Source: an uncultured Rhodospirillaceae bacterium (GTDB taxonomy: Bacteria > Pseudomonadota > Alphaproteobacteria > UBA9219). Taken from it: a DNA stretch of 64,000 nt. Below are positions 1 through 64,000 of the stretch, piece after piece. Every line of letters begins with the position of its first letter. Within the stretch, counting starts at the first letter, position 1. The notes below the pieces were generated by a model. That model worked only from the letters and a program-made list of their open reading frames with translations. It did not search any database and was not told the DNA's origin. The position numbers were made by a program, and so were the translations under genes. The DNA lies in contig CAZZDK010000002.1 in the NCBI GenBank assembly GCA_964652235.1, positions 38,675-102,674 on the forward strand. The letters run 5' to 3'.

Positions 1-100
1 TAAAACACTCACTAACTCCCCCACACTCACTAACGTCCGAAAACACAAAAGATTTTCGAGGTGAGTGTGCAGGTGAGTGTCAAACCCAACACTCATGCGC
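1..100. promoter_or_regulatory. Operator-like repeat cluster: two direct CACTCACTAAC copies and two inverted GGTGAGTGT copies upstream of the first phage ORF
   Basis: Motif ACACTCAC occurs four times (2 direct, 2 inverted) within the first 100 bp, upstream of the rightward early operon starting at 220. Confidence 0.35.
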
Positions 101-219
101 CGCCGCCATGCCCGCATGGCTTGAAGGCATGGGCGATCAATTCTCGCCCGCCATGGCCGAGGCCATAGCCGCGCAAACCGCGCCCCAACCATCCCCACCA
201 AACGAAGGAGGAATGAACG

Positions 220-537
220 ATGAGGACTGATCCGATCAAAGCCCGTGATGCCAACATCTACTGGCGCTATTCCCACACAGGCCGCGTCTATGACGTGCGC
301 GTGCGTGATCGCTACGATCTGGGCGAAAGCCGCGTCACGTCAAGCGGCGCGTTCTGGACGGGCTGGAAACATGCCCGCGCCACAAGCCCCGAAGCCTTGT
401 TCGGTGAAATGCTCTTCCGCTTTGGCTTCACCACGCTTGAAGAAACGCGGATCGCTCTTTTGCAATTCGCCAAGATCGACAATTGCCAATGGGCACGCGA
501 CATGCTGGAGGCCCGCACCTACGGGAGGGTCGCATGA
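220..537 (+). CDS. Hypothetical phage early protein
   Basis: 105-aa ORF with AAGGAGGA ribosome-binding site (SD) upstream (199-209); stop overlaps next ATG (ATGA at 534-537). Confidence 0.4.
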   Translation: MRTDPIKARDANIYWRYSHTGRVYDVRVRDRYDLGESRVTSSGAFWTGWKHARATSPEALFGEMLFRFGFTTLEETRIALLQFAKIDNCQWARDMLEARTYGRVA

Positions 538-965
538 GCAAAGGCAAGAACCTCACCCTCAAAGACGTCTCTGACCGCATCGATCAAGCGGCGCACACCA
601 TGCGCAAGCTGCCCAAGGTCGCCGTGAAGGGGTATTTTAACGTGTGGCCCGCTATCGTCCGCGAAGCGATGGAAGCGTATGGATGGGACGAGATGCATGT
701 CCAACCCGGCCCGCCTTCCGCCCGCCAGATCACGGAGATGGATGAAGTCATGCTTTGGCTCATGTGGTTGGAGCGCGACGAGGTGCGTATCGTTTGGCTT
801 CGCGCCAACGGCATTCGCTGGAAGCGCATCGGGCTTGAGACGGGCTGGTCGGTGCGAAAACTGCAGTACGATTGGCGAATCGCTCTCATGAAACTCGTGC
901 ATCGCTTGAACAATCCGAACGAGAAAATCACGCTTCCTTACAAGCGGCGTATCCAAGGCGGATAA
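534..965 (+). CDS. Hypothetical phage protein (HTH-like, conserved in alphaproteobacterial prophages)
   Basis: ORF 483..965; internal ATG at 534 translationally coupled to upstream ORF; no motif recognised with certainty. Confidence 0.35.
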   Translation: MSKGKNLTLKDVSDRIDQAAHTMRKLPKVAVKGYFNVWPAIVREAMEAYGWDEMHVQPGPPSARQITEMDEVMLWLMWLERDEVRIVWLRANGIRWKRIGLETGWSVRKLQYDWRIALMKLVHRLNNPNEKITLPYKRRIQGG

Positions 966-1114
966 ACAAAAATGCGCAATCGATCTTTAAGCGATTTATT
1001 TGATTGGCAAACCCCATGCGCGTTTTAGTTCTGCGTGTTTTGCGCATTTTCTGGCATGGTTTTGATTATGGTCAGGAGAGTTGCGGACGGGCCAAGCGGC
1101 TTCAACGGCCCAAA

Positions 1115-1400
1115 ACACCGTCCGATACCATCGGACACCCTCCAACACCTTCGCACAGAGGCCGACACCTTCGGGACATGGTCGAACATCATCCGACATC
1201 ATGCGGATAGGATCGCCACTTTGAGCAATCTTAGGACGTTCCCGGCATGGAAACGCATCAAAGATTGCCAGATCAGCGGGACACTATCTGACACCCTTCA
1301 ACACTATCGAACACCATCCGACATCGTTCGACATTGTCGGGACACCTTCGACACTATCGGACATCATCGAACAGTATCGCACATGATGTGACATGATTGG
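1115..1400. repeat. Iteron-like array: about 20 degenerate copies of a 9-10 bp unit (A/T)TCG(G/A)ACA(C/T)C spaced about 10 bp apart, in two clusters (1115-1200 and 1275-1395)
   Basis: Read directly: CCGATACC, ATCGGACACC, GCCGACACC, TTCGGGACAT, GTCGAACATC, ATCCGACATC ... ATCGAACACC, ATCCGACATC, GTTCGACATT, GTCGGGACACC, TTCGACACT, ATCGGACATC, ATCGAACAG; the ORFs predicted across it (1004..1210, 1035..1391) are repeat artefacts. Confidence 0.6.
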
Positions 1401-1628
1401 CCACGCCAAAGCCGCAACGGATACGGCTGCACCGCCCATCCCTTTGAATACAAAAGGTACTTCCCGCCGCATACCCTATGCGGGCGGGCGAGGCCCGATA
1501 GAACCCTACATATAGGGATAAAAAACGGGAAGCCATCCACATGTTGTGGTTTGAAAGGCTCCCCGATAAACACCAAGAAAACAAAAACTTAGCTGCCGCC
1601 TTGAGCGGCTTCCTTTGCATGGATTCTT

Positions 1629-2825
1629 TTGAAGCAGGAATCCGGCCTCCTTAACGCGAGGTTTTCTTTGAATGGTCTGGCTCTATCTGCCGCCGGAGGC
1701 GATCACGCATGCCCAAAAGGGCGCGCGCTGTTCGGCCTCTCGCTCTGCGCGGGTGCGGGCGGGCTTGACCTCGGCCTCCACCTTGCGCTGCCAGACTATC
1801 GAACTGTTTGTTACGTTGAGCGGGAAAGCTACGCCGCATCCTCTCTCGTGGCGCGGATGGAAGACGAGGCCTTGGATCGCGCGCCTGTCTGGGACGATGT
1901 TAAAACCTTCCGAGGCAAAGCGTGGCGCGGCGCGGTGGATATCATCCATGGCGGTTATCCATGCCAGCCATTCTCGATTGCAGGCCGTCAACTTGGCGAC
2001 AAAGACCCGCGCCATCTCTGGCCGGATATCGCGCGGATCGTCCGCGAGATTAAACCGCCCATCTGCTTCTTTGAAAATGTCGGCGGACATTTACGACTGG
2101 GGTTCGAGCAAGTCCACGATGACCTTTGCCGCATGGGTTATCGCGTTAAGGCAGGGTTGTTTACGGCGGAGGAAGTCGGCGCGCCTCATAAACGTGAACG
2201 GTTGTTCATCTTGGCCTACCGTGAGGGTGTCTTCGGCGAACGGGGCCTCACGCAAAGAGATCTCGGCTGGGAACCCGAAGGGGCGGTTGGAAGTGAGCGC
2301 GCAGCTTTGGCTAACCCCGCGCGCGCAGGAGACGACCGAGAAGCAGGAGAGCTTCATAAGGCGCAACGGCGACCGGACGGATCGGTGCTTCGGGTCATTA
2401 ACGGCGCAGACGACGCGATGGCCGACGCCGCGCGCACAGGAGCCCGGAAGCACAAGCGTGGATCACGGCCTCAGCCTAACCGAGGCCAGCAAGGCATGGC
2501 CGACACCCCAATCGACGGATTACAGGGATCGGGGCAATCTCTCGAACCCATGCATCCAGCGGCGGATGGCCATGGGGAAGCAGGTCAACCTGTCCATGAT
2601 GGCGCATCCGATGGCGTACCAGTCTGGCCGCCAGCCCCAGCCAATCACAACGGATGGGAAGGAGTCCCAGCCAGTCTTAAACCCGCTGTTTGTCGAATGG
2701 CTGATGGGCTGGCCTATCGGGTGGACAGACTCCGTCTTTGCGGCAACGGCGTGGTGCCGTTGGTCGCGGCTTATGCGTTTTGCACTCTGGCAACTGAAGC
2801 CATCACAGAAAACGAAACAGAATGA
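1629..2825 (+). CDS. DNA (cytosine-5)-methyltransferase (Dcm family)
   Basis: Motif I LFGLSLCAGAGGLDLGL, catalytic PCQ motif GGYPCQPFSIAG, motif VI-like ENV (CFFENVGG); start codon uncertain (TTG at 1629 in ORF track). Confidence 0.8.
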   Translation: MKQESGLLNARFSLNGLALSAAGGDHACPKGRALFGLSLCAGAGGLDLGLHLALPDYRTVCYVERESYAASSLVARMEDEALDRAPVWDDVKTFRGKAWRGAVDIIHGGYPCQPFSIAGRQLGDKDPRHLWPDIARIVREIKPPICFFENVGGHLRLGFEQVHDDLCRMGYRVKAGLFTAEEVGAPHKRERLFILAYREGVFGERGLTQRDLGWEPEGAVGSERAALANPARAGDDREAGELHKAQRRPDGSVLRVINGADDAMADAARTGARKHKRGSRPQPNRGQQGMADTPIDGLQGSGQSLEPMHPAADGHGEAGQPVHDGASDGVPVWPPAPANHNGWEGVPASLKPAVCRMADGLAYRVDRLRLCGNGVVPLVAAYAFCTLATEAITENETE

Positions 2826-4051
2826 ACTCTTCAACGACGCATAGTCTTGCCAGCAAGATTGAGCTTTGGGATGTGGAAAGGCTTGTGCCTTATGCGAACA
2901 ATCCACGCACGCATTCGGAAACGCAGATTGCAAAGGTCGCGGCCAGCATCGCACGCTTCGGTTTTGTGAATCCCATCTTGGTGGACGCATCAGCCAATGT
3001 CATTGCAGGCCATGGGCGATTACAAGCGGCCAAGCAACTGGCTCTAAAGGAAGTGCCCGTCATTATCCTCGATCATTTGAACGAGGATGAGAAACGGGCT
3101 TACGTCATCGCCGACAATCAGTTGGCCCTTGAGGCCGGATGGGACGACGATCTGCTAAAAGCGGAACTGGGCGCGCTTGCGGAGGTAGATTTCGATTTAT
3201 CCGTCATCGGTTTTTCGGATAAAGAATTGGCAGAGCTTCTGGAAGGTCTGGAAGGCACAGAAGGCAACACGGACGATGATGCCGTGCCGGAAACGCCCAA
3301 CGATCCGAAAACAAAGCCCGGCGATATTTATGTCCTCGGCAATCACCGCTTGCTTTGCGGCGACAGCACGATTCTTGAAAACGTCGAGCGCGTCCTTGAC
3401 GGCGCGCTGGCCGATATGGTGTTCACGGATCCGCCCTACAACGTCGATTACGGCAATACTGCCAAGGACAAAATGCGCGGCAACAACCGCACGATTATGA
3501 ACGACAATCTTGGTGAAGGGTTTGAGGCGTTCCTTTACGATGCATGCGTCAATATGATCGCGGTCTGTAAAGGCGCGATCTATGTTTGCATGTCGTCCAG
3601 CGAATTGCACACGCTTCAAAAAGCCTTCATCGCAGCGGGCGGCAAATGGTCGACCTTCGTGATCTGGGCAAAGAACACTTTCACGTTGGGACGATCCGAC
3701 TACCAGCGTCAGTATGAGCCGATCCTCTACGGCTGGAAGCAAGGCACGGATCATTTCTGGTGCGGCGCGCGCGATCAAGGCGACGTGTGGTTCGTCAACA
3801 AGCCGACGAAGAACGATTTGCATCCGACCATGAAGCCCGTTGAACTTGTCGAACGCGCCGTCCGTAACAGCAGCAAGAGCCGTGACATCGTTCTGGATTG
3901 CTTCGGCGGCTCCGGCAGCACACTCATCGCTTGCGAGAAAACTGGCCGTCAAGCAAGGCTAATCGAATTGGATCCCAAATATTGCGACGTGATCGTTCAG
4001 CGATGGGAAGAGTTTACGGGCAAGAAGGCCGAGTTGGTCTCAGCGGATTAA
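2822..4051 (+). CDS. ParB-like nuclease domain fused to DNA N6-adenine/N4-cytosine methyltransferase (DPPY class)
   Basis: N-terminal ParB/Srx-like region (NPILVD...GHGR), catalytic DPPYNVDY motif, C-terminal FGGSGST motif; ATGA overlap with upstream MTase. Confidence 0.8.
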   Translation: MNSSTTHSLASKIELWDVERLVPYANNPRTHSETQIAKVAASIARFGFVNPILVDASANVIAGHGRLQAAKQLALKEVPVIILDHLNEDEKRAYVIADNQLALEAGWDDDLLKAELGALAEVDFDLSVIGFSDKELAELLEGLEGTEGNTDDDAVPETPNDPKTKPGDIYVLGNHRLLCGDSTILENVERVLDGALADMVFTDPPYNVDYGNTAKDKMRGNNRTIMNDNLGEGFEAFLYDACVNMIAVCKGAIYVCMSSSELHTLQKAFIAAGGKWSTFVIWAKNTFTLGRSDYQRQYEPILYGWKQGTDHFWCGARDQGDVWFVNKPTKNDLHPTMKPVELVERAVRNSSKSRDIVLDCFGGSGSTLIACEKTGRQARLIELDPKYCDVIVQRWEEFTGKKAELVSAD

Positions 4052-4557
4052 ACACAGTCAAACCAGCGCATGCAAGTTTGAAGCATGTGATCGTAATCGC
4101 CGCTTCTTGCTTCGGTCATAAACGCCTTGATCTCATCTTCTGGCAGGTAAGCCCTCCGCGCTTCGCGTTGACAGCGTCCAAGGATCGCAAAGGAGTTGCC
4201 GTCCCGACCAGACAAATAGATCCGCACTTCGGGATAGCGGCAGCTGGGGGTCGGTACGCGCAGACCGACATAGCGGCCATAGGCTGAGCCAGAGGGGTCG
4301 ACATAGAGTGTTTGCCGCTCCGGCGCGGTAACCTCGACGACTTGGCGCTTCAGGTTGAGATATCCGCCTTTGCCCGCAAGCCATGCACGGTCACGAAGCG
4401 GCGCGTGGGTAAAGGCATCGTACTCATCTGCGGTAAGCTCTATGGTTTCCGCAATCACAACACGGCTGCCGAGATCGTCTGTGTTTCTGGCTGCTGAAAT
4501 GACCTCGTCAAAACGATAGGGTTTGCGGGCAAGACGGACGAAGATTTCTTCGGACAT
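4048..4557 (-). CDS. Hypothetical phage protein
   Basis: ORF 4048..4641; likely start MSEEIF at 4557 preceded by AAGGAGG SD. Confidence 0.45.
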   Translation of the reverse strand: MSEEIFVRLARKPYRFDEVISAARNTDDLGSRVVIAETIELTADEYDAFTHAPLRDRAWLAGKGGYLNLKRQVVEVTAPERQTLYVDPSGSAYGRYVGLRVPTPSCRYPEVRIYLSGRDGNSFAILGRCQREARRAYLPEDEIKAFMTEARSGDYDHMLQTCMRWFDCV

Positions 4558-4568
4558 AGGGGGCCTCC

Positions 4569-5036
4569 TTATTTGGTTTCTTGGCCAAGCATGCCGCGCA
4601 CCCATTCGATGGCATCGGACTGGGTTCCGTCGACGCTCCACTCGCCCACATCTTGAATGCGCGGGTTGGCCTTGTCGTAGGAGCGGCTGTTTTTGTAGTT
4701 GTAAATCTGAACCGAAATCTCAGGCGTTAGATCAACGGCCCAAACCGCTTCGGTCTTGTAGCCGTCGCCTTCCATCGGCTTGCCGAAAGCGGCAACCAGC
4801 TCGTCGTAGCTGGCGTTAATGGCCCCAAGAAGAGCCATCGCAGGAACGCCGCGCGTGGGGCGTGCGACTGCTTTCCGACTGGCTTTCTTTCCGGCATCGT
4901 AAGCGGCCTGCAGCGCTTTCTTGATGCCTCTGACATTGCAGGCTGGAAAATCGAGACTGTCACGATTGCGCGGCTCCAGCGTTCCGACGCAAAGATATTC
5001 TTTGGCAATCTTTTCAAAAAGGGCATCGGTGTTCAT
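4569..5036 (-). CDS. Hypothetical phage protein
   Basis: ORF 4569..5186; internal ATG (MNTDALFEK) at 5036 preceded by GGAGGA SD. Confidence 0.45.
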   Translation of the reverse strand: MNTDALFEKIAKEYLCVGTLEPRNRDSLDFPACNVRGIKKALQAAYDAGKKASRKAVARPTRGVPAMALLGAINASYDELVAAFGKPMEGDGYKTEAVWAVDLTPEISVQIYNYKNSRSYDKANPRIQDVGEWSVDGTQSDAIEWVRGMLGQETK

Positions 5037-5046
5037 GTCATCCTCC

Positions 5047-5262
5047 TTATCGGCTGCCTTGGTGCAAGGCCATCGCTGCGGCAAAAAGAGCCTGCGTTTC
5101 GGGCAAGCGTTTTTCAAAATCAAGCACCGTGCCGATGGCGAGATTTTGATTACCTTCTTCCATCGCCTTATGGGCTTCTTTGGCAAGTTCCGCCGCCTCG
5201 GTCAGGCGCTGCGATAACGCAGCGAGGTTGGCGGCGATGGCAGTTTGAATAGCGTTGGTCAT
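5047..5262 (-). CDS. Small hypothetical protein (71 aa)
   Basis: ATG at 5262 with GGAAGGA SD; alanine-rich helical. Confidence 0.4.
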   Translation of the reverse strand: MTNAIQTAIAANLAALSQRLTEAAELAKEAHKAMEEGNQNLAIGTVLDFEKRLPETQALFAAAMALHQGSR

Positions 5263-5408
5263 TTTTTGTCCTTCCGTTTAATGCGTTTCTCATTACATGG
5301 TGATGATCGCTCTTCGTCGCAAGATTATCCACTCAATTAGGGATCATATGATTGCGAAGAACAGCGCGGGTTGATTGTTTGATAATCAGCCCACGCCGTT
5401 CGATCCTT

Positions 5409-5837
5409 TCATTGCTTGGTTCCCACGATTTTGTAGCTGCGCGTCCCGCCTTTCGGCTTTTCGGAAACGATTTGGTAACCACGTTTCTTGCCGAGCGCGT
5501 GCGAGATCGCGGCGCGCGCGGTGTGTTTTTGCCAGCCCGTGACTTCAAGGATTTCATCAAGGGTTGCGCCTTCAGGCCGTTTCATCAATTCGCTTATGCG
5601 AACCAGCTTGGTGAGCTTGCCTTCAGGTTTTTGCTTTTGCTCGTCAGACTCCATGGCCTCGACGGCGGCAAGACCAGCCTGCATCGGCGCAGAGAGTTTG
5701 CTTTCATCGATGGGGCTGCGCGCCTTACCGATGCCTTTAGGCTTGGGTAGGTCGTTGGTTTTTGCCTTGGGTTTAATCGCTGCCTTGACGATGGTTTTCG
5801 GCTTCAGTTTGCTAACTTTGCTTGGTTTTTTGGACAT
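5409..5837 (-). CDS. DUF3489-like protein
   Basis: Lys/Pro-rich N-terminus and C-terminal EGATLDEILEVTGWQKHTARAAIS...KKRGY signature typical of DUF3489; start MSKKPSK at 5837 with GGAGG SD. Confidence 0.45.
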   Translation of the reverse strand: MSKKPSKVSKLKPKTIVKAAIKPKAKTNDLPKPKGIGKARSPIDESKLSAPMQAGLAAVEAMESDEQKQKPEGKLTKLVRISELMKRPEGATLDEILEVTGWQKHTARAAISHALGKKRGYQIVSEKPKGGTRSYKIVGTKQ

Positions 5838-5983
5838 GGTTTGTGTCCTCCTTTCATGCGCCATGAACGCTTCATTCGCGGCGTTTATCCACTCAATTAT
5901 GAGCAATCAGATGGCTTTCTTCGGCTTATTCCGATCATTTGATGATCGCAGCGCGGGGACGCTGGGGCGCAGGAAAATGACAT

Positions 5984-6520
5984 ATGGGAGTCAGTCAACG
6001 AGAATTCGCGGCGCTGTGGGGCAAAAGTCGCGGCGCGGTGCAAAAAGCCATCGCATCGGGCCGTATTTCGCCTGAAGCCGATGGGACAATCGATCCCGAC
6101 AAAGCTCTTGCTGCATTGCGCGTCAACACAGATCCTTCGCAGGTGCGCGGCAAGAAGCGCGTCCCGAAGGCGGCCATCCAATCGGTACAGGAAACGTTGC
6201 AGGAAGCGGGTCATGCCGTCAGCGGCGGGAACAATTTTGTTCAGGCGCGAACGGCAAACGAGGTTCTTAAGGCCCAAGAGCGCAAGCTGCGCGTTCAAAA
6301 GCTCAAAGGCGAATTAATTGATCGCTCTTTGGCGACGGCTCTTGTTTATCAGCTTGCGCGGCAAGAACGCGATGCTTGGCAGATGTGGCCAACCCGCGTG
6401 GCGGCGGCACTTGCCGCAGAAATCGGCGCGGACACGCACTGCGTGCAAACCGCCCTTGAGAAATTTGTGCGCGAGCATTTGGCGCAGCTTGCCGACATCC
6501 AGATCGATTTACGCGCATGA
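5984..6520 (+). CDS. Terminase small subunit (HTH)
   Basis: N-terminal HTH (REFAALWGKSRGAVQKAI), position immediately upstream of and overlapping large terminase. Confidence 0.5.
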   Translation: MGVSQREFAALWGKSRGAVQKAIASGRISPEADGTIDPDKALAALRVNTDPSQVRGKKRVPKAAIQSVQETLQEAGHAVSGGNNFVQARTANEVLKAQERKLRVQKLKGELIDRSLATALVYQLARQERDAWQMWPTRVAAALAAEIGADTHCVQTALEKFVREHLAQLADIQIDLRA

Positions 6521-8451
6521 TCGCCATTAATGAAACACTCGCCTCGTTCGACGGTGCGGACGAGCTTCTGCGCTTCTGGGCAAACGGCCTCACGCCCGAT
6601 CCCGATCACACGGTTTCGAGCTGGGCCGATGAAAACCGCATTCTCTCGCCGCGCGGCGCGAACGAAGCTGGGCCGTGGCGCACCGAGCGAACGCCTTACT
6701 TGCGCGAGATCATGGATTCATGGTCGCCATCTTCGCCTTATCAGCGCATCGTATTGATGAAAGGGGCGCAGCTTGGCGGCTCGGAATGCGGCAACAATTT
6801 CATCGGCTACGTTATTCATCACGCACCGGGGCCGATGCTGGCCGTGCAGCCGACCGTCGAACTTGCCCGGCGTTTTAGTCAGCAACGCATCGATCCTTTG
6901 ATCGAGGAAAGCGCCGTGCTGCGTGAACGCGTGGCACCTTCGCGGGCGCGGGACAGCGGCAACACGATTTTATCGAAGGAGTTTCCCGGCGGCATTCTGG
7001 TCATGACAGGCGCGAACAGCGCGGTCGGCCTGCGCTCGATGCCCGCACGGTATTTATTTCTGGACGAGATCGACGCCTATCCCGCAAGTGCAGGCGAAGA
7101 AGGCGATCCCGTCACGTTGGCCGAGGCGAGAACGCGTACCTTTTCATGGCGGCGTAAAGTGTTCTTGTGCTCCACGCCGACGATCAAAGGTATCTCGCGC
7201 ATCGAGCGGGAATATGAAGCCAGCGACAGGCGCAGATATTTCGTGCCGTGCCCCTTTTGCGGCCACAAACAAATCCTGCTGTTCGAGCGGCTGCGTTGGG
7301 AAAAAGGAAAGGCGGGAACCGTTGCCTATTATTGCGATGACTGCGAAGCGCGGATTGAGGAGCACCACAAGACGCGGATGCTGGCTGATGGAGAATGGCG
7401 GGCCGAGCGGGCGAGCGATGATCCTTTAACGGTCGGCTTTCATATCTCAAGCCTTTACTCGCCCTATGGCTGGCTGAGTTGGGAGCGGATCGCCCGCGAT
7501 TGGGACTCCTCGCAAGGAAAAGACGAAGCCATGAAAAGCTTCAAAAACAGCGTGCTTGGCGAGACATGGGCCGAGAGCGGCGAAGCGCCGGATTGGCAGG
7601 TTCTCTCGGATCGGTGCGAGGCTTACCGGATCGGAACGGTTCCCGCAAAAGGCTTGTTTCTTACAGCGGGCGCGGACGTTCAAAAAGACCGCATCGAGGT
7701 TGATATCTGGGCATGGGGGCGCGGCCTCGAAAGCTGGCTTGTCGAGCATATCGTCATTCACGGCGGGCCGGACGATCAATCGGCATGGCGGGCGATGACC
7801 GATCTGCTGGTACGGACATGGTCGCATGAAAACGGCCCCCGGCTCTCTATCGCCAAACTGGCTATCGACTCCGGCTTCGAGGCCCCTGCTGTCTACGCAT
7901 GGACACGGCGCATGGGCGCGGGCCAAGTGATCGCCGTCAAAGGCATGGAAAGCTTCAATCGCGCAAGCCCTGTCTCCGGTCCGACTTATGTTGATGCAAC
8001 AGAAGGCGGACGCAAGATCAAGCGCGGCGCGAAACTCTGGATCGTCGCGGGATCGACTTTCAAAACGGAGACCTATCGTTTCTTGCGCCTTGCACGTCCT
8101 ACCAGAGAAGAACTTCAGGAAGGCGCGGCCTTCCTTCCCGGCAGCGTCCATCTGCCGGACGGCATTGATACCGAATGGATCAAGCAGCTCACGGCGGAGC
8201 AGCTTGTGACCGTCAAAACCAAGCGAGGCTTCACGCGGCTTGAATGGCAGAAGCTGCGTGAACGTAACGAAGCGCTCGATTGCCGCGTTTACGCCCGCGC
8301 CGCTGCTTGGCTTCTTGGCATTGACCGATTTTCGGAAGGCAGATGGGCAAGTCTTGAGGCAAGCGTCCAGAGGGTGGCGGATCACGATGAAGAGACGCAG
8401 GTCAAGAAACCCCTTCCTGCCAGACGCGTTATTCGGAGCAGCTATCTATGA
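6517..8451 (+). CDS. Terminase large subunit (lambda gpA family)
   Basis: 644 aa, Walker A-like KGAQLGGSECG, size and synteny (small terminase - large terminase - gpW - portal). Confidence 0.8.
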   Translation: MIAINETLASFDGADELLRFWANGLTPDPDHTVSSWADENRILSPRGANEAGPWRTERTPYLREIMDSWSPSSPYQRIVLMKGAQLGGSECGNNFIGYVIHHAPGPMLAVQPTVELARRFSQQRIDPLIEESAVLRERVAPSRARDSGNTILSKEFPGGILVMTGANSAVGLRSMPARYLFLDEIDAYPASAGEEGDPVTLAEARTRTFSWRRKVFLCSTPTIKGISRIEREYEASDRRRYFVPCPFCGHKQILLFERLRWEKGKAGTVAYYCDDCEARIEEHHKTRMLADGEWRAERASDDPLTVGFHISSLYSPYGWLSWERIARDWDSSQGKDEAMKSFKNSVLGETWAESGEAPDWQVLSDRCEAYRIGTVPAKGLFLTAGADVQKDRIEVDIWAWGRGLESWLVEHIVIHGGPDDQSAWRAMTDLLVRTWSHENGPRLSIAKLAIDSGFEAPAVYAWTRRMGAGQVIAVKGMESFNRASPVSGPTYVDATEGGRKIKRGAKLWIVAGSTFKTETYRFLRLARPTREELQEGAAFLPGSVHLPDGIDTEWIKQLTAEQLVTVKTKRGFTRLEWQKLRERNEALDCRVYARAAAWLLGIDRFSEGRWASLEASVQRVADHDEETQVKKPLPARRVIRSSYL

Positions 8452-8654
8452 CCTACACGACCACGCAACGCGACGCTTTGCGCGCCGCGATTGCAAGCGG
8501 CGTCCTGCGCCTTTCCTATGACGGCAAGAGCGTCGAATACCGCTCTTTGGCCGATCTGAAGGCGGCCTTGGCGGAAGTGGAGCAAGGACTCGCCAAAGAC
8601 AGCGGCCAGCCGCAAACGCGACGGATCAAGATTTACGCCGACAAAGACCTTTAA
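8448..8654 (+). CDS. Head-tail joining protein (gpW-like)
   Basis: 68 aa, same size and position as lambda W between terminase and portal. Confidence 0.55.
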   Translation: MTYTTTQRDALRAAIASGVLRLSYDGKSVEYRSLADLKAALAEVEQGLAKDSGQPQTRRIKIYADKDL

Positions 8655-8666
8655 GAAGGGTTTCTC

Positions 8667-10211
8667 ATGAATCTGTTTTCCCGCCTCGGTGCGGCGTTGA
8701 AATACGCCGCCACCGGACGCTTAAGTATGTCCGCGCTCACGGGCGGATTTGAAGGCGCGATGCAAAAACGCAGGCTTCTGGCTTGGCAAGCGACGCAGGC
8801 CAACATCAACACCCTCGTTGCAAGCGGCGGCGATCTTTTGCGCGCGCGGGCGCGGCAGATCGTGCGCTCCAATCCTTACGCGAACAACGCCGCGAACAGT
8901 TTTGTCGCCAATGCCGTGGGCGACGGCATCCGTCCTTCCAGCCTGATCGAGGACACGGAGCTGAAGCAGGAAGTTGCCCAACTCTGGAAAGACTGGACGC
9001 TTGAGGCCGATGCGGACGGGCTCACGGATTTTTACGGCATGCAGGGCCTTGTGGCGAACGCGCTCTTCGAGGCGGGCGAATGTTTCGTGCGGTTTCGCCC
9101 ACGCCGCCTCTCCGATGGGTTGACGGTTCCTTTGCAGCTGCAGCTTCTCGAAAGCGAAATGCTTCCGCTCTCCAAGATCGAGCTGGGGCCAACGGGCAAC
9201 CCCGTGCGCTGCGGGATCGAGTTCAACGGCATCGGTCAGCGCGTGGCCTATCATTTTTATCGCAAGCACCCCGGCGACAGCACAGAAAACGGCAACAAGG
9301 GAGAGCTTGTTCGCGTTCCGGCCTCAGAAATCCTTCATATCTATCGTCCGCAACGCCCCGGTCAGATCCGTGGCGTGCCGTGGATCGCGCCCGCGCTCGT
9401 GAAGCTCTATCTGCTCGATCAATATGACGATGCCGAGCTTGATCGCAAGAAAGTCGCGGCCCTGTTTGCGGGTTTTATTACCAAAGACAATCCGGACGAC
9501 AATCTGTTGGGCGAAAGCACTGCCGATGAAATGGGCTCCTCCATTGCGGGGTTATCTCCCGGCACAATGCAGGTTCTTTTGCCTGGCGAAAACGTGACTT
9601 TTTCGAACCCCGCCGATGTCGGCGGCTCCTACGAGCCTTTTCAGTACCGCAACATTCTGGCGGCCTGCGCGGCGATGGGCATGCCCTACACGAACGTTAC
9701 GGGCGATCTGAAGGCCGCCAATTATTCCAGCATTCGGGCGGGCACGGTGGAGTTTCGCCGCCGTCTGAACCAGTTTCAGGAGGCGACGTTAATTTTTCAG
9801 CTCTGTCGCCCGATCTGGCAGCGGTGGCTGGAAGCCGCCGTCCTGTCCGGCGCACTGCGCTTGCCGAACTTTGTCCAAAACCCGCGTCCCTACAATCGCG
9901 TCAAATGGATCAAGCCGAAATGGGAATGGGTCGATCCTCTGAAGGATCGACAGGCCGAGCAAATCGCGCAGCAAATGAACTGGAAGGCCCCTTCCGACAT
10001 CATCGAGGCTGAAGGCAACAATGTAGACGAGACGATGCAACGCATCGCCGAAGACCAAGCCCGCATGAAGACGCTTGGCATTCAAACCTCGACGGGCAGC
10101 GCGACAGCCCAAATACAAGCGGGCGGCTCTTCCGCAGAGGAACCCGCGCAAGACCAGACTGGCCAAGACACCCCCTCGACCGATCCAACGAAGAAAGAAC
10201 AAAACGCATGA
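8667..10211 (+). CDS. Portal protein (lambda gpB family)
   Basis: 514 aa, synteny W-B-C; acidic C-terminus. Confidence 0.75.
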   Translation: MNLFSRLGAALKYAATGRLSMSALTGGFEGAMQKRRLLAWQATQANINTLVASGGDLLRARARQIVRSNPYANNAANSFVANAVGDGIRPSSLIEDTELKQEVAQLWKDWTLEADADGLTDFYGMQGLVANALFEAGECFVRFRPRRLSDGLTVPLQLQLLESEMLPLSKIELGPTGNPVRCGIEFNGIGQRVAYHFYRKHPGDSTENGNKGELVRVPASEILHIYRPQRPGQIRGVPWIAPALVKLYLLDQYDDAELDRKKVAALFAGFITKDNPDDNLLGESTADEMGSSIAGLSPGTMQVLLPGENVTFSNPADVGGSYEPFQYRNILAACAAMGMPYTNVTGDLKAANYSSIRAGTVEFRRRLNQFQEATLIFQLCRPIWQRWLEAAVLSGALRLPNFVQNPRPYNRVKWIKPKWEWVDPLKDRQAEQIAQQMNWKAPSDIIEAEGNNVDETMQRIAEDQARMKTLGIQTSTGSATAQIQAGGSSAEEPAQDQTGQDTPSTDPTKKEQNA

Positions 10212-11434
10212 ACCTGTTGCCCCATATCGCGGAGCGCGTCTTTGCAACGCCCCTTATGATCGCGCGCGCCAAGCTGGACGTGATCCTCGGCGTACTTGCG
10301 CCGCGCTTGCAAGGCGCGGCCTTAGAGCCAAGAGAAGCCGTCGCGCCGCGATCCCTTTTTGAGGTCACGGCAGACGGCATCGCCATCATCCCGATCTTCG
10401 GAACGCTTGTGCGCCGGACAACGGGCCTTGAAGCGCAAAGCGGCCTGAGCAGCTATGCCTCTCTTTCCGAACAAATCGCCGAAGCTGCGTCCGACACGTC
10501 CATCCGCGCTATTCTTCTCGATATCGACAGCCCCGGCGGCGAAGCCGGAGGGGCGTTCGACCTTGCCGACCAGATTTTTGAAGCACGGAAGGCCAAGCCC
10601 GTCTGGGCCGTCGCCAACGAAAGCGCCTTTTCGGCGGCTTATGCGCTCGCCGCGTCCGCCGAGCGGCTTTATGTCACACGCACGGGCGGCGTTGGATCCA
10701 TTGGCGTGATCGCCGTTCACCTTGATCAAAGCCAAGCGGACGAACAAGACGGCTTCAAATACACGTCCGTTTTCGCGGGCGAACATAAGAACGATTACTC
10801 GCCCCACGAACCCTTGGCCGATCCCGCGCGCGCCGCTTTGCAAAAAGAGGTGGATCGCGTTTACGGCCTGTTTGTCGCTTGTGTCGCGCGGGGCCGCACT
10901 CTGTCCGCCGAGGCCGTCCGCGCAACCGAAGCGGGTTTGTTCTTCGGCGCAGACGGCGTGGCCGCAGGGCTTGCCGACAGGCTCGGCACGTTCGAGGACG
11001 CGCTCGGCGATCTCGGCGCCTCTCTTTTATCTCAACCCCAAACCTTCACTCTCAACCCAAGCAGAAAGGCGATCAAAATGACAACCCCAGAAAACCAACC
11101 CCAGATCGAGGCCAAGGAGGATTTGCCCGATCTTGAAGCCTTGAAGGCGGACTTCATCGAAAAGGCCCGCGCCGAAGCTAAAGCCGAAGCGATGGCCTAT
11201 GTCGCCGAGGTGCATGATCTCTGCGCTTTGGCAGGCGCGGCGCACATGGCAACGGATTTCATCGTCAAGGGCATGACCGTTGACGCTGTCCGTCATGAGC
11301 TTTTGGAGGCCAAGGCAAAAGCCTCCGAAACCACAACGCTGACCGGACACATCCCGGTCTCGCAGGCGCAAGCCGAAGCCAAGATCGACACGGCAGCCAT
11401 CTACGCCAAGCGCAACAACAAACAAGGAGACTAA
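10208..11434 (+). CDS. Prohead protease/scaffold, S49 (ClpP/SppA-like) family
   Basis: DIDSPGGEAGG and GSIGV motifs of the S49/ClpP fold; C-terminal coiled scaffold-like region. Confidence 0.75.
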   Translation: MNLLPHIAERVFATPLMIARAKLDVILGVLAPRLQGAALEPREAVAPRSLFEVTADGIAIIPIFGTLVRRTTGLEAQSGLSSYASLSEQIAEAASDTSIRAILLDIDSPGGEAGGAFDLADQIFEARKAKPVWAVANESAFSAAYALAASAERLYVTRTGGVGSIGVIAVHLDQSQADEQDGFKYTSVFAGEHKNDYSPHEPLADPARAALQKEVDRVYGLFVACVARGRTLSAEAVRATEAGLFFGADGVAAGLADRLGTFEDALGDLGASLLSQPQTFTLNPSRKAIKMTTPENQPQIEAKEDLPDLEALKADFIEKARAEAKAEAMAYVAEVHDLCALAGAAHMATDFIVKGMTVDAVRHELLEAKAKASETTTLTGHIPVSQAQAEAKIDTAAIYAKRNNKQGD

Positions 11435-11437
11435 CCC

Positions 11438-12088
11438 ATGACCGAAGTCAAAGAAGGCCAACATAAGGCCGAGTTTATCGTTACAGAAACCGAAGGCACG
11501 ATCTCGCGGGAAACGGTTACGCTCCTAGCGGGGCAAAACCTGAAAGCGGGACATGTCCTCGGCAAGGTTTCTGTGGGCTCGGCGAGTGCGCAAGCCTCAA
11601 GCGGCAACACAGGCAACGGCACGATCTCCGCCGTCACAGTCGGCGTGGGCGCGAAGGCAGGGATTTACACGGTCACTTGCGTTGAGCCTACGGCCAATGC
11701 CGGAACCTTCCTTGTCGAAGACCCCGATGGGGTTACCGTTGGGACGGCACATGTCGGCGTAGCCTTTACGGGGCCGATCAACTTCACTTTGGCGGATGGA
11801 TCGACGGATTTCGTGTCCGGCGACCGCTTCCTTGTCACGGTGGCAGCGGGGTCAGGCAAGTATAAAGAATACAATCCCGCCAACACGGACGGCTCTCAGA
11901 CGGCTGTTGCCCTTTTGCTCGATAATGTCGATGCGACGGCAGCCGATACGGAAGTCGTGATCGTTGCGCGACATGCCGAAGTGAACGGGGCCGAGCTTGT
12001 CTGGTTCACGGGCGCGACGGATCTGCAAAAGGCAACCGCCATTGCTCAGCTTAAGGAACAAGTGATCCTCGTGCGTTCCGCCCTCTAA
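11438..12088 (+). CDS. Head decoration/scaffold-like protein
   Basis: Position between protease and major capsid as lambda D; Gly/Thr/Val-rich beta-type sequence. Confidence 0.4.
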   Translation: MTEVKEGQHKAEFIVTETEGTISRETVTLLAGQNLKAGHVLGKVSVGSASAQASSGNTGNGTISAVTVGVGAKAGIYTVTCVEPTANAGTFLVEDPDGVTVGTAHVGVAFTGPINFTLADGSTDFVSGDRFLVTVAAGSGKYKEYNPANTDGSQTAVALLLDNVDATAADTEVVIVARHAEVNGAELVWFTGATDLQKATAIAQLKEQVILVRSAL

Positions 12089-12169
12089 CTCTTCCTCCCA
12101 ACCTGACGAAACCCCTGCCTTCCTTTGCGGGATGCGGGGTTTTTGTCGTTCAACAAAAGGAAAAACCTT

Positions 12170-13177
12170 ATGCCTATGCTTGATATCTTCTCGAATGACG
12201 CGTTCTCGGTCACATCGCTGACCGACGCGATCAACAAAATGCCGTACAGCCCCGGTCAGGCTGGCCAGCTCGGCCTTTTCAAGGAAAGCGGCGTTTCGAC
12301 AATCTCGATTACGATTGAGGAACGCGAAGGCTCTCTTGAGCTTATCCCGACCAGCCCGCGCGGCGCGCCCGCAACACAAAACAGGCACAACAAACGCAAG
12401 GCCCGTTCGCTCCTGACCACGCACCTGACGCTTGAAGACACCCTCATGGCCGATGAAGTCCAAGGCGTGCGGGAGTTCGGCAGCGAGTCTTCCGTGCAAA
12501 GCGTTCAAACCATCGTCAATGAACGTCTCGGTGATATGGCGGCTAAGCATGATCTCACCTTGGAGAACTTGCGTCTCGGCGCGATCAAAGGCGAGGTCAT
12601 CGACTCCGATGGCGTCAGCGTTCTTTACAATCTCTTCGACACCTTCAACGTCACGGCCAACAGCAACGTGGATTTTGATCTCGACGCGGCCTCGCCAGCA
12701 AGCGGCGCGATCAAAAAAATCTGCCATCAGATCAAACGCACCATCGAAGCGGAATTAGGCGCGGTTCCTTATGATCATATCCACGCCTTTTGCTCAGCCA
12801 GCTTCTTTGACGCCTTGGTCACGCATCCGGAGGTCACGAAAGCCTATGACCGTTTTCAGGAAGGCATCTTCCTGCGAACGGGACAGGCGCGCGGCCAGTT
12901 CGATTATGCGGGCATCGTCTTTGAAGAATACAGAGGCGGCAGCGGCTGCGCCATCGAAGACGGCACGGCGCGTTTCTTCCCTGTGGGCGTTCAAGGGTTG
13001 TTCCGCCAATATAACGCGCCCGCCGATTTTGTCGAAACCGTCAACACCATCGGCCTGCCGCGTTACGCCAAACAAGCCATCGACCAAGAGTTCGGTCGCT
13101 GGGTCAAACTGCACACGCAAGCCAACCCGCTTCCGATCTGCACGCGCCCCAGAGTGTTGCTCAAAGGCGCGGCCTAA
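12170..13177 (+). CDS. Major capsid protein (lambda gpE family)
   Basis: N-terminus MLDIFSNDAFSVTSLTDAINKMPY typical of gpE-like capsid proteins; AAGGA SD; ORF track start 12125. Confidence 0.7.
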   Translation: MPMLDIFSNDAFSVTSLTDAINKMPYSPGQAGQLGLFKESGVSTISITIEEREGSLELIPTSPRGAPATQNRHNKRKARSLLTTHLTLEDTLMADEVQGVREFGSESSVQSVQTIVNERLGDMAAKHDLTLENLRLGAIKGEVIDSDGVSVLYNLFDTFNVTANSNVDFDLDAASPASGAIKKICHQIKRTIEAELGAVPYDHIHAFCSASFFDALVTHPEVTKAYDRFQEGIFLRTGQARGQFDYAGIVFEEYRGGSGCAIEDGTARFFPVGVQGLFRQYNAPADFVETVNTIGLPRYAKQAIDQEFGRWVKLHTQANPLPICTRPRVLLKGAA

Positions 13178-13488
13178 TGGCTTTTGCCGTGGCCATCGCG
13201 GCCTTGTTTGCCGATCCGGTGCTGGCCAAACCCGCCGAGTATCTCCCCAAAGGAGGTCTCGGCGGCAAGGCCGTGCGGGTTATCACCAAACAGCCCGATA
13301 CGATCACGAGCTTTGGCGAAGCGCGTCTTCTTAGCACGACAACGCTGTTCGACGTTCATGTCGCTGAAGTGCCAAATCCCCAAATCGGCGACCAGCTTAC
13401 GGTGGAAGGTGTGACCTACACCATCCAATCCGAGCCTGTGGCCGACCGCGAACGCCTCATCTGGACGCTGGACGTTGTGCCGCTATGA
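13177..13488 (+). CDS. Head-tail connector/adaptor-like protein (hypothetical)
   Basis: Small ORF in head-completion position, overlapping stop/start with neighbours. Confidence 0.35.
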   Translation: MAFAVAIAALFADPVLAKPAEYLPKGGLGGKAVRVITKQPDTITSFGEARLLSTTTLFDVHVAEVPNPQIGDQLTVEGVTYTIQSEPVADRERLIWTLDVVPL

Positions 13489-14138
13489 GCCTGCGTCTTG
13501 TCGCCGCCCTGCAAGGCAGTCTCACAAAGATTGTCGCGCAGGAAACTAAAGCAGCGGAACATGCCGTCTCGCTTGGCGTAAGACAGGCGACCGATGGTCT
13601 TAAACAGGATTTGCGCGATCAAGTGACGGGCGCAGGCCTTGGACAACGGCTTGCCAAGACATGGCAAGGCAAAGTGTTTCCCAAAGGCGAAAGCCTAAAC
13701 GCGGCGGGGTTTGTGTTCAGCAAAGCGCCGGAGGTGATTGACAGCTACGCCCACGGCGCGGTGATCCGCGCCCATAAAAGCACCTATCTCGCCGTTCCCT
13801 TGCCAGCAGCCGGAAAGCTGGCGGGGCACAAGAAGCTTACCCCTGAGACATGGGAGCAAGTCCACGGGCAAAAGCTGGTGTTCGTTCCGCGACGCAGCGG
13901 CCTCGCCCTTCTTGTGGCCGAGAATATGCGCGCGCGCAAGGGCAAGCGCGGCGGGTTCACAGGAGCCAGCGCAAAGATGCTTCGCTCTGGGCGCGGCCTG
14001 ACGACCGTCCCGATATTCGTTTTAATTCCCCAAGTCACTATTCAAAAACGCTTCGACATCGAAAGCGTCGGCAAGAAATGGGTCGACCGCCTGCCGAGCA
14101 TGGTGATTGAGAACTGGCAGGAAGGCGATAAGCAATGA
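13485..14138 (+). CDS. Phage structural protein (hypothetical)
   Basis: Synteny only. Confidence 0.35.
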   Translation: MSLRLVAALQGSLTKIVAQETKAAEHAVSLGVRQATDGLKQDLRDQVTGAGLGQRLAKTWQGKVFPKGESLNAAGFVFSKAPEVIDSYAHGAVIRAHKSTYLAVPLPAAGKLAGHKKLTPETWEQVHGQKLVFVPRRSGLALLVAENMRARKGKRGGFTGASAKMLRSGRGLTTVPIFVLIPQVTIQKRFDIESVGKKWVDRLPSMVIENWQEGDKQ

Positions 14139-14563
14139 CGACGCGCGAAACCGTCCTGCAGGCTTTGTTCACGCTTTTGCAAACGATCTCCGGCCCCAAG
14201 GTCACGCGCAACGACGTCTTGCCGGAAAAGATACCGCCCGAAGGGTTGCTGATCTTGCGCGACGGGGATCCCGGTGAGCCGGAAACGCTTCTTTCGCCGC
14301 TTTCTTACTATTGGCAGCACATGGCCTCGCTGGAAGTTTTTGCTCAAAGTCCCGATGCGGATCAGCGCAACACGATCATGGACGGGTTGTTTCAAAGCAT
14401 CGCAGCTGCCCTGTCTACCGACCCCACGCTGGGCGGCCTTTGCGATCAAGCAACGCCCCAAGCACCCGACACCAATTCTATCGCCATCGAAGGCGCGGCC
14501 AACATCCGTGCCGCCATCGTGCCGATTCAACTGATTTACACGACCGCCAGCCAACTCGGCTGA
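14135..14563 (+). CDS. Tail completion-like protein (hypothetical)
   Basis: Synteny (upstream of major tail protein). Confidence 0.35.
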   Translation: MTTRETVLQALFTLLQTISGPKVTRNDVLPEKIPPEGLLILRDGDPGEPETLLSPLSYYWQHMASLEVFAQSPDADQRNTIMDGLFQSIAAALSTDPTLGGLCDQATPQAPDTNSIAIEGAANIRAAIVPIQLIYTTASQLG

Positions 14564-14592
14564 CCCCTTTTACCACAAAACCGGAGGATATC

Positions 14593-15531
14593 ATGGCCCG
14601 TGCCTATGGCGCGAACGCGCAGCTATTGGGTTCTTTTGAAACCATCTACGGAACCCCGCCCGCGAACGGCTTTATCAAATTTCCTTTTGTTTCCTCGCAG
14701 CTTGGTTCCGAGCAAGGGCTGATCGCCTCGGATTTGCTCGGCACAGGCCGCGATCCCGCGCAGCCCATGCGCGATGTGATTAATGTCGAGGGCGATGTCG
14801 TCGCGCCCGTCGATCTGCGTAACTTCGGCCATTGGCTCAAAGCCTTGCTTGGCACGCCGACGAGCAGCGGGACAGGCCCTCACGTCCACACCTATCATTC
14901 AGGCGTGACAAACCTGCCCAGCCTATCGCTTGAAATCGGCATGCCGGAAGCTGCCGCTTTCTTCATGAATATGGGTGTGCGCGTCAATTCTATGCAATTG
15001 ACCTTTGCCCGCTCCGGCGGTGCAAACGCGACGTTGAACTGTATCGCCCAAGGCGAAAGCCGTGCGGCAGCAAGCGCAGGCGGAACGCCGAGCGAGGCCA
15101 TCATCACGCGGTTCAATCAGTTTCAAGGCAGCGTGAAGAAGGATGGCGCGCAGCTCGGCAACGTCACGGGCGCGCAGCTGACCTACACCAACAACCTCGA
15201 AAAGATCGAAACGATCCGTTCGGACGGCAAGATCGATGGCGCGGATCCCACGATTGCCGCGCTGACAGGAACCATCGATGTGCGCTTTGCGGACACGGCG
15301 CTCATCGATGCTGCGACGAACAACACGCCTGTGGCGCTTGAGTTTGGCTACGTCATCGACGCCAGCCGTTCGCTTCTGTTCACGGCGCACCAAGTCTATC
15401 TGCCCAAACCCAAGCTCGCCATCTCCGGCCCCGGCGGCGTGCAGGCCAGCTTCAACTGGCAGGCCGCAAAGCCCGACGCAGGCCAGATGCTGACCGTCAC
15501 CCTGACTAATGATGTGGAGGATTACGCTTAA
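14593..15531 (+). CDS. Major tail (tube) protein
   Basis: ATG at 14593 with GGAGGA SD; 313 aa; immediately upstream of tail chaperone; ORF-track N-terminal extension from 14311 overlaps previous gene and is rejected. Confidence 0.5.
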   Translation: MARAYGANAQLLGSFETIYGTPPANGFIKFPFVSSQLGSEQGLIASDLLGTGRDPAQPMRDVINVEGDVVAPVDLRNFGHWLKALLGTPTSSGTGPHVHTYHSGVTNLPSLSLEIGMPEAAAFFMNMGVRVNSMQLTFARSGGANATLNCIAQGESRAAASAGGTPSEAIITRFNQFQGSVKKDGAQLGNVTGAQLTYTNNLEKIETIRSDGKIDGADPTIAALTGTIDVRFADTALIDAATNNTPVALEFGYVIDASRSLLFTAHQVYLPKPKLAISGPGGVQASFNWQAAKPDAGQMLTVTLTNDVEDYA

Positions 15532-15881
15532 TGATTAAACTCAATCTGAAACGCGAGGACTACTGGCTCGATCTCGGCTTTGGCGTGAGGGTCAATGTTG
15601 CGCCCTTAAGCACAGCGCTTGTCATGGCCGCCCGTTCGGCGGCTGCGGCGAAGATCCAGTCTACCGATGAGGCGGTCGGCGCGCGTGCGGCAGGGTTTCT
15701 GACCGAGCTGGCGCAAATAGCCTTTATCGCGTGGGAAGGCATTTGTGACGAGAACGGCGAACAGGCCGCCTTCACAGACGAAAATGTTCAGGCGCTTATG
15801 CAGCTCTGGCCCATCGCGGACGCTTTCGAGCGGCTCTATCTCACGCCATCGCTTCTTTTGGAGCAGGAAAAAAACGGTTAG
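15531..15881 (+). CDS. Tail assembly chaperone (gpG-like)
   Basis: 116 aa acidic protein between major tail and tape measure; ends with slippery A_AAA_AAC (15869-15875) followed by stop. Confidence 0.55.
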   Translation: MIKLNLKREDYWLDLGFGVRVNVAPLSTALVMAARSAAAAKIQSTDEAVGARAAGFLTELAQIAFIAWEGICDENGEQAAFTDENVQALMQLWPIADAFERLYLTPSLLLEQEKNG

Positions 15882-16230
15882 AGGCTCGCTGCAAATGGCA
15901 CTTTGGCGGCGGGCCTGATTATTGCGCTTCCTGCGCGGAGGCCAATCTTCCATGCAGCAAGGGGCTCCCCAACAAGGACGGGGAGCTATGCCCCTATTGC
16001 GCGAACGAGCCAAAAACAAACGAAGGATGGCAGGCATGGGACATCGCTCTGCGGTGCGCGGGGCAGCTTCGCATGACCAAGTTTGTCGTCATCGGCCTTG
16101 ACATGGGAGCGGCACTCAAGATCGGCGAAGCTCTTGGCTATGACCGAACGGGCTTAGCCGAGTTTCTTCCTTCCTGCGAGTCTGGCATGGTGTCAGCAAT
16201 CAACGCGAAAGTTAATGAGGGCTTAAAATG
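15531..16230 (+). CDS. Predicted -1 frameshift fusion product of the tail chaperone (gpGT-like), extension 15876-16230
   Basis: The -1 frame is open from the slippery heptamer to 16230 (about 116 extra codons) with no independent start; extension contains CxxC/CxxC pairs (DYCASC, LCPYC). Confidence 0.45.
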
Positions 16231-16251
16231 ATCCCTCACATCTTGGGATCA

Positions 16252-16995
16252 TCAGGCAATGTCAAGAATGAGGGCGCTATGATCCGAGAGGCCCGTTTCT
16301 CTTGGCGTGTGATCATAAGTGCATTTTGTCTCTTGAAACTTGTCCAAGAATTGCTTGTTTGCAAAAGCATGATCGATGCGAAAGCCGCTTTTTGATGAAC
16401 GCCAAGACCATTCCCGCGCGGTATCGCCATGTTCGTTGCGCCAAAGATCTGTGAGACGGCTCTTTCGGGTCAGATCCAAGAAAAGATCTTCGCAGGGAAA
16501 CTTTGTCGTCCCGTGCTCCTTATCCGTTGAACAGCAACCCGTATTCAAGTCGCCAAGGAGCAGGAAAGGTTTTCCTTGATGCTCTTTGGCCAGCTTGGCG
16601 CAGGCATGAAAAAACGGAACCTTTTTCTGGCCCAATGGAAAATAACAGGCGCACAGAGAAAAATGCGGAAAGTGGATAAAGCCCAGTTCCTTGGAACCAA
16701 AATCTGGCGATTGCACAGGATTGGCGCGGTGTTGATTGTTCTTTGAAGCAAAAAACACGCTGCTGGTTTTGCCTTTATCAAAGGCACAGAAGGGATGGAC
16801 GCAATATCCCAACCTTAAGAGGGCTACGATAAAATAGAATCCTGCTTCGCTGTATTTCCATTCCGACAGCACAATATGATCCGGCTCTTGTCTGCATAGC
16901 CATTCGACAATTTGGGGGGCTCTTTTGCCCCCACCCTGACAGACATTAAGCGAAACGATCCGTTCCACGAAATCACCACACATTCCAGAAGCCAC
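16252..16995 (-). CDS. Endonuclease/exonuclease/phosphatase (EEP) family protein, moron
   Basis: C-terminal LSDHSALILDI (EEP SDH motif), N-terminal SLNVCQGG; AT-rich relative to flanking tail genes; opposite strand. Confidence 0.55.
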   Translation of the reverse strand: MASGMCGDFVERIVSLNVCQGGGKRAPQIVEWLCRQEPDHIVLSEWKYSEAGFYFIVALLRLGYCVHPFCAFDKGKTSSVFFASKNNQHRANPVQSPDFGSKELGFIHFPHFSLCACYFPLGQKKVPFFHACAKLAKEHQGKPFLLLGDLNTGCCSTDKEHGTTKFPCEDLFLDLTRKSRLTDLWRNEHGDTAREWSWRSSKSGFRIDHAFANKQFLDKFQETKCTYDHTPRETGLSDHSALILDIA

Positions 16996-17030
16996 AAGGC
17001 TTCTTCCTTCTTGTTCGCAAGGAACTATAT

Positions 17031-19328
17031 ATGGTTGAGCGCAATCTTGCTATCCGCTTGTCCGTCATGGATGGCGGCAAGGTCAAGGCCGAACTCAAGG
17101 AAATTGGCGAGTCTGGCGAGAAATCGCTCAAAAAGATCGAGTTAGCCGGACAGCCCGCCTCCAAAGCCCTAAACGCCTTGAACGCCGTCGCCAATGACGT
17201 GAAAGGTGCGGCAGTCGGTCTTTCAAGCGGGATCGGGCCTCTCGGCTCCGCGTTGATGTCCATCGGCCCCGCTGGCCTTGCGGCGGCGGCAGGGATCGCG
17301 GCCATTGTGGGCATTGTGTCGGCGGGCACGCAGGCTCTTTTGGAAGAAGAAAAGGCAGCTAAGCGGCTTAATGCCGTGTTACAGGCCACGGGATACACGT
17401 CCGGTCTGACAGGCAATCAGATTGGTGATTTTGCCGAGGGTTTGGCAAAAGCAACAGGCGTTCAGGACGAAGCGATTACTTCTGCGGCGGCAACGCTGGC
17501 GGCCTATCGCTCTGTGTCAGGGGATGTCTTTACCGAAACCCTGAGACAAGCCGCCAATCTCAGCGCCGTGTTCGGCGGTGATCTAGACAGCAACGTGCAG
17601 GCTCTCGGCAAGGCGATGGAGATGCTGGCGGGCGGGCAAGCCGAAGGGTTGCGCAAGGCCTTCAAAGCCCTCAGCGGCCCGCAGGAAGATTTGATCAAAC
17701 GGCTGGCGGAGTCTGGGCGAGGCCTTGAAGCCCAGCAGGCGCTTCTTAAGGCTTTGGATAGTTCCTTGCACGATACCGCCGCCAATCTCGCCACGACTTC
17801 ATCCAAGATCGGCGTGGCTTGGGACGATTTGCTCAAGCATTTCGGGAATACAGGTCCGATCAACTGGGCCAAGAAGGAATTGTTAAGCCTTCTCGAAGGC
17901 ATGAACGATGCCCTGAAACCGGAAGATATTTCGGTCAAGCTCGCCGCGATGGTCAAGCAGCGCAATGCCATCCTCGCTTATGAGGAAAAGAACAAAGGAC
18001 GGTACGATTTTAACAGCGAGTTTCGCCGTCAGCAGCTTGAGAAGCTCAGCGCGGAAATCCCGATCCTTGAAAAAAAGGTCAGACTTGAAGACGAACTGCG
18101 CCAGAAGGCCACAGCCGCCGCCGCGCAGCAAGGGCGCGACGACGAGCTTCAACATGAGATCGCAAGCGAAGACAAACTGGTCGAACAGGCAAAGAAAGAG
18201 GAAGAAGCCAATCAAAAAATTGTCGATGATCTGAAACGCCAGTTACTCGGTCTTCGCAATGAACGACAGGCTTTTATCGAGCAAGCCCTTTCGCGCCTTT
18301 CCGACAACGCGGACGAAAGCAAAATCAGCCAGACCCGCGACATCGCCGGAAGGCTGTTCGATCAAAAGGCTTTTGCGGATGCGAAAAAGGTTCTTGATGA
18401 CCTTGCGCGCCAGATTGAAAAAACGACCGACAAGAAACAAGCCTTTGTCGATGAATATCTCGCAAAGCTTCCCAAGGGCATTTCCAAGGAGGTCATTGAC
18501 CGCACCAAGGAATGGGCCGCCGTCGCTTACGACCAGATCCAAGCGCGGGAAAAACTCGACAAGCTCAAAGAGGAAGGCAAACAGCTTACCGAGAGCGACA
18601 AAACAGCCACCGAAGGCTACGCCGATCAAGTCGCCAAGCTCAACGAGCTTCTGAACGCCGGAGCCATCAGCCAAAACATTTACAACCGCGCCAAAAGCAA
18701 AGCCGCCGAGCAGCTTTTGGCGGGGCGCACAGATCCACAGGCTGGAGCACTTCGGGCTTTTGCCTCCTATCAAAAGGAAGCCGAAAACACAGCGGGCGCG
18801 GTTGAAAAGGCTTTTGGCGAGGCCATGAAGGCAACCGAGGACGCGATTGTGAACATGGTCACGTCCGGCAAAATCAGCCTAAGCAGCTTAGGAGACTTTG
18901 CCGACAGCATTGTCGCCGACATCACGCGCATGTTTGTGCAGAAATCGATCACGGGGCCGCTCTTCAAAGCCCTGAGTGGCAGCATGGAAAGCGGCGGCTT
19001 CTTGGACAGCATCATGAGCGCCCTTTCTTTCCACGAGGGTGGCACGGTTGGCGAAACCTCGGCGCGGTTGATGGTTCCCTCTTATGTATTCGCAGGCGCG
19101 CCCCGTTACCACGGCGGCGGCATTGCGGGTCTGAAGCCCGACGAGGTTCCGGCTATCCTGCAACGCGGCGAGGAAGTCATTTCGAGAAAAGACAGAAAAA
19201 GCCGTTCCGCAGGCGTTAGTGTCGTCATGCACATCACAACCCCAGATGCGAACAGTTTTCGGGCCAGCCAAAGCCAGATCTCGGCGGAAGCGGCTCGTGG
19301 AATCAACAGGGCAAAGCGCAATTTATAG
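17031..19328 (+). CDS. Tail tape measure protein
   Basis: 765 aa, Ala/Gly-rich N-terminal TM-like region, long coiled-coil Glu/Lys/Gln-rich centre, position after G/GT. Confidence 0.7.
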   Translation: MVERNLAIRLSVMDGGKVKAELKEIGESGEKSLKKIELAGQPASKALNALNAVANDVKGAAVGLSSGIGPLGSALMSIGPAGLAAAAGIAAIVGIVSAGTQALLEEEKAAKRLNAVLQATGYTSGLTGNQIGDFAEGLAKATGVQDEAITSAAATLAAYRSVSGDVFTETLRQAANLSAVFGGDLDSNVQALGKAMEMLAGGQAEGLRKAFKALSGPQEDLIKRLAESGRGLEAQQALLKALDSSLHDTAANLATTSSKIGVAWDDLLKHFGNTGPINWAKKELLSLLEGMNDALKPEDISVKLAAMVKQRNAILAYEEKNKGRYDFNSEFRRQQLEKLSAEIPILEKKVRLEDELRQKATAAAAQQGRDDELQHEIASEDKLVEQAKKEEEANQKIVDDLKRQLLGLRNERQAFIEQALSRLSDNADESKISQTRDIAGRLFDQKAFADAKKVLDDLARQIEKTTDKKQAFVDEYLAKLPKGISKEVIDRTKEWAAVAYDQIQAREKLDKLKEEGKQLTESDKTATEGYADQVAKLNELLNAGAISQNIYNRAKSKAAEQLLAGRTDPQAGALRAFASYQKEAENTAGAVEKAFGEAMKATEDAIVNMVTSGKISLSSLGDFADSIVADITRMFVQKSITGPLFKALSGSMESGGFLDSIMSALSFHEGGTVGETSARLMVPSYVFAGAPRYHGGGIAGLKPDEVPAILQRGEEVISRKDRKSRSAGVSVVMHITTPDANSFRASQSQISAEAARGINRAKRNL

Positions 19329-19639
19329 GCCTGAACCCCGCACAAAAGCTTGTTTTCTGTTGACCAAAGAAGGGCTTACGTCCATTCTGTCCTTGCGGGC
19401 GGACGAAAGTCTATCCGCTGGGGTGTAGTTACCTCACGATGAACGGTATTTGCGTCACGTTACGGCGCTGCCAATCGGTCGTCTTCGTATGGCCGGGGGG
19501 CGGCGGCGGATTTTTGCGCAAGCAAAAGTCTGGATGTCCAAGCTTAGGCTAAAGGCCGTCGCAATCGTTTCATCGCGATTAACTAACCCCCGTGCCGCCC
19601 GATTTTCGGGCGGCGCCCACTCAAACAACGGGGAAACCG

Positions 19640-19804
19640 ATGAACAACATTAGCACCTTGCAACTCTGCGCTGACTTTTTGAAAGCCTATTTTGGCAATC
19701 CCACTATTCTGACACTTTTTGCTGTTCTCATTTTAGGTGTGGGCGTGAGCCTGCGCCTTAAGAAAATCGAGAAGACCATCCCGTCTATTCACAGAATTCG
19801 ATAA
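19640..19804 (+). CDS. Small membrane peptide (54 aa), moron
   Basis: ATG at 19640; one hydrophobic helix ILTLFAVLILGVGV; AT-rich. Confidence 0.3.
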   Translation: MNNISTLQLCADFLKAYFGNPTILTLFAVLILGVGVSLRLKKIEKTIPSIHRIR

Positions 19805-19827
19805 CCCAAATCGAGGCTAAGAAATTC

Positions 19828-20043
19828 ATGCGCATCAATCTGTTAGATCCAGCGTTTTCTGACTCTTATCAACGCCTGTCATTAGCACTTGCGGACACTA
19901 TACGAGCAAAAGGCTCATGCTGCCGTGAAGACATGGCGAACAACGGGTTCTCTGGCGATGAGATTCGCTCTTGCTGGAACATTGCATACGGGCTTGCTCA
20001 CGTCGAATTGATGGACAGCCGGAACGATGTCGTTCTGCATTGA
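19828..20043 (+). CDS. Small hypothetical protein (71 aa), moron
   Basis: ORF only. Confidence 0.25.
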   Translation: MRINLLDPAFSDSYQRLSLALADTIRAKGSCCREDMANNGFSGDEIRSCWNIAYGLAHVELMDSRNDVVLH

Positions 20044-20176
20044 ATTTCATGGATAAAAGAAGGTCTAACGACGATCTTGCCTTCATGGCTTAGCATGCGG
20101 TTAAATGGCGTAACGATAACAAAAAGGGCGGGCCGCCCCTTCGCGGCCATGCTTTCCTTTTACGAGAGAGTTCGAT

Positions 20177-20587
20177 ATGTCCTTGATCCATTGGAACAGC
20201 GAAATGAGTGTTGGGATTCCGTCTATCGACGCCCAGCATCAAAAACTTGTAGAGATGCTCAACAAGCTTCACGGCGCGACCTATCAGGGCAAAGGGCATG
20301 AAGTTGTCGGCGATACGTTGACGGGCTTAATGAACTACACGATTGAGCATTTTGCTTATGAAGAAAAACTCTTTCAGGAAACAAGCTATCCGGACGCTGA
20401 GGCTCATGCAGCTGAACATGCCACCTTAACCCGCAAAGTGATGGACATCCACGAAAAGTTCAAAAGCGGCGTGACAACAGCCTTGACGCAGGAAGTCCTT
20501 CTCTTCCTTGTCAACTGGGTCATGGATCACACGATGGACAGCGACAAAAAATACAGCGCGCATTTGATCGCTGCTGGGGTTCGATAA
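20177..20587 (+). CDS. Bacteriohemerythrin (HHE cation-binding domain)
   Basis: N-terminus IHWNSEMSVGIPSIDAQHQKL and H-x(n)-H-E / H...D iron ligands typical of hemerythrin. Confidence 0.7.
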   Translation: MSLIHWNSEMSVGIPSIDAQHQKLVEMLNKLHGATYQGKGHEVVGDTLTGLMNYTIEHFAYEEKLFQETSYPDAEAHAAEHATLTRKVMDIHEKFKSGVTTALTQEVLLFLVNWVMDHTMDSDKKYSAHLIAAGVR

Positions 20588-20609
20588 CCCCCAAGCCCAA
20601 GGATAAAAT

Positions 20610-21209
20610 ATGACCTTTCACGAAATCCGCTTCCCGGATGACATTGCCTATGGGGCAACGGGCGGGCCGGAATATCTGACCTCTGTCGTCTCGATGGCAT
20701 CCGGTTATGAACAACGCAATGCCAACTGGTCGGCGGCGCGCGGCAAGTGGAACGTGGCGTCCGGCTTGAAGCATCAAGCCCAACTTAACACGCTGATTGC
20801 CTTCTTTCGCGCACGCAAAGGAAAGGCTTACGGTTTCAGGTTCAAAGATTGGACGGATTACAAGGCAACTGCCCAAGCCCTCGGCGCAGGGGATGGGACG
20901 ACAAAGACCTTCCAATTCGTCAAAAGCTACACCTCCGGCGCGGACAGCGAAACACGCACAATCACAAAACCCGTCTTGGGAACCGTTGTTCCTTATCTCG
21001 GCGGCGTTAAACAAACGTCCGGTTGGTCGGTTAATACGGCAACGGGTTTGCTCTCCTTTGCGCTTGCTCCGGCGCAGGGTGTGGCGGTTACAGCAGATTT
21101 TGAGTTTGACGTGCCCGTGCGTTTTGATACCGACAGCATGGCTGTCAGCATTGAACAATTCGACCTTCACCAATGGTCGGACATCCCCGTTATAGAAATC
21201 CGCGTATAG
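20610..21209 (+). CDS. Distal tail protein, DUF2460 (GTA g12-like)
   Basis: Size and synteny with DUF2163 - NlpC/P60 - host specificity protein as in GTA-like tails. Confidence 0.5.
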   Translation: MTFHEIRFPDDIAYGATGGPEYLTSVVSMASGYEQRNANWSAARGKWNVASGLKHQAQLNTLIAFFRARKGKAYGFRFKDWTDYKATAQALGAGDGTTKTFQFVKSYTSGADSETRTITKPVLGTVVPYLGGVKQTSGWSVNTATGLLSFALAPAQGVAVTADFEFDVPVRFDTDSMAVSIEQFDLHQWSDIPVIEIRV

Positions 21210-21266
21210 AGTAGATCGTGATTGGTTCTTCACCAATCGCGTGAATCTGCTCGGAGATATAAATCC

Positions 21267-22109
21267 ATGAAAACAGCATCAACTCAACTCGCCACGCACA
21301 TCGCTGGCGAGACCACCACACTTGCGACCTGTTGGAAGGTCACGCGCAAGGACGGTGCTGTATTTGGGTTCACAGATTTCGACCGTGACCTGACCATTGA
21401 CGGTATCGTTTATAAGGCGCGAACGGGTTATACGCGTTCTGCCGTCCATACGATTGCCGACCTGTCCGTGGACAATCTCGACATTGAAAGCGCATTTGAC
21501 AGCGAAGCTATTACACCAGCCGATTTACGCTCCGGCTTTTGGGACAATGCCGAAGTTCTGATCTTTCTGGTCAATTGGGCTGCACTTTCGCAAGGCAAGA
21601 TCATTCTCAAGCGAGGAACTATCGGCCAAGTCGAACTTAAAGACACGATTTTCAAGGCCGAGCTACGCGGCCTGACGCAAGCGCTCTCGCAACAGATTGG
21701 CGAACTTTACACCCCCAATTGTCGTGCCGATCTTGGGGATGCGCGCTGCAAAATTGATCTTGCCGCGCTGACAACCTCCGGCACGGTCACGGCAGTTTCG
21801 GACAAGTATGGTTTCACAGACACCGCCCGCATCGAGGCAACCGACTATTGGAGCGGCGGCCTTCTGACATGGACAAGCGGCGCGAATGCAAGCCGCAAGA
21901 TGGAAGTCCGTTCTTTTGCCTCAGGTGTTTTTACGCTTTTCCTTCCTATGCCGTCCGAAATCAATGTCGGCGATGCCTATGCGGTGCAACCTGGCTGCGA
22001 CAAATCGTTTTCAATGTGCTGCGGGCGTTTCAAGAACGCCGTGAACTTTCGAGGCGAACCGCACGTTCCCGGCACGGATGCCGTTTTGAGTTACCCCGAT
22101 GGAAAATAG
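21267..22109 (+). CDS. Phage conserved protein, DUF2163 (BR0599 family, GTA g13-like)
   Basis: About 280 aa, C-terminal Cys-rich FSMCCGRFKN tail typical of this family; ORF-track start 21222. Confidence 0.5.
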   Translation: MKTASTQLATHIAGETTTLATCWKVTRKDGAVFGFTDFDRDLTIDGIVYKARTGYTRSAVHTIADLSVDNLDIESAFDSEAITPADLRSGFWDNAEVLIFLVNWAALSQGKIILKRGTIGQVELKDTIFKAELRGLTQALSQQIGELYTPNCRADLGDARCKIDLAALTTSGTVTAVSDKYGFTDTARIEATDYWSGGLLTWTSGANASRKMEVRSFASGVFTLFLPMPSEINVGDAYAVQPGCDKSFSMCCGRFKNAVNFRGEPHVPGTDAVLSYPDGK

Positions 22110-22551
22110 CCCCTCCCGCATGGACGCGGTGCTTGAAGCCCGCGCATGGCTAGACACGCCGTTTCATCATCAAGCCTCGGTCAAAGGGGCTGGTTGCGAT
22201 TGCATCGGCCTGATTAAGGGTGTTGGCGTTGCGCTGGGGCTGGTCGATTACGATCCGGCCTCACCGCAAGCGCAGGCCTTCGCCAATTACTCCATGCTGC
22301 CTAACAGCCGCCGTATGCGCGAAGGTTTGGCCACATGGTTGGTCGAAATCCCCGTGGCCGATGCGACGCTGGCGGACATCTACTTCATGGCGTGGGGACG
22401 CGAACCTCAGCATGTCGCGCTGATCACCGACAAAGGCATCATTCATAGCTATTCCGGCGTGGGCAAAGTTGTTGAACATGCACTCGATAATGATTGGAAG
22501 CGCCGCATTGTCGCGGCGTACCGTTACCCCGTTTTTTCTGAAAGCGAATAA
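22099..22551 (+). CDS. NlpC/P60 family phage cell-wall peptidase
   Basis: Catalytic Cys in GAGCDCIGLIKG and His downstream; 150 aa; position as GTA g14. Confidence 0.65.
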   Translation: MENSPSRMDAVLEARAWLDTPFHHQASVKGAGCDCIGLIKGVGVALGLVDYDPASPQAQAFANYSMLPNSRRMREGLATWLVEIPVADATLADIYFMAWGREPQHVALITDKGIIHSYSGVGKVVEHALDNDWKRRIVAAYRYPVFSESE

Positions 22552-25500
22552 ATGGCCGTTCTTGCTCTGGGTCTCGTTGGCGCTGGGTTGACATCTGCCA
22601 TCGGGATCGGCGCGTCCATCGGCTGGATGGGCGGAGTCGTTCTCGGCAATCTTTTGTTTGGCGGCAGCAAAGGACAAAACGTCGAAGGCTCGCGTCTTAG
22701 CGATCTATCCGTTCAGTCCTCCACCTATGGAGGCACGATTCAACTTGTCTATGGCACGATGCGCGTGTCCGGCAACATTATCTGGTCTACGCCTCTGAAA
22801 GAAACCCGCCATGTCTCACGCCAACGCGGTGGCAAAGGAGGTGGCGGGGGAAGCTCAACCCAGACGACCTACACTTATTCGGTCTCGTTCGCGGTCGGGC
22901 TTTGCGCTGGGCCTGTTTCAACCGTTCGGCGCGTGTGGGCGGACACGAAGCTCATTTACGACGCAACGGCCAGCAACACGCAAGCAACTGAAAAATATCC
23001 CGGCGTTGTCCTCATTCACACGGGGAGCGAAGACCAACAGCCTGACAGCACAATGGAAATGCATCTCGGCACGGGGAACGCCCCCGCCTATCGCGGGCTT
23101 TGTTTTCTGACCTTTACGGATTTGCAGTTGGCTGACTTCGCCAACCGTATCCCGAACATTAGCGCCGAGGTCGTGGCATCGGGCGCGATGGATTGCGATG
23201 CCGTTATCTTTCCAAAGATCCCCAGCATGTACCGCGAGGGTGGCGTGATTGACTCTGCACGCGGCGTCTTGCTCTGCGTCAATTCGACGCGCGCCTTCAA
23301 ATACGATCTTGTCAACAACACGCTGGCACTCAACGTGCCGCTTGTGAATGACGTGTATGGCGATTTGCGAGGGCTTGATAGCGAAGGATACCTCTATCAT
23401 GCTACGGACGCTTATGGTGTCGGGATGCATCTGTGCAAGCGCAACCCCGACACGATGGCTGTGGTTGCTAAAACAACAAAGAGGATTGATTTTAGCGTTA
23501 GCGGGTTCGTGCTGGGCGACAAAATCTTCGTGCATCGGTCGCGCAAGGTTTATGATCTTGACTTCGGCCTCGTCGCCGATCTTTCGGTATGGCTCCCCAG
23601 CGCGAACGAAGCCCCCATGTGCGCGGATGCCGATGGGCGTTACTGGCAGGCCGCTGCCGACAAAATCCGGCGCGTGGAAGTCGATATTCTCGGCAACGGT
23701 AACGTGGTCGAATGGGATATTTCGGCTTGGACGAGCGGCCAGCGTCCCAACATTATCTTCTGGGACGACACGACCGGACATTTGTATTTCAAAGTCAATA
23801 TGTTGCATCGGATTGTCAAATGGCATCCCGATAACGGTTTTGTTGCCTATGTCGATGGTGTTGCGCTGGCGGTTGGATACACGTTGCAAGATGATTATGC
23901 CTTCCCGCAGAAAGGACGGCTCTGGGCCACAAATGACGTTACGGCCACGCTAGTTGATCTTGTTTCGATGCGCATTGAGAAGACGATCAATCTCCTGCCA
24001 TATATCCCCACGAATGCCACGCATTTTTGCGGCTGTTACGAGAAGTTCACGCATAGCGCGATCATCATGACCGATGCCGGAGAGGTCAAATATCCTCTCG
24101 AACGCTACGGTTCCGACAATGTTTCATTGGCAGGCATCCTGACGGATTTGTGCAAACGGGCGGGGTTGAAACAAACCGACATTTTGACAAATCAAGTCAG
24201 CCAATCCGTGCATGGCTATGTCATGAGCCGCCGCGCTGCGGCCCGTAATGCCATTGAACCCTTGCTTGGCGCATACTTCATTGACGCGGCGGAGACAGAC
24301 GGCGTGCTGCGCTTTATCCCGCGTGGGCAGAACTTGGCGGCAACAATCCCCTACGACGACCTTGGCGCGGTAGAGGGTTCGGTAAACAATAATCCCCTGC
24401 GCATAACAGAAACCCGCACGCAGGAACTGGAACTGCCGCAACGGATCGACTTGACCCATTACGACCCTGACCGTGACTATCAGAGCAACACGCAAAATGC
24501 CGCGCGCGCTGGTAATGCCGTCACGACCAAAGACCAACAAACGGTTGAACTATCTATCGCTCTGTTAGCAGATGAAGCGGCCCAGATCGCGGACAAGACG
24601 CTCACCAGCGCGTGGATTGGGCGGAACCAGTTCGAATTCAATCTGCCGCCCAAATGGCTGCGGCTTGATCCCACGGATGTGATCGACGTCCTATTGCCGG
24701 ACGCGACTTTGGCCTTGCGCCTGACGCAGGTGGATTTTGGCGGCAACAACATCGTGGCCTGCAAGGCGGTAGCCGAAGATGAGATTGCCTATACGTCCAA
24801 TGCCAAGGGCGCTGGCGTGCCGATTGCGTCCAACCCGATCCCCATTTCCACGCCGATCTCGGCCTTGGTCATGGATCTGCCCATGCTTCGCGCCGAGGAC
24901 GACGGTCTGGGGCTTTATTACGCACTGGCGCTCAAAAATAACGGGACAGCCAGCCTTTACAAATCGCCGGATGCGCTGACGTGGAGCATCACCGGAACGG
25001 GCGAAGCGGCTCCGGCCTATGGATGGGCTTCGAGCGTTTTGGCCGCATCTTTTAGCCCGTGGTCGTGGGACGAGAAGAATACCGTTCAAATCGCACTTTC
25101 TCACGGCACGCTGGACAGTAAGACAGCGCTGGAAGTTCTCAATTGGAACAATGTCGGCATTTTGGGTGATGAGCTGATCCAATGGAAAAACGCCACGCTT
25201 CTGGCCGAGAACCTTTACCAGCTATCCGGCCTCCTGCGCGGGCGACGCGGCACGGAGTGGGCCACGGGCACACACAAGATCGGCGACCGCTTCGTCGTTC
25301 TGGCAACGGACGGTTTTTACCGCATGGCGATGGCCGCGACCGAGATCGGGCAGATTTCTTATTACAAGGCCATCCCCACAGGCGGGGATTGGGACGACGC
25401 AGCGCAGACCAGCCTCAAATACAACGCGGCCAGCCTGCGTTGTTTCTCGCCCGTTCACGTTAAAGGAACCCGCGACGGCTCTGGCAATCTGACCATTTCT

Positions 25501-25761
25501 TGGGTCATGCGCGCGCGGTGGAGCGGCGAATGGCTCGACAGCATCGATATCTCGAACTACGAGGGCACGGAAGCCTATGAGATCGACATTTTGAACGGCG
25601 ACACGGTCACGCGGACAATCAGGGCCAGCACAACAAACACCATCTACAGCGCTGCCGACCAGACAGCTGACTTCGGCTCGGCGCAGAGCGTCCTATCCGT
25701 TGCCATCTATCAAATCAACAGCACTATCGGGCGTGGTTACGCCGGAAAGGCAATTGTGTAA
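22552..25761 (+). CDS. Host specificity/tail tip protein (GTA g15-like, 1069 aa)
   Basis: Very large ORF with Gly-rich N-terminus following the NlpC/P60 gene, as in RcGTA-like clusters. Confidence 0.65.
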   Translation: MAVLALGLVGAGLTSAIGIGASIGWMGGVVLGNLLFGGSKGQNVEGSRLSDLSVQSSTYGGTIQLVYGTMRVSGNIIWSTPLKETRHVSRQRGGKGGGGGSSTQTTYTYSVSFAVGLCAGPVSTVRRVWADTKLIYDATASNTQATEKYPGVVLIHTGSEDQQPDSTMEMHLGTGNAPAYRGLCFLTFTDLQLADFANRIPNISAEVVASGAMDCDAVIFPKIPSMYREGGVIDSARGVLLCVNSTRAFKYDLVNNTLALNVPLVNDVYGDLRGLDSEGYLYHATDAYGVGMHLCKRNPDTMAVVAKTTKRIDFSVSGFVLGDKIFVHRSRKVYDLDFGLVADLSVWLPSANEAPMCADADGRYWQAAADKIRRVEVDILGNGNVVEWDISAWTSGQRPNIIFWDDTTGHLYFKVNMLHRIVKWHPDNGFVAYVDGVALAVGYTLQDDYAFPQKGRLWATNDVTATLVDLVSMRIEKTINLLPYIPTNATHFCGCYEKFTHSAIIMTDAGEVKYPLERYGSDNVSLAGILTDLCKRAGLKQTDILTNQVSQSVHGYVMSRRAAARNAIEPLLGAYFIDAAETDGVLRFIPRGQNLAATIPYDDLGAVEGSVNNNPLRITETRTQELELPQRIDLTHYDPDRDYQSNTQNAARAGNAVTTKDQQTVELSIALLADEAAQIADKTLTSAWIGRNQFEFNLPPKWLRLDPTDVIDVLLPDATLALRLTQVDFGGNNIVACKAVAEDEIAYTSNAKGAGVPIASNPIPISTPISALVMDLPMLRAEDDGLGLYYALALKNNGTASLYKSPDALTWSITGTGEAAPAYGWASSVLAASFSPWSWDEKNTVQIALSHGTLDSKTALEVLNWNNVGILGDELIQWKNATLLAENLYQLSGLLRGRRGTEWATGTHKIGDRFVVLATDGFYRMAMAATEIGQISYYKAIPTGGDWDDAAQTSLKYNAASLRCFSPVHVKGTRDGSGNLTISWVMRARWSGEWLDSIDISNYEGTEAYEIDILNGDTVTRTIRASTTNTIYSAADQTADFGSAQSVLSVAIYQINSTIGRGYAGKAIV

Positions 25762-26483
25762 TGACGACCACACCCAATCTTCTCATCGATCACATTGCTG
25801 CCAGTCAAGCCCAGAAGGAAGTCACGGCCAACACGGCCTTCGACATTCTGGACAAGGCTTTATGCCAGTTTGCGAGTATTGCGCTGGCCGACGCCAATCT
25901 GGCCCTGACCGACGCGCAGATGATCGGCAACATGGCCCTGAAGTTCACAGGGGCCTTAACGGCGGTACGGACGATTACCATTCCGGCTCATGCTAAGTTC
26001 ATCTATATCGAGAACGGTACGACAGGCGGCTATGCGCTCTCTGTGAAAACACCGTCCGGTACGGCCATTTCCGTTGGAAACGGCGAGAGGAAGCTTCTTT
26101 ATTGCAATGGCAGCGACTTCACAATTGCTGCCGAAGCCGGGGCCACACCTTATGACATCGGCGGTTCCTTTGTTGGCAAACCCAGCGCGGGGATCGTCCT
26201 CATGCGCTTTCCTGTGCCTCGCGCCGTGCGCTTCCTGTCCGGGATGGCTCTCAGCAGAGGCGTGGCTGCGACCGCCGCAACAGCCGCTGTTTCGTTCTCA
26301 ATCCGCAAGAACGGGATCGAGTTTGCCACCATGAATTTCACGGCATCCGGCACAAGCGCGACTTTTACCTGTTCCACAACGACCGACTTCGCGGCGGGCG
26401 ACGTTCTGGCGCTGGTTGCTCCCGCTTCCCCAGACGACACGCTATCCGACATCGGCTTTGCTCTTGCAGGCCTTCGCATTTAA
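25761..26483 (+). CDS. Tail-associated hypothetical protein
   Basis: ATGA overlap with upstream gene; Ala/Thr/Gly-rich. Confidence 0.35.
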   Translation: MTTTPNLLIDHIAASQAQKEVTANTAFDILDKALCQFASIALADANLALTDAQMIGNMALKFTGALTAVRTITIPAHAKFIYIENGTTGGYALSVKTPSGTAISVGNGERKLLYCNGSDFTIAAEAGATPYDIGGSFVGKPSAGIVLMRFPVPRAVRFLSGMALSRGVAATAATAAVSFSIRKNGIEFATMNFTASGTSATFTCSTTTDFAAGDVLALVAPASPDDTLSDIGFALAGLRI

Positions 26484-26494
26484 AGGAGAAACCC

Positions 26495-27523
26495 ATGGCC
26501 TTACGGTTTATCGATGGATTTGATCATTACACGACAACAGCAGCCTTTGCTTACAAATACAATGCCTACACAGTCTCTGCCGTCCCTGGCGCGGGGCGAC
26601 GCAGCGGGAGCAACGCGGCACGTTTTGCAAACTATGGCAGCGATTATCTTATGAAAACGCTGGACGATCAGGCGACATGGATTGTCGGTTTTGCCTATAA
26701 GCGCGATTACGCATCAAATGATGAAAAGCCCATCCTGCAACTGCGCGACAACACGGGCGCGGTGCAAATTGTTCTTTGTATGCACGGGATCGATGGTTTG
26801 CTGCGCTTGTGGCGCGGCGATCAAACAACGCTTCTGGCAACCTCCTCAGTAGCTCTTTCGACGGGTTCTTGGAACTATATCGAACTCAAGACCACGATCC
26901 ACGACACAACAGGCTCAATGGAGTTGCGCGTCAACGGCTTGACGGTAGCGACCTATACGGGCGACACAAAATATTCATCTACCATCGGGACGGCCCGATC
27001 CATTCGCCTCAGCGGCGGCGTATATCACTCAACTCTATATGGCTGGATTGACGATCTCTATATCTGCGACGGCACGGGGACGGCCAATAACGACTTTCTC
27101 GGCGATTGTCGTGTGGATACGCTTTATCCGAACGGCGTTGGCAACGCCGCGCAATTCACGCCGACAGGTAGTGCGACCAACTGGGAAAATGTGGATGATG
27201 TACCGTCTGATGAGGATACCAGCTATAACGCCAGCGACACGGTGGGCTCCATCGATAGTTTCGCCTTTACGGATATGGCCGTATTGAATGCTTCCGTTTT
27301 CGGCGTTCAGGCGAACATTCTAGCCCGCAAGGACGATGCGGGATCACGGATCCTACGGGCCATCACGCGCGTCAATGGCGCAAACTACGAAGGCAGCGAT
27401 TTGTCCCTTGGCGATGCCTATACCAACCAGCAGCAAATCTGGCCGACCAACCCCGCAACGGCGGCGGCTTGGGCAGAAACCGCCATTAACGCCGCTGAGT
27501 TTGGCTACAAGGTGCTAGCGTAA
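26495..27523 (+). CDS. Putative tail fibre/receptor-binding protein
   Basis: 342 aa, Gly/Thr/Asn-rich beta-rich composition; position at end of tail module. Confidence 0.35.
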   Translation: MALRFIDGFDHYTTTAAFAYKYNAYTVSAVPGAGRRSGSNAARFANYGSDYLMKTLDDQATWIVGFAYKRDYASNDEKPILQLRDNTGAVQIVLCMHGIDGLLRLWRGDQTTLLATSSVALSTGSWNYIELKTTIHDTTGSMELRVNGLTVATYTGDTKYSSTIGTARSIRLSGGVYHSTLYGWIDDLYICDGTGTANNDFLGDCRVDTLYPNGVGNAAQFTPTGSATNWENVDDVPSDEDTSYNASDTVGSIDSFAFTDMAVLNASVFGVQANILARKDDAGSRILRAITRVNGANYEGSDLSLGDAYTNQQQIWPTNPATAAAWAETAINAAEFGYKVLA

Positions 27524-27732
27524 TGTTGCGCGTAACGCAAAACGCCGTCGAAGTCGTTCGCAAACCGACAACAGCCAATCTGCGCGTTTCATCCTACGCG
27601 GCGGAGATTCTACGCCGCCCGTCTGCGCCTCACGCCTGTGCAAGCCAGATTGCTTTGGAGGTTTTACGCGCCAACGCCGCTCCGCCATCAAACGGTACGC
27701 AGCAACCCATCGTCATCATCGTCGCAGGATAA
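27523..27732 (+). CDS. Small hypothetical protein
   Basis: ORF only, overlaps stop of upstream gene. Confidence 0.2.
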   Translation: MLRVTQNAVEVVRKPTTANLRVSSYAAEILRRPSAPHACASQIALEVLRANAAPPSNGTQQPIVIIVAG

Positions 27733-27735
27733 ACC

Positions 27736-28038
27736 ATGCCTCAAACCCAAACCAAACTCGCTTTAGAAGAGCGGGAACAGGAGAACACGTCCATGAGTCC
27801 GAACGAACAACTTGAATACTTCCGCTCCATAGGTCGGCTGGAGGCCCAGGTCGCGGCGCTTGTTAGCGCGGTTGCCGAGGTCAAAACCAAGATGGATTGC
27901 ATCGACCGGCGCCTTGACGCGCTCGACCGTCTAGCGAACCGATGGAAAGGCGGCTTTGCCGTGATCCTGACCCTCGGCGCGATGAGCGGTTTTGTTCTCG
28001 ACAACCTTATTCGCTGGTGGACGAGCAAAGGGCCGTAA
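27736..28038 (+). CDS. Putative holin (single C-terminal TM)
   Basis: 100 aa, coiled region then one hydrophobic helix GGFAVILTLGAMSGFVL; located immediately upstream of endolysin-like gene. Confidence 0.3.
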   Translation: MPQTQTKLALEEREQENTSMSPNEQLEYFRSIGRLEAQVAALVSAVAEVKTKMDCIDRRLDALDRLANRWKGGFAVILTLGAMSGFVLDNLIRWWTSKGP

Positions 28039-28109
28039 ATCTTCATCACACATTCCCACCGACGCCGCTTTTAAGCGGCTTTTTTTGTGCCTGAAAGGAA
28101 GGAAAAGTC

Positions 28110-28772
28110 ATGACAAAACCAGAACCATCACGTGGCATTCGTAACAACAACCCCGGCAATATCCGGCTCACAGATACCAAATGGCAGGGATTGTCGACGG
28201 AGCAAAAGGACGGAGAATTCTTCGTCTTTCAAAGCCCGATTTATGGGATCCGCGCTCTGGCCCGCGTTTTGATTTCTTATCAGGTCAAGCATGGGCTTCG
28301 AACGATACGTCAAATCATAAGCCGTTGGGCTCCGGCCTCGGAGAACGACACCGAAGCCTATATTAAGCATGTTTGTGAATTGACAACACAAACTGATAGC
28401 GAAGTTCTGGATATGCACAAATACGCCGATCTGAAATCGCTTGTCGTCGCAATTATCGATCATGAGAACGGATGTCAGCCCTATGCGGAGGCTCAAATCG
28501 ACAAGGCTTTGGTTCTTGCTGGCGTTGAGCCTCCGGCCAAGAGTCTGCAACAAACGCGCACAGTCAAGGGCGGACAGGCCGCTACGGCGGCAACGGTAGG
28601 CCTTGGCGCGCTGCAGGCCGTTCAGGACGGACTGGCTCCCGCGAGGGACACGCTCCAAACTCTCGTTCCATATCTCGACATCGCCAAATGGCTACTTCTG
28701 GCCATTACGCTCATCGGTCTCGGCGTAATGATCTGGGCGCGGGTAGACGATCAGAGGAAAGGTCTACGCTAA
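28110..28772 (+). CDS. Putative endolysin/cell-wall hydrolase with C-terminal membrane anchor
   Basis: Position between putative holin and spanins; conserved GIRNNNPGNIR motif of a phage hydrolase-like family (not assigned with certainty); C-terminal TM IAKWLLLAITLIGLGVMIWA. Confidence 0.4.
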   Translation: MTKPEPSRGIRNNNPGNIRLTDTKWQGLSTEQKDGEFFVFQSPIYGIRALARVLISYQVKHGLRTIRQIISRWAPASENDTEAYIKHVCELTTQTDSEVLDMHKYADLKSLVVAIIDHENGCQPYAEAQIDKALVLAGVEPPAKSLQQTRTVKGGQAATAATVGLGALQAVQDGLAPARDTLQTLVPYLDIAKWLLLAITLIGLGVMIWARVDDQRKGLR

Positions 28773-29011
28773 TGTGGACGATCATCACAGGCTGGTTTTC
28801 CAGCAATGCGCTCCGGCTTATCGGCTGGGGCGCAATAGCCGCATCCGTCCTTGCCATCCTGCTGGGGGCGCGACAATCAGGCAAGAATGCTGAACGCTAT
28901 GACCAACTCAAGAAAATCACGGAGATCAAAGATGCCCAGCTTCGCGCCGCGATGGATGCCCCTCGGACTCGTGCTGATCTTGTTAAGCGCCTGCGGGACG
29001 GCAAGTTCTAA
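28773..29011 (+). CDS. i-spanin (Rz-like)
   Basis: N-terminal TM (LIGWGAIAASVLAILLG) followed by charged coiled region; contains the o-spanin start in another frame. Confidence 0.5.
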
Positions 29012-29171
29012 CCCCGCCTGCGTTTGTCCTCCGATCATGGTGTACAGTCGGGAGTTTCAGGAGAAGCTAGCAAAAGAAATTGATACAGCCCCATCGGAAT
29101 CTGCATATCCGATCGCCGTATTAGATTATGCAGCTCTAAGAGATCTGGCAGCAGTCTGTCAGACAAGGTAA
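28932..29171 (+). CDS. o-spanin (Rz1-like outer membrane lipoprotein), overlapped architecture
   Basis: Signal peptide with lipobox LLSAC, Pro/Cys-rich mature part (NPACVCPP); starts inside the i-spanin gene in a different frame and extends beyond it. Confidence 0.55.
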   Translation: MPSFAPRWMPLGLVLILLSACGTASSNPACVCPPIMVYSREFQEKLAKEIDTAPSESAYPIAVLDYAALRDLAAVCQTR

Positions 29172-29182
29172 CCCATAACAGG

Positions 29183-29986
29183 CTATAATGATGCCAATTC
29201 AACAGAGAACTCCTTTGAAGCGCTACAGAAACGCCCCATAAGGCTTCTAAATCTTTCCAAACCATCCGTTGCATAAAAGGTGCTCTGACCCGCGTCTTTA
29301 GAAGTACTAATTAGCTTTTTATCAAGAAGCGCTTTTCTTGCGGTAATGGCAGTCATTTGCGCACTATCGACAAGGGAAACACCTATCGGCATTCTTTTCT
29401 GAATGTTTTTCGATAAAATTGGAAAGTGAGTGCATCCTAAAACCAACGTGTCATAGTCCTCTGTTTTAATTGAATTCAGGTATCGTTGTATTGCCGCGTC
29501 AGCAGCTTCTGTTTCATCCCACCCTTCTTCCGCTAGAGAAACGAGGACATTGCACCCCATGCCCTCGACATGCGCCGTCGGGAGAATTTCTTTAAGTGCA
29601 ACTTCATAGGCTTTGGAACGAATGGTGCCTTCTGTCGCCCAGACAACGATGCGCTTATTTCGGCTTTTCGCCGCTGCCGCCTGCGCACCCGGAGAAATGA
29701 CGCCGACACAAGGTAGGTCAGGCCAATAACGACGTATCGCTTTGAGGCCATGCGCAGTTGCAGTATTACAGGCCACCACAAGCATCTTAACATTTTTTTG
29801 CACGAGCATGTCTGCAATTTCTAGGCAGTACCGCTCAACGGTTTGGGGGGGCTTAGTGCCATACGGAACACGCGCCGTATCACCGACGTATATATAATTT
29901 TCACAAGGCATTAGATCGCGCATAGCGCTATAAACTGTCAAACCGCCAACACCAGAGTCAAAAACACCGATAGCTGCTTGTCCCAT
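29183..29986 (-). CDS. murI: Glutamate racemase
   Basis: N-terminal IGVFDSGVGGLTVY signature and CNTA catalytic Cys region; AT-rich gene. Confidence 0.75.
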   Translation of the reverse strand: MGQAAIGVFDSGVGGLTVYSAMRDLMPCENYIYVGDTARVPYGTKPPQTVERYCLEIADMLVQKNVKMLVVACNTATAHGLKAIRRYWPDLPCVGVISPGAQAAAAKSRNKRIVVWATEGTIRSKAYEVALKEILPTAHVEGMGCNVLVSLAEEGWDETEAADAAIQRYLNSIKTEDYDTLVLGCTHFPILSKNIQKRMPIGVSLVDSAQMTAITARKALLDKKLISTSKDAGQSTFYATDGLERFRSLMGRFCSASKEFSVELASL

Positions 29987-30049
29987 GTTATAGTTTCCTT
30001 GTGTAAAACCTTTGTTTTCAAAAGCCTATGTTTTTTGCTCTTAGCATCT

Positions 30050-30853
30050 TTATTGTATCGGAGATAAAGCATATCCATACTTTGCTTGGCTTGTTCTTCC
30101 GTTGTTTTTCATCCTACTTAGAGTGTATTCATGGAGCTGGTTTCCGATGTCAAAATGCCAAAACTCATTCCGATAATTTGTAAACCCAACTGCGGTCATT
30201 ACACTGTGTAATGTGCGACGGTTTACAAGGCGTGGATCATGAATACAAATCTCACGCGCAGCAAGTCGCTCCTCGAAGAATGCCGTGTGGCTAACAACTG
30301 ACATCTCATCAAAATGCGCGCCCATATTTAGTAAACGAGATGTTTTTTTATCTCTCAGAAGAACATCAACCGATCCACCTGTAATATGTGTCGGCCACGT
30401 GGCCGGATTTTCTGGGCTAAAAGAGTCCGGGTCCGATACATACTGGACGACTTCACGATACACTTGTTCGTTCCGAGCAAAAGGATTCTCTTGCCGTACC
30501 CTAGCCCAGAAAAAATCCCAAATCCCTTTCTGACACGTCAATGGCCTGTATCCATCGACAACAAACAATTCGATTCCGATTGAGGCCAAAACATAATCAA
30601 CCACGGCTAACCGCTCCGCAGCCTCTTTTCTAACCCATACGGAGGGCAGCGCTCCAGATATTGGCTTAAAGTACGGGGCATTTTCTCCATCTGTTCGGGC
30701 ATAGTAATTTTCGCTGGCAATGCCATAGGCCCCAACATCTACTAATGACTCAGAGAATTGCGGGTGGTTCAAATCTACAGACACCGTTCTATAATTTCCT
30801 GTGTCTTCACTATTTTCATAAATTGGAACCGCGCTTGAAATAAAGCCGTTCAT
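30050..30853 (-). CDS. D-alanyl-D-alanine dipeptidase, VanX/DdpX-like (peptidase M15D)
   Basis: VVDGYRPLTCQKGIWDFFW, zinc-ligand-like H/D segment THITGGSVDVLL, and EFWHFDIG resembling the VanX EWWH catalytic Glu/His motif. Confidence 0.6.
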   Translation of the reverse strand: MNGFISSAVPIYENSEDTGNYRTVSVDLNHPQFSESLVDVGAYGIASENYYARTDGENAPYFKPISGALPSVWVRKEAAERLAVVDYVLASIGIELFVVDGYRPLTCQKGIWDFFWARVRQENPFARNEQVYREVVQYVSDPDSFSPENPATWPTHITGGSVDVLLRDKKTSRLLNMGAHFDEMSVVSHTAFFEERLAAREICIHDPRLVNRRTLHSVMTAVGFTNYRNEFWHFDIGNQLHEYTLSRMKNNGRTSQAKYGYALSPIQ

Positions 30854-30873
30854 GTTATTCCTTTCTTGGATCG

Positions 30874-31542
30874 TTACAAATCTCTTCTAAAAACTTGCCT
30901 AATTTTATCCGTCAGATCTCTCATCGGGGCATGATTTTTAGAAAGGCTTGACCAGTTAATTTCAATCAAATTCCCAGAGAAAGAACGATCCACTTCATCA
31001 ATCGATGCCCAGTGATTTTCCCAATTCCAAGATAAGTGGCTGCTCGGATGATGACAGCGGAGACTCTTGATCTTGCCGTCCTGATAGCGAACCCCATTAA
31101 ATAGAATTAAGTGCCCCCCTTTCCCAATTGTCCTGCCGTCCTCATCCTTCTCTCCACCACGCAAGCCGACAGCGACAGAAACAATGCAAACGTTTCCATG
31201 ACTTATAATTTTAGCAATTGTATCTGCGCCAACATTCCGATGGCATTGGCCAGAAACGCCATATTTTGACAAGAGACGAAGCAACCCAGCGTGTATCCAG
31301 CCCTTATCGCAATAAGCCTTCTCTGCAAGACCTTCATTGAGAAGCTCCCACGTTGTTTTTCCGAAACTCTCTTGTTGCAGTTCCTTCACGCCGGACACAA
31401 GCATCTTTACACAAGCAATGCCGCAGGCACGGGGGGACCAATGTCTTGCTTCCTCTTCTGTTGGGCCGCGCTCTGAATCAACCTCAATGATCTGAGAGAA
31501 GAACGGAATCCCCTCAACTACATCTTCTTTACTATTCTGCAT
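30874..31542 (-). CDS. Papain-like/C39-like cysteine peptidase-fold protein
   Basis: Candidate catalytic Cys in SPRACGIACVKML and His in GGHLILFNG as in Peptidase_C39_2/BtrH-like folds; assignment tentative. Confidence 0.35.
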   Translation of the reverse strand: MQNSKEDVVEGIPFFSQIIEVDSERGPTEEEARHWSPRACGIACVKMLVSGVKELQQESFGKTTWELLNEGLAEKAYCDKGWIHAGLLRLLSKYGVSGQCHRNVGADTIAKIISHGNVCIVSVAVGLRGGEKDEDGRTIGKGGHLILFNGVRYQDGKIKSLRCHHPSSHLSWNWENHWASIDEVDRSFSGNLIEINWSSLSKNHAPMRDLTDKIRQVFRRDL

Positions 31543-32499
31543 TTATCCCCCGAGTTTTGCTGTGTGTAAGAGCCAATTAACAACGTGACTTTGTTCATAA
31601 CCGATGCTTTTGGCAGAAGGAACGGAAATGCCATAGTTCCTTCCAAGGCTCGGATATGAGTTAGCCTCAAGAAAATATAAGCCCTTCTCCGTTTGAAGAA
31701 AATCCACTCTTAAAAGCCCATTAAATCGAAGCATTTCGTATGCGGCTCGTGAAAAAGCCTCCAATGCGGTTTGTTCTTTGGGCGAAACGTTTGCTGGTAC
31801 CTCCATCTCAACAGAATGGGACGTTCTTTTTGCTTCTTCATCAAAAATCGCAAACCCATTCTGGAGTGTAATTGAAACTGGAGGCAGAACCGTTACCGCA
31901 ACGCCATCATTCTGCCGAATAATTGGAACGGAGATTTCAACGCCTTTAAGATATGGTTCAACCATAAAAGAACCGTATGTTTTTATAAGTTTGCTTGCCG
32001 ATGCTTCGGCTTCGGCCTCCTCACGAACAAACACAACATCCTGGCCGCCGCCGCCATTCGTTGGTTTGATGATATATCCGTCCTTGTGCTTTCGGCGCAT
32101 AAACGTCCACAAATCAGCAACGCTAGAACAAAGCGTATCAGGTATTGTCAAAATGCCCGATCCGGTCAGCATTTTCTTTGTCAGCATTTTATTTGCGGTC
32201 ATATATGATGAGAACTTACGCGGCCCTGAATAAGGAACGCCAAGCGTTTCAAGAGAATCTCGTAAATCAAACTCTCTGTCTGTTCCCCTGTAATAGGGAT
32301 CTAACAAAAGGGCTTTCCCAGCGTTATGCCGCAGGCGCCCCCAGTTATGGGGAGGAATTGCATATGCCGGAATAATCTCATTCGGTTGATTTTGTATTGT
32401 GAGACATTCAGAAACTTGTTGCGAGACCTCTTCAAGATCTTCTCTCTCAGTTTCTGATCCTGCGTAAATTATATATACTTTGCTCATAATTTTCCTCAC
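31543..32499 (-). CDS. D-alanine--D-alanine ligase family ATP-grasp enzyme (paralog 2)
   Basis: ATP-grasp motifs YIIKPTNGGGGQDVVFV, EPYLKGVEISVPII, RVDFLQTEKGLYFLEANSYP; Ddl-like N-terminus IIYAGSETERE. Confidence 0.6.
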   Translation of the reverse strand: MRKIMSKVYIIYAGSETEREDLEEVSQQVSECLTIQNQPNEIIPAYAIPPHNWGRLRHNAGKALLLDPYYRGTDREFDLRDSLETLGVPYSGPRKFSSYMTANKMLTKKMLTGSGILTIPDTLCSSVADLWTFMRRKHKDGYIIKPTNGGGGQDVVFVREEAEAEASASKLIKTYGSFMVEPYLKGVEISVPIIRQNDGVAVTVLPPVSITLQNGFAIFDEEAKRTSHSVEMEVPANVSPKEQTALEAFSRAAYEMLRFNGLLRVDFLQTEKGLYFLEANSYPSLGRNYGISVPSAKSIGYEQSHVVNWLLHTAKLGG

Positions 32500-33428
32500 A
32501 TGGGCAAGCGGATTTTCTTTAAAAGAAAGGCAACTAGTTCGTCGTAAGTACGCCCTGAAGCCTTCCAGATAGAGGCTAGGTTCCCTGCCTCAGAAAGACC
32601 GGGAACAGTATTTGCTTCAAGCAAATATGCTTGACCCTGCGCGTCAACAAGATAATCGAATCTAACGACTGCGTCACACCCCATAGCTCCATACATTTTA
32701 GCTGATGCCTCACGGACAGATTTTTCAGAATCAGCTGAAATCTCAGACGGCAGGATGTACCGACGTTTATTTTCATTATGTTTGATTTCGTAATCGTATA
32801 GAGCCCCGTCAAAACGCACCTCTAAGAGAGGAAGCGTTATATCGATCTCGGGTTCGCCCGTTATCGCACAGGTGACAAACGAACCATCGATAAACTCTTC
32901 GACGATATATGGTTCATATTTTCTATCACGACTATCAATTTTGTCTTCCAGTTCCTTCAAACTCGATACAATTTCGACCCCACGGCTTCCGCCTCCATAA
33001 ATAGGTTTAAGAATATACTTTTTGTTTTCTTCTGCAGAAAGGACGGGGAGATTCATGTGCGCCTTCGTTGCTTCGAGACGATTAAGAACCCCCGGCGTTA
33101 GAACATTTAATGAGTGCGCCAAGGCTTTAAAACGCAACTTGTCAAACCCAACAATATGAGCATAAGGACGGGAGAAGTTATAGGGAATACCATTTACTTC
33201 ACAAAATGAAGAAAGGGCACCATCCTCTCCATTTTTTCCATGCATGCTGTTAAAAACGACAGATTGCGGCGACGCCTTCAAATCGTGGTCTTTTAAAGGA
33301 AATTCAATCAATCGATTAGGAACCCCGCGTCTGTCTAGCGAGCGAGCGACTGTTGCTGCGGAAATGATAGACCCCTCACGTTCCCAGCTCTCTCCTCCAA
33401 AAACTACAAGTACTGTGCTATTCATCAT
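32496..33428 (-). CDS. ddl: D-alanine--D-alanine ligase family enzyme (paralog 1)
   Basis: VLVVFGGESWEREGSIISA, HGKNGEDGALSSFCEVNGIPY, RFDYLVDAQGQAYLLEANTVPGLSEAG - classic Ddl signatures; ATGA overlap with paralog 2. Confidence 0.75.
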   Translation of the reverse strand: MMNSTVLVVFGGESWEREGSIISAATVARSLDRRGVPNRLIEFPLKDHDLKASPQSVVFNSMHGKNGEDGALSSFCEVNGIPYNFSRPYAHIVGFDKLRFKALAHSLNVLTPGVLNRLEATKAHMNLPVLSAEENKKYILKPIYGGGSRGVEIVSSLKELEDKIDSRDRKYEPYIVEEFIDGSFVTCAITGEPEIDITLPLLEVRFDGALYDYEIKHNENKRRYILPSEISADSEKSVREASAKMYGAMGCDAVVRFDYLVDAQGQAYLLEANTVPGLSEAGNLASIWKASGRTYDELVAFLLKKIRLPM

Positions 33429-33531
33429 CTGTCTTCTCCTTTTTAGATATAGTTCACCCGTTCACTAATCTCGTGTTTCGAGAAAAGCGTTTTAGAAAAT
33501 TCTTAAATGCCCTATTGCCTTCAGAAGGCTA

Positions 33532-33738
33532 TTAAGGGCTTCGCTGAAGACAAAGCCTATTGTAACCGCCTTTTTTGTTTATTTCTTCAGCCTCCTGCCT
33601 CGTGAGAGGGGCTGGATCTGTGCAACAATAAATGCTCGGCGGGCAAATTGCTCCGCAGGCGATGCAATCCCCTTCAACCACAGCAACAATGTTTTGTACT
33701 GAACGCTTGATGTCTTCATTTTTATCTATTTTCGTCAT
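33532..33738 (-). CDS. Cys-rich small protein (68 aa)
   Basis: Motif EGDCIACGAICPPSIYCC (CxxCxxxCP...CC); between MurF-like and Ddl genes in the operon. Confidence 0.3.
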   Translation of the reverse strand: MTKIDKNEDIKRSVQNIVAVVEGDCIACGAICPPSIYCCTDPAPLTRQEAEEINKKGGYNRLCLQRSP

Positions 33739-33753
33739 TTTTCCTCCTTAAAA

Positions 33754-35226
33754 TTATAAACTCGGACACGTGGAACAATGAATGTATTTGCTGCAACTTA
33801 CTTTGTCGCAGGCACTTTTCTTTCCCTCCATAAACAAGGCAACGCGCTCAAGATGCGAAAAACGTGAGCCTTTAATGAAGATGCAGGTGTTAGCCGGAAT
33901 CTCCTTTCCGGCTAGAATCTGGACAGCTTCGCCCCACTTTTCTACAATCGATATTTTATCAAGAGAAAACTGCGACATCTTGGCCGCTTCTCGCCATGTT
34001 TCCCCTGTTTCTCCTACACAAATTATTGCCCCATCAATCTCGCGTGTGGCCTTCAATATTTGAACATATGAGTCCAAAATAAAGTCGCCTACCTCTCTCA
34101 AATCGCCGAGGACCAGAATTGCGTTTTCTCCCGTCTCTCGAATGAGATTGATCCCGTTCAAAACGGAAGCGACGCTTGCGTTATAGGTATCATCTATAAC
34201 CCGCCCAGAAGGGAACGAAGATATGCGCAGGCGGCTTTCAGCTTTCCCGTTTGTAAGGGCGCTTGCTATTGTTTTCGGGTCTATCCCAGCGGCGATTCCA
34301 ACAGACACAGAAGCAAGGCAAGCGTACATTGTACCTTGGTCGCTAGGTTCAACTGATATATTGACCTCGCCCTTGGGGGTTTGGATTGAGAGGTTCTGAC
34401 TGTTTGAAATGATCTCTTTCTTTTGCATCCTGACATCGGCAAGCTCACCTGTGCCGAACCACAAAACTTTCCGGTCCGCCCCTTCCAAAGCCCCCTTTAG
34501 CGAGGCCAAGCTCTGATCATCGGCATTAAGTACAGCAATCCCATTCGGACGCAACTTGTCCAATAGCTTGGCTTTTTCCTTTAGGATAACCTCTATAGAC
34601 CCAAATCTTCCAACATGGGCAAGGCCGATATTCGTTATCACGGCAATATCAGGCAAAATTGTTCCAGCAAGCCATTCCATTTCACCGGGCGTGTTGATGC
34701 CAACCTCAATGCAAGCAAACTTTGTATCTTCGTTGATATTCACCAAAGTCAGGGGAATACCGAATTCGTTGTTGAAACTCTTTTTGCTGAACACCGTCGG
34801 AGCGATTTCGGAAAAAGAGCTACCTATATGGTTCTTGGTTGTTGTTTTGCCGACACTTCCCGTTACGGCAACCGTTAACGGATTATAGTGCTCACGGATT
34901 GTGCGTGCGAGTGCATGTAAGCAAAGCAACGAATCTTGAACATGCATAATTCTAGGGTCTTCAAGTTCCAAGAAATCTTCATTAACTACAGCAAGCGCTG
35001 CTCCAGCATTAAGCGCCGCCGCAACATAGGCATGGCCGTCAAGATTCTTTCCTTTGACGGCAAAAAATACTTCACCTTCTCTTATAGAGCGTGAATCGAT
35101 GCTTACACCCAAGAAGTCTTGATCAAGCACAGCGCCAAAACTTTCAGTTTGCAGCTTTCCTAGGTAATCAGAAAACAGATTTTTCAATGTTAACATCGTC
35201 GTTCCTTGCTTTGTTTGTGTGGTCAT
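33754..35226 (-). CDS. Mur ligase, MurF-like (UDP-N-acetylmuramoyl-tripeptide--D-alanyl-D-alanine ligase family)
   Basis: N-terminal MurF signature DSRSIREGEVFFAVKGKNLDGHAYVAAALNAGAALAVV, P-loop TGSVGKTTTK; unusual Cys-rich C-terminal tail ACDKVSCSKYIHCSTCP. Confidence 0.7.
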   Translation of the reverse strand: MTTQTKQGTTMLTLKNLFSDYLGKLQTESFGAVLDQDFLGVSIDSRSIREGEVFFAVKGKNLDGHAYVAAALNAGAALAVVNEDFLELEDPRIMHVQDSLLCLHALARTIREHYNPLTVAVTGSVGKTTTKNHIGSSFSEIAPTVFSKKSFNNEFGIPLTLVNINEDTKFACIEVGINTPGEMEWLAGTILPDIAVITNIGLAHVGRFGSIEVILKEKAKLLDKLRPNGIAVLNADDQSLASLKGALEGADRKVLWFGTGELADVRMQKKEIISNSQNLSIQTPKGEVNISVEPSDQGTMYACLASVSVGIAAGIDPKTIASALTNGKAESRLRISSFPSGRVIDDTYNASVASVLNGINLIRETGENAILVLGDLREVGDFILDSYVQILKATREIDGAIICVGETGETWREAAKMSQFSLDKISIVEKWGEAVQILAGKEIPANTCIFIKGSRFSHLERVALFMEGKKSACDKVSCSKYIHCSTCPSL

Positions 35227-35323
35227 AGTCTTTTGTTGTAGACTCTATAACCTTAGTCCTATATTTGCCCATACCCTTCTTTAAGGCATAATGGCGGCTT
35301 TTTCTTGTTGCCGCAGCTGGCCT

Positions 35324-35878
35324 CTAATGTATTGAGTAAAGCCTATATTTTTCCTTTCCATATTGCGTTTCTTCATTGTGCTCTTCTTTAATTTCTTCTG
35401 ACATTAACGCCCTCTTCGCAGCTCGAATTATGCGAGCATAAAGCGACTGAGGCGGCCCGTTCTTTCCAAGAAAGCTCTTCATACTAACAAAACAAGGCGG
35501 GGCCTCTGGATGCAATGCGCTTGCTTGCTTTTCTGCAACCCGTCCAACATAAACTATTGTTTGTGCCGATATAAACGGACCTCCCTCTTGTGTGAGGATC
35601 GTGACTGGGGCCATCGGGCCGATACAAACTTTTGTTGTCTCCAAGACCTCGCGCCGCGCTGCGGCTTCTGCATCGTCGTCGCCCCACTCAACACGTCCGC
35701 CCGGCAGAGCAAAACGGTCTGCATTCTTAATCATCAGCACACGGTCCTGATCATCAAAAACTACGACCTTGACGTACTTTGGTTCGCTTTTGGACAACTT
35801 TCCGATCTGCGTCTTTCCGAACAGGGCATCAGCTGCCGTCTGTTGTTTAGCTTTAGGCATAACGCGCCCCCCGTTCAT
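35324..35878 (-). CDS. NUDIX hydrolase
   Basis: Nudix box GGRVEWGDDDAEAAARREVLETTKV. Confidence 0.6.
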   Translation of the reverse strand: MNGGRVMPKAKQQTAADALFGKTQIGKLSKSEPKYVKVVVFDDQDRVLMIKNADRFALPGGRVEWGDDDAEAAARREVLETTKVCIGPMAPVTILTQEGGPFISAQTIVYVGRVAEKQASALHPEAPPCFVSMKSFLGKNGPPQSLYARIIRAAKRALMSEEIKEEHNEETQYGKEKYRLYSIH

Positions 35879-36125
35879 GAGGATAACCCGTATCAGTTGT
35901 ACGACGATTAATCTCTAAAGCAGCCAAAGCATTAGCGAAGTGCCAGAGAGAAGCTATGTCCTGATGGGTAAAGCCTTTTGCGATCAGGTCTTGTTGTGAG
36001 CAGTCTCCCAACGCTAATGTCGTTTCGACAATTGCATCTGCCATGTGTGCGACTGGCTCAAACCTTTTATCTGTTTTGGTCGTGATCTGATCTACAATAA
36101 GACGATGGCGAACGGCCTTAGTCAT
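35853..36125 (-). CDS. Hypothetical protein
   Basis: ORF only; overlaps neighbours in operon. Confidence 0.3.
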   Translation of the reverse strand: MTKAVRHRLIVDQITTKTDKRFEPVAHMADAIVETTLALGDCSQQDLIAKGFTHQDIASLWHFANALAALEINRRTTDTGYPHERGARYA

Positions 36126-36501
36126 TATTTGCCTCCTTGGTTTCGGAGACAGAGACAGTCATGCGGGAAATCCAAGCATGAGAAAATACTAGGGTGCTTT
36201 CCGCTTGGCCGCTTTCGGCAGGAATAGAAACCATGGACTCCTGCTGGACAAACTGGATGCCATGTCGTTCAAAAGTTTTGACAAGCGTTTTGATCGTGTC
36301 TTCCTTGGGCGAATAAATTCCATGTTCGATATTTTTGATTGTTTCCGCCGATAACTTGGCTTCCTTGGCGAGATCGCTGCGCGACCAGTCAAGCATGCTG
36401 CGCGCTGCGCGCAATTGCGACGGGCCAATCGGGCAATCCTTGATTTGCGGCTGAAAAGTTTCATTTTTGAATATGGCTGCTTCCACTCGTGAGAGGCTCA
36501 T
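36118..36501 (-). CDS. XRE-family HTH transcriptional regulator
   Basis: HTH QLRAARSMLDWSRSDLAKEAKLSAETIKNIEHG; N-terminal region paralogous to 37477..38145 and 39013..39663. Confidence 0.5.
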   Translation of the reverse strand: MSLSRVEAAIFKNETFQPQIKDCPIGPSQLRAARSMLDWSRSDLAKEAKLSAETIKNIEHGIYSPKEDTIKTLVKTFERHGIQFVQQESMVSIPAESGQAESTLVFSHAWISRMTVSVSETKEANND

Positions 36502-36959
36502 TGGTAGCCTCCCGCTTTTCTGTCCTCGATTTCCTCATCAAGGTATTTCAGCACCAGATCAGCCAGCTGCTCGTTCGAAGCCTCCGCATAGAACAACCAT
36601 TGCTTCCGGCGCGTCTTACGCTGCTGGAGGCGATCATAAAATTGAATCAGAGTTTCCCGATCTTCGGGCAGCTGCGTTTCTTCGCGCTTTTGTAGTTCCT
36701 CAATGTGCATGTTGAGTGCTGCGTCAACCTTCGTTGCCCACTTGTCTTCGGCAAGGGCGAGGTCCTGTGCAGGAAATGTCTGTTTCAGGTGCAGATTGCA
36801 AAACTCGTCCATGAGTTTCGCAAGGGCGACAATTTTCTGAGTGGCTTCTTTCGATTTGGCGTTCTCGCCCTGTGAAATCATGCTCTGAAACGCCAGCATA
36901 AGGCAAAGGCGCGCGGGAAGATTATCATGCGTCATGGTTGCGTCCCCGCTTGTTATCAT
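36498..36959 (-). CDS. Hypothetical protein
   Basis: ORF only. Confidence 0.3.
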   Translation of the reverse strand: MITSGDATMTHDNLPARLCLMLAFQSMISQGENAKSKEATQKIVALAKLMDEFCNLHLKQTFPAQDLALAEDKWATKVDAALNMHIEELQKREETQLPEDRETLIQFYDRLQQRKTRRKQWLFYAEASNEQLADLVLKYLDEEIEDRKAGGYQ

Positions 36960-37254
36960 TCGACCACAGCCCGATTAGCACCTTGGCCAACCGTCCAAGG
37001 AGGTTCAGGTCTTCTTCGGATGGATCTGGCAGAGGCGTGTTGGCACAGCGAAGGAATGTTATGCCGTGGCTTGTTATCGTCTGCATAAACTCCGTGCGGG
37101 CTTCGTCGGAAGAAAAGTTATCCTGAATCACGACGCCAACGGTGGGATCTGGATACGCGGATGAGAGCGTTTCGACATTCTGTGTATCGTTCATGAGCAG
37201 AGCCGATGTCTTCATTGTGCGCTTCATAAGAACCCCGTTGATTGCGTCCAACAC
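36925..37254 (-). CDS. Hypothetical protein (first gene of long leftward operon)
   Basis: ORF only. Confidence 0.3.
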   Translation of the reverse strand: MLDAINGVLMKRTMKTSALLMNDTQNVETLSSAYPDPTVGVVIQDNFSSDEARTEFMQTITSHGITFLRCANTPLPDPSEEDLNLLGRLAKVLIGLWSNDNKRGRNHDA

Positions 37255-37417
37255 ATGAGTTCAAATGCCGTAATTCCGCGCACAGAAACCACAGCTATTT
37301 TTTCCGCTTTTCTCCCTATAACGGGGAGTTTTTAGGCAAATTCAGATGGGTTCCCGTTTTTCTGCCAGTTGCAGGGAGTTTTCCATCCAAGCCTCCCTTG
37401 ATAGGGGAGGCTTTTGA

Positions 37418-37449
37418 CAAAAAAATACGCGCCAATTTGCGATTGGCGC
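37418..37449 (-). terminator. Rho-independent terminator for gene 37477..38145
   Basis: Minus-strand hairpin GCGCCAAT-CGCAA-ATTGGCGC followed by TATTTTTTT; an adjacent second hairpin GCCTCCC-TTGATAG-GGGAGGC + TTTT (37391-37415) reads as a plus-strand terminator. Confidence 0.5.
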
Positions 37450-37476
37450 GTTAGGTCTTCGGGGGAAGAAATTGAT

Positions 37477-38145
37477 TTAAGTTCGTTCTTTGCTTTCAAT
37501 AGTTAGAGGCAAAGCATTGTCCCACATTTCCGAAAAATGGGCTCTCTCGTTAAGCGAAATGTCAGTAGAGGTTATAACATAATACCAAAATTCATTACTG
37601 CTTGTCATAAAAATGAAGGCATGTTTGTTTCCACATTGCAGGGTCGACCAAATGCCGACAGTCGGCATAGCGGTCGCTCTCATCTGAATACTCGGCACAA
37701 CGAGTGAAGAATTGCGCGCATCCGTCAAAAGACATCTGACGTCGGCATATTTGCTCAGGTTCGTCAACCGTTCAAGATTGGCGTGATTAGCGACGCCAAG
37801 CGAAGCGGCCATCTGCTCAGCTGTTTTATATATGGCAAGCATTTCCCCGCCGTGTTCTTTGGCGGCGACGAGCATGTCTTCATAGAATTGCTCTGTTCCT
37901 TCGGGGCCGCTGTATTTCTTGGCTTCGTGGTTATTGAGAACAACGCCGCGTGTGCCAACGAACTCCACACCTTTCTTTTCAAGGCTTCTACGGATTTCGA
38001 CTAGCCGCGCCAACGAAATCTTTTCACCTTTCTCGAATTTGGCGACTGTTTTAGGCGAGACACATGAGGCCAAGGCCAAATCGTCTCGCGTCCAGTCCAG
38101 CAAACTGCGCGCCGCTTTAATTTGCCCGGGGCTAATTGCGTACAT
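37477..38145 (-). CDS. HTH regulator with C-terminal domain of unknown function (paralog of 39013..39663)
   Basis: N-terminal HTH QIKAARSLLDWTRDDLALASCVSPKTVAKFEKG; shared GGEML motif with paralog. Confidence 0.5.
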   Translation of the reverse strand: MYAISPGQIKAARSLLDWTRDDLALASCVSPKTVAKFEKGEKISLARLVEIRRSLEKKGVEFVGTRGVVLNNHEAKKYSGPEGTEQFYEDMLVAAKEHGGEMLAIYKTAEQMAASLGVANHANLERLTNLSKYADVRCLLTDARNSSLVVPSIQMRATAMPTVGIWSTLQCGNKHAFIFMTSSNEFWYYVITSTDISLNERAHFSEMWDNALPLTIESKERT

Positions 38146-38167
38146 TTCTTGCCTCTGTCCTTCAAAA

Positions 38168-38599
38168 TCAGTTCACTAATTTTTTCATTTCTAAATCGAC
38201 TAAGAATTCGATGGCGTTCTGGTAAAGCCGCGATGGCAGAGCTTTAACTTCACTTACATCGAAATGTGCTGTTAGAATCTCACAGACAGTCGTCTCATCA
38301 ACTTTTTGGTTGTAGGCTACATAAGTGATCATGCTGCAGATTGCTTGCATCTCTATGTCGTTCAATGGCTTTTCATGCGCCTTGCGTAGCGCGGCAAGAC
38401 CGGAGGTCAAGAGGCTCAGGTCCCTGACGGAAAGGTCTCTACATTCCGTAGCCTCGTTTGTGGTTTCGTTGGCGACGTTCATGGGGTGGGGCTTGTTGCT
38501 CATCGGTTGCTCCTTAAACAGTAGCCGTAGGAGCTGGGGCGGGATGGCAATTGACAAAATCATTGGTGGCGGAAATAAAATGTTCCCAGCGTTCTTCAA
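38168..38599 (-). CDS. Hypothetical protein, member of 3-copy paralog family
   Basis: C-terminal motif VCEILTAHFDVSEVKALPSRLYQNAIEFLVDL shared with 41211..41492 and 41571..41900. Confidence 0.35.
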   Translation of the reverse strand: MKNAGNILFPPPMILSIAIPPQLLRLLFKEQPMSNKPHPMNVANETTNEATECRDLSVRDLSLLTSGLAALRKAHEKPLNDIEMQAICSMITYVAYNQKVDETTVCEILTAHFDVSEVKALPSRLYQNAIEFLVDLEMKKLVN

Positions 38600-38708
38600 G
38601 CATCATTGGGCGTTCATGACGGACATTGTTGTCGCGTTCCCACATCTCGACAATATACTGGATCAGGCTCTCACTATGCTTCTTTGTAATCGTGTCGAAA
38701 TCGAGCAT

Positions 38709-39012
38709 TTTAATCTCCCCAATATGTCCTTATGATTGAAAGGCGCCCCACGCTTCTCGATTTCAAGCCGTCAAATGCAATTTCCTGAAACCGTATATGC
38801 AATGTAATTTGTTTCTAACCCGAAAGCAATACATTTCTCACCTAGTAAAGGTGGAAAATGCACTATATCATACCTAAAATAGGTTGATTCCTACCAAAAA
38901 AAGGTAGAGTCATCAAGAAAGCAATAAAATTACGAAAGCATTTTGCACCTTTTAATGGTGGAGAAAGTATTGTATGGTACGCTCATGATAGTCGATAAAG
39001 GATAAATTAACC
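38709..39012. promoter_or_regulatory. AT-rich divergent promoter/operator region
   Basis: Between leftward 38168..38708 genes and rightward 39013 HTH gene; contains adjacent hairpin-type sites TACCTAAAATAGGT and TACCAAAAAAAGGTA and three GCAATnnAnTT direct repeats. Confidence 0.4.
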
Positions 39013-39663
39013 ATGAAGCTAACTGGTCTCCAAATCGCCGCCGCCATTACACTATCAGGGCTAACAAGAGAAGCCTTGGCAAACGAGGCGGGCGTTGGCC
39101 GCAACACGATAGATAGAATTATCAACGAAACCGCTGCGTGCCGCGAAGATACAATACGCAAAATCACAGACATTCTTGAAGTACGCGGCATTGAGTTTTT
39201 GCCAGGCGAAGGCGTTCGCAAAAAAGAGCAAACTGTTACAACGCTTACTGGAGACGACTGCCTTCAAGAGCTTCTGTTGGATGTATACCGGACTCTGCAA
39301 GATAGGGGCGGCGAAATGCTTATCGCGCATTTGGACGAAGGAAGCGCAGCAAGAAGCTTAAAAAAAGAATTCTTGGATGAACAAATTCGCAAACGCAAGG
39401 TGGCAAATATAACTTGCCGCTTGCTCGTTCGAGCAGATGATCCGAATCTTATTCCCCCTTATGACACCTATCGGGCAATACCTGACGAGTCATTCTCTCC
39501 ATATCCGTTTTACATTTATGGATCGAAGTTAGCCCTTTTGTCTTGGAAGCCGGAGCCGCGCGTAATCATAATTGACGATCAGCGTTTTGCCCATAGTGCT
39601 GCAAAGCTATTTGATATTGCATGGAACACAGGTAAAGAAATCATTCGAAACGAGAAGAAATGA
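39013..39663 (+). CDS. HTH regulator (paralog of 37477..38145)
   Basis: N-terminal HTH LTREALANEAGVGRNTIDRIINE; stop overlaps downstream start (ATGA). Confidence 0.5.
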   Translation: MKLTGLQIAAAITLSGLTREALANEAGVGRNTIDRIINETAACREDTIRKITDILEVRGIEFLPGEGVRKKEQTVTTLTGDDCLQELLLDVYRTLQDRGGEMLIAHLDEGSAARSLKKEFLDEQIRKRKVANITCRLLVRADDPNLIPPYDTYRAIPDESFSPYPFYIYGSKLALLSWKPEPRVIIIDDQRFAHSAAKLFDIAWNTGKEIIRNEKK

Positions 39664-40700
39664 CAATGTTTTCAGCTTATATGCATGAACTTGATTTTGA
39701 AGAATGGCTCGAACAAAGCCAATATGTCGAGCGCATTAATGATGCCAATATTTCTCGCCTTACAAGACTTTTAGCCTCGGAGATAGACGTCGACAGTTAT
39801 GCGGTTTCTCCCGCATATTATGCCTATACAGGAAGACGGGGGCTGTGGCTTTATCATTATGACGGAACCTTTCTTCCGATGTGCTGGCATCCCAACGTCG
39901 AGGGGCAGATGTTAGTTTTCCCGCCGCGTGGGCAGAAGAATTACGCTGCAGTCACAGCGTTACTAAACGAAGCTCCCTCACCGCCGCGAGGATTTCTTCT
40001 AGCGAGATTTAAACCTCAAGAGATAGGCCAGCTTAAAACGCTTTATGCCTTTGTTAGCCGCGTATCTTTCGAGCCCATTGAGGAAGAGGTTCTCGATTGG
40101 CGTTATCCAGCGAGGATTTTATCCACACTTAATACCACTCAAATGCTTGGGCATGAATATATGCTTATCCGAAACCGCGTCCGCCAAACGAAGAAATATA
40201 CGGTGGATACAGAACGCCTTTCGCTCAAACATATTCCAGAGATTGAGCGTCTCGCTTTGCGCTGGGCCAACAAGCAAGCCGAGAACCCTGAAGAACTTAT
40301 CGATCTAGTTACCCCCTATAAAGAAACTTTGCGTCTCTACAAACAGAGAGAACTTGGGCTTGATGGCTTGGTGTTTATTGTCGACGGCCAGATTCAGGCG
40401 ACAACAATATGGGACATCTCAAACCCTGAACACAAGATAGCCAATCTGTATATGAACCTGTGTAATGTTTCCTATCGAGGGTTGTCTGAATTTTCAATCA
40501 AAGCAACGGCAGCAATATTGTGTGAAAAGGGCGTTCCGCTTCTCAATCTTGGAGGATCTGAAACGGCCAGCCTAGATCATTATAAAAATAAATTTTCGCC
40601 AGCCATAAGCGTTCATCTTTGCTCACTAGAGGCTGGTGTAGCTATGATGCCGAATATTGCTGGCACACTCCCTGTTGAAAAGGAGCTTAGAGTAGCTTAA
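39660..40700 (+). CDS. Enzyme-like protein of unknown function (possible GNAT/Fem-like or DUF2156-like fold)
   Basis: 346 aa translationally coupled to HTH gene; weak resemblance to acyl/aminoacyl-transferase folds; not confirmed. Confidence 0.25.
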   Translation: MTMFSAYMHELDFEEWLEQSQYVERINDANISRLTRLLASEIDVDSYAVSPAYYAYTGRRGLWLYHYDGTFLPMCWHPNVEGQMLVFPPRGQKNYAAVTALLNEAPSPPRGFLLARFKPQEIGQLKTLYAFVSRVSFEPIEEEVLDWRYPARILSTLNTTQMLGHEYMLIRNRVRQTKKYTVDTERLSLKHIPEIERLALRWANKQAENPEELIDLVTPYKETLRLYKQRELGLDGLVFIVDGQIQATTIWDISNPEHKIANLYMNLCNVSYRGLSEFSIKATAAILCEKGVPLLNLGGSETASLDHYKNKFSPAISVHLCSLEAGVAMMPNIAGTLPVEKELRVA

Positions 40701-41149
40701 TGCCAAAATTAAAACGATCCCAGCTCAAAGTCGGCAACACTATCGAGCCGGACGGGTTTCCTCCGGGCCGGATAGTAACGATTGAGAAATGCACACTTGA
40801 GAGCTTCATCGATGGAAAGCGGAAAAAGCGGTGGCCTTGTTGGACGGTTCGCACCGACGCTCCGCGACCTCTGCACAAATACCTTATTTGCGATCTCGGC
40901 AAAATAGACGGCCTCATTCTCTGGAGAAAGTCAGAGATAAAGTTTGCGCCTAAAGACGCAAAATTATGGGTTGAACGCAGCGGACTTGAGGAAATGGAGA
41001 ATATTACCGGCAATGGGCCAGATAGTTTTATCTATTCAATGCTTGTTTACATTCTTGATCACAAGAGCAAACAGCCTAGCAAATTCTATCTTATAGAAAG
41101 AATGCGTGATGCCAGAATCTTCCGGTACGAAGGATTTCGTGTTGGATAA
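40700..41149 (+). CDS. Hypothetical protein
   Basis: ORF only; start overlaps upstream stop. Confidence 0.3.
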   Translation: MPKLKRSQLKVGNTIEPDGFPPGRIVTIEKCTLESFIDGKRKKRWPCWTVRTDAPRPLHKYLICDLGKIDGLILWRKSEIKFAPKDAKLWVERSGLEEMENITGNGPDSFIYSMLVYILDHKSKQPSKFYLIERMRDARIFRYEGFRVG

Positions 41150-41210
41150 ATTCGCGGCCACATCGAAATGTTGCCTTCTTTGTTTGACGCGCATTATCGC
41201 GGCTCTAGCC

Positions 41211-41492
41211 TCAACTTTTTGCTGCAGCGCTTGACTTAACAATGCCCTCAAGAAACTTTGTCACAGCCCCAAGATCCTTTGCGGGGATATGGCTTAAATC
41301 GCCAACACCGAAAACCCGCTGGGTAATTTCAAAGATTTCCGCTTCCTCGCTTTTCATTTCGCCAGAAACCTGACGGATGAGCATGGAAAGCGTGTGCGCT
41401 TCCTTGGGAGTAAGCGTTCTGGTAAGCCCGCTACTTTGATTAGAATCTTTCGCCTTAAAGGGAAGAATATTTGATGTCGTATTTTCTTCCAT
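41211..41492 (-). CDS. Hypothetical protein, paralog family member
   Basis: C-terminal IFEITQRVFGVGDLSHIPAKDLGAVTKFLEGIV. Confidence 0.35.
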   Translation of the reverse strand: MEENTTSNILPFKAKDSNQSSGLTRTLTPKEAHTLSMLIRQVSGEMKSEEAEIFEITQRVFGVGDLSHIPAKDLGAVTKFLEGIVKSSAAAKS

Positions 41493-41570
41493 GCCATACC
41501 CTCTTTACAAAACGCCCCAATGCAACATCCCTATTGCACCGTTAATGCGGCCCGAATTCATTGTAAAGGC

Positions 41571-41900
41571 TCAGTTCTTTGTGTCGCTTGAGCCCGTAAA
41601 GTCAACAAGAAAGCCAATCAGGTCATTGAAGGCCGCCAAGGGTATGTCCTCAATTTTTGAGGCACCGAACGTCTTACATGTCATCTGAATAATTTCGGCC
41701 CCTTCGATTTTCAGATTGTAGGATAGATATGAGATCAATGCATAAGCGGCTTTGATTTCTTTCTCCCCTAGCTTTCTCGCAGGATCGCTGGCAAAGGTTG
41801 ATGCAGGGGTTCTTATCTCGCCCGGAATAGCGTCTGCAGAAAATTCTTTGCTCATTGCTGTATATCCTTTGCTGAAAAAGATTTTAACCAGCTGCCGCAT
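41571..41900 (-). CDS. Hypothetical protein, paralog family member
   Basis: C-terminal IIQMTCKTFGASKIEDIPLAAFNDLIGFLVDF. Confidence 0.35.
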   Translation of the reverse strand: MRQLVKIFFSKGYTAMSKEFSADAIPGEIRTPASTFASDPARKLGEKEIKAAYALISYLSYNLKIEGAEIIQMTCKTFGASKIEDIPLAAFNDLIGFLVDFTGSSDTKN

Positions 41901-42185
41901 TGTACCAGAAATGGGTGCCTTTCTTCAAAACTTGCATGGCCCACGGTCGTCCTAACATGAGTGCAGCATGAGAGCACTTTGGGAGCAAAGTATGGGTGCA
42001 AACCGATAACGATTTGAAAGTGAACGCAGAAAACCGAAGGGAAATGGAAAAAGCCTATACGGTTTTGCAAGGAAATGGCTAAAAATGGCGCGTTTGTGTC
42101 AGATAAAAACGAAAGTGGTTGCCATTGTCTGGGAATGCGCGTAAAAGGAGATTATCGTTCTAAATCAATGGGGTAATGCTTTTCC

Positions 42186-42230
42186 TTGGTAAGGACGGGG
42201 TCGTAGGTTCAATTCCTATCGGCAGCACCA
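42186..42230 (+). other. 3'-terminal fragment of a tRNA gene (T-arm GGTTCAATTCC + acceptor 3' strand + CCA); probable att-site remnant
   Basis: GTAGG-TTCAATT-CCTAT T-arm followed by CGGCAGC-A-CCA; no complementary 5' acceptor strand or D-arm upstream, so not an intact tRNA. Confidence 0.5.
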
Positions 42231-42402
42231 GTTTTACAATAAAATCAGTAAGCTTTCCCGAATGTTCCGATCACCTCATCGGCGCAAATATGCAGAACTT
42301 TGCAAGAACGTCGGCCAAAAGTGGGGGAAAAGTGGGGGAAGATAAAGAGATCCGAAAAAAGGCGGTACCCTTGCAGATACCGCCCCTTCCATACAAAAAC
42401 GT

Positions 42403-42681
42403 CTATCGGCTTGTTACTGCCCAAACAAGAGGTCCATCGCCTTTAGCCGCGTTGTTTTGCCAGTGCAGTGGTTGAAGGTTACTAATATGATCAGAACCGC
42501 CCAAATTTACAGGCCTTATATGATCAATTTCCCAACCAAACTCGCTTTCACGGTTTCCGTAGTCCGTCCTTTTAATCCATGCCCCGCAAATATCCTTGCG
42601 TAATCCTTGGATTTCCTTGTCCGGACCGACATAAGCCGCTTTCGCCCAAACTTGATTTACTTGTTCTTGAGTAAAGGCCAT
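42403..42681 (-). CDS. HNH endonuclease (92 aa)
   Basis: EIDHIRPVNLGGSDHISNLQPLHWQNN - HNH motif. Confidence 0.6.
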   Translation of the reverse strand: MAFTQEQVNQVWAKAAYVGPDKEIQGLRKDICGAWIKRTDYGNRESEFGWEIDHIRPVNLGGSDHISNLQPLHWQNNAAKGDGPLVWAVTSR

Positions 42682-42866
42682 GTTTTTTCTCCTTTCGTTG
42701 TAAGCGTCAAGAACAGCCGAAAAATCGGGAAGCCTTGTTCTTGACTGGACAAAAACAAAAGGAGGGACTAAACTATGCCTACCGCTAGGTTGGTGAAGCC
42801 CCTCCTTATTGAGGCTTCGTCAATAACGTAAAGCCGCGCATCCCTTATGGGGCGCGGCTTTATTTG

Positions 42867-43316
42867 TTAAGGAGACGAAGAATTTTTTTGTTTTTTCTTC
42901 CTTTCTTCTCCATCTGTTAAATCAATGATAATCCAGTTTTCCATGTGTCCTTCTTTTGCAGGATACATGGTGGTGTCTTTAGGCTTAATGTTGTAATATG
43001 ACAAAAAGCTCTTTCCAGCTATGTCGGCTCCAAACTTCCTTAAACGCAAATTAATCCCTCCTTCGGCATTCTTATCTTTTGAAAATTCAAAACCAATTCT
43101 TCCTTCTTCTTTATCATAGTACAGCGTACAAACCGCGTATTTTTCTAATGAAAAACGCCGCCTTGTGCCTTGATTAAATCCTATTAATCCGTTGCGACTA
43201 ATAGATATTTTTGGGGTAAAAGACCGTCCCCCGCCTGTAAATTTTTCAAAGCCCATGAGATTCTCCATTTCTGATATTGAAAGAATATTCATGATCGGAG
43301 AGTTTGTCAATAACAT
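42867..43316 (-). CDS. Hypothetical protein (AT-rich)
   Basis: ORF only; Lys-rich C-terminus. Confidence 0.3.
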   Translation of the reverse strand: MLLTNSPIMNILSISEMENLMGFEKFTGGGRSFTPKISISRNGLIGFNQGTRRRFSLEKYAVCTLYYDKEEGRIGFEFSKDKNAEGGINLRLRKFGADIAGKSFLSYYNIKPKDTTMYPAKEGHMENWIIIDLTDGEERKKKQKNSSSP

Positions 43317-43761
43317 TGTTGTATACTAAACCCAGTTATGGTTAAAAAACATTAACAAACTTATTGTGCGAACCATTTTCTATCTTACTTGTCATCACTC
43401 ACCAAGCCTCGGCAACCGTTTCCCCGCCTCCCTTACGACCTCAATATCCCTGACGTTCTCCCCATCTTCGGGGCAATTTGATTTAGAGTCTTTGGGATAA
43501 AATAGCCATGTCTGGGGCTAAGGGCAAACGGCAGGCTGCTCGACCGCAAGAGTCGAGAGCAGACTGGCGCGATAGGGACCTTATATCACTGGTCTAATTT
43601 TTGGGGGCAGCTCACTAACTCAATTTCTGAGCCCAGCACCTAATATTTTCTTAAAATTAAGGGCTAAGCGTGTTTTTTTGCCGGTTATACGGGCCAATTA
43701 TATATATTATGTTAATCTTGCCCTTGTACTTTCCAGAGAGAACTTTAGACAAAATCGGTCC

Positions 43762-45487
43762 TATGTCTCCACCCCCACCCCCTTTTTCGCCGGAAGACCT
43801 GATCGCCGCGTCGGGTCACGTGGGTTATCAATGGGATCTTAAGACGGACAGGATCGTCTGGGCCGGGGATTGGCGGCTGCTTTTCGGGGCCGCGCGCGCC
43901 GCTCCCCCCGGAAACGGTGAAGAACTGGCAGCGGTGCTTCTTCCCAGCGATTTGCACCTTATCTTCAACGATTTCTTGCCCTCTTTTGATCGCGAATACC
44001 GTTTCCGTTCCCCGGACGGCAAGCTTGTCTGGGTGCGTGAACACGGAACGACCGATTTTGAAGGCGGAAGGGCCGTCCGCCAGCAAGGCCTATTAAGGCC
44101 TATCGAATCCTCGGCCCAGCAACCGGTTCCCGCCTCTAGCCCAGACAGAGACCCCTTGACGGGCAGGCCCAATCGCGCCTGTATGCTCGATCTGATCGAC
44201 AAAATTCTTAAAGGCCCTCGCGACGTTCGCAACAAAAGCGCCTATCTCGTGGTCGGGATCGACAGCTTGGGCTTCGTCAACGAAGCGATGGGGACCAAGG
44301 CGGGCGACCGGCTAATCTGCGCCGTGGCCGACCGGCTTAACGAATTGTGTCCGACCCGCGCGCTTTTGGGACGCGTCGCGGGCGACTTTTTCGGCATTCT
44401 TCTGCCGGGGATGGGAACGGATGTGGACGCGCTGGCGCGATCCATTATCCTTTCCTTCCGAGACCGCGCCATTTCCACCCAGGAAGCCAGTCTTCATCTG
44501 TCCGTTTGCGTCGGCAGCCTTTCGCTCGCGCAGACCGTTACCGATGCCGCCGAAGCCATGATCCACGCCGAGCAGGCCCTTCTCGACGCGACGGCCAGGG
44601 GCCGCGGCCAGCACGTCGCCTATATCGAATCCGAACAAAGGGGCGAGCAAAATCGCGCCATCCTGAAAATCGGCGAGGCCGTCAAGCTCGCCCTTAAGGA
44701 CCACGGTCTGCGGCTCGCCTTTCAGCCCGTCGTCAACGCGCAAACGAACCATGTGGAGTTTTATGAGGTTTTGGCGCGGCTTTTCGACCGCGATGGCCAT
44801 TTGATGGTCGCGGCGGACTTTATACCGATCGTAGAGCAACTCGGTCTCGCCCCGGAATTCGATCGCCACGTTCTCGATATGTCCGTTCAGGAACTCGCCG
44901 CCTGCGACACGCTGAAGCTGGCCGTGAACATTTCGGGCCTGACCGCCGCTCTGCCCGATTGGCCGTGCTACGTCCAGAGCAAACTGGAGTCGCGGCCCGA
45001 CGTCGCCCGGCGCCTCATCATCGAGATTACCGAAAACGCCGCCGTTCTGGACATCGCGAAAATTGAATGCCTCGTGGATTCCCTGCGTCAACTGGGCAGC
45101 CAGGTTGCGTTGGACGATTTCGGCGCGGGATCGACATCCATCAAGCATTTAAGAAATTTGTCCCTGGCCATCATGAAGATTGACCGCGATCTTCTCTCAA
45201 ACATTTTGACAAGCCCGGAGCAGCAACACCTCGTTCGCATGATCACCAGCATGGCCCATGGGCTGGGCCTGCGCACCGTAGCGGAGGGCGTGGAAACAGA
45301 GGAAGTCGCGAAATGGCTGCGCGACGAGAAGGTAGATATGCTGCAAGGTTATCATCTGGGGCGGCCTTCGCTTGAACGCCCCTGGCGCGACGGGCCCGCG
45401 CTGAAAACCGCGACGGAGCCGAAGGAAAAAGAAAAGGCTTTCTCCCTCCAGGTTTCGTCGTCCGAAGGCAGTTCAGCCTGTTTTTGA
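43762..45487 (+). CDS. PAS-GGDEF-EAL signalling protein with degenerate GGDEF (AGDFF) and EAL (EVL) signature motifs
   Basis: GGDEF-domain region ...RVAGDFFGILLPG; EAL-domain motifs EVLARL, DDFGAGSTSI, conserved QPVV.., KIDRDL; start taken at ATG 43762 where GC content rises (ORF track 43670). Confidence 0.65.
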
Positions 45488-45596
45488 CAAAAACTTCTCT
45501 TCCGTTTTAGAATCCTTTTGCCGGGGTATCCCTTTTTGGGATTGAGAACAGACCCGTTGAACCTGATCTGGCTCATACCAGCGAAGGGAGCTTTTC

Positions 45597-46364
45597 ATGC
45601 AAACGCATCCGCGTTTTTTCTGCGCGCCGCCCGCGCCGCGCCGCATCGTCGCCGGGTTTTCCTACTTGCAGCGTATCGGCAAAGGCGCGCAAACGCGCGT
45701 CTGGTTTCCGCCGTCTTTGCAGGAGGACGCGATCGAATGGGCCGCCGTGCGGCAATTCGAGCTTTTTCAGGAAGCGGACAATCTTGTCATCGACGCGCTG
45801 GAGGTCTCGGAAATCAAACGTTCGTTCCAGGCCTGGGCGAAAATGCGTTCAGGCGGCTATCGCGTGACGATTCTGACGCTGGGCGCCTACGCGCCGCGCG
45901 CGGCAGAGGACGATCTTTATATCCTCGACCTTAAAATGCAGGAGGAAATCACGCGGCTGATTCATTTCCTTTATCTGAGCGAGCAGAGCGGTGCCGCCTC
46001 TTCTTTCCAGGAAGCCGCGCTTGAAAAAAATGATTGGCAGATGGAATCGGCCCTGCCCCACGTGGCTGAAGCGCTTGCGGTTCGCTCGCTTTTCAAGCCG
46101 GAAAAACAGCGGCTCGCGGAAAAGACTTTTTTTGAGATTCTGAAACGTCTTCCGCAGGACCGGATTTTGCATGAAATCGCCTTCGGCCTTTCCTTGCCGG
46201 ACGCCTCGAAGGAGAAAAATTGGGTTTACGTCGCCGGGGAAGAGCATCGCGCGGCCTCGTTCTTCGGTTCCTTGGGCGAAGTCATGGGCGAGCGTATTCA
46301 CGCGCATATGCGCGGCCATTATGATCGCTCCCGCCATTCTTTCGCGGCGTTAAAAGCGGCCTAG
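45597..46364 (+). CDS. Hypothetical protein
   Basis: 255-aa ORF, host-like GC. Confidence 0.4.
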   Translation: MQTHPRFFCAPPAPRRIVAGFSYLQRIGKGAQTRVWFPPSLQEDAIEWAAVRQFELFQEADNLVIDALEVSEIKRSFQAWAKMRSGGYRVTILTLGAYAPRAAEDDLYILDLKMQEEITRLIHFLYLSEQSGAASSFQEAALEKNDWQMESALPHVAEALAVRSLFKPEKQRLAEKTFFEILKRLPQDRILHEIAFGLSLPDASKEKNWVYVAGEEHRAASFFGSLGEVMGERIHAHMRGHYDRSRHSFAALKAA

Positions 46365-46903
46365 TTTTTTTTGTCGGCCTCGACCGCCGTGACCTTCACG
46401 CCCGCTTCGAGAAGTTTGCCAAGCCCGATCTCGACGCTTTTGCGCCATTTGGGCTTCAGGCGCGGATAGGCCGTCACGGCATGGGCGGGAAGAATGACCT
46501 GCTTGATCCCGCACTCCACAAGCAATCCCGCGCAGACAGCGCAAGGCTCAAGGGTTATATAAAGCCGCGCGTTTTTAACTTCGGCCTTTTCCCGCAAGGC
46601 CTGGGCGATCACCATTTGCTCGGCGCAATTGAACCACATGGAGCGCGAGCCGTCTTCGTACCGTTCCGGTTTTTTCCAATCGAGGCCGTGCGCGAAACGA
46701 TTGGCGCCGCGCGCGATTTCTTTCCCGTCCGCGCCGACGAGAACCGCGCCGACCTTGACGGTCGGATGGGGGCTGCCGCCCTGGGCGGGGTCTTTGTGCG
46801 CCATTGCTTGCGCCCGGGCCAGCCATTTGCGATGCTCCCTTTCGTCCTGGGAGCCTTTCGCGCAAACGTCAAAAAAAGAGGAAAGATCGAATAACTTAAA
46901 CAT
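46361..46903 (-). CDS. Cytidine/deoxycytidylate deaminase family protein
   Basis: Zinc-binding CAE ... PCAVCAG motifs. Confidence 0.6.
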   Translation of the reverse strand: MFKLFDLSSFFDVCAKGSQDEREHRKWLARAQAMAHKDPAQGGSPHPTVKVGAVLVGADGKEIARGANRFAHGLDWKKPERYEDGSRSMWFNCAEQMVIAQALREKAEVKNARLYITLEPCAVCAGLLVECGIKQVILPAHAVTAYPRLKPKWRKSVEIGLGKLLEAGVKVTAVEADKKN

Positions 46904-47044
46904 GGGGCTCCCATCGCGGGGACGTCATTGTAAAAAAGCTTTTTTACCAATTGGTTAACAACGCGCTAGTCGATAGGCTCTGGACACCTTCCACCGCTTT
47001 CGTTAGTACGAGAGGGCCTTTCTCCAACCTTTTGGGATTCTTTC

Positions 47045-47965
47045 ATGAAACTGCGCCCGATCAACTTCATCCCTGTCGACACAAACATCGATTTCGTCGC
47101 CAAGCGCTGGGTCGCTTTCGGATGGACGTTGTTTTTGGTGCTTGTGACCGTCGTTTCGCTTGCCGTGAACGGGCTCAATCTCGGCATTGATTTCAAGGGA
47201 GGGATTTTGATCGAGGCCGAGGCCCCGAGCGCCGTGGACGTAGGCGCGTTGCGTAAGGACCTCGAAACCCTGAAGCTGGGAGAGATATCTCTGCAGGAGT
47301 TCGGCTCGCCCAAAGACGTTCTGATCCGCGTCCAAAGGCAGGAAGGCGGGGAGGAGGCGCAACAAGCGGCCATCAAGGCCGTGCGCGAAAAGATGGGCGG
47401 CGGCTACGACTACCGCCGGGTCGAAGTCGTCGGTCCCACCATAGGCGACGAGCTTTTCCGCGCAGGTCTTTGGGCCACGTTTTTCGCGGTTCTGGCCATC
47501 GCGGCCTATGTGGCCGTCCGCTTCGAATGGCAGTTCGGCGTCGCCGCCTTTATCGCGACTTTGCACGATGTTTTCGTGACGGTGGGGCTTTTTTCCGTTC
47601 TTCAGCTCGATTTCAACCTGACGGCCATCGCCGCGCTTTTGACGCTGGCAGGTTATTCCGTCAACGATACCGTCGTCGTCTTCGACCGTATGCGCGAGAC
47701 CTTGCGACGGCAGAAAATGCCCGATCTCCGAACGCTCATTAACGTTTCCGTCAATCAAACGCTCTCCCGTACCATCTTGACGGGGGGGACGACCCTTCTT
47801 GCCCTCGTTCCGCTTATTTTGATCGGCGGACCCGTCCTTATCAATTTTTCGTTGGCCTTGGCCTGGGGAATCCTGATCGGCACCTATTCGTCGATCTATG
47901 TGGCGGCCTCGATGATGCTTTATATGCCGCCTTTGAAGCGGCTGGAGAACGCTACAAAACGCTGA
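47045..47965 (+). CDS. secF: Protein translocase subunit SecF
   Basis: 306 aa, N-terminal TM then periplasmic domain, six C-terminal TMs; FKGGILIEA, RVEVVGPTIG signatures. Confidence 0.8.
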   Translation: MKLRPINFIPVDTNIDFVAKRWVAFGWTLFLVLVTVVSLAVNGLNLGIDFKGGILIEAEAPSAVDVGALRKDLETLKLGEISLQEFGSPKDVLIRVQRQEGGEEAQQAAIKAVREKMGGGYDYRRVEVVGPTIGDELFRAGLWATFFAVLAIAAYVAVRFEWQFGVAAFIATLHDVFVTVGLFSVLQLDFNLTAIAALLTLAGYSVNDTVVVFDRMRETLRRQKMPDLRTLINVSVNQTLSRTILTGGTTLLALVPLILIGGPVLINFSLALAWGILIGTYSSIYVAASMMLYMPPLKRLENATKR

Positions 47966-48488
47966 GAAGGTGCTTGCCGTAAAGCTTTGCTAAAAGGCCT
48001 ATCAACAAGAACGGCGCGAAATGAAGATAGCCGGACGGCCGCGCGTCGCGCCAAAGCAAGCCGACAAGCCAACGAAGCCCCATCCAGACAAGCCCCAGCC
48101 AGGCGCCGAAGATCCAGGCCCAGAAAACAGCCGGAAGACCGAACGCCGCCGCCGCGACCGAAGTCCATTTGGCGTCGCCCATGCCTAAAGCGTCGCGGCG
48201 CGTCAGGGATAAATAAAGCGCATTCGCGCTTTTCAATATCCAAAATGCCGCCGCGCCTAAAAGAAATCGTCCGCCCGCCGAGGGCCACCCCTCATAGGCC
48301 GCCGAAGGAAAGAGAGTTGCTGCCAGAGCAAGAAGGATTAAAACGTTTGGCACGCGTCCTATAAAGGCGTCCACCAGGGCGGCGAGGCCCAGGAGCGTCA
48401 GAAGGACAAACGGCAAAAACCAAAGCTCAGGCGGAAAAACCGGGGTCAGATAGGCGGCAAGGGCGGCGAGATCGTGCATATTTTTCAC
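47952..48488 (-). CDS. Prepilin peptidase, A24 family (CpaA-like)
   Basis: Polytopic membrane protein with DAFIGRVPN and GMGDAKW motifs. Confidence 0.6.
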   Translation of the reverse strand: MKNMHDLAALAAYLTPVFPPELWFLPFVLLTLLGLAALVDAFIGRVPNVLILLALAATLFPSAAYEGWPSAGGRFLLGAAAFWILKSANALYLSLTRRDALGMGDAKWTSVAAAAFGLPAVFWAWIFGAWLGLVWMGLRWLVGLLWRDARPSGYLHFAPFLLIGLLAKLYGKHLLSVL

Positions 48489-48982
48489 TTAGCCGCGCGA
48501 CGTCCGGCGGCTTTCGTTTTCTTGACTTCCGGCACGCCTTCCTGAACGGGCGGCTTTTCCTCTGGGACGACCTGGGACAGGGCCGCTTCGGCGCGGGCGA
48601 TCTGGCCTATATCCCAGAGCTTTTCCGCCGTTTCGCGCGCGATGGTTTTCCATCGTGAAGTTTCGGCCTGTTGAAGGGTAAGCGACTGTTCAAGTTCGCG
48701 CGCTCGCGCGCGCCAGAATTCCATCTGCGTGGAAAGGCTCTGGTTCTGTTCGACGTGCGCGTCCAGATCGTCTTGAAGCTGTTCGATTTTGGATTCAAGC
48801 TGCGCCTGAGTCGGGGAAAAGAAAGAAGACCGCAGGGAAAAACCGCCGCCAGCCGAACAGGCGAGATCTTTGAAGCTAAGCCCGTTTTTGGCGAGAATCC
48901 GCCGCGCCATCCGCAAAGCGCCCAGCGCTTCGCCCTCATGGCTGGAATCCACCAGCGCCAAAACCTTTTCGAGTTGTTCCAT
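48485..48982 (-). CDS. Hypothetical coiled-coil protein
   Basis: ORF overlapping stop/start with prepilin peptidase. Confidence 0.35.
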   Translation of the reverse strand: MEQLEKVLALVDSSHEGEALGALRMARRILAKNGLSFKDLACSAGGGFSLRSSFFSPTQAQLESKIEQLQDDLDAHVEQNQSLSTQMEFWRARARELEQSLTLQQAETSRWKTIARETAEKLWDIGQIARAEAALSQVVPEEKPPVQEGVPEVKKTKAAGRRAAK

Positions 48983-49119
48983 TGAGAACCGAGTCGTTTT
49001 TCAGCAAAAACCGCCCTTGTACCTACCATAAAAACCGAAACCTTTCCAAGGCCGTTTACTTTGCGTTTCTTTTGGGATTAAGCTGACGATCCTTCCTTCC
49101 TCTCACCCACGAGGATTCC

Positions 49120-49686
49120 ATGGCTAAAATCGCTATCGTCTATCATTCGGGTTACGGGCATACCGCCGTCCTGGCCGAAGCCGTGCGCGAAGGCGCTTTG
49201 CGCGTACCTGGCTCGGTCGTTTCCTTGGTCAAGGTCGAAGAGGCGGAAAAGAATTGGGAAACGTTAAACAAAGCCGACGCCTTGATTTTCGGGGCGCCGA
49301 CCTATATGGGCAGCGCGGCCGCGCCTTTTGCGGCGTTCATGGACGCCTCGTCCAAGATTTGGGCGCAACAATTATGGAAGGACAAGGTTGCGGCGGGTTT
49401 TACGAATTCAGGCAGCCAAAGCGGCGACAAACTGAACACGTTGGTACAGATGATGCTCTTTGCCATGCAGCACGGCATGATCTGGGTGGGCCTTGGCCTT
49501 TTGCCAGGAAACAACACCAGCAAAGGCTCGCCAAGCGACATCAACCGTCTGGGCAGTTTTGCAGGCGCGATGGCGCAATCGAACAACGACCAGGGACCCG
49601 ATGTCGCGCCGCCGGAAGCCGACAGGAAAACCGCCGCCCTTTTGGGCGAACGCGTGGCCAAATTGGCCAGCAGGCAGAAGGATTAA
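49120..49686 (+). CDS. Flavodoxin-like NAD(P)H dehydrogenase (quinone), WrbA-like
   Basis: KIAIVYHSGYGHT and LIFGAPTYMGS motifs. Confidence 0.6.
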   Translation: MAKIAIVYHSGYGHTAVLAEAVREGALRVPGSVVSLVKVEEAEKNWETLNKADALIFGAPTYMGSAAAPFAAFMDASSKIWAQQLWKDKVAAGFTNSGSQSGDKLNTLVQMMLFAMQHGMIWVGLGLLPGNNTSKGSPSDINRLGSFAGAMAQSNNDQGPDVAPPEADRKTAALLGERVAKLASRQKD

Positions 49687-49763
49687 GCTGTTTTTAGGCC
49701 CCCTTTACAGCGCCTGAAACGGTCGTTAGGCTGTCTTTAACCTTTTTCCTTCCCGGTGATCCC

Positions 49764-50414
49764 ATGAAGAAACGACTTGCCCTGGCTTTGGCTCTTTTCC
49801 TTGCAGCCTGCTCCAACCCGCCGCCGCCGCAGCCTTTGACGCTCGATTACTCTTCTCTGGGCAAGATTTACCTCGACGCGCAGGACGTGAGGATCATCGA
49901 CCACTCTAAAGTCCCGCCCCATTGGACGCCCTATGTCGGCCATCTGTTCAAGCCGACTTTGGCCGAGGCCGTGAACAAAATGGCCGCCGACCGCCTTCAG
50001 GCCGCCGGACGGATGGGCCACGCGACACTCATCATCAAGGAAGCCACCGTCACCGAGCAGCCCCTCACGACCTCTTCGGACACCTTCTCGACCCTGTTCG
50101 AGCGGCAGCAGGCCTCGCGCTACATAGGCCGGGTCGAGGTTTCTCTTGAGGCCCAATCGCCTGACGGTTCCATGGGCGTCGCCAACGCCTACGCCACGCA
50201 CAGCGCGACATTGCCGGAAAACCCGACGAACGACGAAAAATACGAGGCCTACAAGCTTCTCGTCACGGAAATGATGGCCCGTCTCAACAAGAATCTCGAC
50301 GATGCGATAAGGCAGCATATGTCGAGCTTCCTTTTGACGGGGCCCTCGTCCGAAGCCGCCGGGCCGTCGCCCACGCGCGATTCTCTGATGCCCCCTCTGA
50401 TGGACAGGCGGTAA
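49764..50414 (+). CDS. Lipoprotein (hypothetical)
   Basis: Signal peptide with lipobox LAACS. Confidence 0.5.
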   Translation: MKKRLALALALFLAACSNPPPPQPLTLDYSSLGKIYLDAQDVRIIDHSKVPPHWTPYVGHLFKPTLAEAVNKMAADRLQAAGRMGHATLIIKEATVTEQPLTTSSDTFSTLFERQQASRYIGRVEVSLEAQSPDGSMGVANAYATHSATLPENPTNDEKYEAYKLLVTEMMARLNKNLDDAIRQHMSSFLLTGPSSEAAGPSPTRDSLMPPLMDRR

Positions 50415-50423
50415 TCGTCCTTC

Positions 50424-52061
50424 ATGACCGCGCGTGCGACCTTTCTTCCCTCCAAAGGCCATAAGAAGGCGCGGCGGGCGGCTTTTTTCATCCTTTCTCT
50501 GGCTCCTTTTCTGTTCGGCGCGCTGGCTCTTTACCTGGGGCAGGACGCTAATTGGGATCTGCGGAATTACCATTGGTATAATGCCTACGCTTTTCTGAAC
50601 GGGCGGTTCGGATTCGACCTCCTTCCCTCGCAGGTCCCCTCTTTTTACAATCCGGCGTTGGACGTTCCCTTCTTCCTTTTGGGAAGCCACGTTTCGGCAA
50701 AAATGACGGCCTTCGTTCTGGGAACCGTCCAGGGCTTGAATTTCGTCCTTCTTTTCATGCTCGCGCACGCGGCGTTGATCGTGCCCAATGCGAGACAGAA
50801 AGTTTGGGTCTGTGCCGGACTGGCGGCCTTGGGGATGCTCGGCGGTGGCGGTATCGCGCAGCTCGGCGCGACTTTTTACGATAACGTCACAAGCCTCGGC
50901 CTCTTCGCCTCAGCGCTGATGGTTCTGCGCTTCTGGCCGCTTTTTTTGAAAGAGGCGCCCGCCCGCGCGCTGGGGCTGGCCTTCCTGTCAGGGGTGCCCG
51001 CCGGATTGATGATGGGCCTTAAACTGCCTTCGGCCCTTTTCTGCGTCGGACTTTGCGGCGCGATTCTTTTCGTGACGGGGCCGTGGCGACGGCGCGTCTG
51101 GATATCCTTCGGGTTCGGTCTCGGCGTTTTGGCTGCCGCTGTCGTTTCGCTCGGCCCTTGGGCGTTTTTCCTTTATTCGGAATACGGCAATCCGTTCTTC
51201 CCCTATTTCGACAAACTCTTTCCCTCCGCTTTTTCGCCGCCGGGCAGTATCCGGGACATCAAGTTCATTCCCCAAACCTGGCATGATCGGCTTCTTTTCC
51301 CCTTCATCTTCGCCGAGTTTCCGCAGCGCGTCGGCGAGATTCCCTGGCGCGATCTGCGACTGCCCCTTCTTTATGTCCTCTTGCCCGCCGCCGCTTTTTT
51401 GCGCCTTGTTTACGGACGCAACAAACGCGCAGCGGATCGTTTCGCCGATTTCTCGACGACCCGTTATCTGCTTTGGTTCGCGGTCCTGTCTTACGTCGTT
51501 TGGCTCTTCGCCTTCGCGATCTATCGCTATGTCCTGCCGCTCGAAATGCTGGCGCCGCTTTTGATCGTTTTGACGATCGGCCTTTTGCCTTTGCGCGCAG
51601 GGCCGAGGGCGATGCTCGCAGGCTTCGCGCTTCTCGCCGTGGCTCTGACGGTTCAGCCCGGGGATTGGGGCCGTAGGGAAACGTGGCTCGACAGAACCGT
51701 CGAAGTCTCGGTCCCGGACCTTAAGGACCCGCAGAGTCTCATGATCCTCATGGCGGGGTATGAGCCTTATTCCCACGTCGTGCCCTCTTTTCCGCCGGAG
51801 ATCCCTTTTGTCCGCATTCAAAGCAACTTTATCAATCCGGAGGTTCCTTGCGGGTTCAACGATCTGATCCGCAGGCGCGTGGCCGAACATCGGGGCGCTT
51901 ACAAAATTTTAATCCCTCGCTATCAATTTGAGCTCGCCCAAAAGGCGCTTCGCCTCTTCGATCTCGCTTTTCTGCCGCAAAAATGCCAAATCGTTGAGGA
52001 TCATCTTTACCCCTCCAATCTCGCCTTGTGCGACGTCAAAAGAACGAAGGATAAACCATGA
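50424..52061 (+). CDS. Polytopic membrane glycosyltransferase-like protein (GT-C/DUF2029-like)
   Basis: 545 aa, >10 hydrophobic helices; operon with GT2 and GtrA genes. Confidence 0.4.
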   Translation: MTARATFLPSKGHKKARRAAFFILSLAPFLFGALALYLGQDANWDLRNYHWYNAYAFLNGRFGFDLLPSQVPSFYNPALDVPFFLLGSHVSAKMTAFVLGTVQGLNFVLLFMLAHAALIVPNARQKVWVCAGLAALGMLGGGGIAQLGATFYDNVTSLGLFASALMVLRFWPLFLKEAPARALGLAFLSGVPAGLMMGLKLPSALFCVGLCGAILFVTGPWRRRVWISFGFGLGVLAAAVVSLGPWAFFLYSEYGNPFFPYFDKLFPSAFSPPGSIRDIKFIPQTWHDRLLFPFIFAEFPQRVGEIPWRDLRLPLLYVLLPAAAFLRLVYGRNKRAADRFADFSTTRYLLWFAVLSYVVWLFAFAIYRYVLPLEMLAPLLIVLTIGLLPLRAGPRAMLAGFALLAVALTVQPGDWGRRETWLDRTVEVSVPDLKDPQSLMILMAGYEPYSHVVPSFPPEIPFVRIQSNFINPEVPCGFNDLIRRRVAEHRGAYKILIPRYQFELAQKALRLFDLAFLPQKCQIVEDHLYPSNLALCDVKRTKDKP

Positions 52062-52990
52062 TAAGCCCCTCTTTAAGAGTCGCGGTTCTCGTTCCCTGCT
52101 ATAACGAAGAAGCCGCCATCGCCGAGGTCGTGAAGGGATTCCGTCGCACTCTGCCGGGCGCGACGATCTACGTCTATGACAACAATTCCAAAGACAAGAC
52201 GATGGAGGTCGCCCGCGCGGCGGGCGCCATCGTGCGGAAAGAAACGCTGCAGGGCAAAGGCAATGTCGTGCGCCGAATGTTCGCGGACGTAGAGGCGGAC
52301 GTTTACGTTCTTGTGGACGGGGACGCGACCTACGACCCGGCTTCGGCCCCCGTCATGATCCAGAAATTGATCGACGATCAGCTTGACATGGTCAACGGCG
52401 CGCGCGTCACGGCCAGCGAAAAGGCCTACAGGCCCGGCCATCGCTTTGGCAATTGGCTTTTAACGAGCATGGTGGCCTGGATATTCGGCAATCGATTTAA
52501 GGATATGCTTTCCGGCTATCGCGTGTTTTCCCGCCGCTACGTCAAGAGTTTTCCGGCCCTATCCGCCGGTTTTGAAACTGAGACCGAGCTGACGGTCCAC
52601 GCGCTTGAGCTAAGGATGCCGACGGACGAAATCTCTACGCCTTACAAGGACCGCCCGGCCGGCTCGACTAGCAAGCTCAGCACGTTCAAAGACGGCTTTC
52701 GCATTTTGTGGATGATCCTCGTTCTGATAAAAGAAGAAAAACCGATGGCGTTTTTTTCGATCATCTCTGTCTTTCTCGGGATCGTCTCGATCATTCTCAT
52801 CTCGCCGATTTTGGTGGAATATTTCGAAACGGGCTTGGTGCCCCGCCTGCCGACCGCCGTTTTGTCGATGGGCCTGATGATCCTGTCCTCGCTTAGCTTC
52901 GCCTGCGGCCTTATCCTCGAAACCGTCACGCGCGGACGGTGCGAGATGAAACGGATGCGCTACCTCAACATCCCAGCGACGCAGAAGTGA
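52058..52990 (+). CDS. Family 2 glycosyltransferase (polyprenyl-phosphate sugar synthase-like) with C-terminal TM anchor
   Basis: VLVPCYNEE...YVYDNNSKD...DGDATYDP motifs; two C-terminal TMs. Confidence 0.7.
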   Translation: MISPSLRVAVLVPCYNEEAAIAEVVKGFRRTLPGATIYVYDNNSKDKTMEVARAAGAIVRKETLQGKGNVVRRMFADVEADVYVLVDGDATYDPASAPVMIQKLIDDQLDMVNGARVTASEKAYRPGHRFGNWLLTSMVAWIFGNRFKDMLSGYRVFSRRYVKSFPALSAGFETETELTVHALELRMPTDEISTPYKDRPAGSTSKLSTFKDGFRILWMILVLIKEEKPMAFFSIISVFLGIVSIILISPILVEYFETGLVPRLPTAVLSMGLMILSSLSFACGLILETVTRGRCEMKRMRYLNIPATQK

Positions 52991-53010
52991 AAAGCCGGAA
53001 TGACGCTCGA

Positions 53011-53403
53011 ATGAGGCAAACCTTTCTCCAATTCCTGAAGTTCGGGATCGTGGGCGTTATCGGGTTCGTCGTCGATACGGCGTTTTTATATCTGGGAATC
53101 AGCGCTCTGGGCTTAAGCCGTATCGCGGCAGGCTTCTTTGCCTTTCCCTTCGCCGTCACGACGACCTGGATCGGCAACCGCCTTTACACCTTCAAGGACG
53201 CGCCGCGCGAACCGCCCGCCAAGCAATGGGCCAAGTTCGCCGCCGTCTGCGCCGTGGGGATCGTGTTCAATCGCGGCACTTATAGTTTAATGGTGAGCCT
53301 CATCCCGTTCGTTTACGATTATCCCGTTTTCGGCCTTCTCGGCGGCACAGCGGCGGGAATGTTTTTTAACTTTTTCGCGTCAAAAAAGCTCGTTTTTCGT
53401 TAA
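53011..53403 (+). CDS. GtrA-family membrane protein
   Basis: About 130 aa, 4 TM, FLKFGIVGVIGFVVD N-terminus; ORF-track start 52939 overlaps GT2 gene. Confidence 0.55.
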   Translation: MRQTFLQFLKFGIVGVIGFVVDTAFLYLGISALGLSRIAAGFFAFPFAVTTTWIGNRLYTFKDAPREPPAKQWAKFAAVCAVGIVFNRGTYSLMVSLIPFVYDYPVFGLLGGTAAGMFFNFFASKKLVFR

Positions 53404-53482
53404 AATCCGCCTTCCGGTTTTACTTTCATGGCCTTCTTTCGAATATACTGAGCCTTCGTTTTCAACCTCGCGGATCGGCTTC

Positions 53483-54031
53483 ATGTATTTCCTGAAACCC
53501 TTCGTTCCTCTTGCAGACCCCACCCCCCTGACCCCCGAAGAGCGGTTTTCGCTTGCCGATGCCCTTGACCGCAGGGAAAGAACCGCTAACAGGGGTCGCT
53601 ATATCTGTGTTTTTGGGGGATTGCTTGGCTCTGCGGTTGGGGCAAGCTACACCGCTTGGACCAACCTGCCTTTTCCCGCTTTGGTCTGGCCGGTTTTGAC
53701 GCCTTTTGCTCTGGCTTCTTTGCCGTTCTTGTGCTTACGCGTAATCGTTAACCGTTTCCGAAAGGCGCGGGACGTTCTCTTAAAAGGAGGATCGCCTCTG
53801 TTGCCGGAAAAAATGTGGAAACCCATTCGCCAGAGGAGAGCCGAGGAAGCCCTGCTTGCTCAAATTAACCTTCGGGCCGCAACCGCCCGGCGCGCGCATG
53901 GATTGTCGATGGGGCCCGATTTGATGACAGCACTTACCGGAAACGGCCCGTTTGAAAACACCGAAAGCTCCCATCCTTACAACGCGCCGCCCCCTGCCGG
54001 AACGAAAGTCCGCCACCTGAGCGTTTGTTAA
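53483..54031 (+). CDS. Hypothetical membrane protein
   Basis: ORF with two hydrophobic helices. Confidence 0.3.
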   Translation: MYFLKPFVPLADPTPLTPEERFSLADALDRRERTANRGRYICVFGGLLGSAVGASYTAWTNLPFPALVWPVLTPFALASLPFLCLRVIVNRFRKARDVLLKGGSPLLPEKMWKPIRQRRAEEALLAQINLRAATARRAHGLSMGPDLMTALTGNGPFENTESSHPYNAPPPAGTKVRHLSVC

Positions 54032-54081
54032 CCCTCTTGTAATTCCCTCAAGGCGTCCTAGATTCCCCTAAGGGGGAAACC

Positions 54082-56667
54082 ATGGATTTTTCAAACTATT
54101 CCGAACGGGCGCAGGGATTCCTGCAAAACGCGCAAATGCTGGCCTTAAAGCTTCAGCATCAGCGTCTCGTGCCCGAACATCTCTTAAAAACCCTTCTTGA
54201 GGACAAAGAGGGCCTGGCCCCCGGCCTTATCAAAGCTGCGGGCGGGGATCCCGCCAAGGCCCTAAGGGAAACGGACGCGGCGCTTGAGAAGATGCCGAGA
54301 GTTTACGCTTCGGGCCAGGCGGACCAGCTTCTTTTAACTCCCGATTTCGGGCGACTTTTGGGCCAGGCGGAAGATCTGGCCCAAAAAGCGGGCGACAGCT
54401 TCGTGACGACCGAACGGCTTTTGCAGGCTTTTTCGCTGGCCGCCGGAACGAATGCGCAAAAGATTCTGGCGAGCGCCAACGTCGTGCCGGAAAAACTGAA
54501 CCAAGCGATCAATGAACTGCGCCAGGGCCGCACCGCCGACAGCGCGGGCGCGGAGAGCCAGTACGAGGCGCTCAAAAAATACGCCCGAGACCTGACGCAA
54601 GCCGCCCGCGAAGGCAAGCTCGATCCCGTCATAGGCCGCGACGAGGAAATTCGCCGCACGATCCAGGTCCTCGCCCGCCGCACGAAAAACAACCCCGTTT
54701 TGATCGGCGAGCCGGGCGTCGGAAAGACCGCCATCATCGAGGGCCTGGCCCAGCGGATCGCGCGGGGCGATGTGCCCGAAAGCCTCAAGAACAAGCGCGT
54801 TTTGGCGCTCGATCTCGGCTCGCTCGTCGCGGGCGCGAAATATCGCGGCGAGTTCGAGGAACGTCTTAAGGCCGTTTTGCAGGAAATTGGCGCGGCGGCA
54901 GGAGAGATCGTCATCTTTATCGACGAGCTTCATCTTCTCGTCGGCGCGGGCAAGACCGAAGGGGCGATGGACGCCTCGAATATGCTCAAGCCCGCCCTGG
55001 CGCGCGGCGAGCTGCATTGCGTGGGCGCGACGACGCTCGACGAATACCGCCAATATATCGAAAAAGACGCGGCGCTGGCGCGGCGTTTTCAGTCCGTCTT
55101 CGTCAGTCAGCCGAGCGTCGAGGATACCATCTCGATCCTGCGCGGCCTTAAGGAAAAATACGAGCTTCATCACGGGGTGCGCATTACCGATGGCGCGATC
55201 GTCGCGGCGGCTACGCTTTCGAACCGCTATATCACGGATCGCTTCCTGCCGGATAAAGCCATCGACCTGATCGACGAAGCGGCGGCCCGCCTGCGCATGG
55301 AGGTGGACAGCAAGCCGGAAGAAATCGACGAAATCGACCGCCGGATCGTGCAGCTCAAAATCGAACGCGCCGCGCTGCAAAAAGAAAACGACGCGGCTTC
55401 GCGCAATCGCCTCAGCAAGCTTGAGGAAGAGCTTTCGAGCCTGGAAGCCTCTTCCCGCGCGTTGACCGAACGCTGGATGAACGAAAAGAGCCAGCTTTCC
55501 AGCGCCCAGAAACTCAAAGAACAAATCGAGCAGGCCCGTAAGGAACTTGAAGAAGCGCAGCGCGCGGGCCAGTACACAAGGGCGGGCGAGTTGACCTACA
55601 GCGTCATTCCGGATTTGGAGAAAAAACTCGCCCAGGTCGAAAAGCAGGGCGAAAACGCGATGATCGACGAGGTGGTGAAAGACAGCGACATCGCCGCCAT
55701 CGTGAGCCGCTGGACCGGCGTGCCCGTGGACAAAATGATGGAAGCCGAGCGCGAGAAGCTTCTCAAGATGGAGGATTTTCTGCGCAAGCGCGTTATCGGA
55801 CAGGACGAAGCCGTCGTGGCCGTTTCCAACGCCGTGCGCCGCGCCCGCGCGGGGCTTCAGGACCCCGGCAGACCGACGGGATCGTTCCTTTTCCTCGGTC
55901 CGACGGGCGTCGGCAAAACGGAACTGACGAAGGCGCTGGCCGCTTTTCTTTTCGACGACGAGCAGGCCCTGCTGCGCGTCGATATGTCGGAATATATGGA
56001 AAAGCACGCCGTCGCACGGCTTATCGGCGCGCCTCCCGGCTATGTGGGATACGACGAGGGCGGCGCCTTGACCGAAGCGGTGCGTCGTAGGCCGTATCAG
56101 GTCATTTTGTTTGACGAGGTGGAAAAAGCGCATCCGGACGTATTCAACGTCTTGCTTCAGGTCCTCGACGATGGGCGGCTTACCGATGGACAGGGCCGCG
56201 TGGTGGACTTCAAAAACACGCTGATTGTTCTGACGTCCAACCTCGGGTCGGATATCCTGGCGGGAGAGGAGGGCGAGACTCTCTCGCCTCATGCGCGGCA
56301 GGCCGTGATGGACGCGGTGCGTAACCATTTTCGTCCTGAATTCCTCAATCGGCTTGACGAGATTCTTCTTTTCCGCCGCCTGAGCCGCGCGGACATGAAA
56401 GGGATCGTGGACGTCCAGCTGGAGCGTTTCGAGAAACTCTTGAAAAACCATGAGTTAACGCTCGACGTCGAGGAAAGCGCCCGCCGCTACTTGGCCGAGG
56501 CGGGATACGATCCTGCCTATGGCGCAAGGCCGCTTAAGCGCGTCATTCAGTCGAAGTTGCAAAACCCCCTGGCACAGGAAATTTTGGCGGGCAAAATGCT
56601 TCCCGGTTCGCGGATCAAGGTCCGCGCAGGCAAGGATGGGCTGGTTTTTGGGGTTGAGGCGCTCTAA
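54082..56667 (+). CDS. clpB: ATP-dependent chaperone ClpB
   Basis: 861 aa; two AAA+ modules ([16 protein letters not shown] Walker A), ClpB N-domain and M-domain coiled coil. Confidence 0.9.
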
Positions 56668-56676
56668 TCTAGCCGG

Positions 56677-57924
56677 ATGGAATGGAACCCCACTGCGCAC
56701 GCCGCCAATTCCACGGACGAATACGTCTTTCACCAATTGATCCCTTACATCGGGAACAAACGCAAGCTGCTCGGCTTGATCGGCGACGCCGTTTTCGCCT
56801 CCCGCGCGCGACCTGAGACGCATCTTTTCGTGGATCTCTTCGCGGGAACGGGCGTTGTCGGGCGTTATGCGCGCCGCCTCGGCTTTGGCGTTTTAGCGAA
56901 CGATTGGGAGCCTTACGCGGAAGAATTGAACCGTTGTTACCTGGAAATTTCCCAAGCGCCCGTCTTCTTCGGCTCGCGTCCTTATTCGTCCGTTTTAAGC
57001 GAGCTTAACGCCCTGCCCCCTTTAAGCGGCTGGGTTACGGAGCATCTGTGTCCGCGCGACGACGAACATTTTGACGTTTCGCAAGACCGCCTTTTTTATA
57101 TGCGAAAAAACGGCCAAAGAATCGACGCCATCCGCGAACAAATCGCCGCGTGGGAGAAGGAGGGAAGACTCGATCCGGGACAAAGAGCCGCTCTTTTGGC
57201 CCCTTTGCTTTATCAATGCTGCTACAACGCCAACACAAGCGGGGTCTTCAAGGGTTTCCACAACGGCTGGGGAGGGCGGACAGGAACGGCCCTCTACCGC
57301 ATCAAGGGCGATCTCGTTTTACGACCCGCCTGCTTTCTGGACAATGGCCGACAAAGTCGCGTTCTGCGCGAAGACGCGCAGGCGCTTGCCGAGAGGTTGA
57401 GGAAAGAAACGGCGGGCGCGCCAACCTTCGTCTATCTCGATCCGCCTTACAACCAGCATCCCTACGGCTCGAACTATCATGTCCTGAACAGCGTCGCGCT
57501 ATGGGACAAGCCGCCGCTTTCGCCTCGAATTTCGGGCTACGGCGACAAGGCCGCCATTCGGACCGACTGGCGCGAAAGCCGCCGTAGCGCCTATAACGAA
57601 CGGGCCAGAGCCTCCAAAGCCTACGAAAAACTGCTTGAGACGCTCGCCGGACAGACTAAGATTATCGCCACAAGCTACAGCTCGGACGGCATGATCCCGC
57701 TTCGCGCCTTGATCGAGGCTAACGCGGCCCTGGGCGCGGTTATTCTTTTCACAAGACCCTATAAACGCTACAGGGTCAGCAGCCAGCGCCGCTCCTTGAA
57801 GCCCATGAACGTCGAGTTCGTTCTTTTGACGGAAGTGGGCCGCGAACCCTTTCTTTCTGTTGACGAAATAGAGGAAAGCATCCAAAACCAAGATAAGGAT
57901 TTTTCGTCAGGAGATTGCTTTTAA
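56677..57924 (+). CDS. DNA N6-adenine methyltransferase, D12 (Dam-like) class, orphan
   Basis: IPYIGNKRKLL, motif I DLFAGTGVVG, catalytic DPPYNQ; no nuclease gene adjacent. Confidence 0.55.
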   Translation: MEWNPTAHAANSTDEYVFHQLIPYIGNKRKLLGLIGDAVFASRARPETHLFVDLFAGTGVVGRYARRLGFGVLANDWEPYAEELNRCYLEISQAPVFFGSRPYSSVLSELNALPPLSGWVTEHLCPRDDEHFDVSQDRLFYMRKNGQRIDAIREQIAAWEKEGRLDPGQRAALLAPLLYQCCYNANTSGVFKGFHNGWGGRTGTALYRIKGDLVLRPACFLDNGRQSRVLREDAQALAERLRKETAGAPTFVYLDPPYNQHPYGSNYHVLNSVALWDKPPLSPRISGYGDKAAIRTDWRESRRSAYNERARASKAYEKLLETLAGQTKIIATSYSSDGMIPLRALIEANAALGAVILFTRPYKRYRVSSQRRSLKPMNVEFVLLTEVGREPFLSVDEIEESIQNQDKDFSSGDCF

Positions 57925-57925
57925 T

Positions 57926-58735
57926 ATGCGCACCGCTATCGTCATTCCCTCCCGCTACGAATCCACCCGTTTTCCCGGCAAACCGCTTGCCATGATCGCG
58001 GGGCAGACGATGCTTCAGCGCGTCGTGCGCGTCGCGCAGGCCGCCGCCAAAAACGATCCGGAAACAAAGGTCGTTGTGGCCACGGACGACGAACGGATCG
58101 CGCGGCACGTGGCAGACATCGGCGCGGATTGCGTTATGACCTCTGCGGCCTGCCAGACGGGAACGGACCGTGTGGCCGAGGCCGTACGCAAAATGGAAAC
58201 ACAGCCCGATTTCGTCTTGAACTTTCAAGGCGACGCCCCTCTCACGCCGCCGGATTTTCTGACGGCGCTCATCGAATCCTGGCGCGCCGCTCCTTGCGAC
58301 GTCGTAACCGCCGTCTCGCACCAAACGTGGGAAAAGCTTGATCGGCTTCGCGAAGATAAAAAGACGACGCCCTTTTCGGGAACCACCGTCGTCTTCGACG
58401 AAAAAACGGGCCTTGCCCATTGGTTCTCGAAGAACATCCTGCCGTCGATCCGCAAAGAAGCGGATTTGAGGAAAAAGAGCGACTTCTCTCCGGTTTGGGG
58501 GCATATCGGCCTTTACGGCTACAGCCGCGAAATGCTCGAGACTTTCGTCAAACTGCCAGAGGGCCGTTACGAAGTCCTCGAAGGACTCGAACAATTGCGC
58601 GTCCTTGAGAACGGCTACAAGATTCGCTGCGTGCCCGTCACGTTCGATGGTCGCGCGGATATGTCGGGCGTGGACAGCCCCGAAGACGTCGCGCGCTACG
58701 AAGCGCTTATCGCGAAACACGGCGAGCTTCTTTAA
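57926..58735 (+). CDS. kdsB: 3-deoxy-manno-octulosonate cytidylyltransferase
   Basis: N-terminus AIVIPSRYESTRFPGKPL typical of KdsB. Confidence 0.8.
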   Translation: MRTAIVIPSRYESTRFPGKPLAMIAGQTMLQRVVRVAQAAAKNDPETKVVVATDDERIARHVADIGADCVMTSAACQTGTDRVAEAVRKMETQPDFVLNFQGDAPLTPPDFLTALIESWRAAPCDVVTAVSHQTWEKLDRLREDKKTTPFSGTTVVFDEKTGLAHWFSKNILPSIRKEADLRKKSDFSPVWGHIGLYGYSREMLETFVKLPEGRYEVLEGLEQLRVLENGYKIRCVPVTFDGRADMSGVDSPEDVARYEALIAKHGELL

Positions 58736-59354
58736 GATGGCTTTCCTTATCCTCGCTCGCCACGGCAACACGTTCGAAAAGGGAACGACAGCCCGGTGGG
58801 TCGGCGCACGAACGGATATGGAATTGACGGCGGAAGGCGAGGCGCAAGGCCGCGCCCTGGCCGAGAGGATCGCGGCGCGTTACGCCCCCTTGGGCGGCCT
58901 TATGACGGGGCCGCTTGTCCGCACCCGACGTTTTGCCGAGATGATCGCGGCGCGGACGGACGTTTCTTTTACGATCGACCCGCGGCTTATCGAAATCGAT
59001 TACGGTCTTTGGGAAAACAAGTCGAGCGAAGAGATTCGCCTTCTTTACGGGGAAAACGAAATCACCGCCTGGGAAAAAGAAGGACAATGGCCGAAAAAGG
59101 CCGGCTTCGTCCCCGAACGCGAGAAGCTGATGCGGAACATCGAGACTTTCTTGGATGAACAGCGCGAAAAGCTTCTTGAGAAAGGCTCCTTGAACCGCGT
59201 CGCCATCACCAGCAACGGCGTTTTGCGCTTTGTCCATTTTCTTCTCACAGGCCGCGCGGCGGGAGAGGAAGCCAAGGTCAAAACGGGCTGCTACGGCGTC
59301 CTCGCACCGAACGCGACCGGCTGGTCCATCGAAAAATGGAACGAAAAGCCGTAA
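58736..59354 (+). CDS. Histidine phosphatase family protein (phosphoglycerate mutase-like)
   Basis: LILARHGNT (RHG catalytic motif); ORF-track start 58605 overlaps kdsB. Confidence 0.55.
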
Positions 59355-59366
59355 TAATAGGCCCGT

Positions 59367-60638
59367 TTATTTGTGATCCGCGCCGACGGCCTCGGCAATC
59401 GAGGCAAAGCCTTCCCGACGAAGAATAGTGGCCAGTTCGCGCTTGATCTTCTGAACAACGAGAGGTCCCTCGAAAACAAGCGCCGTATAGACTTGGACCA
59501 GCGAAGCTCCCGCCCGTATTTTCGCATAAGCTTCCTGGCCTGTCGCCACGCCTCCCGAACCGATGAGGGGCACCTTGCCTTCCGTCAGGCGATAAATGTT
59601 GGAGAGAATGCGGGTGGACAAATCGAACAAAGGTTGCCCGGAAAGGCCGCCCGCCTCTTTTCCGACCGCATCGGGAACGACGCTGGGCCGTGAGATGGTC
59701 GTGTTGCTGACGATGGCCGCCTGGATCTTGCTTTCCAAAAGAACGGCGGCGATGTCGGCCTGCTGTTCGCGCGACAAATCCGGCGCGATCTTGACGAATA
59801 CCGGAAGCTTGGGACAAAGCGCGTCGCGCCGGTCCGTCACGCTTTTCAAAAGAGAGGCCATACGTTCGCGCGTTTGCAGCTCGCGAAGGCCCGGCGTGTT
59901 GGGCGAGGAAATGTTCACGACAATGAAGTCGGCATAAGGGGCAACCTTGTCGAAACAGGCCAGATAATCTTTCGCATCGTCGGTCGTATCCTTATTTTTG
60001 CCGATATTCACGCCGACGGGATTGCGCGTGCGATCTTCTTTCGCGCGCCACTCCTTAAGCCTTTGCGCAAAAACGTCCGCGCCGACGCTGTTGAACCCGA
60101 AACGGTTGATCAAGGCTTTGGCCCGCGCGGCGCGGAACATACGCGGCTTGGGGTTGCCCTCCTGCGGCAGGGGCGTCACCGTGCCGATTTCCACGAAACC
60201 GAAACCGAAACCCATGAAGGCGTCCATGGCGGTCGCCTGCTTGTCCAGACCGGCGGCCAGGCCGACAGCGTTCGGGAATTCGATCCCGGCCAGAGTCGTT
60301 TTCAGGATTTCGTCGTCCGGCCCGTAAAAACGGGGCCCCAGATCGAGCGCCAACATTTCAAGCGTTCGCTCGTGGGCAACCTCCGGGTCCATCAGAAAAA
60401 GGATAGGGCGAACAAGCGGATAGGGATCAAAAAAACGGTCGCACCATTTCCATATGTCCACTTTTTTAATGAAACGGTTGACCTCTGGTTTTTCCAGAAA
60501 GGCCTTAAGATCCGGCTTTTTCCAGTATTTCTCTTTCAGACGCGCGAGGTCCGGCTTGCTCAAAGGGCTTTTCATGGCCGCTCCCAAAACTAACGAAAAG
60601 ACGCCAGGGCAGCATACGTTGCGCGCCGCAAAAGGCAA
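59367..60638 (-). CDS. pyrD: Dihydroorotate dehydrogenase (quinone), class 2
   Basis: LMDPEVAHERTL N-terminal helix, GFGFVEIGTVTP, NIGKNKDT, class-2 PyrD motifs; true start probably downstream of ORF-track start. Confidence 0.8.
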   Translation of the reverse strand: MPFAARNVCCPGVFSLVLGAAMKSPLSKPDLARLKEKYWKKPDLKAFLEKPEVNRFIKKVDIWKWCDRFFDPYPLVRPILFLMDPEVAHERTLEMLALDLGPRFYGPDDEILKTTLAGIEFPNAVGLAAGLDKQATAMDAFMGFGFGFVEIGTVTPLPQEGNPKPRMFRAARAKALINRFGFNSVGADVFAQRLKEWRAKEDRTRNPVGVNIGKNKDTTDDAKDYLACFDKVAPYADFIVVNISSPNTPGLRELQTRERMASLLKSVTDRRDALCPKLPVFVKIAPDLSREQQADIAAVLLESKIQAAIVSNTTISRPSVVPDAVGKEAGGLSGQPLFDLSTRILSNIYRLTEGKVPLIGSGGVATGQEAYAKIRAGASLVQVYTALVFEGPLVVQKIKRELATILRREGFASIAEAVGADHK

Positions 60639-60965
60639 GAGACCTAAACCCTTCTTTATTACTTAAGAAATTCATGCCTTCGTGTGTTAACGAATTTGTT
60701 TTTGCAACTATTTGTGTTCTTGTAAAATTCTATTTAGTATCGGCTCTATCCTTTTTTCCATTTTTACTGAATTTATTGAGAGAGAAAATGACAAAAGAAA
60801 AAGAAAAAACACAGGGATTCAAGGAAAAAACCGCTTCTTCACTCCTGACCTTCCCCTGTCCCGCCCGCCTAAAAAAGGAAAGGCTGAGTAGTCCGCTCAA
60901 GGCCGCCCTCAAGGCCGTCGAGCGTATGGGAGAAAAGAAGGAACATTAGGCCTATACAGCCCCTA

Positions 60966-60985
60966 AGGAATAAGATATTATTCCT
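60966..60985. promoter_or_regulatory. Perfect palindrome AGGAATAA-GATA-TTATTCCT immediately upstream of regulator gene
   Basis: 8-bp inverted arms, 4-bp spacer, 3 bp from ATG 60988. Confidence 0.4.
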
Positions 60986-60987
60986 AT

Positions 60988-61611
60988 ATGCTTCATCACG
61001 CCGACATTTGGCGCGCTATCGACCGTTTGGCCGAACGCCACCATCTTTCGCCCTCAGGCCTCGCGCGCAAAGCGGGGCTGAGCGCCACAAGTTTCAATCC
61101 CAGCAAGCGTTCGAACGGTTCGCGCAAAAGATGGCCTTCGACCGAAAGCATCGCGGCCATTCTTAAGGCCACGGGCAGCTCGCTTGATGACTTTGTCGCC
61201 CTGGCCTCCGCGCAGGCGCCGCAACGCCACAGAATCCCTCTCCTTGATTGCGCGATGGCCAAAAAAGAAGGTTCGTTCGACGAAACCGGACGCCCTACAG
61301 GTCCTGCGTGGGATTCCGCGCCGTGGCCGGGGTCGGACGATCCCGACGCCTTTATCCTGGAGCTTTCCGAACGAACCGCTCACCAGGCCTTTCCGGAAGG
61401 GACGCGGCTCCTTTTTTCGCCCGCCGAAAAGCCGAGGCGTGGCGATCTCGTCGGTCTGCGTACGGTCCAGGGAGAGATTCTCATCAAGAAACTGGGCCGC
61501 GAAGGCGCGCAGAAAATCGAGCTTCACGCGTCAAGCGGGGACGAACCCCCGTTAACCCTGCCGCGCCACGATGTCGATTGGCTTTATCGCATCGCCTGGG
61601 TGGGCCGGTAA
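60988..61611 (+). CDS. Transcriptional regulator, HTH + LexA/S24-like C-terminal domain (tentative)
   Basis: N-terminal HTH-like LSPSGLARKAGLSATSF; C-terminal beta-rich domain GDLVGLRTVQGEILIKKL resembling S24 fold but without a clear Ser-Met catalytic motif. Confidence 0.35.
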   Translation: MLHHADIWRAIDRLAERHHLSPSGLARKAGLSATSFNPSKRSNGSRKRWPSTESIAAILKATGSSLDDFVALASAQAPQRHRIPLLDCAMAKKEGSFDETGRPTGPAWDSAPWPGSDDPDAFILELSERTAHQAFPEGTRLLFSPAEKPRRGDLVGLRTVQGEILIKKLGREGAQKIELHASSGDEPPLTLPRHDVDWLYRIAWVGR

Positions 61612-61656
61612 ATCCTCTTTCTTCCTTAAAAGCTAAATGCTAAAGGCTGAAAGTCT

Positions 61657-63168
61657 TTGCACAACTTGGACCTTAAAATGACCGATTCTACCCCTATCGC
61701 CGCCGAAGACGAAATCGCCCGCCGCGCCGCCCGCCTTGAAAAAATAACCGCGCTTTACGGCAATCCCTTTCATGTCACCCGATATGGAAAAACGCACAGC
61801 GCCGCGCAGGTCAAGCAGGCGTTCGCGCACCTGGCGAACGGCGAAAAGACGGAAACCGAAGTCGCCGTCGCGGGCCGCATCATGTCCATTCGCAACGACG
61901 GGATGTTCATCGACATTTTGGACGACAGCGATCGGCTTCAGATTTTTCATAATATCAAGGAAGCTTCGCCGGAGAAAAAGGAGCTTCTCAGCCTTCTAGA
62001 CCTCGGCGACATTATCGGCGTGAAGGGCCTTGTCCGCCGGACGCCGCGCGGCGAGATCACGGTGGACGGCGTGGACGTAAAGATCCTCTCCAAAGCCCTG
62101 GAGCCGCCGCCGGAAAAATATCACGGCCTTAAAGACACGGACACGCGGTTTCGCCACAGAGAGCAGGATCTCGTCGCCACGCCCAAGACGCGCGAGACGT
62201 TGCGCGCGCGCTATAGGATGATCGCGGCGATCCGCCGGTTTCTGGAAGAAAAAGGCTTTCTTGAGGTCGAAACGCCCATGCTGCACGTCATCGCGGGCGG
62301 CGCCATCGCCAAACCTTTCGTCACGCACCACAACGCGCTGAACATTCCGCTCTTCCTGCGGATCGCGCCGGAACTTCACCTCAAGCGGCTGGCCATCGGC
62401 GGCCTTTCGGAAAAGATTTTCGAGATTAACCGCAATTTTCGCAACGAAGGCCTAAGCCCCCGGCACAATCCTGAGTTCACGATGATGGAGGTTTATCAAG
62501 CCTACGTCGATTTCACCGCGATGATCGAACTGACCGAAGCGATTGTCGAACACGTCGCCAAAACGCTGCACGGCTCGACGAAGGTCAAATACGGCGAGAA
62601 AGAAATCGACTTCACCGCCCCCTGGCCGCGCAAGGGCATGGTCGATCTTATCAAGGAACATACGGGGATCGACTTTTACGCGCTGCCCGATCCGAAAGAC
62701 GCGTATGATGCCGCTGCCGCTGCTGGCCTTAAGCTGGAGCCGGGGTTGGGCTGGGGACAAATCGTCGAGGCGGTTTTCGGCGAGCGGGTCGAGGACCAAT
62801 TGATCCAGCCGGTTCACGTCGTGGACCTGCCCAAGGAAATTTCGCCGCTTTCGAAGGCCTGGCCCGACCGTCCGCACGTCGCGCAGCGCTTCGAGACATA
62901 TATCAACGCCTGGGAAATCGCGAACGCCTTCAGCGAGCTGAACGATCCGAACGAACAGCGCGCGCGCTTTCTTGAACAGGCCGAACAAAAGCGGGGCCCC
63001 GACGAGCCGCCGCATCCGATCGACGAGGATTTCATCAAGGCGCTCGCCTTCGGTATGCCGCCGATGGGCGGCATGGGTCTTGGGATCGACCGCCTGGCCA
63101 TGCTGATGACGGACAGCGCTTCGATTCGCGAAGTCATCGCTTTCCCGACCATGCGGCCCGTCGAATAA
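61657..63168 (+). CDS. lysS: Lysine--tRNA ligase (class II)
   Basis: 503 aa; OB-fold N-domain, class II motifs (FRNEG, GMGLGIDRL). Confidence 0.9.
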   Translation: MHNLDLKMTDSTPIAAEDEIARRAARLEKITALYGNPFHVTRYGKTHSAAQVKQAFAHLANGEKTETEVAVAGRIMSIRNDGMFIDILDDSDRLQIFHNIKEASPEKKELLSLLDLGDIIGVKGLVRRTPRGEITVDGVDVKILSKALEPPPEKYHGLKDTDTRFRHREQDLVATPKTRETLRARYRMIAAIRRFLEEKGFLEVETPMLHVIAGGAIAKPFVTHHNALNIPLFLRIAPELHLKRLAIGGLSEKIFEINRNFRNEGLSPRHNPEFTMMEVYQAYVDFTAMIELTEAIVEHVAKTLHGSTKVKYGEKEIDFTAPWPRKGMVDLIKEHTGIDFYALPDPKDAYDAAAAAGLKLEPGLGWGQIVEAVFGERVEDQLIQPVHVVDLPKEISPLSKAWPDRPHVAQRFETYINAWEIANAFSELNDPNEQRARFLEQAEQKRGPDEPPHPIDEDFIKALAFGMPPMGGMGLGIDRLAMLMTDSASIREVIAFPTMRPVE

Positions 63169-63170
63169 CT

Positions 63171-63683
63171 TTATTCCACGCCTTTGTGCTGGCGCACCAC
63201 TTCGAGCGGCAGGGCGTTCGTCACGTCCGGCCCCCAGATGTTTTCGAGCTCTTTGATCGCCTCGCGCAGGGTTTTAAGCCGCGATTCCTGCTTCATAACG
63301 ACCATGGACCCCACGATGACGGGGATCGTGTAGAGCATCAGCTGCCCCACGCCCGCCGCGCCGAGCATAACGACCCAGCTGAACGGATCGCGCACGATGG
63401 CCCAGGCGGCCTCCATCGTCTGTCCTTTTTGCCAAAGTTCGATGAGAAAGGGCAAAACGCCCGCAAGATTGAGATACCCGATCGTCGCAAGACCCGATTT
63501 GTTTTCGTCGGTGTCGGTCACCAGCGCGATGAGGGTCGGCAAAAGGCCGAGGCAAACAAGGAGCGTCGGCACGCCGAACGGCACGACGCAGCCGATGAGA
63601 ATCATAAAGAAAATCAGCTTTCCGCCGCCCTTTTTCTTTTTGTCGCCCTTTTTCGGAGCCTCTTCTTTTTTCTCTTCCGCCAT
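63171..63683 (-). CDS. Hypothetical membrane protein
   Basis: Lys-rich N-terminus then 4 hydrophobic helices. Confidence 0.4.
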   Translation of the reverse strand: MAEEKKEEAPKKGDKKKKGGGKLIFFMILIGCVVPFGVPTLLVCLGLLPTLIALVTDTDENKSGLATIGYLNLAGVLPFLIELWQKGQTMEAAWAIVRDPFSWVVMLGAAGVGQLMLYTIPVIVGSMVVMKQESRLKTLREAIKELENIWGPDVTNALPLEVVRQHKGVE

Positions 63684-64000
63684 CGAGCCCTCACATCAAC
63701 AGGCTGCGCAAAAGGGCGCGGCCCAACGTGATCGCAATGAACACAAGGCCAACAAAACTCGCGATCGCGGCCGCGACGGGCCGACCGATCTCGCGGGCGA
63801 TGTTTTCCTTGTTCTTGAGGCTTTCTTCCAGGAACGTCATTTCCTTCTTGATGTTTTGATACATCAAGCGCGCGTTTAGAAAATCCTGTTCGTCGCCGTG
63901 CACGCGGGCAGGATCGTCGATGCGCTTCAAAAGAAGGGAGAGATCGCCTTTCGCGACGGCTTCCTTTGCCTGTTTGCGGACCTTTTCCTGGAAAGGCTTG

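What the first reader, a model, noticed from the sequence alone, without database searches (positions are those of the whole stretch)
1115..1400. Helically phased array of about 20 TCGRACAYC-like 9-10-mers in two clusters upstream of the tandem methyltransferases
A dense repeat of a short motif with about 10-bp periodicity is read directly in the sequence. The two sub-arrays are separated by an approximately 75-bp spacer.

This is not a CRISPR array, because the units are too short and there are no spacers. It is not coding, and the overlapping ORFs are repeat artefacts.

It resembles iterons (origins) or a centromere or repressor binding array. The adjacent ParB-domain MTase is a candidate binder.
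Basis: seen in the sequence. Interest (0 to 1): 0.6.

Follow-up and report, generated by a model that had tools for sequence, protein, structure and literature searches.

The report
Phased decamer array near phage cos
About 22 real, conserved but dispensable ten-base repeats lie between the probable late-gene promoter and the predicted DNA-packaging (cos) site of a lambda-like prophage. They are not its replication origin or a plasmid-type centromere, and are most likely a docking array for a DNA-binding factor that I could not identify.

Summary
There are 10 + 12 co-oriented decamers (consensus aTCGRACAYc) on a 10-bp lattice at 1110-1215 and 1276-1400. These are the two most 10-bp-periodic stretches in the 64-kb window and exceed every one of 200 shuffles.

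The array belongs to a 357-bp non-coding cassette (1080-1436). The cassette lies between a conserved promoter-like region, just after an HTH gene (DUF6362), and the cos site. I place cosN at 1483-1493 by homology to the determined ends of Rhodobacter phage RcKemmy.

In relatives (Micavibrio-like prophages) the cassette has 0, 3-4, 10, 18-23 units, or 4-5 copies of [3-5 decamers + a GCAAT/ATTGC inverted repeat].

Its presence does not follow the replication proteins, the terminase or the ParB-methyltransferase. Separate iteron clusters that do follow the initiator type lie about 1 kb upstream (window 1-95). So an origin is rejected and a centromere is unsupported.

The ACA core is under purifying selection (1/27 versus 22/65 variable columns), so the array is not junk.

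Best guess (about 0.35): one-face cooperative binding of an unidentified protein that blocks or times late transcription. Rivals are a leader-RNA/Rho element, a packaging accessory, and a Chi-like end array.

The parts
534..965 (+). DUF6362 gene (143 aa). It carries a C-terminal HTH-like segment and is the gene immediately upstream of the array in every relative. I read it as a putative late-gene regulator.
   Evidence: Pfam PF19889, E = 2e-30. The homologue in Rhodobacter phage RcKemmy is the last gene of the genome and is annotated 'helix-turn-helix DNA binding domain protein'. The AlphaFold model has low confidence (pLDDT 53) and only residues about 80-126 are helical with pLDDT about 70. 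The regulatory role is inferred from position.
966..1079 (+). Region 1, a conserved promoter/operator-like segment. It holds TGCGCA-type boxes (973-978, 1017-1022, 1032-1037, 1041-1046), an 11-bp inverted repeat AAAATGCGCAA/TTGCGCATTTT (969-979 and 1040-1050), GGCAT (1053-1057), a -10-like TATGGT (1067-1072), then GGAGAG.
   Evidence: It aligns across 17 loci, including ones whose DUF6362 is only 33% identical. The consensus sigma-70 scan finds no canonical promoter, so promoter function is inferred from conservation and position.
1080..1436 (+). The variable cassette that contains the array. It is a clean insertion/deletion relative to array-less relatives.
   Evidence: Blastn colinearity of L026 (identical DUF6362 protein and array to the window's) with array-less L017 stops at the position equivalent to window ~1079 and resumes at ~1437. 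The same pattern holds for L018 versus L006 and L002 versus L004.
1110..1215 (+). Cluster A: 10 decamers (the last is degenerate), consensus aTCsRACAyc, on a 10-bp register.
1222..1271 (.). Inverted-repeat element between the clusters. The arms are GCAATCTT (1225-1232) and AAGATTGC (1261-1268), and they enclose an inner hairpin CGTTCC..GGAAACG.
   Evidence: It is conserved in L029, L002, L018 and L155, with 3 pairs changed on both sides among 5 sequences. In L164, L167, L168 and L202 the same element (TCAGCAAT-N33-AGATTGC, 51 bp) is repeated 4-5 times and alternates with 3-5 decamers at a 96-97-bp period.
1276..1405 (+). Cluster B: 12 decamers plus a degenerate 13th. It contains a conserved 11 + 9 spacing irregularity that restores the register.
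   Evidence: The units align one-to-one without gaps with those of L018, L155 and L020.
1397..1409 (.). Small GC hairpin (TTGGC-CAC-GCCAA) that closes the array. An equivalent hairpin follows the array in all relatives.
   Evidence: Read from the sequences.
1437..1660 (+). Region 2, the conserved cos region. The predicted cosN 11-nt cohesive end is GGCGGGCGAGG at 1483-1493, with the nick between 1482 and 1483. Palindromes follow on the right (candidate cosB).
   Evidence: The window sequence AGGTACTTCC..CCTATGCG|GGCGGGCGAGG aligns with the joined ends of Rhodobacter phage RcKemmy..AGGTTCTTCC..GCTATGCG|GGGGGCGGAAG. RcKemmy has defined ends with an 11-base 5' overhang (PMC8601537). Synteny is the same on both sides. 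The cut site in this phage is inferred, not measured.
1672..4051 (+). Tandem DNA methyltransferases: C5 type (1672-2825) and ParB_N + N6_N4 type (2822-4051). They are the first genes after cos and are not linked to presence of the array.
5984..8451 (+). Nu1-like small terminase (5984-6520) and gpA-type large terminase (6517-8451). They define the phage as a lambda-type cos packager.
   Evidence: GpA_ATPase and GpA_nuclease hits at E = 1e-97 and 1e-96, followed by lambda-family portal, S49 protease and capsid E. The small terminase is assigned from position and its N-terminal HTH.

Best explanation
The array is the main part of an accessory, non-coding cis-element (cassette 1080-1436). The cassette starts within a few bases of the probable late-operon transcription start and lies 80-400 bp to the left of cos.

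I propose that it acts as double-stranded DNA. Each decamer (TCGRACAY plus 2 bp) would be an asymmetric site for one subunit of a sequence-specific HTH or winged-helix-type protein. Sites spaced one helical turn apart would let 10-13 subunits polymerise head-to-tail along one face of each cluster. The GCAAT/ATTGC inverted repeat between clusters would be a nucleation or bending point.

The resulting protein filament, sitting directly downstream of the promoter, would act as a polar block or timer on late transcription, in the manner of a stoperator. That would control read-through into cos, the methyltransferases and the terminase.

What is shown:
- the anatomy of the array and cassette;
- the strict phasing;
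- purifying selection on the ACA core;
- the position relative to the conserved promoter-like region and to the homology-predicted cos;
- dispensability of the cassette;
- independence from the replication, terminase and methyltransferase genes.

What is inferred:
- that the readout is DNA rather than RNA;
- that a protein binds, and which protein it is (candidates: the always-adjacent DUF6362 HTH protein, or a host response-regulator or LexA-like factor);
- that the effect is on late transcription.
For: 1. Phasing is strict. Of 77 spacings, 60 are exactly 10 bp. An 11 + 9 irregularity that restores the register is conserved in four phages. There is no indel in 92 aligned columns although 23 columns vary.

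2. The element is currently under selection. The ACA core varies in 1 of 27 orthologous columns against 22 of 65 elsewhere (Fisher p = 0.0015). The same 8-bp motif is kept in three clades whose neighbouring DUF6362 protein is only 57-66% identical.

3. The motif, not the base composition, is what is conserved. C exceeds G in the window-type arrays, but C is about equal to G in most L164-type arrays.

4. The inverted-repeat element has invariant GCAAT/ATTGC cores at a fixed spacing of about 33 bp. It alternates with decamer blocks at a 96-97-bp period. This is easier to explain by protein-DNA geometry than by RNA folding.

5. The cassette always begins directly after the conserved -10-like box/GGGAGA of region 1. 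It stays attached to region 1 when a gene is inserted between it and cos, as in L018, L020, L155 and L007-L011.

6. L005 carries three units in inverted orientation. A DNA site can tolerate this; a sense-strand RNA element would not.

7. From my own knowledge: 7-8-bp boxes on a 10-11-bp head-to-tail lattice with a TGT/ACA core are how Spo0A (TGTCGAA), TorR (CTGTTCATAT), OmpR and PhoB bind. Arrays of 8-20 short direct repeats in two clusters are how ParR-type proteins coat R1 parC. Co-oriented asymmetric sites downstream of promoters silence mycobacteriophage L5 genes.
Against: - No binder was identified. No phage gene within 10 kb on either side follows presence of the cassette.
- The repeats in the repressor/cro intergenic region are a different motif (GTTTCCWA).
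- The motif does not occur phased anywhere else in the phage.
- The period is 10.0 bp, not 10.5 bp, so sites drift about 17 degrees per unit around relaxed B-DNA.
- Close relatives do without the cassette, so any regulatory role is accessory.
- Region 1 has no canonical -35 box, and the simple promoter scan found nothing. The transcription start is therefore an inference.
- All full arrays are co-oriented with transcription, which an RNA-level function would also predict.
Confidence: 0.35

Rival explanations
1. Leader-RNA element. The cassette would be transcribed from the region-1 promoter as a 5' leader of unstructured CA-rich decamers interrupted by hairpins. It would load host Rho, like rutA-boxB-rutB at lambda tR1, so that RNA polymerase not modified by an antiterminator stops before cos and the late genes. 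Alternatively it would sponge an ACA-recognising RNA-binding protein or endoribonuclease.
For: - It is co-oriented with all flanking genes and starts at the inferred transcription start.
- Window-type arrays are C-rich and G-poor: A 39/19 %, B 30/20 %; L002 32-33/14-15 %.
- The array-hairpin-array layout, and [array + hairpin] repeated 5 times in L164-type loci, fit a rut site followed by a pause hairpin.
- It needs only a universal host factor, which would explain why no phage partner gene is found.
- No intrinsic terminator follows the array.
Against: - C is about equal to G in most L164-type arrays, although the motif is retained.
- The window's C minus G excess is not among the window's extremes.
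- Rho does not require an invariant ACA or an exact 10-nt lattice with a compensated 11 + 9 step.
- G-U and A-C mismatches are equally frequent in the hairpin, so no strand-specific RNA signature is seen.
- No Rfam family matches.
- L005 carries inverted units.
Confidence: 0.2
2. Packaging accessory. The array would lie on the last-packaged side of cos. It would be bound by terminase (a small-subunit ring wrapping one helical turn per subunit) or sensed by the translocating motor, to slow it and improve recognition or cutting of the terminal cos. This would be an extended cosQ-like function.
For: - It lies 80-370 bp left of the predicted cosN in the window, L002 and the L164 type.
- It is co-oriented with the direction of packaging, by analogy with lambda.
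- Cluster sizes of 9-13 units resemble the subunit numbers of small-terminase rings (my own knowledge).
Against: - In L018, L020, L155 and L007-L011 a gene separates the array from cos, and the array stays with the promoter region.
- Across the stretch that includes the small-terminase gene, L018 (array present) and L006 (array absent) are 95.6% identical.
- The core cos region (region 2) is conserved in all relatives without the array.
- RcKemmy has no such array.
Confidence: 0.12
3. Chi-like or end-protection array. It would be a tandem block of a polar host recombination-hotspot motif on the strand that ends 3' at the right cos end. This would switch the host AddAB/RecBCD nuclease from degradation to recombination when it enters the free right end, either after terminase cutting or on injection.
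For: - A 2025 study shows lambdoid cos phages with 20-32 Chi sites in the active orientation, concentrated near the right end (PMC12315714).
- The array is within 0.4-1 kb of the predicted right end, all in one orientation, dispensable, and needs no phage partner.
Against: - TCGRACAY is neither enriched nor skewed in the 20 kb of host DNA available (2 top, 1 bottom) or in the rest of the phage.
- The strand bias of its sub-words is ordinary for coding sequence.
- Known Chi sequences are G-rich on the active strand, whereas here that strand is C/A-rich (my own knowledge).
- Chi explains neither the exact 10-bp lattice nor the inverted-repeat elements.
- These phages carry an AAA_24 ATPase gene that I take to be a Sak4-like recombinase (family assignment from Pfam, function from my own knowledge). 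The Chi-rich lambdoid phages in the 2025 study lack a Rec module.
Confidence: 0.08
4. Iterons of the phage replication origin.
For: - It is made of direct repeats in two clusters flanking a spacer of about 70 bp.
- It lies about 1 kb downstream of the primase gene.
Against: - Presence, size or absence of the array is independent of initiator type. Primase-1013 type: L026 present, L017 absent (90% identical), L005 absent. cl0-a type: L002 present, L008 mini, L004 absent. cl0-b type: L018 present, L006 absent (92% identical), L011 mini.
- Each initiator type has its own co-varying iteron cluster next to its gene: ACACTCAC, GTTCCCC, GTGAATCTG or CGTCACTAG.
- The same decamer motif serves all types.
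- The spacer is not AT-rich (51% A+T against 46% for the window).
- There is no skew inflection.
Confidence: 0.03
5. Plasmid-type partition centromere, parC-like and bound by a ParR, omega-type or ParB protein.
For: The architecture, 10 + 12 short direct repeats in two clusters around a conserved spacer, closely resembles R1 parC and pSK41 parC (my own knowledge).
Against: - No ParA, ParM or TubZ, and no small RHH gene, is adjacent to the array, in the annotated proteins of the window, or in the 10 kb upstream of relatives.
- The window shows phage late genes followed by chromosomal genes, so the phage is integrated.
- The ParB_N domain is fused to methyltransferases that array-less relatives also carry.
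Confidence: 0.04
6. A functionless, recombination-prone minisatellite left over from slippage.
For: - Copy number differs widely between relatives (0 to about 23-33 units).
- L020 looks like an A/B recombination collapse.
- Close relatives lack the array.
Against: - The units are diverged, yet the ACA core is selectively conserved (p = 0.0015).
- Units are orthologous and free of indels across phages whose neighbouring protein is about 57-59% identical.
- Copy number is identical in three independent samples that each carry the full array (L026-L028), and L029 differs only by point changes.
Confidence: 0.08

Closest known systems
Tandem head-to-tail response-regulator / winged-helix sites (Spo0A 0A boxes TGTCGAA, TorR decamers CTGTTCATAT, OmpR and PhoB boxes)
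   Same: Both have an asymmetric 7-8-bp box plus a 2-3-bp spacer, giving a 10-11-bp direct-repeat lattice, a TGT/ACA core, and co-oriented sites next to a promoter. The reverse complement of several units (ACTGTTCGAT, GTGTCGAAG) resembles the TorR and Spo0A boxes. This comparison is from my own knowledge and was not tested.
   Different: Those sites come in sets of 2-6 located upstream of or over the promoter. Here there are 10-13 per cluster located downstream of the probable start site. No cognate regulator is known, and the accompanying inverted-repeat element has no counterpart.
Type II partition centromeres (R1 parC: 2 x 5 11-bp repeats flanking a promoter; pSK41 parC: 8 x 10 bp)
   Same: Both have many short contiguous direct repeats on a helical-turn lattice, arranged as two clusters around a conserved spacer.
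   Different: Here there is no parM/parR operon, the phage is integrated, and the cassette is dispensable and lies at the late-promoter/cos junction.
Mycobacteriophage L5 stoperators
   Same: Both are asymmetric sites that all point one way relative to transcription and lie downstream of promoters. In L5 they act as polar blocks that silence prophage genes.
   Different: L5 sites are 13-bp single sites scattered over the genome and bound by the phage repressor. Here the sites are tandem in one place, and the repeats in the immunity region are a different motif.
Lambda tR1 (rutA-boxB-rutB) Rho-dependent terminator
   Same: Both have two CA/C-rich unstructured tracts split by a hairpin, in an untranslated stretch between an early regulator gene and downstream genes.
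   Different: Lambda rut tracts are not periodic and have no invariant core. The L164-type arrays are not C-rich.
Right-end clusters of Chi sites in lambdoid phages LLS and MD8 (PMC12315714)
   Same: Both are many copies of a short polar motif, all on the strand that ends 3' at the right cos end and concentrated near that end.
   Different: Those Chi sites are dispersed over kilobases of mostly coding DNA and match the host's known Chi. Here the copies form a tight tandem lattice, and the motif shows no enrichment in the host DNA available.
Lambda-type cos (cosQ-cosN-cosB) with a gpA/Nu1 terminase, for the context
   Same: Both have gpA-type TerL, a lambda-family portal, an S49 protease and capsid E. 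The G-rich 11-nt end GGCGGGCGAGG resembles lambda's GGGCGGCGACCT. The junction is homologous to the determined ends of RcKemmy.
   Different: About 4.5 kb of methyltransferase and minus-strand genes lie between cos and the terminase genes. No lambda cos element resembles the decamer array.

Membership tests
Replication-origin iterons | The repeat sequence co-varies with, and is needed by, the element's initiator protein. | tested here: not met
   The same decamer occurs, or is absent, with three different initiator types. Other repeat clusters next to the initiator genes do co-vary with them.
Replication-origin iterons | An adjacent AT-rich unwinding region and/or DnaA boxes, with a strand-composition switch. 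| tested here: not met
   The spacer is 51% A+T against 46% for the window. The cassette has no DnaA box. There is no skew inflection at 1-2 kb.
Partition centromere (parC / parS type) | An array of 8 or more short direct repeats in one or two clusters. | tested here: met
   There are 10 + 12 units.
Partition centromere (parC / parS type) | Lies next to an operon encoding the partition NTPase and the centromere-binding adaptor, on an extrachromosomal replicon. | tested here: not met
   No such genes appear in the annotated proteins of the window or in the 10 kb upstream of relatives. Chromosomal genes follow in the window.
CRISPR array | Repeats of about 24-48 bp separated by unique spacers of similar length. 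| tested here: not met
   The units are 10 bp and contiguous.
Rho utilisation (rut) site | A C-rich, G-poor, unstructured untranslated RNA tract of 70 nt or more. | tested here: inconclusive
   The feature is met in the window, L002, L018 and L155. It is not met in most L164-type arrays. Transcription itself was not testable.
Chi recombination hotspot | The motif is over-represented and strand-skewed in the host genome, and is active in one orientation relative to the entry end. | tested here: inconclusive
   The orientation fits. There is no enrichment or skew in 20 kb of host DNA or 38 kb of phage DNA. The sample is too small to be decisive.
Repressor operator / stoperator array | The same motif serves as the operator for the phage repressor in the immunity region. 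| tested here: not met
   The repeats between the repressor-like and cro-like genes are GTTTCCWA (L026) or GTTGCCWA (L002), not TCGRACAY.
Repressor operator / stoperator array | Asymmetric sites in a single orientation downstream of a promoter. | tested here: met
   All units are on the + strand, starting about 30 bp after the conserved -10-like box. The promoter itself is inferred.
Any protein-binding DNA array | Demonstrated specific binding by a protein. | not testable with these tools
   This needs EMSA, footprinting or DAP-seq.
Lambda-type cos site (context) | Sequence homology to a cohesive-end junction determined experimentally in a related phage, with a gpA-type terminase. | tested here: met
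   Alignment with the RcKemmy ends. RcKemmy has an 11-base 5' overhang (PMC8601537). TerL is gpA-type.
Known RNA families (Rfam 15) | A match at or near the gathering score. | tested here: not met
   The best scores were 20-24 bits against thresholds of 40-105.

The most novel reading that the evidence does not exclude
The cassette could be a new kind of phage chromosome-end element: a telomere-like tandem array at the last-packaged, first-injected cos end. It would work without any phage-encoded partner. It might neutralise or redirect the host end-processing nuclease (a compact Chi-type array for an alphaproteobacterial AddAB whose hotspot sequence is, to my knowledge, not established). Or it might act as a one-turn-per-unit brake that tells the packaging motor that cos is coming.
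Probability: 0.12. Interest if true: 0.75.

Novelty: new variant of a known kind. Interest (0 to 1): 0.45.

Why it matters
If the array is a protein-docking lattice that gates late transcription next to cos, it would be an optional, modular safety catch on phage late genes. It would be built from an unusually long run of one-turn-spaced sites. It would also give a handle on regulation in prophages of the poorly studied, mostly uncultured Micavibrio-like predatory bacteria.

It is a clean natural experiment: close relatives carry 0, 3-4, 10, about 20, about 23-33, or a re-tiled version of the same units. Function could therefore be tested by simple swaps.

The work also gives practical annotations for this phage group: the predicted cos site, the probable late promoter, and the likely true origin iterons, which co-vary with the initiator genes.

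If one of the end-biology readings were true, the interest would be wider, because it would touch anti-nuclease strategies of phages and how packaging terminates.

Tried and rejected
- **Literal motif count.** Counting TCGRACAYC with one mismatch over the window is not above shuffles. I replaced it with lag-10 statistics.
- **Cultured phages, DNA.** Blastn of 900-1700 against cultured phages found no match.
- **Degenerate four-unit pattern in IMG/VR.** RACAY-N2-T-N2 repeated four times gave at least 120 loci. The top-ranked ones I inspected were mostly unrelated, often perfect and AT-rich 10-bp tandem repeats. With no control motif this is uninformative.
- **Region-1 pattern in metagenomes.** Only one true relative, L155, turned up among 6 hits.
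- **Two-module pattern in IMG/VR.** There were 34 hits against about 33 expected by chance, and only one (L202) was real. It has the same DUF6362 context. The cassette therefore appears confined to this phage group.
- **Rfam.** Nothing on either cassette type.
- **Simple promoter scan.** Nothing found. The terminator-like hits were not convincing.
- **RNA folding.** Both strands fold better than shuffles (z = -2.95 and -4.3), so folding does not discriminate.
- **Sigma-54 reading of the conserved GGCAT.** Rejected by eye because no GC lies at the required spacing.
- **DUF6362 structure.** The PDB profile search found nothing. The AlphaFold model reached only pLDDT 53, so I did not run a fold search.
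- **Repressor as binder.** Rejected because the operator motif differs.
- **ParB-methyltransferase, C5-methyltransferase, small terminase, the 105-aa protein and the small coiled-coil gene as partners.** None follows presence of the array.
- **Chi test.** k-mer strand bias and host counts gave no support.
- **Inverted-repeat motif as a general operator.** It is not enriched elsewhere in the phage.
- **Ralstonia phage YO164_3.** A toxin-antitoxin-like pair follows its DUF6362 homologue (my reading of the translated sequence), and there is no array.
- **RcD-cluster right-end repeats** mentioned in PMC8601537 were fetched but not analysed further.
Full report
**1. The observation**

The stretch 1110-1405 reads as two runs of co-oriented 10-bp units. 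Cluster A has 10 units starting at 1110, the last one degenerate. Cluster B has 12 units starting at 1276, plus a degenerate 13th.

The position weight matrix from the window's units is a-T-C-s-R-A-C-A-y-c, about 7.5 bits. Pooling 93 units from five phages gives ATCGRACAYC.

Identity at lag 10 in 100-bp windows is 0.58 for B and 0.52 for A. These are the two highest values in the whole 64-kb window (mean 0.247). The maximum in any of 200 dinucleotide-preserving shuffles is 0.49. Lags 20 and 30 peak as well. The periodogram peaks at 10.0 to 10.1 bp.

Of 77 neighbour spacings, 60 are 10 bp, 10 are 11 bp and 7 are 9 bp. Three phased units in a row occur nowhere else in the window.

A plain count of the 9-mer over the whole window is not significant. 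The signal is therefore the local lattice, not the genome-wide motif count.

The overlapping ORFs have no family hits. Homologous arrays differ by indels that break the reading frames.

**2. Genomic context**

The window begins inside a lambda-like prophage.
- The late region holds a gpA-type large terminase (6517-8451), a lambda-family portal, an S49 protease and capsid protein E.
- From about 29 kb there is a low-GC island, and from 43.7 kb there are ordinary chromosomal genes.
- The array lies in the 660-bp gap between a DUF6362 gene (534-965) and two DNA methyltransferases.

Relatives found through the DUF6362 protein come from Micavibrio, 'Rhodospirillaceae', 'Bdellovibrionales' and other alphaproteobacterial metagenome bins and from viral contigs. 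They share one gene order:
- repressor/cro-like HTH genes;
- an early operon (AAA_24 ATPase, helicase, primase or AAA_25 initiator);
- a 105-aa gene;
- DUF6362;
- the gap;
- methyltransferases;
- a few minus-strand genes;
- small and large terminase.

**3. The gap contains cos**

A cultured relative, Rhodobacter phage RcKemmy, has the DUF6362 homologue as its last gene. Its first genes are a ParB-like gene, three minus-strand genes, and then the terminases. This is the same order as in the window, but cut open in the gap.

RcKemmy has defined ends with an 11-base 5' overhang (PMC8601537). Its joined ends read ..AGGTTCTTCC..GCTATGCG|GGGGGCGGAAG... They align with the window's ..AGGTACTTCC..CCTATGCG|GGCGGGCGAGG.. 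and with the same block in all relatives.

I therefore place cosN at 1483-1493. The array then lies 80-370 bp to the left of cos. By analogy with lambda, that is the last-packaged and first-injected end of the virion DNA. This placement rests on homology and has not been measured.

**4. Anatomy of the gap**

Region 1 (966-1079) is conserved in 17 loci, even where DUF6362 is only 33% identical. It contains TGCGCA-type boxes, an 11-bp inverted repeat, GGCAT, a -10-like (T/C)ATGAT (TATGGT at 1067-1072) and then GGGAGA. It has no canonical -35 box, and the simple scan calls no promoter. I read it as an activator-dependent late promoter with DUF6362 as the likely regulator. That is inference.

Region 2 (1437-1660) is the conserved cos region.

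Between the two regions lies a cassette (1080-1436) that is a clean indel. Each pair of a phage with the array and a close relative without it is colinear up to about 1079 and again from about 1437.

**5. The cassette in relatives**

| Locus or group | State of the array |
|---|---|
| Window, L026-L029 | 22 units. The array is identical in L026-L028; L029 differs only by point changes |
| L002 | 23 clear units, about 33 if degenerate ones are counted |
| L018, L019, L021 | 18 units |
| L155 | 19 units |
| L020 | 11 units in one cluster without a spacer. It starts like cluster A and ends like cluster B, so it is probably a recombination collapse |
| L007, L008, L009, L011 | only the last 3-4 units |
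| L001, L017, L003, L004, L006, L170 and the distant L013-L015 group | none |

The spacer between the clusters carries an inverted repeat, GCAATCTT..AAGATTGC, around an inner hairpin. It shows a few two-sided changes among five sequences.

In L164, L167, L168 and L202 the same two building blocks are re-tiled. There are 4-5 copies of a 51-bp TCAGCAAT-N33-AGATTGC element, alternating with 3-5 decamers at a 96-97-bp period.

A targeted pattern scan of the viral collection found this architecture only in the same DUF6362 context.

**6. It is under selection, and it stays with the promoter**

Cluster B aligns unit by unit, without a gap, among the window, L018, L155 and L020. These phages' neighbouring DUF6362 proteins are only 57-59% identical to the window's. 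Even an 11 + 9 spacing irregularity that restores the register is shared.

In these orthologous columns the ACA core varies in 1 of 27, against 22 of 65 elsewhere (Fisher p = 0.0015). This argues against a neutral minisatellite.

In L018, L020, L155 and L007-L011 a small gene lies between the array and cos, and the array remains directly after region 1. This ties the array to the promoter side rather than to cos.

**7. What it is not**

*Origin.* Presence of the array is independent of the replication module. Three initiator types each include phages with and without the array at 87-96% protein identity.

Each initiator type has its own repeat cluster at or just after the 3' end of its gene:
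- ACACTCAC/GTGAGTGT, 10-15 copies, for the primase-1013 type. This includes window 1-95 and the array-less L017 and L005.
- GTTCCCC in L167.
- GTGAATCTG in L002.
- CGTCACTAG in L018.

These clusters behave as iterons should. The decamers do not.

*Centromere.* There are no partition genes, and the phage is integrated.

*ParB-methyltransferase as binder.* It is present in all sufficiently long relatives regardless of the array.

*Phage repressor as binder.* The repeats in the immunity region are a different motif.

*Known RNA family.* None matches.

**8. What it most likely is**

The features that need explaining are:
- an 8-bp asymmetric motif kept while base composition drifts;
- an exact one-turn lattice with a compensated irregularity;
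- fixed-geometry inverted repeats between blocks;
- a position starting at the probable transcription start;
- dispensability;
- the absence of any linked phage gene.

A DNA-level array for cooperative head-to-tail binding of an HTH or winged-helix-type factor, acting as a polar block or timer on late transcription, accounts for the first four. Box size, period and the TGT/ACA core resemble Spo0A, TorR, OmpR and PhoB tandem sites. Copy number and the two-cluster layout resemble ParR-parC. Single orientation downstream of a promoter resembles L5 stoperators. These resemblances come from my own knowledge and are not membership claims.

The weak points are the unknown binder and the 10.0-bp rather than 10.5-bp period. 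I put this reading at about 0.35.

**9. Rivals**

*Leader RNA / Rho (about 0.2).* It explains the orientation, the array-hairpin-array layout (as in lambda rutA-boxB-rutB) and the lack of a phage partner. It does not explain the invariant ACA, the exact lattice, the L164-type arrays that are not C-rich, or the inverted units in L005.

*Packaging accessory (about 0.12).* It fits the closeness to cos. It is weakened by the loci where a gene intervenes. It is also weakened by the 95.6% nucleotide identity across the stretch that includes the small-terminase gene in L018 (array) and L006 (no array).

*Chi-like end array (about 0.08).* A recent study describes Chi sites clustered at the right end in lambdoid phages (PMC12315714). 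I found no enrichment or skew of the motif in the limited host and phage DNA available.

*Others.* Origin (0.03) and centromere (0.04) are contradicted or unsupported. A neutral minisatellite (0.08) is disfavoured by the selection test.

**10. Verdict**

This is a real, lineage-restricted, composite cis-element whose mechanism is unresolved. It belongs to the general kind 'phased short direct-repeat arrays', but in an undescribed setting: an optional cassette at the junction of the late promoter and cos, built from decamer lattices plus inverted repeats, with no cognate gene.

I rate it a new variant of a known kind, with interest 0.45. The decisive experiments are footprinting or pull-down, Term-seq with and without bicyclomycin, cassette deletion/inversion/re-spacing, virion end mapping, and a whole-genome Chi-type k-mer analysis of the host.

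Noticed in passing
window 1-95 (continues upstream in L026 9284-9560): There is a dense cluster of ACACTCAC / GTGAGTGT 8-mers in both orientations inside the 3' end of the primase gene. Window copies are at 5-12, 23-30, 61-68 and 73-80, with a variant at 88-95. The cluster is present in all phages with this primase type, whether or not they have the decamer array. Other initiator types have their own repeats at the same place. This is probably the real origin of replication.
   Followed up: partly
window 1437-1660, cosN predicted at 1483-1493: This is a conserved hairpin-rich block homologous to the joined cohesive ends of Rhodobacter phage RcKemmy. The predicted 11-nt end is GGCGGGCGAGG. Palindromes to its right (CCCTACATATAGGG, CCACATGTTGTGG, GGGAAGCC/GGCTTCC) are candidate terminase-binding (cosB) sites.
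   Followed up: partly
window 966-1079: This is a conserved promoter/operator-like region with three to four TGCGCA-type boxes and the 11-bp inverted repeat AAAATGCGCAA/TTGCGCATTTT. In distant relatives (L013, L014) the boxes change to TTGCAAC together with a diverged DUF6362. That would fit DUF6362 binding there.
   Followed up: partly
window 5326-5340 and 5886-5900: The 15-mer TTATCCACTCAATTA, which contains a DnaA-box-like TTATCCAC, occurs twice. The copies lie in the two intergenic regions on either side of a minus-strand gene (about 5406-5838) that I assign as DUF3489-like by synteny, upstream of the small terminase gene.
   Followed up: no
window about 1623-1645; also L001, L164, L170 at the equivalent place: Two GANTC sites (GGATTC .. 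GGAATCC) lie in the arms of a hairpin just upstream of the methyltransferase genes. Relatives also carry a pair of GANTC sites there. This might be methylation-sensitive control.
   Followed up: no
window 29000-43600: This is a low-GC (44-47%) island, mostly on the minus strand. It encodes a Mur ligase, a D-Ala-D-Ala-ligase-like ATP-grasp enzyme, an Asp/Glu racemase, HTH proteins and a protein with an LPG-synthase-C domain. It lies between the phage tail genes and the chromosomal GGDEF-EAL gene at 43670.
   Followed up: no
L005 10717-10750: Three decamers lie in the opposite orientation (GATAATGTGA, the reverse complement of TCTCACATTA, like the L002 units) just upstream of cos. This phage otherwise lacks the array and carries a different insert of about 210 bp.
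   Followed up: no
L026 1190-1270; L002 940-1000: The gap between the repressor-like and cro-like genes holds three direct repeats: GTTTCCWA in L026 and GTTGCCWA in L002. These are probable immunity operators, arranged as direct rather than inverted repeats.
   Followed up: no
L164 1564-4287: The early-operon DEAD/ResIII helicase of this relative is 907 aa instead of about 563 aa. It carries Hint and LAGLIDADG homing-endonuclease domain hits, which suggests an intein.
   Followed up: no
L018, L020, L155, L007-L011, directly after the array: A small acidic, probably coiled-coil protein of unknown function (about 110-200 aa, MTDPQTTD...) is encoded between the array and cos in one clade only. 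It has no Pfam hit.
   Followed up: no

What the first reader, a model, noticed from the sequence alone, without database searches (positions are those of the whole stretch)
15861..16230. Programmed -1 ribosomal frameshift (A_AAA_AAC) in the tail assembly chaperone giving a gpG/gpGT-like pair; extension carries zinc-ribbon-like CxxC pairs
The chaperone ORF ends with the codons gaa aaa aac ggt tag. The classic slippery heptamer A AAA AAC (15869-15875) lies 4 nt before the stop.

The -1 frame is open without any start codon for about 116 further codons, to the TGA at 16230. This reproduces the lambda G/GT arrangement between the major tail and tape measure genes.

The extension contains DYCASC and LCPYC motifs. 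These are unusual for T-domains.
Basis: seen in the sequence. Interest (0 to 1): 0.55.

Follow-up and report, generated by a model that had tools for sequence, protein, structure and literature searches.

The report
Frameshifted phage tail assembly chaperone
A prophage tail gene contains a conserved "slippery" site that most likely lets a minority of ribosomes slip back one base and make a longer chaperone protein; this is the textbook lambda G/GT arrangement, with one modest new detail, a conserved four-cysteine (probably metal-binding) motif in the extension.

Summary
The 116-codon chaperone gene (15531-15881) sits between the tail tube gene and the tape measure gene. It ends ...GAA AAA AAC GGT TAG, with A_AAA_AAC at 15869-15875. 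The -1 frame runs on for 118 codons to a TGA at 16229-16231, not 16230.

The heptamer and the open frame alone are not beyond chance. Comparison with relatives is decisive:
- All 90 related loci readable at the site (38-81% identical, plus three ~33% phage groups) carry a canonical heptamer at the same aligned position: 77 A_AAA_AAC (including the window), 12 G_GGA_AAC, 1 A_AAA_AAA.
- In seven loci a -1-frame stop directly abuts the heptamer.
- Substitutions in the extension concentrate at third codon positions of the -1 frame.
- A conserved GC-rich hairpin (-20.8 kcal/mol here) starts 6 nt downstream, with constrained synonymous sites.

Rhodobacter RcC-cluster phage homologues are already annotated in GenBank as joined chaperone genes, so this is a new member of a known kind.

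The zinc-ribbon reading is only partly right. Four cysteines (CxxC, C, C) are near-invariant, but the second cysteine of CPYC is not, and the model is helical. The extension's C-terminal part is Pfam DUF7697, which databases hold only as start-less fragments.

The parts
14593..15531 (+). Tail tube (major tail) gene, immediately upstream. Its stop overlaps the G start.
   Evidence: Pfam Phage_tube_2 with E 5.9e-57, and phrog_290.
15531..15881 (+). G: the short tail assembly chaperone, 116 aa, the zero-frame product, ending ...LLEQEKNG*.
   Evidence: - ORF seen.
- phrog_313 'tail assembly chaperone', E 3.3e-9.
- About 33% identical over the G+T fusion query to the annotated chaperone pair of Rhodobacter RcC phages.
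15869..15875 (+). Slippery heptamer A_AAA_AAC. The P-site codon is AAA (15870-15872) and the A-site codon is AAC (15873-15875).
   Evidence: A canonical heptamer sits at the same aligned position, 27 nt before the W codon of WHF, in all 90 loci readable at the site: 77 A_AAA_AAC (including the window), 12 G_GGA_AAC, 1 A_AAA_AAA.
15879..15881 (+). Zero-frame stop TAG, one codon after the heptamer (the 'short-G' architecture).
   Evidence: 56 of 92 loci have a stop at this exact position (TAG 22, TAA 17, TGA 17). The other 36 continue for 16-47 codons.
15882..15916 (+). Predicted stimulatory hairpin, 6 nt 3' of the heptamer. The core stem pairs 15883-15889 with 15909-15915, and the apical loop lies over the Trp-His codons.
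   Evidence: - MFE -20.8 kcal/mol, z -3.28, 0 of 200 shuffles as stable.
- 83% of cells paired across 81 sequences, against 34-56% for slid registers. Three pair types occur at the closing pair.
- Comparable hairpins in 9 of 10 diverse relatives.
- Synonymous sites in both arms are constrained.
15875..16231 (+). T extension in the -1 frame: 118 codons plus TGA (16229-16231). The GT fusion is join(15531..15875, 15875..16231), 233 aa.
   Evidence: - Translation.
- Substitutions by codon position 541/335/1294 in 23 relatives.
- The codons directly after the heptamer vary synonymously in the -1 frame but not in the zero frame.
- AF2 model with pLDDT 89.8, pTM 0.79.
15923..15991 (+). Conserved four-cysteine motif of T: C17 (15923-15925), C20 (15932-15934), C27 (15953-15955) and C39 (15989-15991). 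It is preceded by invariant W8, H9 and Y16.
   Evidence: In 90 distinct T sequences, C17 is present in 89, C20 in 90, C27 in 85 (the other 5 are alignment gaps) and C39 in 90. C42 (15998-16000) is present in only 17 of 90 and C6 in 44 of 90.
16088..16213 (+). C-terminal part of T that matches Pfam DUF7697 and phrog_11212.
   Evidence: - PF24752, 56.4 bits against a cutoff of 27. phrog_11212, E 3.5e-14.
- All 74 database homologues are 68-178 aa 'hypothetical' fragments, 72 of them carrying this domain, none of them a G-T fusion.
16252..16995 (-). Not part of the frameshift unit. A reverse-strand EEP-family nuclease gene sits in a low-GC ~800-bp insertion that separates T from the tape measure gene.
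   Evidence: Pfam Exo_endo_phos, E 7e-6. GC 0.47-0.51. In close relatives the T stop and the TMP start overlap as TAATG.
17031..19328 (+). Tape measure protein gene, the presumed client of G/GT.
   Evidence: Pfam Tape_meas_lam_C, E 9e-21. phrog_24, E 2e-30.

Best explanation
This is the tail assembly chaperone gene pair of a lambda-like siphovirus prophage, expressed by -1 programmed ribosomal frameshifting.

Most ribosomes decode G (116 aa) and terminate at TAG 15879-15881.

A minority slip back one nucleotide. This happens when tRNA-Lys sits on AAA (15870-15872) and tRNA-Asn on AAC (15873-15875), so that they re-pair with AAA_AAA (15869-15874). A GC-rich hairpin (15882-15916) reaches the mRNA entry channel at that moment. 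These ribosomes then read CGG TTA GAG... to TGA 16229-16231 and make a 233-aa GT fusion.

By analogy with lambda, the shared G part binds the tape measure protein. The T part, a helical domain with a conserved Cys4 (probably zinc) site and a DUF7697 C-terminal half, recruits the tail tube protein. Neither protein ends up in the virion.

Shown here: the sequence features, their conservation, the coding signature of the -1 frame, RNA-level constraint on the hairpin, and the chaperone-like fold of G.

Inferred: that slippage actually occurs, its efficiency, the binding partners, and metal binding.
For: 1. Context. The gene order is head decoration protein D, capsid E, head-tail attachment, DUF6441, tail terminator, tail tube, G, T, then tape measure.

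3. Heptamer conservation. All 90 related loci readable at the site have X_XXY_YYZ at the same aligned position. Three different heptamers occur, so it is the motif class that is conserved, not merely the sequence.

4. Shift window. In L073, L078, L079 and L082-L085 a -1-frame TGA lies immediately 5' of the heptamer. In 56 loci the zero-frame stop is one codon 3' of it. Across the family the only place to change frame is the heptamer.

5. Coding signature. The codons just after the heptamer vary as CGN and YTA, which is silent in the -1 frame, while the zero-frame codon changes between Asp, Gly and Ala. Substitutions in T fall 541/335/1294 by -1-frame codon position.

6. No independent start. 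The -1 ORF has no start codon before 16073, and that Met is Thr in 5 of 9 close relatives.

7. Hairpin.
- In the window it is -20.8 kcal/mol with z -3.3.
- 9 of 10 diverse relatives fold a hairpin 4-7 nt after the heptamer, -15 to -33 kcal/mol.
- 83% of cells are paired, against 34-56% in slid controls.
- In short-G loci, which have no overlapping ORF there, four-fold third positions of Gly11-13 have 0.0-0.5 bit entropy against 1.1-1.9 elsewhere. Ala4 and Arg5 third positions are almost only C or T, opposite G.
- The Rhodobacter phages have their own perfect 10-bp stem at the same place.

8. Existing annotation. GenBank annotates the Rhodobacter phage RcHotPocket homologues as a short CDS plus a joined CDS, both called 'tail assembly chaperone'.

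9. Mechanism of the family. The lambda G:GT ratio is 30:1, and its T domain binds the major tail protein (PMC5009743).
Against: - There is no direct evidence of the fusion protein: no proteomics or ribosome profiling.
- A_AAA_AAC is much less shift-prone than A_AAA_AAG in E. coli (PMC5009743), so efficiency in the unknown alphaproteobacterial host is uncertain.
- The hairpin's 3' arm encodes invariant Gly-Gly-Gly-Pro, so part of its conservation is protein-driven. True double-sided covariation is limited to a few pairs.
- Metal binding by the four Cys rests on conservation only. I could not inspect the model's geometry.
- The window has a run of seven A, so some transcriptional slippage cannot be excluded.
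Confidence: 0.92

Rival explanations
1. Transcriptional slippage. RNA polymerase adds one A in the A7 run (15868-15874). A fraction of mRNAs then carries G and T in one frame, and the ribosome never shifts.
For: The window and most relatives have 7 consecutive A. Insertion of one A would give access to the same -1 ORF.
Against: - Twelve related loci use G_GGA_AAC, with only three A. Three use GCA_AAA_AAC, with six A. All keep the same architecture.
- What is conserved is the X_XXY_YYZ register relative to the zero frame, together with a hairpin at ribosomal spacing. Polymerase slippage requires neither.
- From general knowledge, efficient bacterial transcriptional slippage usually needs runs of about 9 or more.
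Confidence: 0.04
2. The downstream ORF is an independent small gene, as databases annotate it: 52-143-aa 'hypothetical protein, DUF7697'. It would be translated from an internal start such as ATG 16073.
For: Gene callers produce such ORFs. All 74 close database homologues are short stand-alone proteins, and Pfam and PHROGs built families from them.
Against: - The called N-termini differ from cluster to cluster, 68-178 aa.
- Met 16073 is not conserved.
- Amino-acid conservation, including invariant W8, H9, Y16 and the four Cys, together with the third-position substitution bias, extends upstream right to the heptamer, where there is no start codon.
- In seven loci the -1 ORF opens exactly at the heptamer.
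Confidence: 0.02
3. A frameshift mutation or a homopolymer sequencing error in what is really a single G-T ORF (a pseudogene or an artefact).
For: Homopolymer runs are error-prone. Two related loci in one genome have N inside the site. A few database proteins look like in-frame fusions, for example P0078 and P0146.
Against: The same interrupted arrangement occurs in all 90 readable loci, drawn from many assemblies, technologies and isolated phages, including non-homopolymeric G_GGA_AAC sites. Both frames are under purifying selection.
Confidence: 0.01

Closest known systems
Bacteriophage lambda G/GT tail assembly chaperones (-1 frameshift at G_GGA_AAG; Levin, Hendrix & Casjens 1993; Xu, Hendrix & Duda 2004, 2013, 2014, as cited in PMC5009743)
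   Same: - Position between the major tail and tape measure genes.
- A short product plus a -1 frameshift-extended product that share an N-terminus.
- A canonical X_XXY_YYZ heptamer near the end of G.
- Lambda-type head genes (D, E, FII-like) in the same prophage.
   Different: - The heptamer is A_AAA_AAC, with an Asn codon in the A site, rather than G_GGA_AAG.
- G stops one codon after the slip site.
- A strong conserved hairpin follows the site. From memory, lambda is described as needing no downstream stimulator.
- T has no detectable sequence similarity to lambda T; there was no Pfam hit other than DUF7697.
- T carries a conserved Cys4 motif.
Tail assembly chaperone pair of Rhodobacter capsulatus RcC-cluster phages (RcHotPocket genes 16/17, RcDormio, RcKemmy and others; PMC8601537; GenBank MW677515)
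   Same: - True homologues: about 33% identity over G+T.
- The same gene order.
- The slip site is at the homologous position, followed by a hairpin at the same place.
- The same WHF...YCxxC...C...C motif.
- Already annotated as a joined CDS.
   Different: - The heptamer is G_GGA_AAC.
- G continues about 30 codons past the slip site.
- The Cys motif is compact (CxxCx3CxxC), whereas the window has a 6 + 11 residue expansion (CxxCx6Cx11C).
- T abuts the tape measure gene, whereas the window has an 800-bp insertion there.
Pfam DUF7697 (PF24752) / phrog_11212
   Same: The C-terminal 42-50 residues of the extension match with scores well above threshold.
   Different: These families are defined as stand-alone proteins of unknown function. 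Here, and in all the related loci examined, the matching segment is the end of a start-less -1 ORF that is reachable only from the chaperone gene.
E. coli dnaX (A_AAA_AAG, downstream hairpin, upstream SD-like element)
   Same: A -1 shift on an A-rich heptamer, stimulated by a stable hairpin about 6 nt downstream. The zero-frame and -1-frame products share an N-terminus.
   Different: - The A-site codon is AAC, not AAG.
- There is no conserved Shine-Dalgarno-like element at 10-14 nt upstream. The upstream columns are conserved only as Leu-Glu/Asp codons.
- The shift extends the protein instead of truncating it.

Membership tests
Frameshift-expressed tail assembly chaperone pair (lambda G/GT type, Xu et al. 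2004) | Two overlapping ORFs located between the major tail (tube) gene and the tape measure gene. | tested here: met
   Tube gene 14593-15531 (Phage_tube_2), G 15531-15881, T to 16231, TMP 17031-19328. In close relatives T abuts the TMP gene.
Frameshift-expressed tail assembly chaperone pair (lambda G/GT type, Xu et al. 2004) | A slippery sequence in the overlap, in register with the upstream frame, that allows a -1 shift into a start-less downstream ORF. | tested here: met
   A_AAA_AAC at 15869-15875 in X_XXY_YYZ register. The -1 ORF has no start codon before 16073.
Frameshift-expressed tail assembly chaperone pair (lambda G/GT type, Xu et al. 2004) | Conservation of the arrangement among diverged relatives. 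| tested here: met
   All 90 loci readable at the site have a heptamer at the homologous position, in three sequence variants. The -1 frame shows a coding signature.
Frameshift-expressed tail assembly chaperone pair (lambda G/GT type, Xu et al. 2004) | The upstream protein has the tail-assembly-chaperone fold or family. | tested here: met
Frameshift-expressed tail assembly chaperone pair (lambda G/GT type, Xu et al. 2004) | Both products are made, at a low GT:G ratio, and both are required for tail assembly. | not testable with these tools
   This needs proteomics, reporter assays or genetics.
Lambda T domain (Pfam Phage_tail_T) | Sequence match of the extension to the lambda T family. | tested here: not met
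   An hmmscan of the GT fusion against Pfam at E up to 0.1 returned only DUF7697.
Pfam DUF7697 (PF24752) | Score above the gathering threshold. | tested here: met
   56.4 bits against a cutoff of 27, over fusion residues 187-228. 72 of the 74 close homologues carry PF24752.
Zinc ribbon | Two conserved CxxC (or CxxH) knuckles. | tested here: not met
   Only the first CxxC is conserved. The second Cys of CPYC is present in 17 of 90 sequences. The conserved set is C17, C20, C27 and C39.
Zinc ribbon | Knuckles borne on beta-hairpins that form a small three-stranded sheet. | tested here: not met
   The AF2 model (pLDDT 79-89 in this part) has short helices at residues 18-22, 26-29 and 40-43 and no strands in residues 1-70.
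Generic Cys4 structural metal site | Four invariant Cys close in space that coordinate a metal. | tested here: inconclusive
   Invariance is shown. Metal binding needs experiment.
Stimulatory RNA hairpin of -1 PRF | A stable structure starting 5-9 nt 3' of the heptamer, conserved beyond coding constraint. | tested here: met
   - 6-nt spacer, -20.8 kcal/mol, z -3.3.
- 83% of cells paired against 34-56% in slid registers.
- Synonymous-site entropy is 0.0-0.5 bit in the 3' arm, and the 5'-arm third positions (about 1.0-1.1 bit) are almost only C or T, against 1.1-1.9 elsewhere in loci with no overlapping ORF.

The most novel reading that the evidence does not exclude
The T domain of this widespread chaperone family (623 clusters at 50% identity) would be a previously undescribed Cys4 metal-binding module. 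It is catalogued only as start-less fragments under DUF7697.

Its N-terminal coding sequence (A-R-x-x-W-H-F-G-G-G-P) would double as the frameshift-stimulating hairpin. The first 14 codons of T would then be under joint protein and RNA selection.

The family's near-exclusive use of an Asn (AAC) A-site codon would reflect hosts in which AAG is not shifty.
Probability: 0.55. Interest if true: 0.35.

Novelty: new member of a known kind. Interest (0 to 1): 0.22.

Why it matters
Practical value is mainly for annotation. Hundreds of database entries labelled 'hypothetical protein / DUF7697' are really the frameshift-dependent half of a tail assembly chaperone. They should be joined to the upstream gene. 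The conserved heptamer plus hairpin gives a simple rule for doing so in alphaproteobacterial prophages.

Biologically, the family offers a clean comparative data set: 90 sites, three heptamers, and short-G against long-G architectures. It could be used to ask which signals tune G:GT ratios in bacteria where A_AAA_AAG is not used.

The invariant Cys4 site suggests a metal-dependent step in tail-tube recruitment that has not been described for lambda-type chaperones.

None of this changes the textbook picture.

Tried and rejected
- **Heptamer enrichment.** AAAAAAC is not over-represented in the window. A mechanical screen shows that heptamer plus long -1 ORF occurs several times by chance or through gene overlap. 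I therefore dropped raw-pattern statistics as evidence.
- **Long-range structure or pseudoknot.** Folding 85-nt and 181-nt windows gave unremarkable z-scores of -1.3 and -1.6. Only the local 45-nt hairpin is significant. I found no support for a pseudoknot, but did not run a dedicated pseudoknot search.
- **RNAalifold.** On the 81-sequence alignment it recovers only the 6-bp core with a weak covariation term. The register differs by one in Rhodobacter phages, so a single family-wide consensus structure is an approximation.
- **Upstream Shine-Dalgarno-like stimulator.** GGAG at 15860-15863 is too close and is not conserved. Rejected.
- **First locus search.** The first attempt to search genome contigs with a very diverse alignment failed because it had no conserved block. 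I repeated it with closer sequences.
- **Literature.** Searches for DUF7697/PF24752, and for zinc together with tail assembly chaperone, found nothing relevant.
- **Possible in-frame fusion.** DNA for representative P0078 was not available.
- **Defence function of the inserted gene.** A PADLOC scan of the inserted EEP gene and its neighbours gave no hits.

Full report
**1. Observation.** The sequence is as described. The ORF 15531-15881 (116 aa) ends GAG CAG GAA AAA AAC GGT TAG. A_AAA_AAC occupies 15869-15875 in X_XXY_YYZ register, and the stop is at 15879-15881. Read from 15875, the -1 frame gives 118 sense codons, RLEARCKWHFGGGPDYCASC...NEGLK, ending at TGA 16229-16231. The -1 frame is open from 15749 and has no ATG, GTG or TTG until 16073.

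On its own this pattern is not statistically remarkable in 58% G+C DNA:
- The heptamer occurs 24 times in the window against 21.7 expected.
- 23% of all six-frame codon positions lie in stop-free runs of at least 160 codons.
- A mechanical screen finds six ORF ends in the window with an in-frame heptamer and a -1 extension of at least 100 codons.

**2. Context.** The window carries a lambda-like prophage. Its genes are a gpA-type terminase, a lambda-family portal, an S49 protease, head decoration protein D, capsid E, a head-tail attachment protein, DUF6441, a tail terminator, a Phage_tube_2 tail tube (14593-15531), the ORF in question, a 765-aa tape measure protein (17031-19328), and then DUF2460, BR0599 and Rcc01698-like distal tail genes.

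**3. Relatives.** I collected three sets:
- A viral-contig scan with the extension gave 9 full loci at 69-81% identity.
- A genome scan gave 80 more at 38-81% identity. They come mostly from Alphaproteobacteria: Rhodospirillales, Defluviicoccus, Magnetospirillum, Thalassospira and many MAGs.
- tblastn against phage genomes found ~33%-identical homologues in eleven Rhodobacter capsulatus phages (the six described RcC-cluster members plus five later isolates), a Nostoc phage, a Synechococcus phage and a gut phage contig.

In RcHotPocket the two genes are already annotated as a short CDS and a joined CDS, both 'tail assembly chaperone'. The phage paper treats the frameshift as the usual feature of these genes (PMC8601537).

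**4. The slip site is conserved as a motif, not just as sequence.** Across 92 loci (91 relatives plus the window), a canonical heptamer lies exactly 27 nt upstream of the W codon of the conserved WHF motif. There are 77 A_AAA_AAC, 12 G_GGA_AAC and 1 A_AAA_AAA. Two loci have N inside the site.

In seven loci the -1 frame is closed by a TGA immediately 5' of the heptamer (TC TGA AAA AAC). In 56 loci the zero frame is closed one codon 3' of it. Taken across the family, the only place where the frame can change is the heptamer itself.

**5. The -1 frame is coding from the heptamer onward.** The two codons that follow the heptamer vary as CGN and YTA. These changes are silent for Arg-Leu in the -1 frame, while the overlapping zero-frame codon changes between Asp, Gly and Ala. 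Over 23 gap-free relatives, differences from the window fall 541/335/1294 on -1-frame codon positions 1/2/3.

The internal Met at 16073 is Thr in five of nine close relatives. This argues against independent initiation.

Databases nevertheless hold the extension only as 68-178-aa 'hypothetical proteins'. Their N-termini depend on wherever a start codon happens to lie, and 72 of the 74 carry Pfam DUF7697. None is a G-T fusion. An exhaustive profile search finds 623 clusters at 50% identity. These are again mostly 52-150-aa fragments, with a few longer entries that are upstream -1-frame read-through or apparent in-frame fusions. DUF7697 and phrog_11212 are therefore best read as the C-terminal half of a frameshift-dependent T domain.

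**6. Stimulatory structure.** The 45 nt after the heptamer fold into a single hairpin (15882-15916) with a 6-nt spacer, -20.8 kcal/mol, z -3.28 and 0 of 200 shuffles as stable. Nine of ten diverse relatives give an equivalent hairpin 4-7 nt after the heptamer, at -15 to -33 kcal/mol and z -2.1 to -4.95.

On an ungapped alignment of 81 distinct sequences, 83% of cells in the 11-bp stem are paired, against 34-56% when the 3' arm is slid by 1-3 nt. The closing pair occurs as C-G (19), G-C (11) and A-U (9).

The 3' arm encodes invariant Gly-Gly-Gly-Pro, so I tested synonymous sites. I used the 54 distinct short-G sequences, where no other ORF overlaps:
- The four-fold third positions of Gly11, Gly12 and Gly13 have 0.51, 0.00 and 0.31 bit of entropy, against 1.1-1.9 bit at comparable sites elsewhere in T.
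- The third positions of Ala4 and Arg5 are C or T almost without exception, always opposite a G.

This is RNA-level selection. The Rhodobacter phages have a different, perfect 10-bp stem (GCGCCCUUGC/GCAAGGGCGC) at the same place. It is achieved with different amino acids: Arg to Leu in the 5' arm and Gly to Lys in the 3' arm. I found no conserved upstream SD-like element and no evidence for a pseudoknot.

Among 90 distinct T sequences:
- W8, H9, Y16, C20 and C39 are invariant.
- C17 is present in 89 of 90.
- C27 is present in 85 of 90. The other five are gaps in a length-variable loop.
- C6 is present in 44 of 90.

The ancestral form seen in the Rhodobacter and Nostoc phages is a compact CxxCx3CxxC. 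The window's lineage has expanded the loops to CxxCx6Cx11C. A structural Cys4 metal site is the most economical reading. A classical two-knuckle beta zinc ribbon is not supported. Metal binding is an inference.

**8. Mechanism.** The best explanation is canonical tandem -1 slippage of tRNA-Lys and tRNA-Asn on A_AAA_AAC, promoted by the hairpin. It yields mostly G and a minor GT fusion, join(15531..15875, 15875..16231), 233 aa. By analogy with lambda, the G:GT ratio there is 30:1, G binds the tape measure protein, and T binds the major tail protein (PMC5009743).

The family almost never uses an AAG A-site codon, although A_AAA_AAG is the most shift-prone heptamer in E. coli. A plausible but untested reason is that the alphaproteobacterial hosts have a separate tRNA-Lys(CUU), which would make AAG non-shifty.

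Transcriptional slippage on the A7 run could contribute in this window. It cannot be the conserved mechanism, because of the G_GGA_AAC and six-A variants.

**9. Verdict.** The finding is real and correctly interpreted, but it is an instance of a textbook mechanism, and phage homologues are already annotated that way. The modest new points are:
- the identification of DUF7697 with the T domain;
- the near-invariant Cys4 motif;
- the dual protein/RNA coding of the first 14 T codons;
- the derived 'short-G' architecture.

Interest is low to moderate.

Noticed in passing
window 16232-17030 (gene 16252-16995, minus strand): An ~800-bp low-GC (0.47-0.51) insertion sits exactly between the T stop and the tape-measure start, which overlap as TAATG in close relatives. 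It carries a reverse-strand endonuclease/exonuclease/phosphatase-family gene. The gene has no PADLOC match and no homologue in any of the 91 related loci.
   Followed up: partly
related loci L008, L009, L017, L022-L025, L030, L043, L050, L053, L057, L060, L062, L063, L065, L066, L068, L070, L090: In about 20 relatives the tape measure gene starts 0.4-2.2 kb after the T stop instead of abutting it. The T/TMP junction therefore looks like a recurrent insertion hot spot for different cargo.
   Followed up: no
window ~19400-20600 (hemerythrin gene 20177-20587): A second low-GC stretch (0.48-0.50) lies between the tape measure gene and the DUF2460 tail gene. It encodes a hemerythrin-domain protein (Pfam E 5e-13) and two small ORFs. 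This is an unusual passenger inside a tail gene cluster.
   Followed up: partly
L073, L077-L085 (OZ220716.1, a 2.4-Mb 'Gammaproteobacteria' MAG chromosome): One small genome carries at least ten diverged copies of this chaperone module at different chromosomal positions. Seven of them have a -1-frame TGA abutting the heptamer.
   Followed up: no
heptamer +4 to +6 in 56 of 92 loci (window 15879-15881): The zero-frame stop sits exactly one codon after the heptamer, using TAG (22), TAA (17) or TGA (17). This includes loci with G_GGA_AAC. The other 36 loci extend G by 16-47 low-complexity codons. Whether the close stop influences frameshifting, or merely trims G, is unknown.
   Followed up: partly
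proteins P0078 (251 aa) and P0146 (259 aa) from the representative library: These look like continuous in-frame G-T fusions without a Lys-Asn or Lys-Lys junction (…LLDAERTRLLHRAEW…, …LLGEAKERIRNLTAWHF…). They may be natural variants that need no frameshift, or assembly errors. The DNA was not retrievable.
   Followed up: partly
proteins P0066 and P0043: P0066 joins a primase-polymerase-like N-terminus to a T domain. P0043 is a mosaic of a DUF2460 N-terminus, the T Cys region and a tape-measure N-terminus. Both are probably chimeric assemblies or recombinants.
   Followed up: no
L046 and L052 (Defluviicoccus sp. SSA4, CP058705.1): Both copies in this 'complete' genome have N characters inside the slippery A-run, which suggests unresolved homopolymer length in the assembly.
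   Followed up: no
G homologues: All 115 database homologues of G are unnamed or 'hypothetical'. About a third carry a Pfam accession (PF27119) that is absent from the Pfam copy searched here, so G may already have a new family assignment that I could not read.
   Followed up: no

What the first reader, a model, noticed from the sequence alone, without database searches (positions are those of the whole stretch)
16252..16995. Antisense AT-rich EEP-family (endonuclease/exonuclease/phosphatase) moron inserted between tail chaperone and tape measure genes
This gene is on the opposite strand to the whole structural operon. It carries the EEP C-terminal SDH motif and has lower GC than its neighbours.

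It splits the otherwise invariant GT-H junction. Insertions at this point of a tail module are uncommon. The product could be a nuclease or phosphodiesterase used in lysogenic conversion or against competing nucleic acids.
Basis: partly seen in the sequence, partly recalled or inferred. Interest (0 to 1): 0.5.

Follow-up and report, generated by a model that had tools for sequence, protein, structure and literature searches.

The report
Antisense nuclease moron in prophage tail
An 800-base accessory cassette with one gene for a small, apparently active DNA-cutting enzyme sits backwards between two tail genes of a prophage, at a junction where related prophages often carry toxin-antitoxin or anti-phage genes, so it is an ordinary kind of phage add-on with an uncharacterised cargo.

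Summary
ORF 16252-16995 (-) is real and has a complete EEP catalytic set. Its GC is 0.48, against 0.56-0.60 for the flanking phage genes. It lies exactly between the stop codon of the frameshifted tail chaperone (16231) and the start of the tape measure gene (17031).

Only 2 of about 150 related loci carry this gene, both at the same position. dN/dS is 0.10-0.18, so it is a selected accessory gene and not a structural one.

The junction is not "otherwise invariant". 24 of 131 distinct related junctions hold other inserts at the same nucleotide position. About 20 of these are antisense, and their cargo includes CcdAB, MazF, PIN/Phd, TacAT, GmrSD, AbiJ-like, NERD and NucS-like genes. The far side of the tape measure gene is a second such slot, and here it carries a hemerythrin cassette.

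The protein belongs to a rare clade of minimal AP-endonuclease/LINE-1-endonuclease-like enzymes. It is not canonical ExoIII and matches no PADLOC defence model. Most of the relatives sampled lie next to mobile-element, TA or defence genes, and two are fused to T5orf172 nuclease domains.

Most likely it is a DNA nuclease expressed in the lysogen that serves in conflict with incoming DNA. The role is inferred, not shown. Interest is moderate.

The parts
14596..15531 (+). Tail tube gene. It was used as the anchor to collect related loci.
   Evidence: Pfam Phage_tube_2, E 6e-57. 160 related loci were retrieved with it.
15531..15881 (+). Tail assembly chaperone, G part.
   Evidence: phrog_313 'tail assembly chaperone', E 5e-10.
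15869..15875 (+). Slippery heptamer A_AAA_AAC for the -1 frameshift that gives the G-T fusion.
   Evidence: Read directly from the sequence. The -1 frame is open from here to 16231. Its translation is conserved at 57-81% identity in relatives and lies in the -1 frame relative to G.
15872..16231 (+). T part of the chaperone, in the -1 frame, with a DUF7697 C-terminus. Its stop codon is at 16229-16231.
   Evidence: Pfam DUF7697, E 2e-16. tblastn matches in relatives.
16232..17030 (.). The inserted cassette, 799 nt. In empty-site relatives T's stop and the TMP start overlap as TAATG.
   Evidence: Boundary comparison with 12 empty-site loci and with the two EEP-bearing loci. GC dips to 0.47-0.49.
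16227..16253 (-). Hairpin with a 9-bp stem followed by UUUU. It spans the two convergent stop codons and is a weak candidate terminator for the EEP transcript.
   Evidence: RNA fold gives -13 kcal/mol with z -1.8. It is not significant on its own and was not picked up by the terminator scan.
16252..16995 (-). EEP-family nuclease gene. The ORF is 247 aa from the GTG at 16995, and the probable start is the ATG at 16983 (243 aa).
16987..17004 (.). Seven-bp hairpin over the 5' end of the EEP gene. The stem is kept in L001 and L002 while the loop differs. Its role is unknown.
   Evidence: The 61-nt minus-strand region folds at -22.9 kcal/mol with z -3.9.
17019..17024 (+). AAGGAA ribosome-binding site for the tape measure gene. 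It is supplied by the right end of the cassette and replaces the translational coupling seen at empty sites.
   Evidence: Read from the sequence. It is conserved in all three EEP-bearing loci and absent at empty sites.
17031..19328 (+). Tape measure protein gene.
   Evidence: Pfam Tape_meas_lam_C, E 9e-21, plus a TMP_2 match that is below its cut-off.
19329..20609 (+). Second low-GC cassette, between the tape measure gene and the DUF2460 distal tail gene. It holds two small ORFs and bacteriohemerythrin (20177-20587), all on the sense strand.
   Evidence: NCBIfam bact_hemeryth, E 9e-42. GC is 0.46-0.49. The same cassette occurs in L022, L097 and L098, and is absent from L002.

Best explanation
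This is a single-gene moron: an accessory cassette carried by a temperate siphovirus integrated in an alphaproteobacterial chromosome.

**Shown**
- A 799-nt segment of foreign composition lies exactly between the stop codon of the frameshifted tail chaperone and the start codon of the tape measure gene.
- The cassette brings a new ribosome-binding site for the tape measure gene.
- It encodes, on the opposite strand, a 243-247-aa protein with the EEP fold and a complete Mg2+-dependent phosphodiesterase active site. The protein belongs to the AP-endonuclease / LINE-1-endonuclease branch.
- The gene is under purifying selection.
- It is present in only a few related phages.
- The site is a recurrent cargo slot, dominated by antisense toxin-antitoxin and anti-phage genes.

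**Inferred**
- The enzyme cuts DNA.
- It is transcribed from its own promoter while the late operon is silent, that is, in the lysogen.
- Convergent late transcription reduces its expression during the carrier phage's own lytic growth.
- Its benefit is in genetic conflict. It could restrict or exclude incoming phage or plasmid DNA, perhaps DNA with abasic, uracil-containing or otherwise unusual sites. Alternatively it could act as an abortive-infection or addiction nuclease.
For: **Anatomy.** The ORF, its strand and its GC are established. The insert boundaries are exact when compared with empty sites.

**Enzyme.**
- The Pfam EEP hit is above its cut-off.
- N17, E45, D149, N151, D208, D238 and H239 are invariant, and Y118 nearly so.
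- The family profile matches LINE-1 EN at E 8e-24, Neisseria and E. coli ExoIII at 1e-21 to 1e-17, and APE1 at 1e-14.
- The AF2 model has pLDDT 92.8. Foldseek superposes it on APE1, NApe, NExo, Mth0212 and ExoIII at TM 0.72-0.78.

**Accessory status.** No EEP gene occurs in the 160 loci retrieved by their tube gene. The only two close homologues, at 86% and 82% identity, sit in the same slot and orientation. dN/dS is 0.10-0.18 with dS 0.39-0.67.

**The slot.** 24 of 131 distinct junctions carry inserts, about 20 of them antisense. The cargo includes CcdB/CcdA, PemK/MazF, PIN+Phd, GNAT+TacA, GmrSD_N, AbiJ_NTD4, NERD and NucS_C.

**Family context.**
- A homologue in Dokdonella immobilis lies next to HsdR, AbiEi/AbiEii and Nmad genes.
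- Other homologues lie near a TIR protein, TacAT/HipA, integrases or transposases.
- Two relatives are fused to T5orf172/MUG113 nuclease domains.
Against: - No activity, expression or phenotype has been measured.
- No PADLOC defence model matches the protein, even at E <= 1.
- No sigma-70-like promoter was found upstream of the gene, and the candidate terminator is weak.
- Two family members, P0011 and P0079, lie in neighbourhoods with no mobile-element or defence hallmark.
- The slot also holds cargo unrelated to defence: an ars operon, a HAD hydrolase and a Sel1 protein.
- A stand-alone constitutive nuclease with no visible partner needs some form of self/non-self discrimination, and none is identified here.
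Confidence: 0.5

Rival explanations
1. Lysogenic conversion for DNA repair. The enzyme would be an extra AP endonuclease or 3'-phosphodiesterase that helps the lysogen survive oxidative or alkylation damage, possibly alongside the hemerythrin cassette.
For: - The closest solved structures are repair enzymes: APE1, ExoIII, and Neisseria NApe and NExo.
- The active site is complete.
- A bacteriohemerythrin cassette sits 2.3 kb away in the same prophage.
- Some family members lie among housekeeping genes.
Against: - It scores far below the ExoIII equivalog cut-offs: 44.9 against 99 bits, and 35.6 against 183 bits.
- The clade is rare, with 440 clusters at E <= 1e-10 among 1.84 billion representatives.
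- Most contexts sampled carry mobile-element, TA or defence genes.
- The EEP and hemerythrin cassettes assort independently.
Confidence: 0.17
2. A phage-benefit function during lytic growth or entry, such as degrading host DNA, countering a host defence, or processing DNA.
For: - Phages commonly carry nucleases.
- There is a weak partial match to phrog_19169 'endonuclease'.
- The gene is under purifying selection.
Against: - The gene is antisense inside the late operon, so late transcription opposes it.
- It is absent from about 98% of related phages.
- tblastn finds no homologue in 50,697 GenBank phage records.
- Relatives occur in chromosomal islands, not in phage replication modules.
Confidence: 0.1
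3. A phosphodiesterase or phosphatase that acts on something other than DNA, such as a lipid, an inositol phosphate, RNA or a nucleotide second messenger. The EEP fold includes all of these activities.
For: The EEP superfamily is functionally broad, and the Pfam hit is only just above its cut-off.
Against: - Every strong profile and structure match is to DNA endonucleases or exonucleases of the APE/ExoIII/L1-EN branch.
- There is no signal peptide; strand beta-1 begins at residue 11.
- The fusion partners found in relatives are nuclease domains.
Confidence: 0.08
4. A free-standing homing-endonuclease-like selfish gene. It would cut the empty chaperone/tape-measure junction of related phages and spread by recombinational repair.
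For: - It is inserted precisely between two conserved genes.
- Its distribution is sporadic.
- It occurs on at least two different tape measure alleles: TMP N-terminus 88% identical in L001 and 55% in L002.
- It is most similar in sequence to a target-nicking endonuclease, LINE-1 EN.
Against: - The same site holds many unrelated cargos that are not homing endonucleases, so recurrent use is a property of the site.
- It is antisense to the genes that are expressed during co-infection.
- Relatives are scattered over unrelated chromosomal sites.
- No EEP-fold homing endonuclease is known to me (own knowledge).
Confidence: 0.05

Closest known systems
Phage morons in late/tail operons (the HK97 gp15 concept; JBD26 Tab; the P-FimU gene between the tail tube and tail assembly chaperone genes of F10-like Pseudomonas phages)
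   Same: - It is an extra gene, present in some phages and absent from close relatives at a precise intergenic point of the morphogenetic operon.
- Its composition is foreign.
- The known examples act from the prophage to protect the lysogen (PMC10884400; PMC12952977).
   Different: - The cargo is an EEP-fold nuclease, not a small membrane, pilin-like or assembly-blocking protein.
- The position is the chaperone/tape-measure junction.
- The gene is antisense to the operon.
- No expression or phenotype data exist.
Prophage and satellite hot spots of antiviral systems (the P2/P4 hot spots of Rousset et al., cited in PMC11364771; preprint listed)
   Same: It is a fixed position between conserved phage genes where unrelated defence and TA cargos replace one another among relatives.
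   Different: - It occurs in a different phage lineage: uncultured alpha- and betaproteobacterial prophages with lambda-like heads and RcGTA-like distal tails.
- It lies inside the tail operon, on both sides of the tape measure gene.
- The cargo has a strong antisense bias.
- About four fifths of the sites are empty.
Exodeoxyribonuclease III / APE1 family AP endonucleases
   Same: - It has the same fold and the same catalytic residues.
- The xth model aligns end to end.
- Foldseek gives TM 0.72-0.78.
   Different: - It scores far below the equivalog cut-offs.
- It is shorter, at 243 aa against 268 for E. coli ExoIII.
- It has a family-specific N-x3-GGG-x-R motif after strand beta-1.
- It belongs to a rare clade that is mobile-element-associated in most, though not all, sampled contexts.
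LINE-1 ORF2p endonuclease domain
   Same: It is the best sequence-profile match among solved structures, at E 8e-24. The alignment is collinear over the whole length and the sizes are nearly the same, 238 aa for the LINE-1 domain.
   Different: - It has no reverse transcriptase partner.
- It is bacterial or phage in origin.
- Identity is only about 20%.
- Target preference is unknown.
EEP domain of ArmC in the ARMADA II defence system
   Same: It is the only EEP domain I found reported in an anti-phage system (PMC12458937; PMC13463889).
   Different: That domain is predicted to be inactive and is embedded in a large YprA-family helicase. This protein stands alone and has an intact active site.

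Membership tests
EEP superfamily (Pfam PF03372 Exo_endo_phos) | HMM score at or above the gathering threshold | tested here: met
   The score is 26.4 bits against a cut-off of 24.5, which is marginal. A profile of 50 homologues matches EEP structures at E down to 8e-24.
EEP superfamily (Pfam PF03372 Exo_endo_phos) | Catalytic residues N, E, D-x-N, D and D-H (equivalent to APE1 N68, E96, D210, N212, D283, D308, H309) | tested here: met
   N17, E45, D149, N151, D208, D238 and H239 are invariant in 50 homologues, and Y118 is nearly invariant. They align with the LINE-1 EN motifs.
EEP superfamily (Pfam PF03372 Exo_endo_phos) | Four-layer alpha/beta sandwich fold | tested here: met
   The AF2 model has pLDDT 92.8 and pTM 0.91. 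Foldseek against APE1 and ExoIII gives E about 1e-14 and TM 0.72-0.78.
Exodeoxyribonuclease III (NCBIfam TIGR00633 / TIGR00195 equivalogs) | Score above the curated equivalog cut-off | tested here: not met
   The scores are 44.9 against 99.05 bits and 35.6 against 182.55 bits.
Exodeoxyribonuclease III (NCBIfam TIGR00633 / TIGR00195 equivalogs) | AP-site incision and 3'-5' exonuclease activity | not testable with these tools
   This needs a biochemical assay.
Moron (accessory gene added to a phage operon) | Present in some phage genomes and precisely absent from close relatives | tested here: met
   107 of 131 distinct related junctions are empty. The closest relatives show TAATG at the stop/start overlap.
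Moron (accessory gene added to a phage operon) | Nucleotide composition differs from the surrounding genes | tested here: met
   GC is 0.48 and GC3 is 0.51, against 0.56-0.60 and 0.65-0.72.
Moron (accessory gene added to a phage operon) | Own promoter and terminator | tested here: inconclusive
   The scan found no sigma-70 consensus promoter upstream. Downstream there is a 9-bp hairpin followed by U4, with z -1.8.
Moron (accessory gene added to a phage operon) | Expressed from the repressed prophage | not testable with these tools
   This needs strand-specific RNA-seq of a lysogen.
Known anti-phage defence systems (PADLOC-DB v2.0.0) | Match to a model of a known or candidate defence protein | tested here: not met
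   No family matches at E <= 1.
Free-standing homing endonuclease | Intergenic insertion between conserved phage genes, with sporadic distribution | tested here: met
Free-standing homing endonuclease | Cleaves the cognate empty site and is over-inherited in crosses | not testable with these tools
   This needs an enzyme assay and phage crosses. The same site also holds unrelated cargos that are not nucleases, which argues against this reading.
Type II toxin-antitoxin module | An adjacent cognate antitoxin gene | tested here: not met
   The 799-nt cassette holds only the EEP ORF. No neighbour is conserved across the family contexts examined.

The most novel reading that the evidence does not exclude
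The stand-alone, catalytically intact EEP nuclease, resembling LINE-1 EN and APE, would be a new single-gene anti-phage or plasmid-exclusion system. It would be carried in a defence hot spot, not described to my knowledge, that flanks the tape measure gene of a widespread lineage of uncultured prophages. The antisense orientation inside the late operon would serve as a built-in switch, turning the nuclease off when the carrier phage itself goes lytic.
Probability: 0.3. Interest if true: 0.6.

Novelty: new member of a known kind. Interest (0 to 1): 0.4.

Why it matters
If the role is confirmed, an EEP-fold enzyme would join the list of nuclease folds used in prophage-encoded immunity. In the literature I could search, this fold appears only as an inactivated domain in ARMADA II.

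The two slots flanking the tape measure gene could serve as a 'guilt by location' resource for finding new defence and TA genes in uncultured Alpha- and Betaproteobacteria. Several cargos there have no Pfam match at all.

The strong antisense bias of the cargo suggests a simple, testable rule for how prophages keep harmful cargo silent during their own lytic cycle.

If the role is not confirmed, this is an ordinary moron of unknown benefit.

Tried and rejected
- **GenBank phages.** tblastn of the protein against 50,697 phage records found nothing.
- **PADLOC.** The EEP protein, the hemerythrin and the two small ORFs gave no hits.
- **PDB with the single sequence.** Only a weak LINE-1 EN hit appeared, at E 0.024. 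A family profile was needed to get clear matches.
- **Promoter and terminator scan.** It was uninformative for the EEP gene.
- **Viral structure library (BFVD).** It returned only generic EEP proteins, nearly all from giant viruses plus a few phage proteins at TM about 0.6, and no close phage analogue.
- **Shared end sequences.** I looked for inverted or direct repeats or att-like motifs across the 24 different inserts and found none. Only loci with the same cargo share ends, so a site-specific integration mechanism is rejected.
- **Structural-protein reading.** Rejected, because the gene is absent from about 98% of relatives and is antisense.
- **Gene transfer agent reading.** Rejected. The region has a gpA-type large terminase, a lambda-type portal, an S49 protease, a 765-aa tape measure protein and a ParB-methylase. 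It spans more than 28 kb and lies next to host genes.
- **Pseudogene or decaying passenger.** Rejected on dN/dS of 0.10-0.18.
- **'Longest ORF' as a strand call.** This mis-assigned the strand in several high-GC inserts. I corrected those using the strands of the Pfam-supported genes.
- **Literature.** Searches for EEP in anti-phage defence found only the inactive ArmC domain.
Full report
**1. What is there**

The window carries a prophage next to host genes.
- The phage genes include a gpA-type large terminase, a lambda-type portal, an S49 protease, a capsid gene, a tail tube gene, a tape measure gene, the RcGTA-like distal tail genes DUF2460 and DUF2163, and an Rcc01698-like protein.
- From about 29 kb onward the genes are bacterial housekeeping genes: a Mur ligase, ClpB and lysyl-tRNA synthetase.
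- All structural genes are on the plus strand.

The tail chaperone has the usual two-part form.
- The G ORF (15531-15881) ends just after a canonical A_AAA_AAC slippery heptamer at 15869-15875.
- The -1 frame is open from there to 16231 and ends in a DUF7697 domain.
- The translated -1 extension is conserved at 57-81% identity in relatives, in the -1 frame relative to G.

The tape measure gene starts at 17031. Between the two genes lies a minus-strand ORF, 16252-16995.

**2.

- The ORF is 247 aa from a GTG. An ATG at 16983 gives 243 aa and is the start shared with the two closest homologues.
- GC is 0.48 and GC3 is 0.51. The neighbouring phage genes have 0.56-0.60 and 0.65-0.72.
- Pfam Exo_endo_phos is just above its threshold, at 26.4 against 24.5 bits. 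The NCBIfam xth model aligns over residues 12-246.
- In an alignment of 50 homologues, N17, E45, D149, N151, D208, D238 and H239 are invariant and Y118 nearly so. This is the full EEP catalytic set.

**3. What kind of EEP enzyme**

- The single sequence barely matches any solved structure.
- The family profile matches LINE-1 endonuclease at E 8e-24, Neisseria and E. coli ExoIII-type enzymes at 1e-21 to 1e-17, and APE1 at about 1e-14.
- An AlphaFold2 model built on the alignment is confident, with pLDDT 92.8. It superposes on APE1, NApe, NExo, Mth0212 and ExoIII at TM 0.72-0.78.
- It is not canonical ExoIII. It scores 44.9 bits against a cut-off of 99, and 35.6 against 183.
- It is a minimal-size member, and it has a family-specific N-x3-GGG-x-R motif.
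- An exhaustive search of 1.84 billion cluster representatives gives only 918 hits at E <= 1e-3, 440 at E <= 1e-10 and 32 at E <= 1e-30. This is a rare clade.
- Most members have a single domain of 228-250 aa. Two longer relatives carry a C-terminal T5orf172/MUG113 nuclease domain.
- There is no signal peptide, because strand beta-1 begins at residue 11.
- A DNA phosphodiesterase is the best-supported activity. This is an inference from homology.

**4. It is an accessory insert, delimited to the nucleotide**

I used the tail tube protein to collect 80 loci from species-representative genomes and 80 from IMG/VR.
- The genome loci are mostly MAGs of Alphaproteobacteria, Rhodospirillales and Micavibrio-like lineages, and of Burkholderiales.
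- None of these 160 loci has an EEP gene.

The only close homologues known are P0001 (86% identity) and P0002 (82%).
- Both sit on metagenome contigs in the same slot and in the same antisense orientation.
- Their tape measure N-termini are 88% and 55% identical to the window's. The cassette therefore occurs on different backbones.

In the closest relatives with an empty site the junction reads ...GGC TTA AAG TAATG GCT GAA..., so the chaperone stop overlaps the tape measure start. In the window, 799 nt (16232-17030) are intercalated exactly there. The right end of the insert supplies an AAGGAA ribosome-binding site for the tape measure gene, and this site is conserved in all three EEP-bearing loci.

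Among the three copies dN/dS is 0.10-0.18 at dS 0.39-0.67. The gene has been kept under purifying selection for a long time.

It is clearly not met.

**5. The junction is a cargo slot, not an invariant joint**

- Of 146 loci with both flanking genes, 121 have 3-61 nt between them and 25 have inserts of 495-1935 nt.
- After removing duplicates, that is 107 empty and 24 occupied out of 131. In the closest clade it is 12 occupied out of 48.
- All inserts lie between the stop and start codons. Different cargos share no end sequences. Recurrent use therefore most likely reflects tolerated illegitimate insertions, spread afterwards by homologous recombination through the conserved flanks. This is inference.

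Pfam identifies the following cargo:

| Cargo | Loci |
|---|---|
| CcdB + CcdA | L061, L067, L070, L162 |
| PemK/MazF-type toxins | L055, L057, L068 |
| PIN + Phd/YefM | L049 |
| GNAT toxin + TacA | L077, L143, L146 |
| GmrSD-type enzyme | L105 |
| AbiJ-like protein | L017 |
| NERD protein | L099 |
| NucS-like endonuclease | L023 |
| ABC-F / AAA_21 ATPase | L011 |
| Sel1 protein | L037 |
| HAD hydrolase | L092 |

L047 carries an apparent ars operon, which I named by eye from its translations and did not scan. Several cargo proteins have no Pfam match.

Going by the strands of the Pfam-supported genes, or by the only long ORF in the low-GC inserts, about 20 of the 24 inserts are antisense to the late operon. 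The sense-strand exceptions are the ABC-F, NucS-like, ars and HAD cargos.

Several source genomes hold more than one related prophage. One 239-kb contig holds three. Both recombination between relatives and competition among them are therefore plausible.

**6. Context of the wider EEP family**

| Family member | Neighbourhood |
|---|---|
| P0004 | Integrase |
| P0010 | TIR-domain protein and an integrase fragment |
| P0015 | Between TacAT and HipA modules, near ParE |
| P0031 (Dokdonella immobilis) | Beside DUF429, a type I HsdR, AbiEi/AbiEii and Nmad genes, with an integrase downstream |
| P0032 | Island with a transposase and a WYL protein |
| P0059 | Next to a transposase gene |
| P0029 | Next to a transposase gene |
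| P0011 | No mobile-element or defence hallmark |
| P0079 | No mobile-element or defence hallmark |

No neighbouring gene is conserved across these contexts, so the EEP gene works alone. The association with conflict loci is suggestive but not universal.

**7. How it most likely works**

Shown:
- The anatomy of the insert.
- The intact active site and the fold.
- The gene's accessory status.
- Purifying selection.
- The nature of the slot.

Inferred:
1. The enzyme cleaves DNA.
2. It has its own promoter. None matched the sigma-70 consensus. The only AT-rich stretch is the TATATA/TATAGT that overlaps the tape measure start codon.
3. It is made in the lysogen, when the late operon is off.
4. Convergent late transcription lowers its expression during induction. 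This would explain the antisense bias of harmful cargo in the slot.
5. It benefits the lysogen or the prophage in conflict with incoming DNA.

How a partner-less nuclease would spare the host genome is unknown. Possibilities include specificity for lesions or for unusual bases. ExoIII-family enzymes can incise at abasic sites, and Mth0212 incises at uracil. That point is from my own knowledge and was not tested here.

Two hairpins were noted.
- The first (16227-16253) spans the two convergent stop codons. It has z -1.8.
- The second (16987-17004) lies over the 5' end of the EEP gene. It sits within a 61-nt fold with z -3.9, and its stem is kept in L001 and L002.
- Their roles are open.

**8. 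Rivals**

- *DNA repair as lysogenic conversion.* This is supported by the structural neighbours and by the nearby hemerythrin. Against it are the sub-threshold ExoIII scores, the rarity of the clade and the independent assortment of the two cassettes.
- *A lytic-cycle or anti-defence function.* This is opposed by the orientation, the gene's rarity among relatives, and its absence from GenBank phages.
- *A substrate other than DNA.* This is opposed by every strong match.
- *A homing-endonuclease-like selfish gene.* This fits the placement, but not the mixed cargo at the same site, nor the scattered chromosomal relatives.

**9. Comparison with what is known**

- Morons inside morphogenetic operons that protect lysogens are well established. 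Examples are Tab in JBD26 and P-FimU, which lies between the tube and chaperone genes of F10-like phages. HK97 gp15 is cited in those papers.
- Fixed defence hot spots in prophages and satellites are also known. They are mentioned in the text of the Tai paper and its references, and the Rousset et al. preprint is listed.
- I did not find this specific slot described, nor a stand-alone active EEP nuclease as a defence gene. Searches returned only a predicted inactive EEP domain within ARMADA II ArmC.
- PADLOC has no model that matches the protein.

I therefore file this as a new member of a known kind: a moron or hot-spot cargo. Its cargo family is uncharacterised.

**10. Verdict**

Its claim that the junction is rarely used is wrong for this lineage. 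That error points to the more interesting result, namely that both flanks of the tape measure gene are cargo slots rich in TA and defence genes. Interest is moderate at 0.4. It would rise if the nuclease were shown to restrict phages.

Noticed in passing
window 19329-20609: A second low-GC cassette (GC 0.46-0.49) lies between the tape measure gene and the DUF2460 distal-tail gene. It holds two small ORFs (19592-19804, with a likely transmembrane helix, and 19828-20043) and a bacteriohemerythrin (20177-20587), all on the sense strand. The slot is occupied in 15 of 31 distinct relatives. Cargos I named by eye from the translations, without a Pfam scan, include a methyl-accepting chemotaxis-like protein, XRE-type regulators, a GNAT and membrane proteins. 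The hemerythrin cassette recurs in L022, L097 and L098, independently of the EEP cassette.
   Followed up: partly
window 15890-16010 (+, -1 frame): The frameshifted T part of the tail chaperone contains a cysteine-rich stretch (C-x10-CxxC ... CxxC) that resembles a zinc ribbon. It precedes the DUF7697 domain and is conserved in relatives.
   Followed up: no
window 16975-17035 (-): The minus-strand RNA around the EEP start folds unusually well (-22.9 kcal/mol, z -3.9). It pairs the EEP ATG region with the complement of the tape measure start and encloses the Shine-Dalgarno-like GAAGGAAG. This could be translational repression of a harmful gene, or it could be chance.
   Followed up: partly
L008, L013, L015, L018 (one MAG); L012, L016, L031 (one MAG); L040, L058, L062 (one 239-kb contig): Several source genomes carry three or four related prophages of this lineage. 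One contig carries three. This gives opportunity for cargo exchange by recombination and for competition between prophages.
   Followed up: no
L047 1434-3369: In one relative the chaperone/tape-measure slot carries what looks like an arsenic-resistance operon (ArsR-like regulator, ACR3-like permease, ArsC-like phosphatase) on the sense strand. I named these by eye from the translations and did not scan them. The slot is therefore not limited to defence or TA genes.
   Followed up: no
P0148, P0181 (relatives of the EEP protein): These two longer family members have a C-terminal T5orf172/MUG113 (GIY-YIG-like) domain fused to the EEP domain. Other long members (P0157, P0184, P0185) have extensions with no Pfam match.
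   Followed up: partly
window 2822-4051 (+) and 56677-57924 (+): The prophage encodes a ParB-N-terminal/N6_N4 DNA methyltransferase fusion. The host region encodes a D12-class adenine methyltransferase directly after clpB. Either enzyme could mark self DNA. No link to the EEP nuclease was tested.
   Followed up: no
window 29183-35226 (-): The host-side block next to the prophage end encodes an Asp/Glu racemase, an M15 D-Ala-D-Ala dipeptidase and a Mur-ligase-family protein. The Mur ligase gene has GC 0.46, against about 0.59 for clpB and lysS. This may be another acquired island.
   Followed up: no
L010/L090 5018-5869, L009 8636-9298, L022 4188-4583, L096 8602-9177, L070 8618-9226: Several cargo proteins in the chaperone/tape-measure slot have no Pfam match: 283, 220, 131, 191 and 202 aa. 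They are antisense, and most are low-GC. They are candidate unknown defence or exclusion genes.
   Followed up: no
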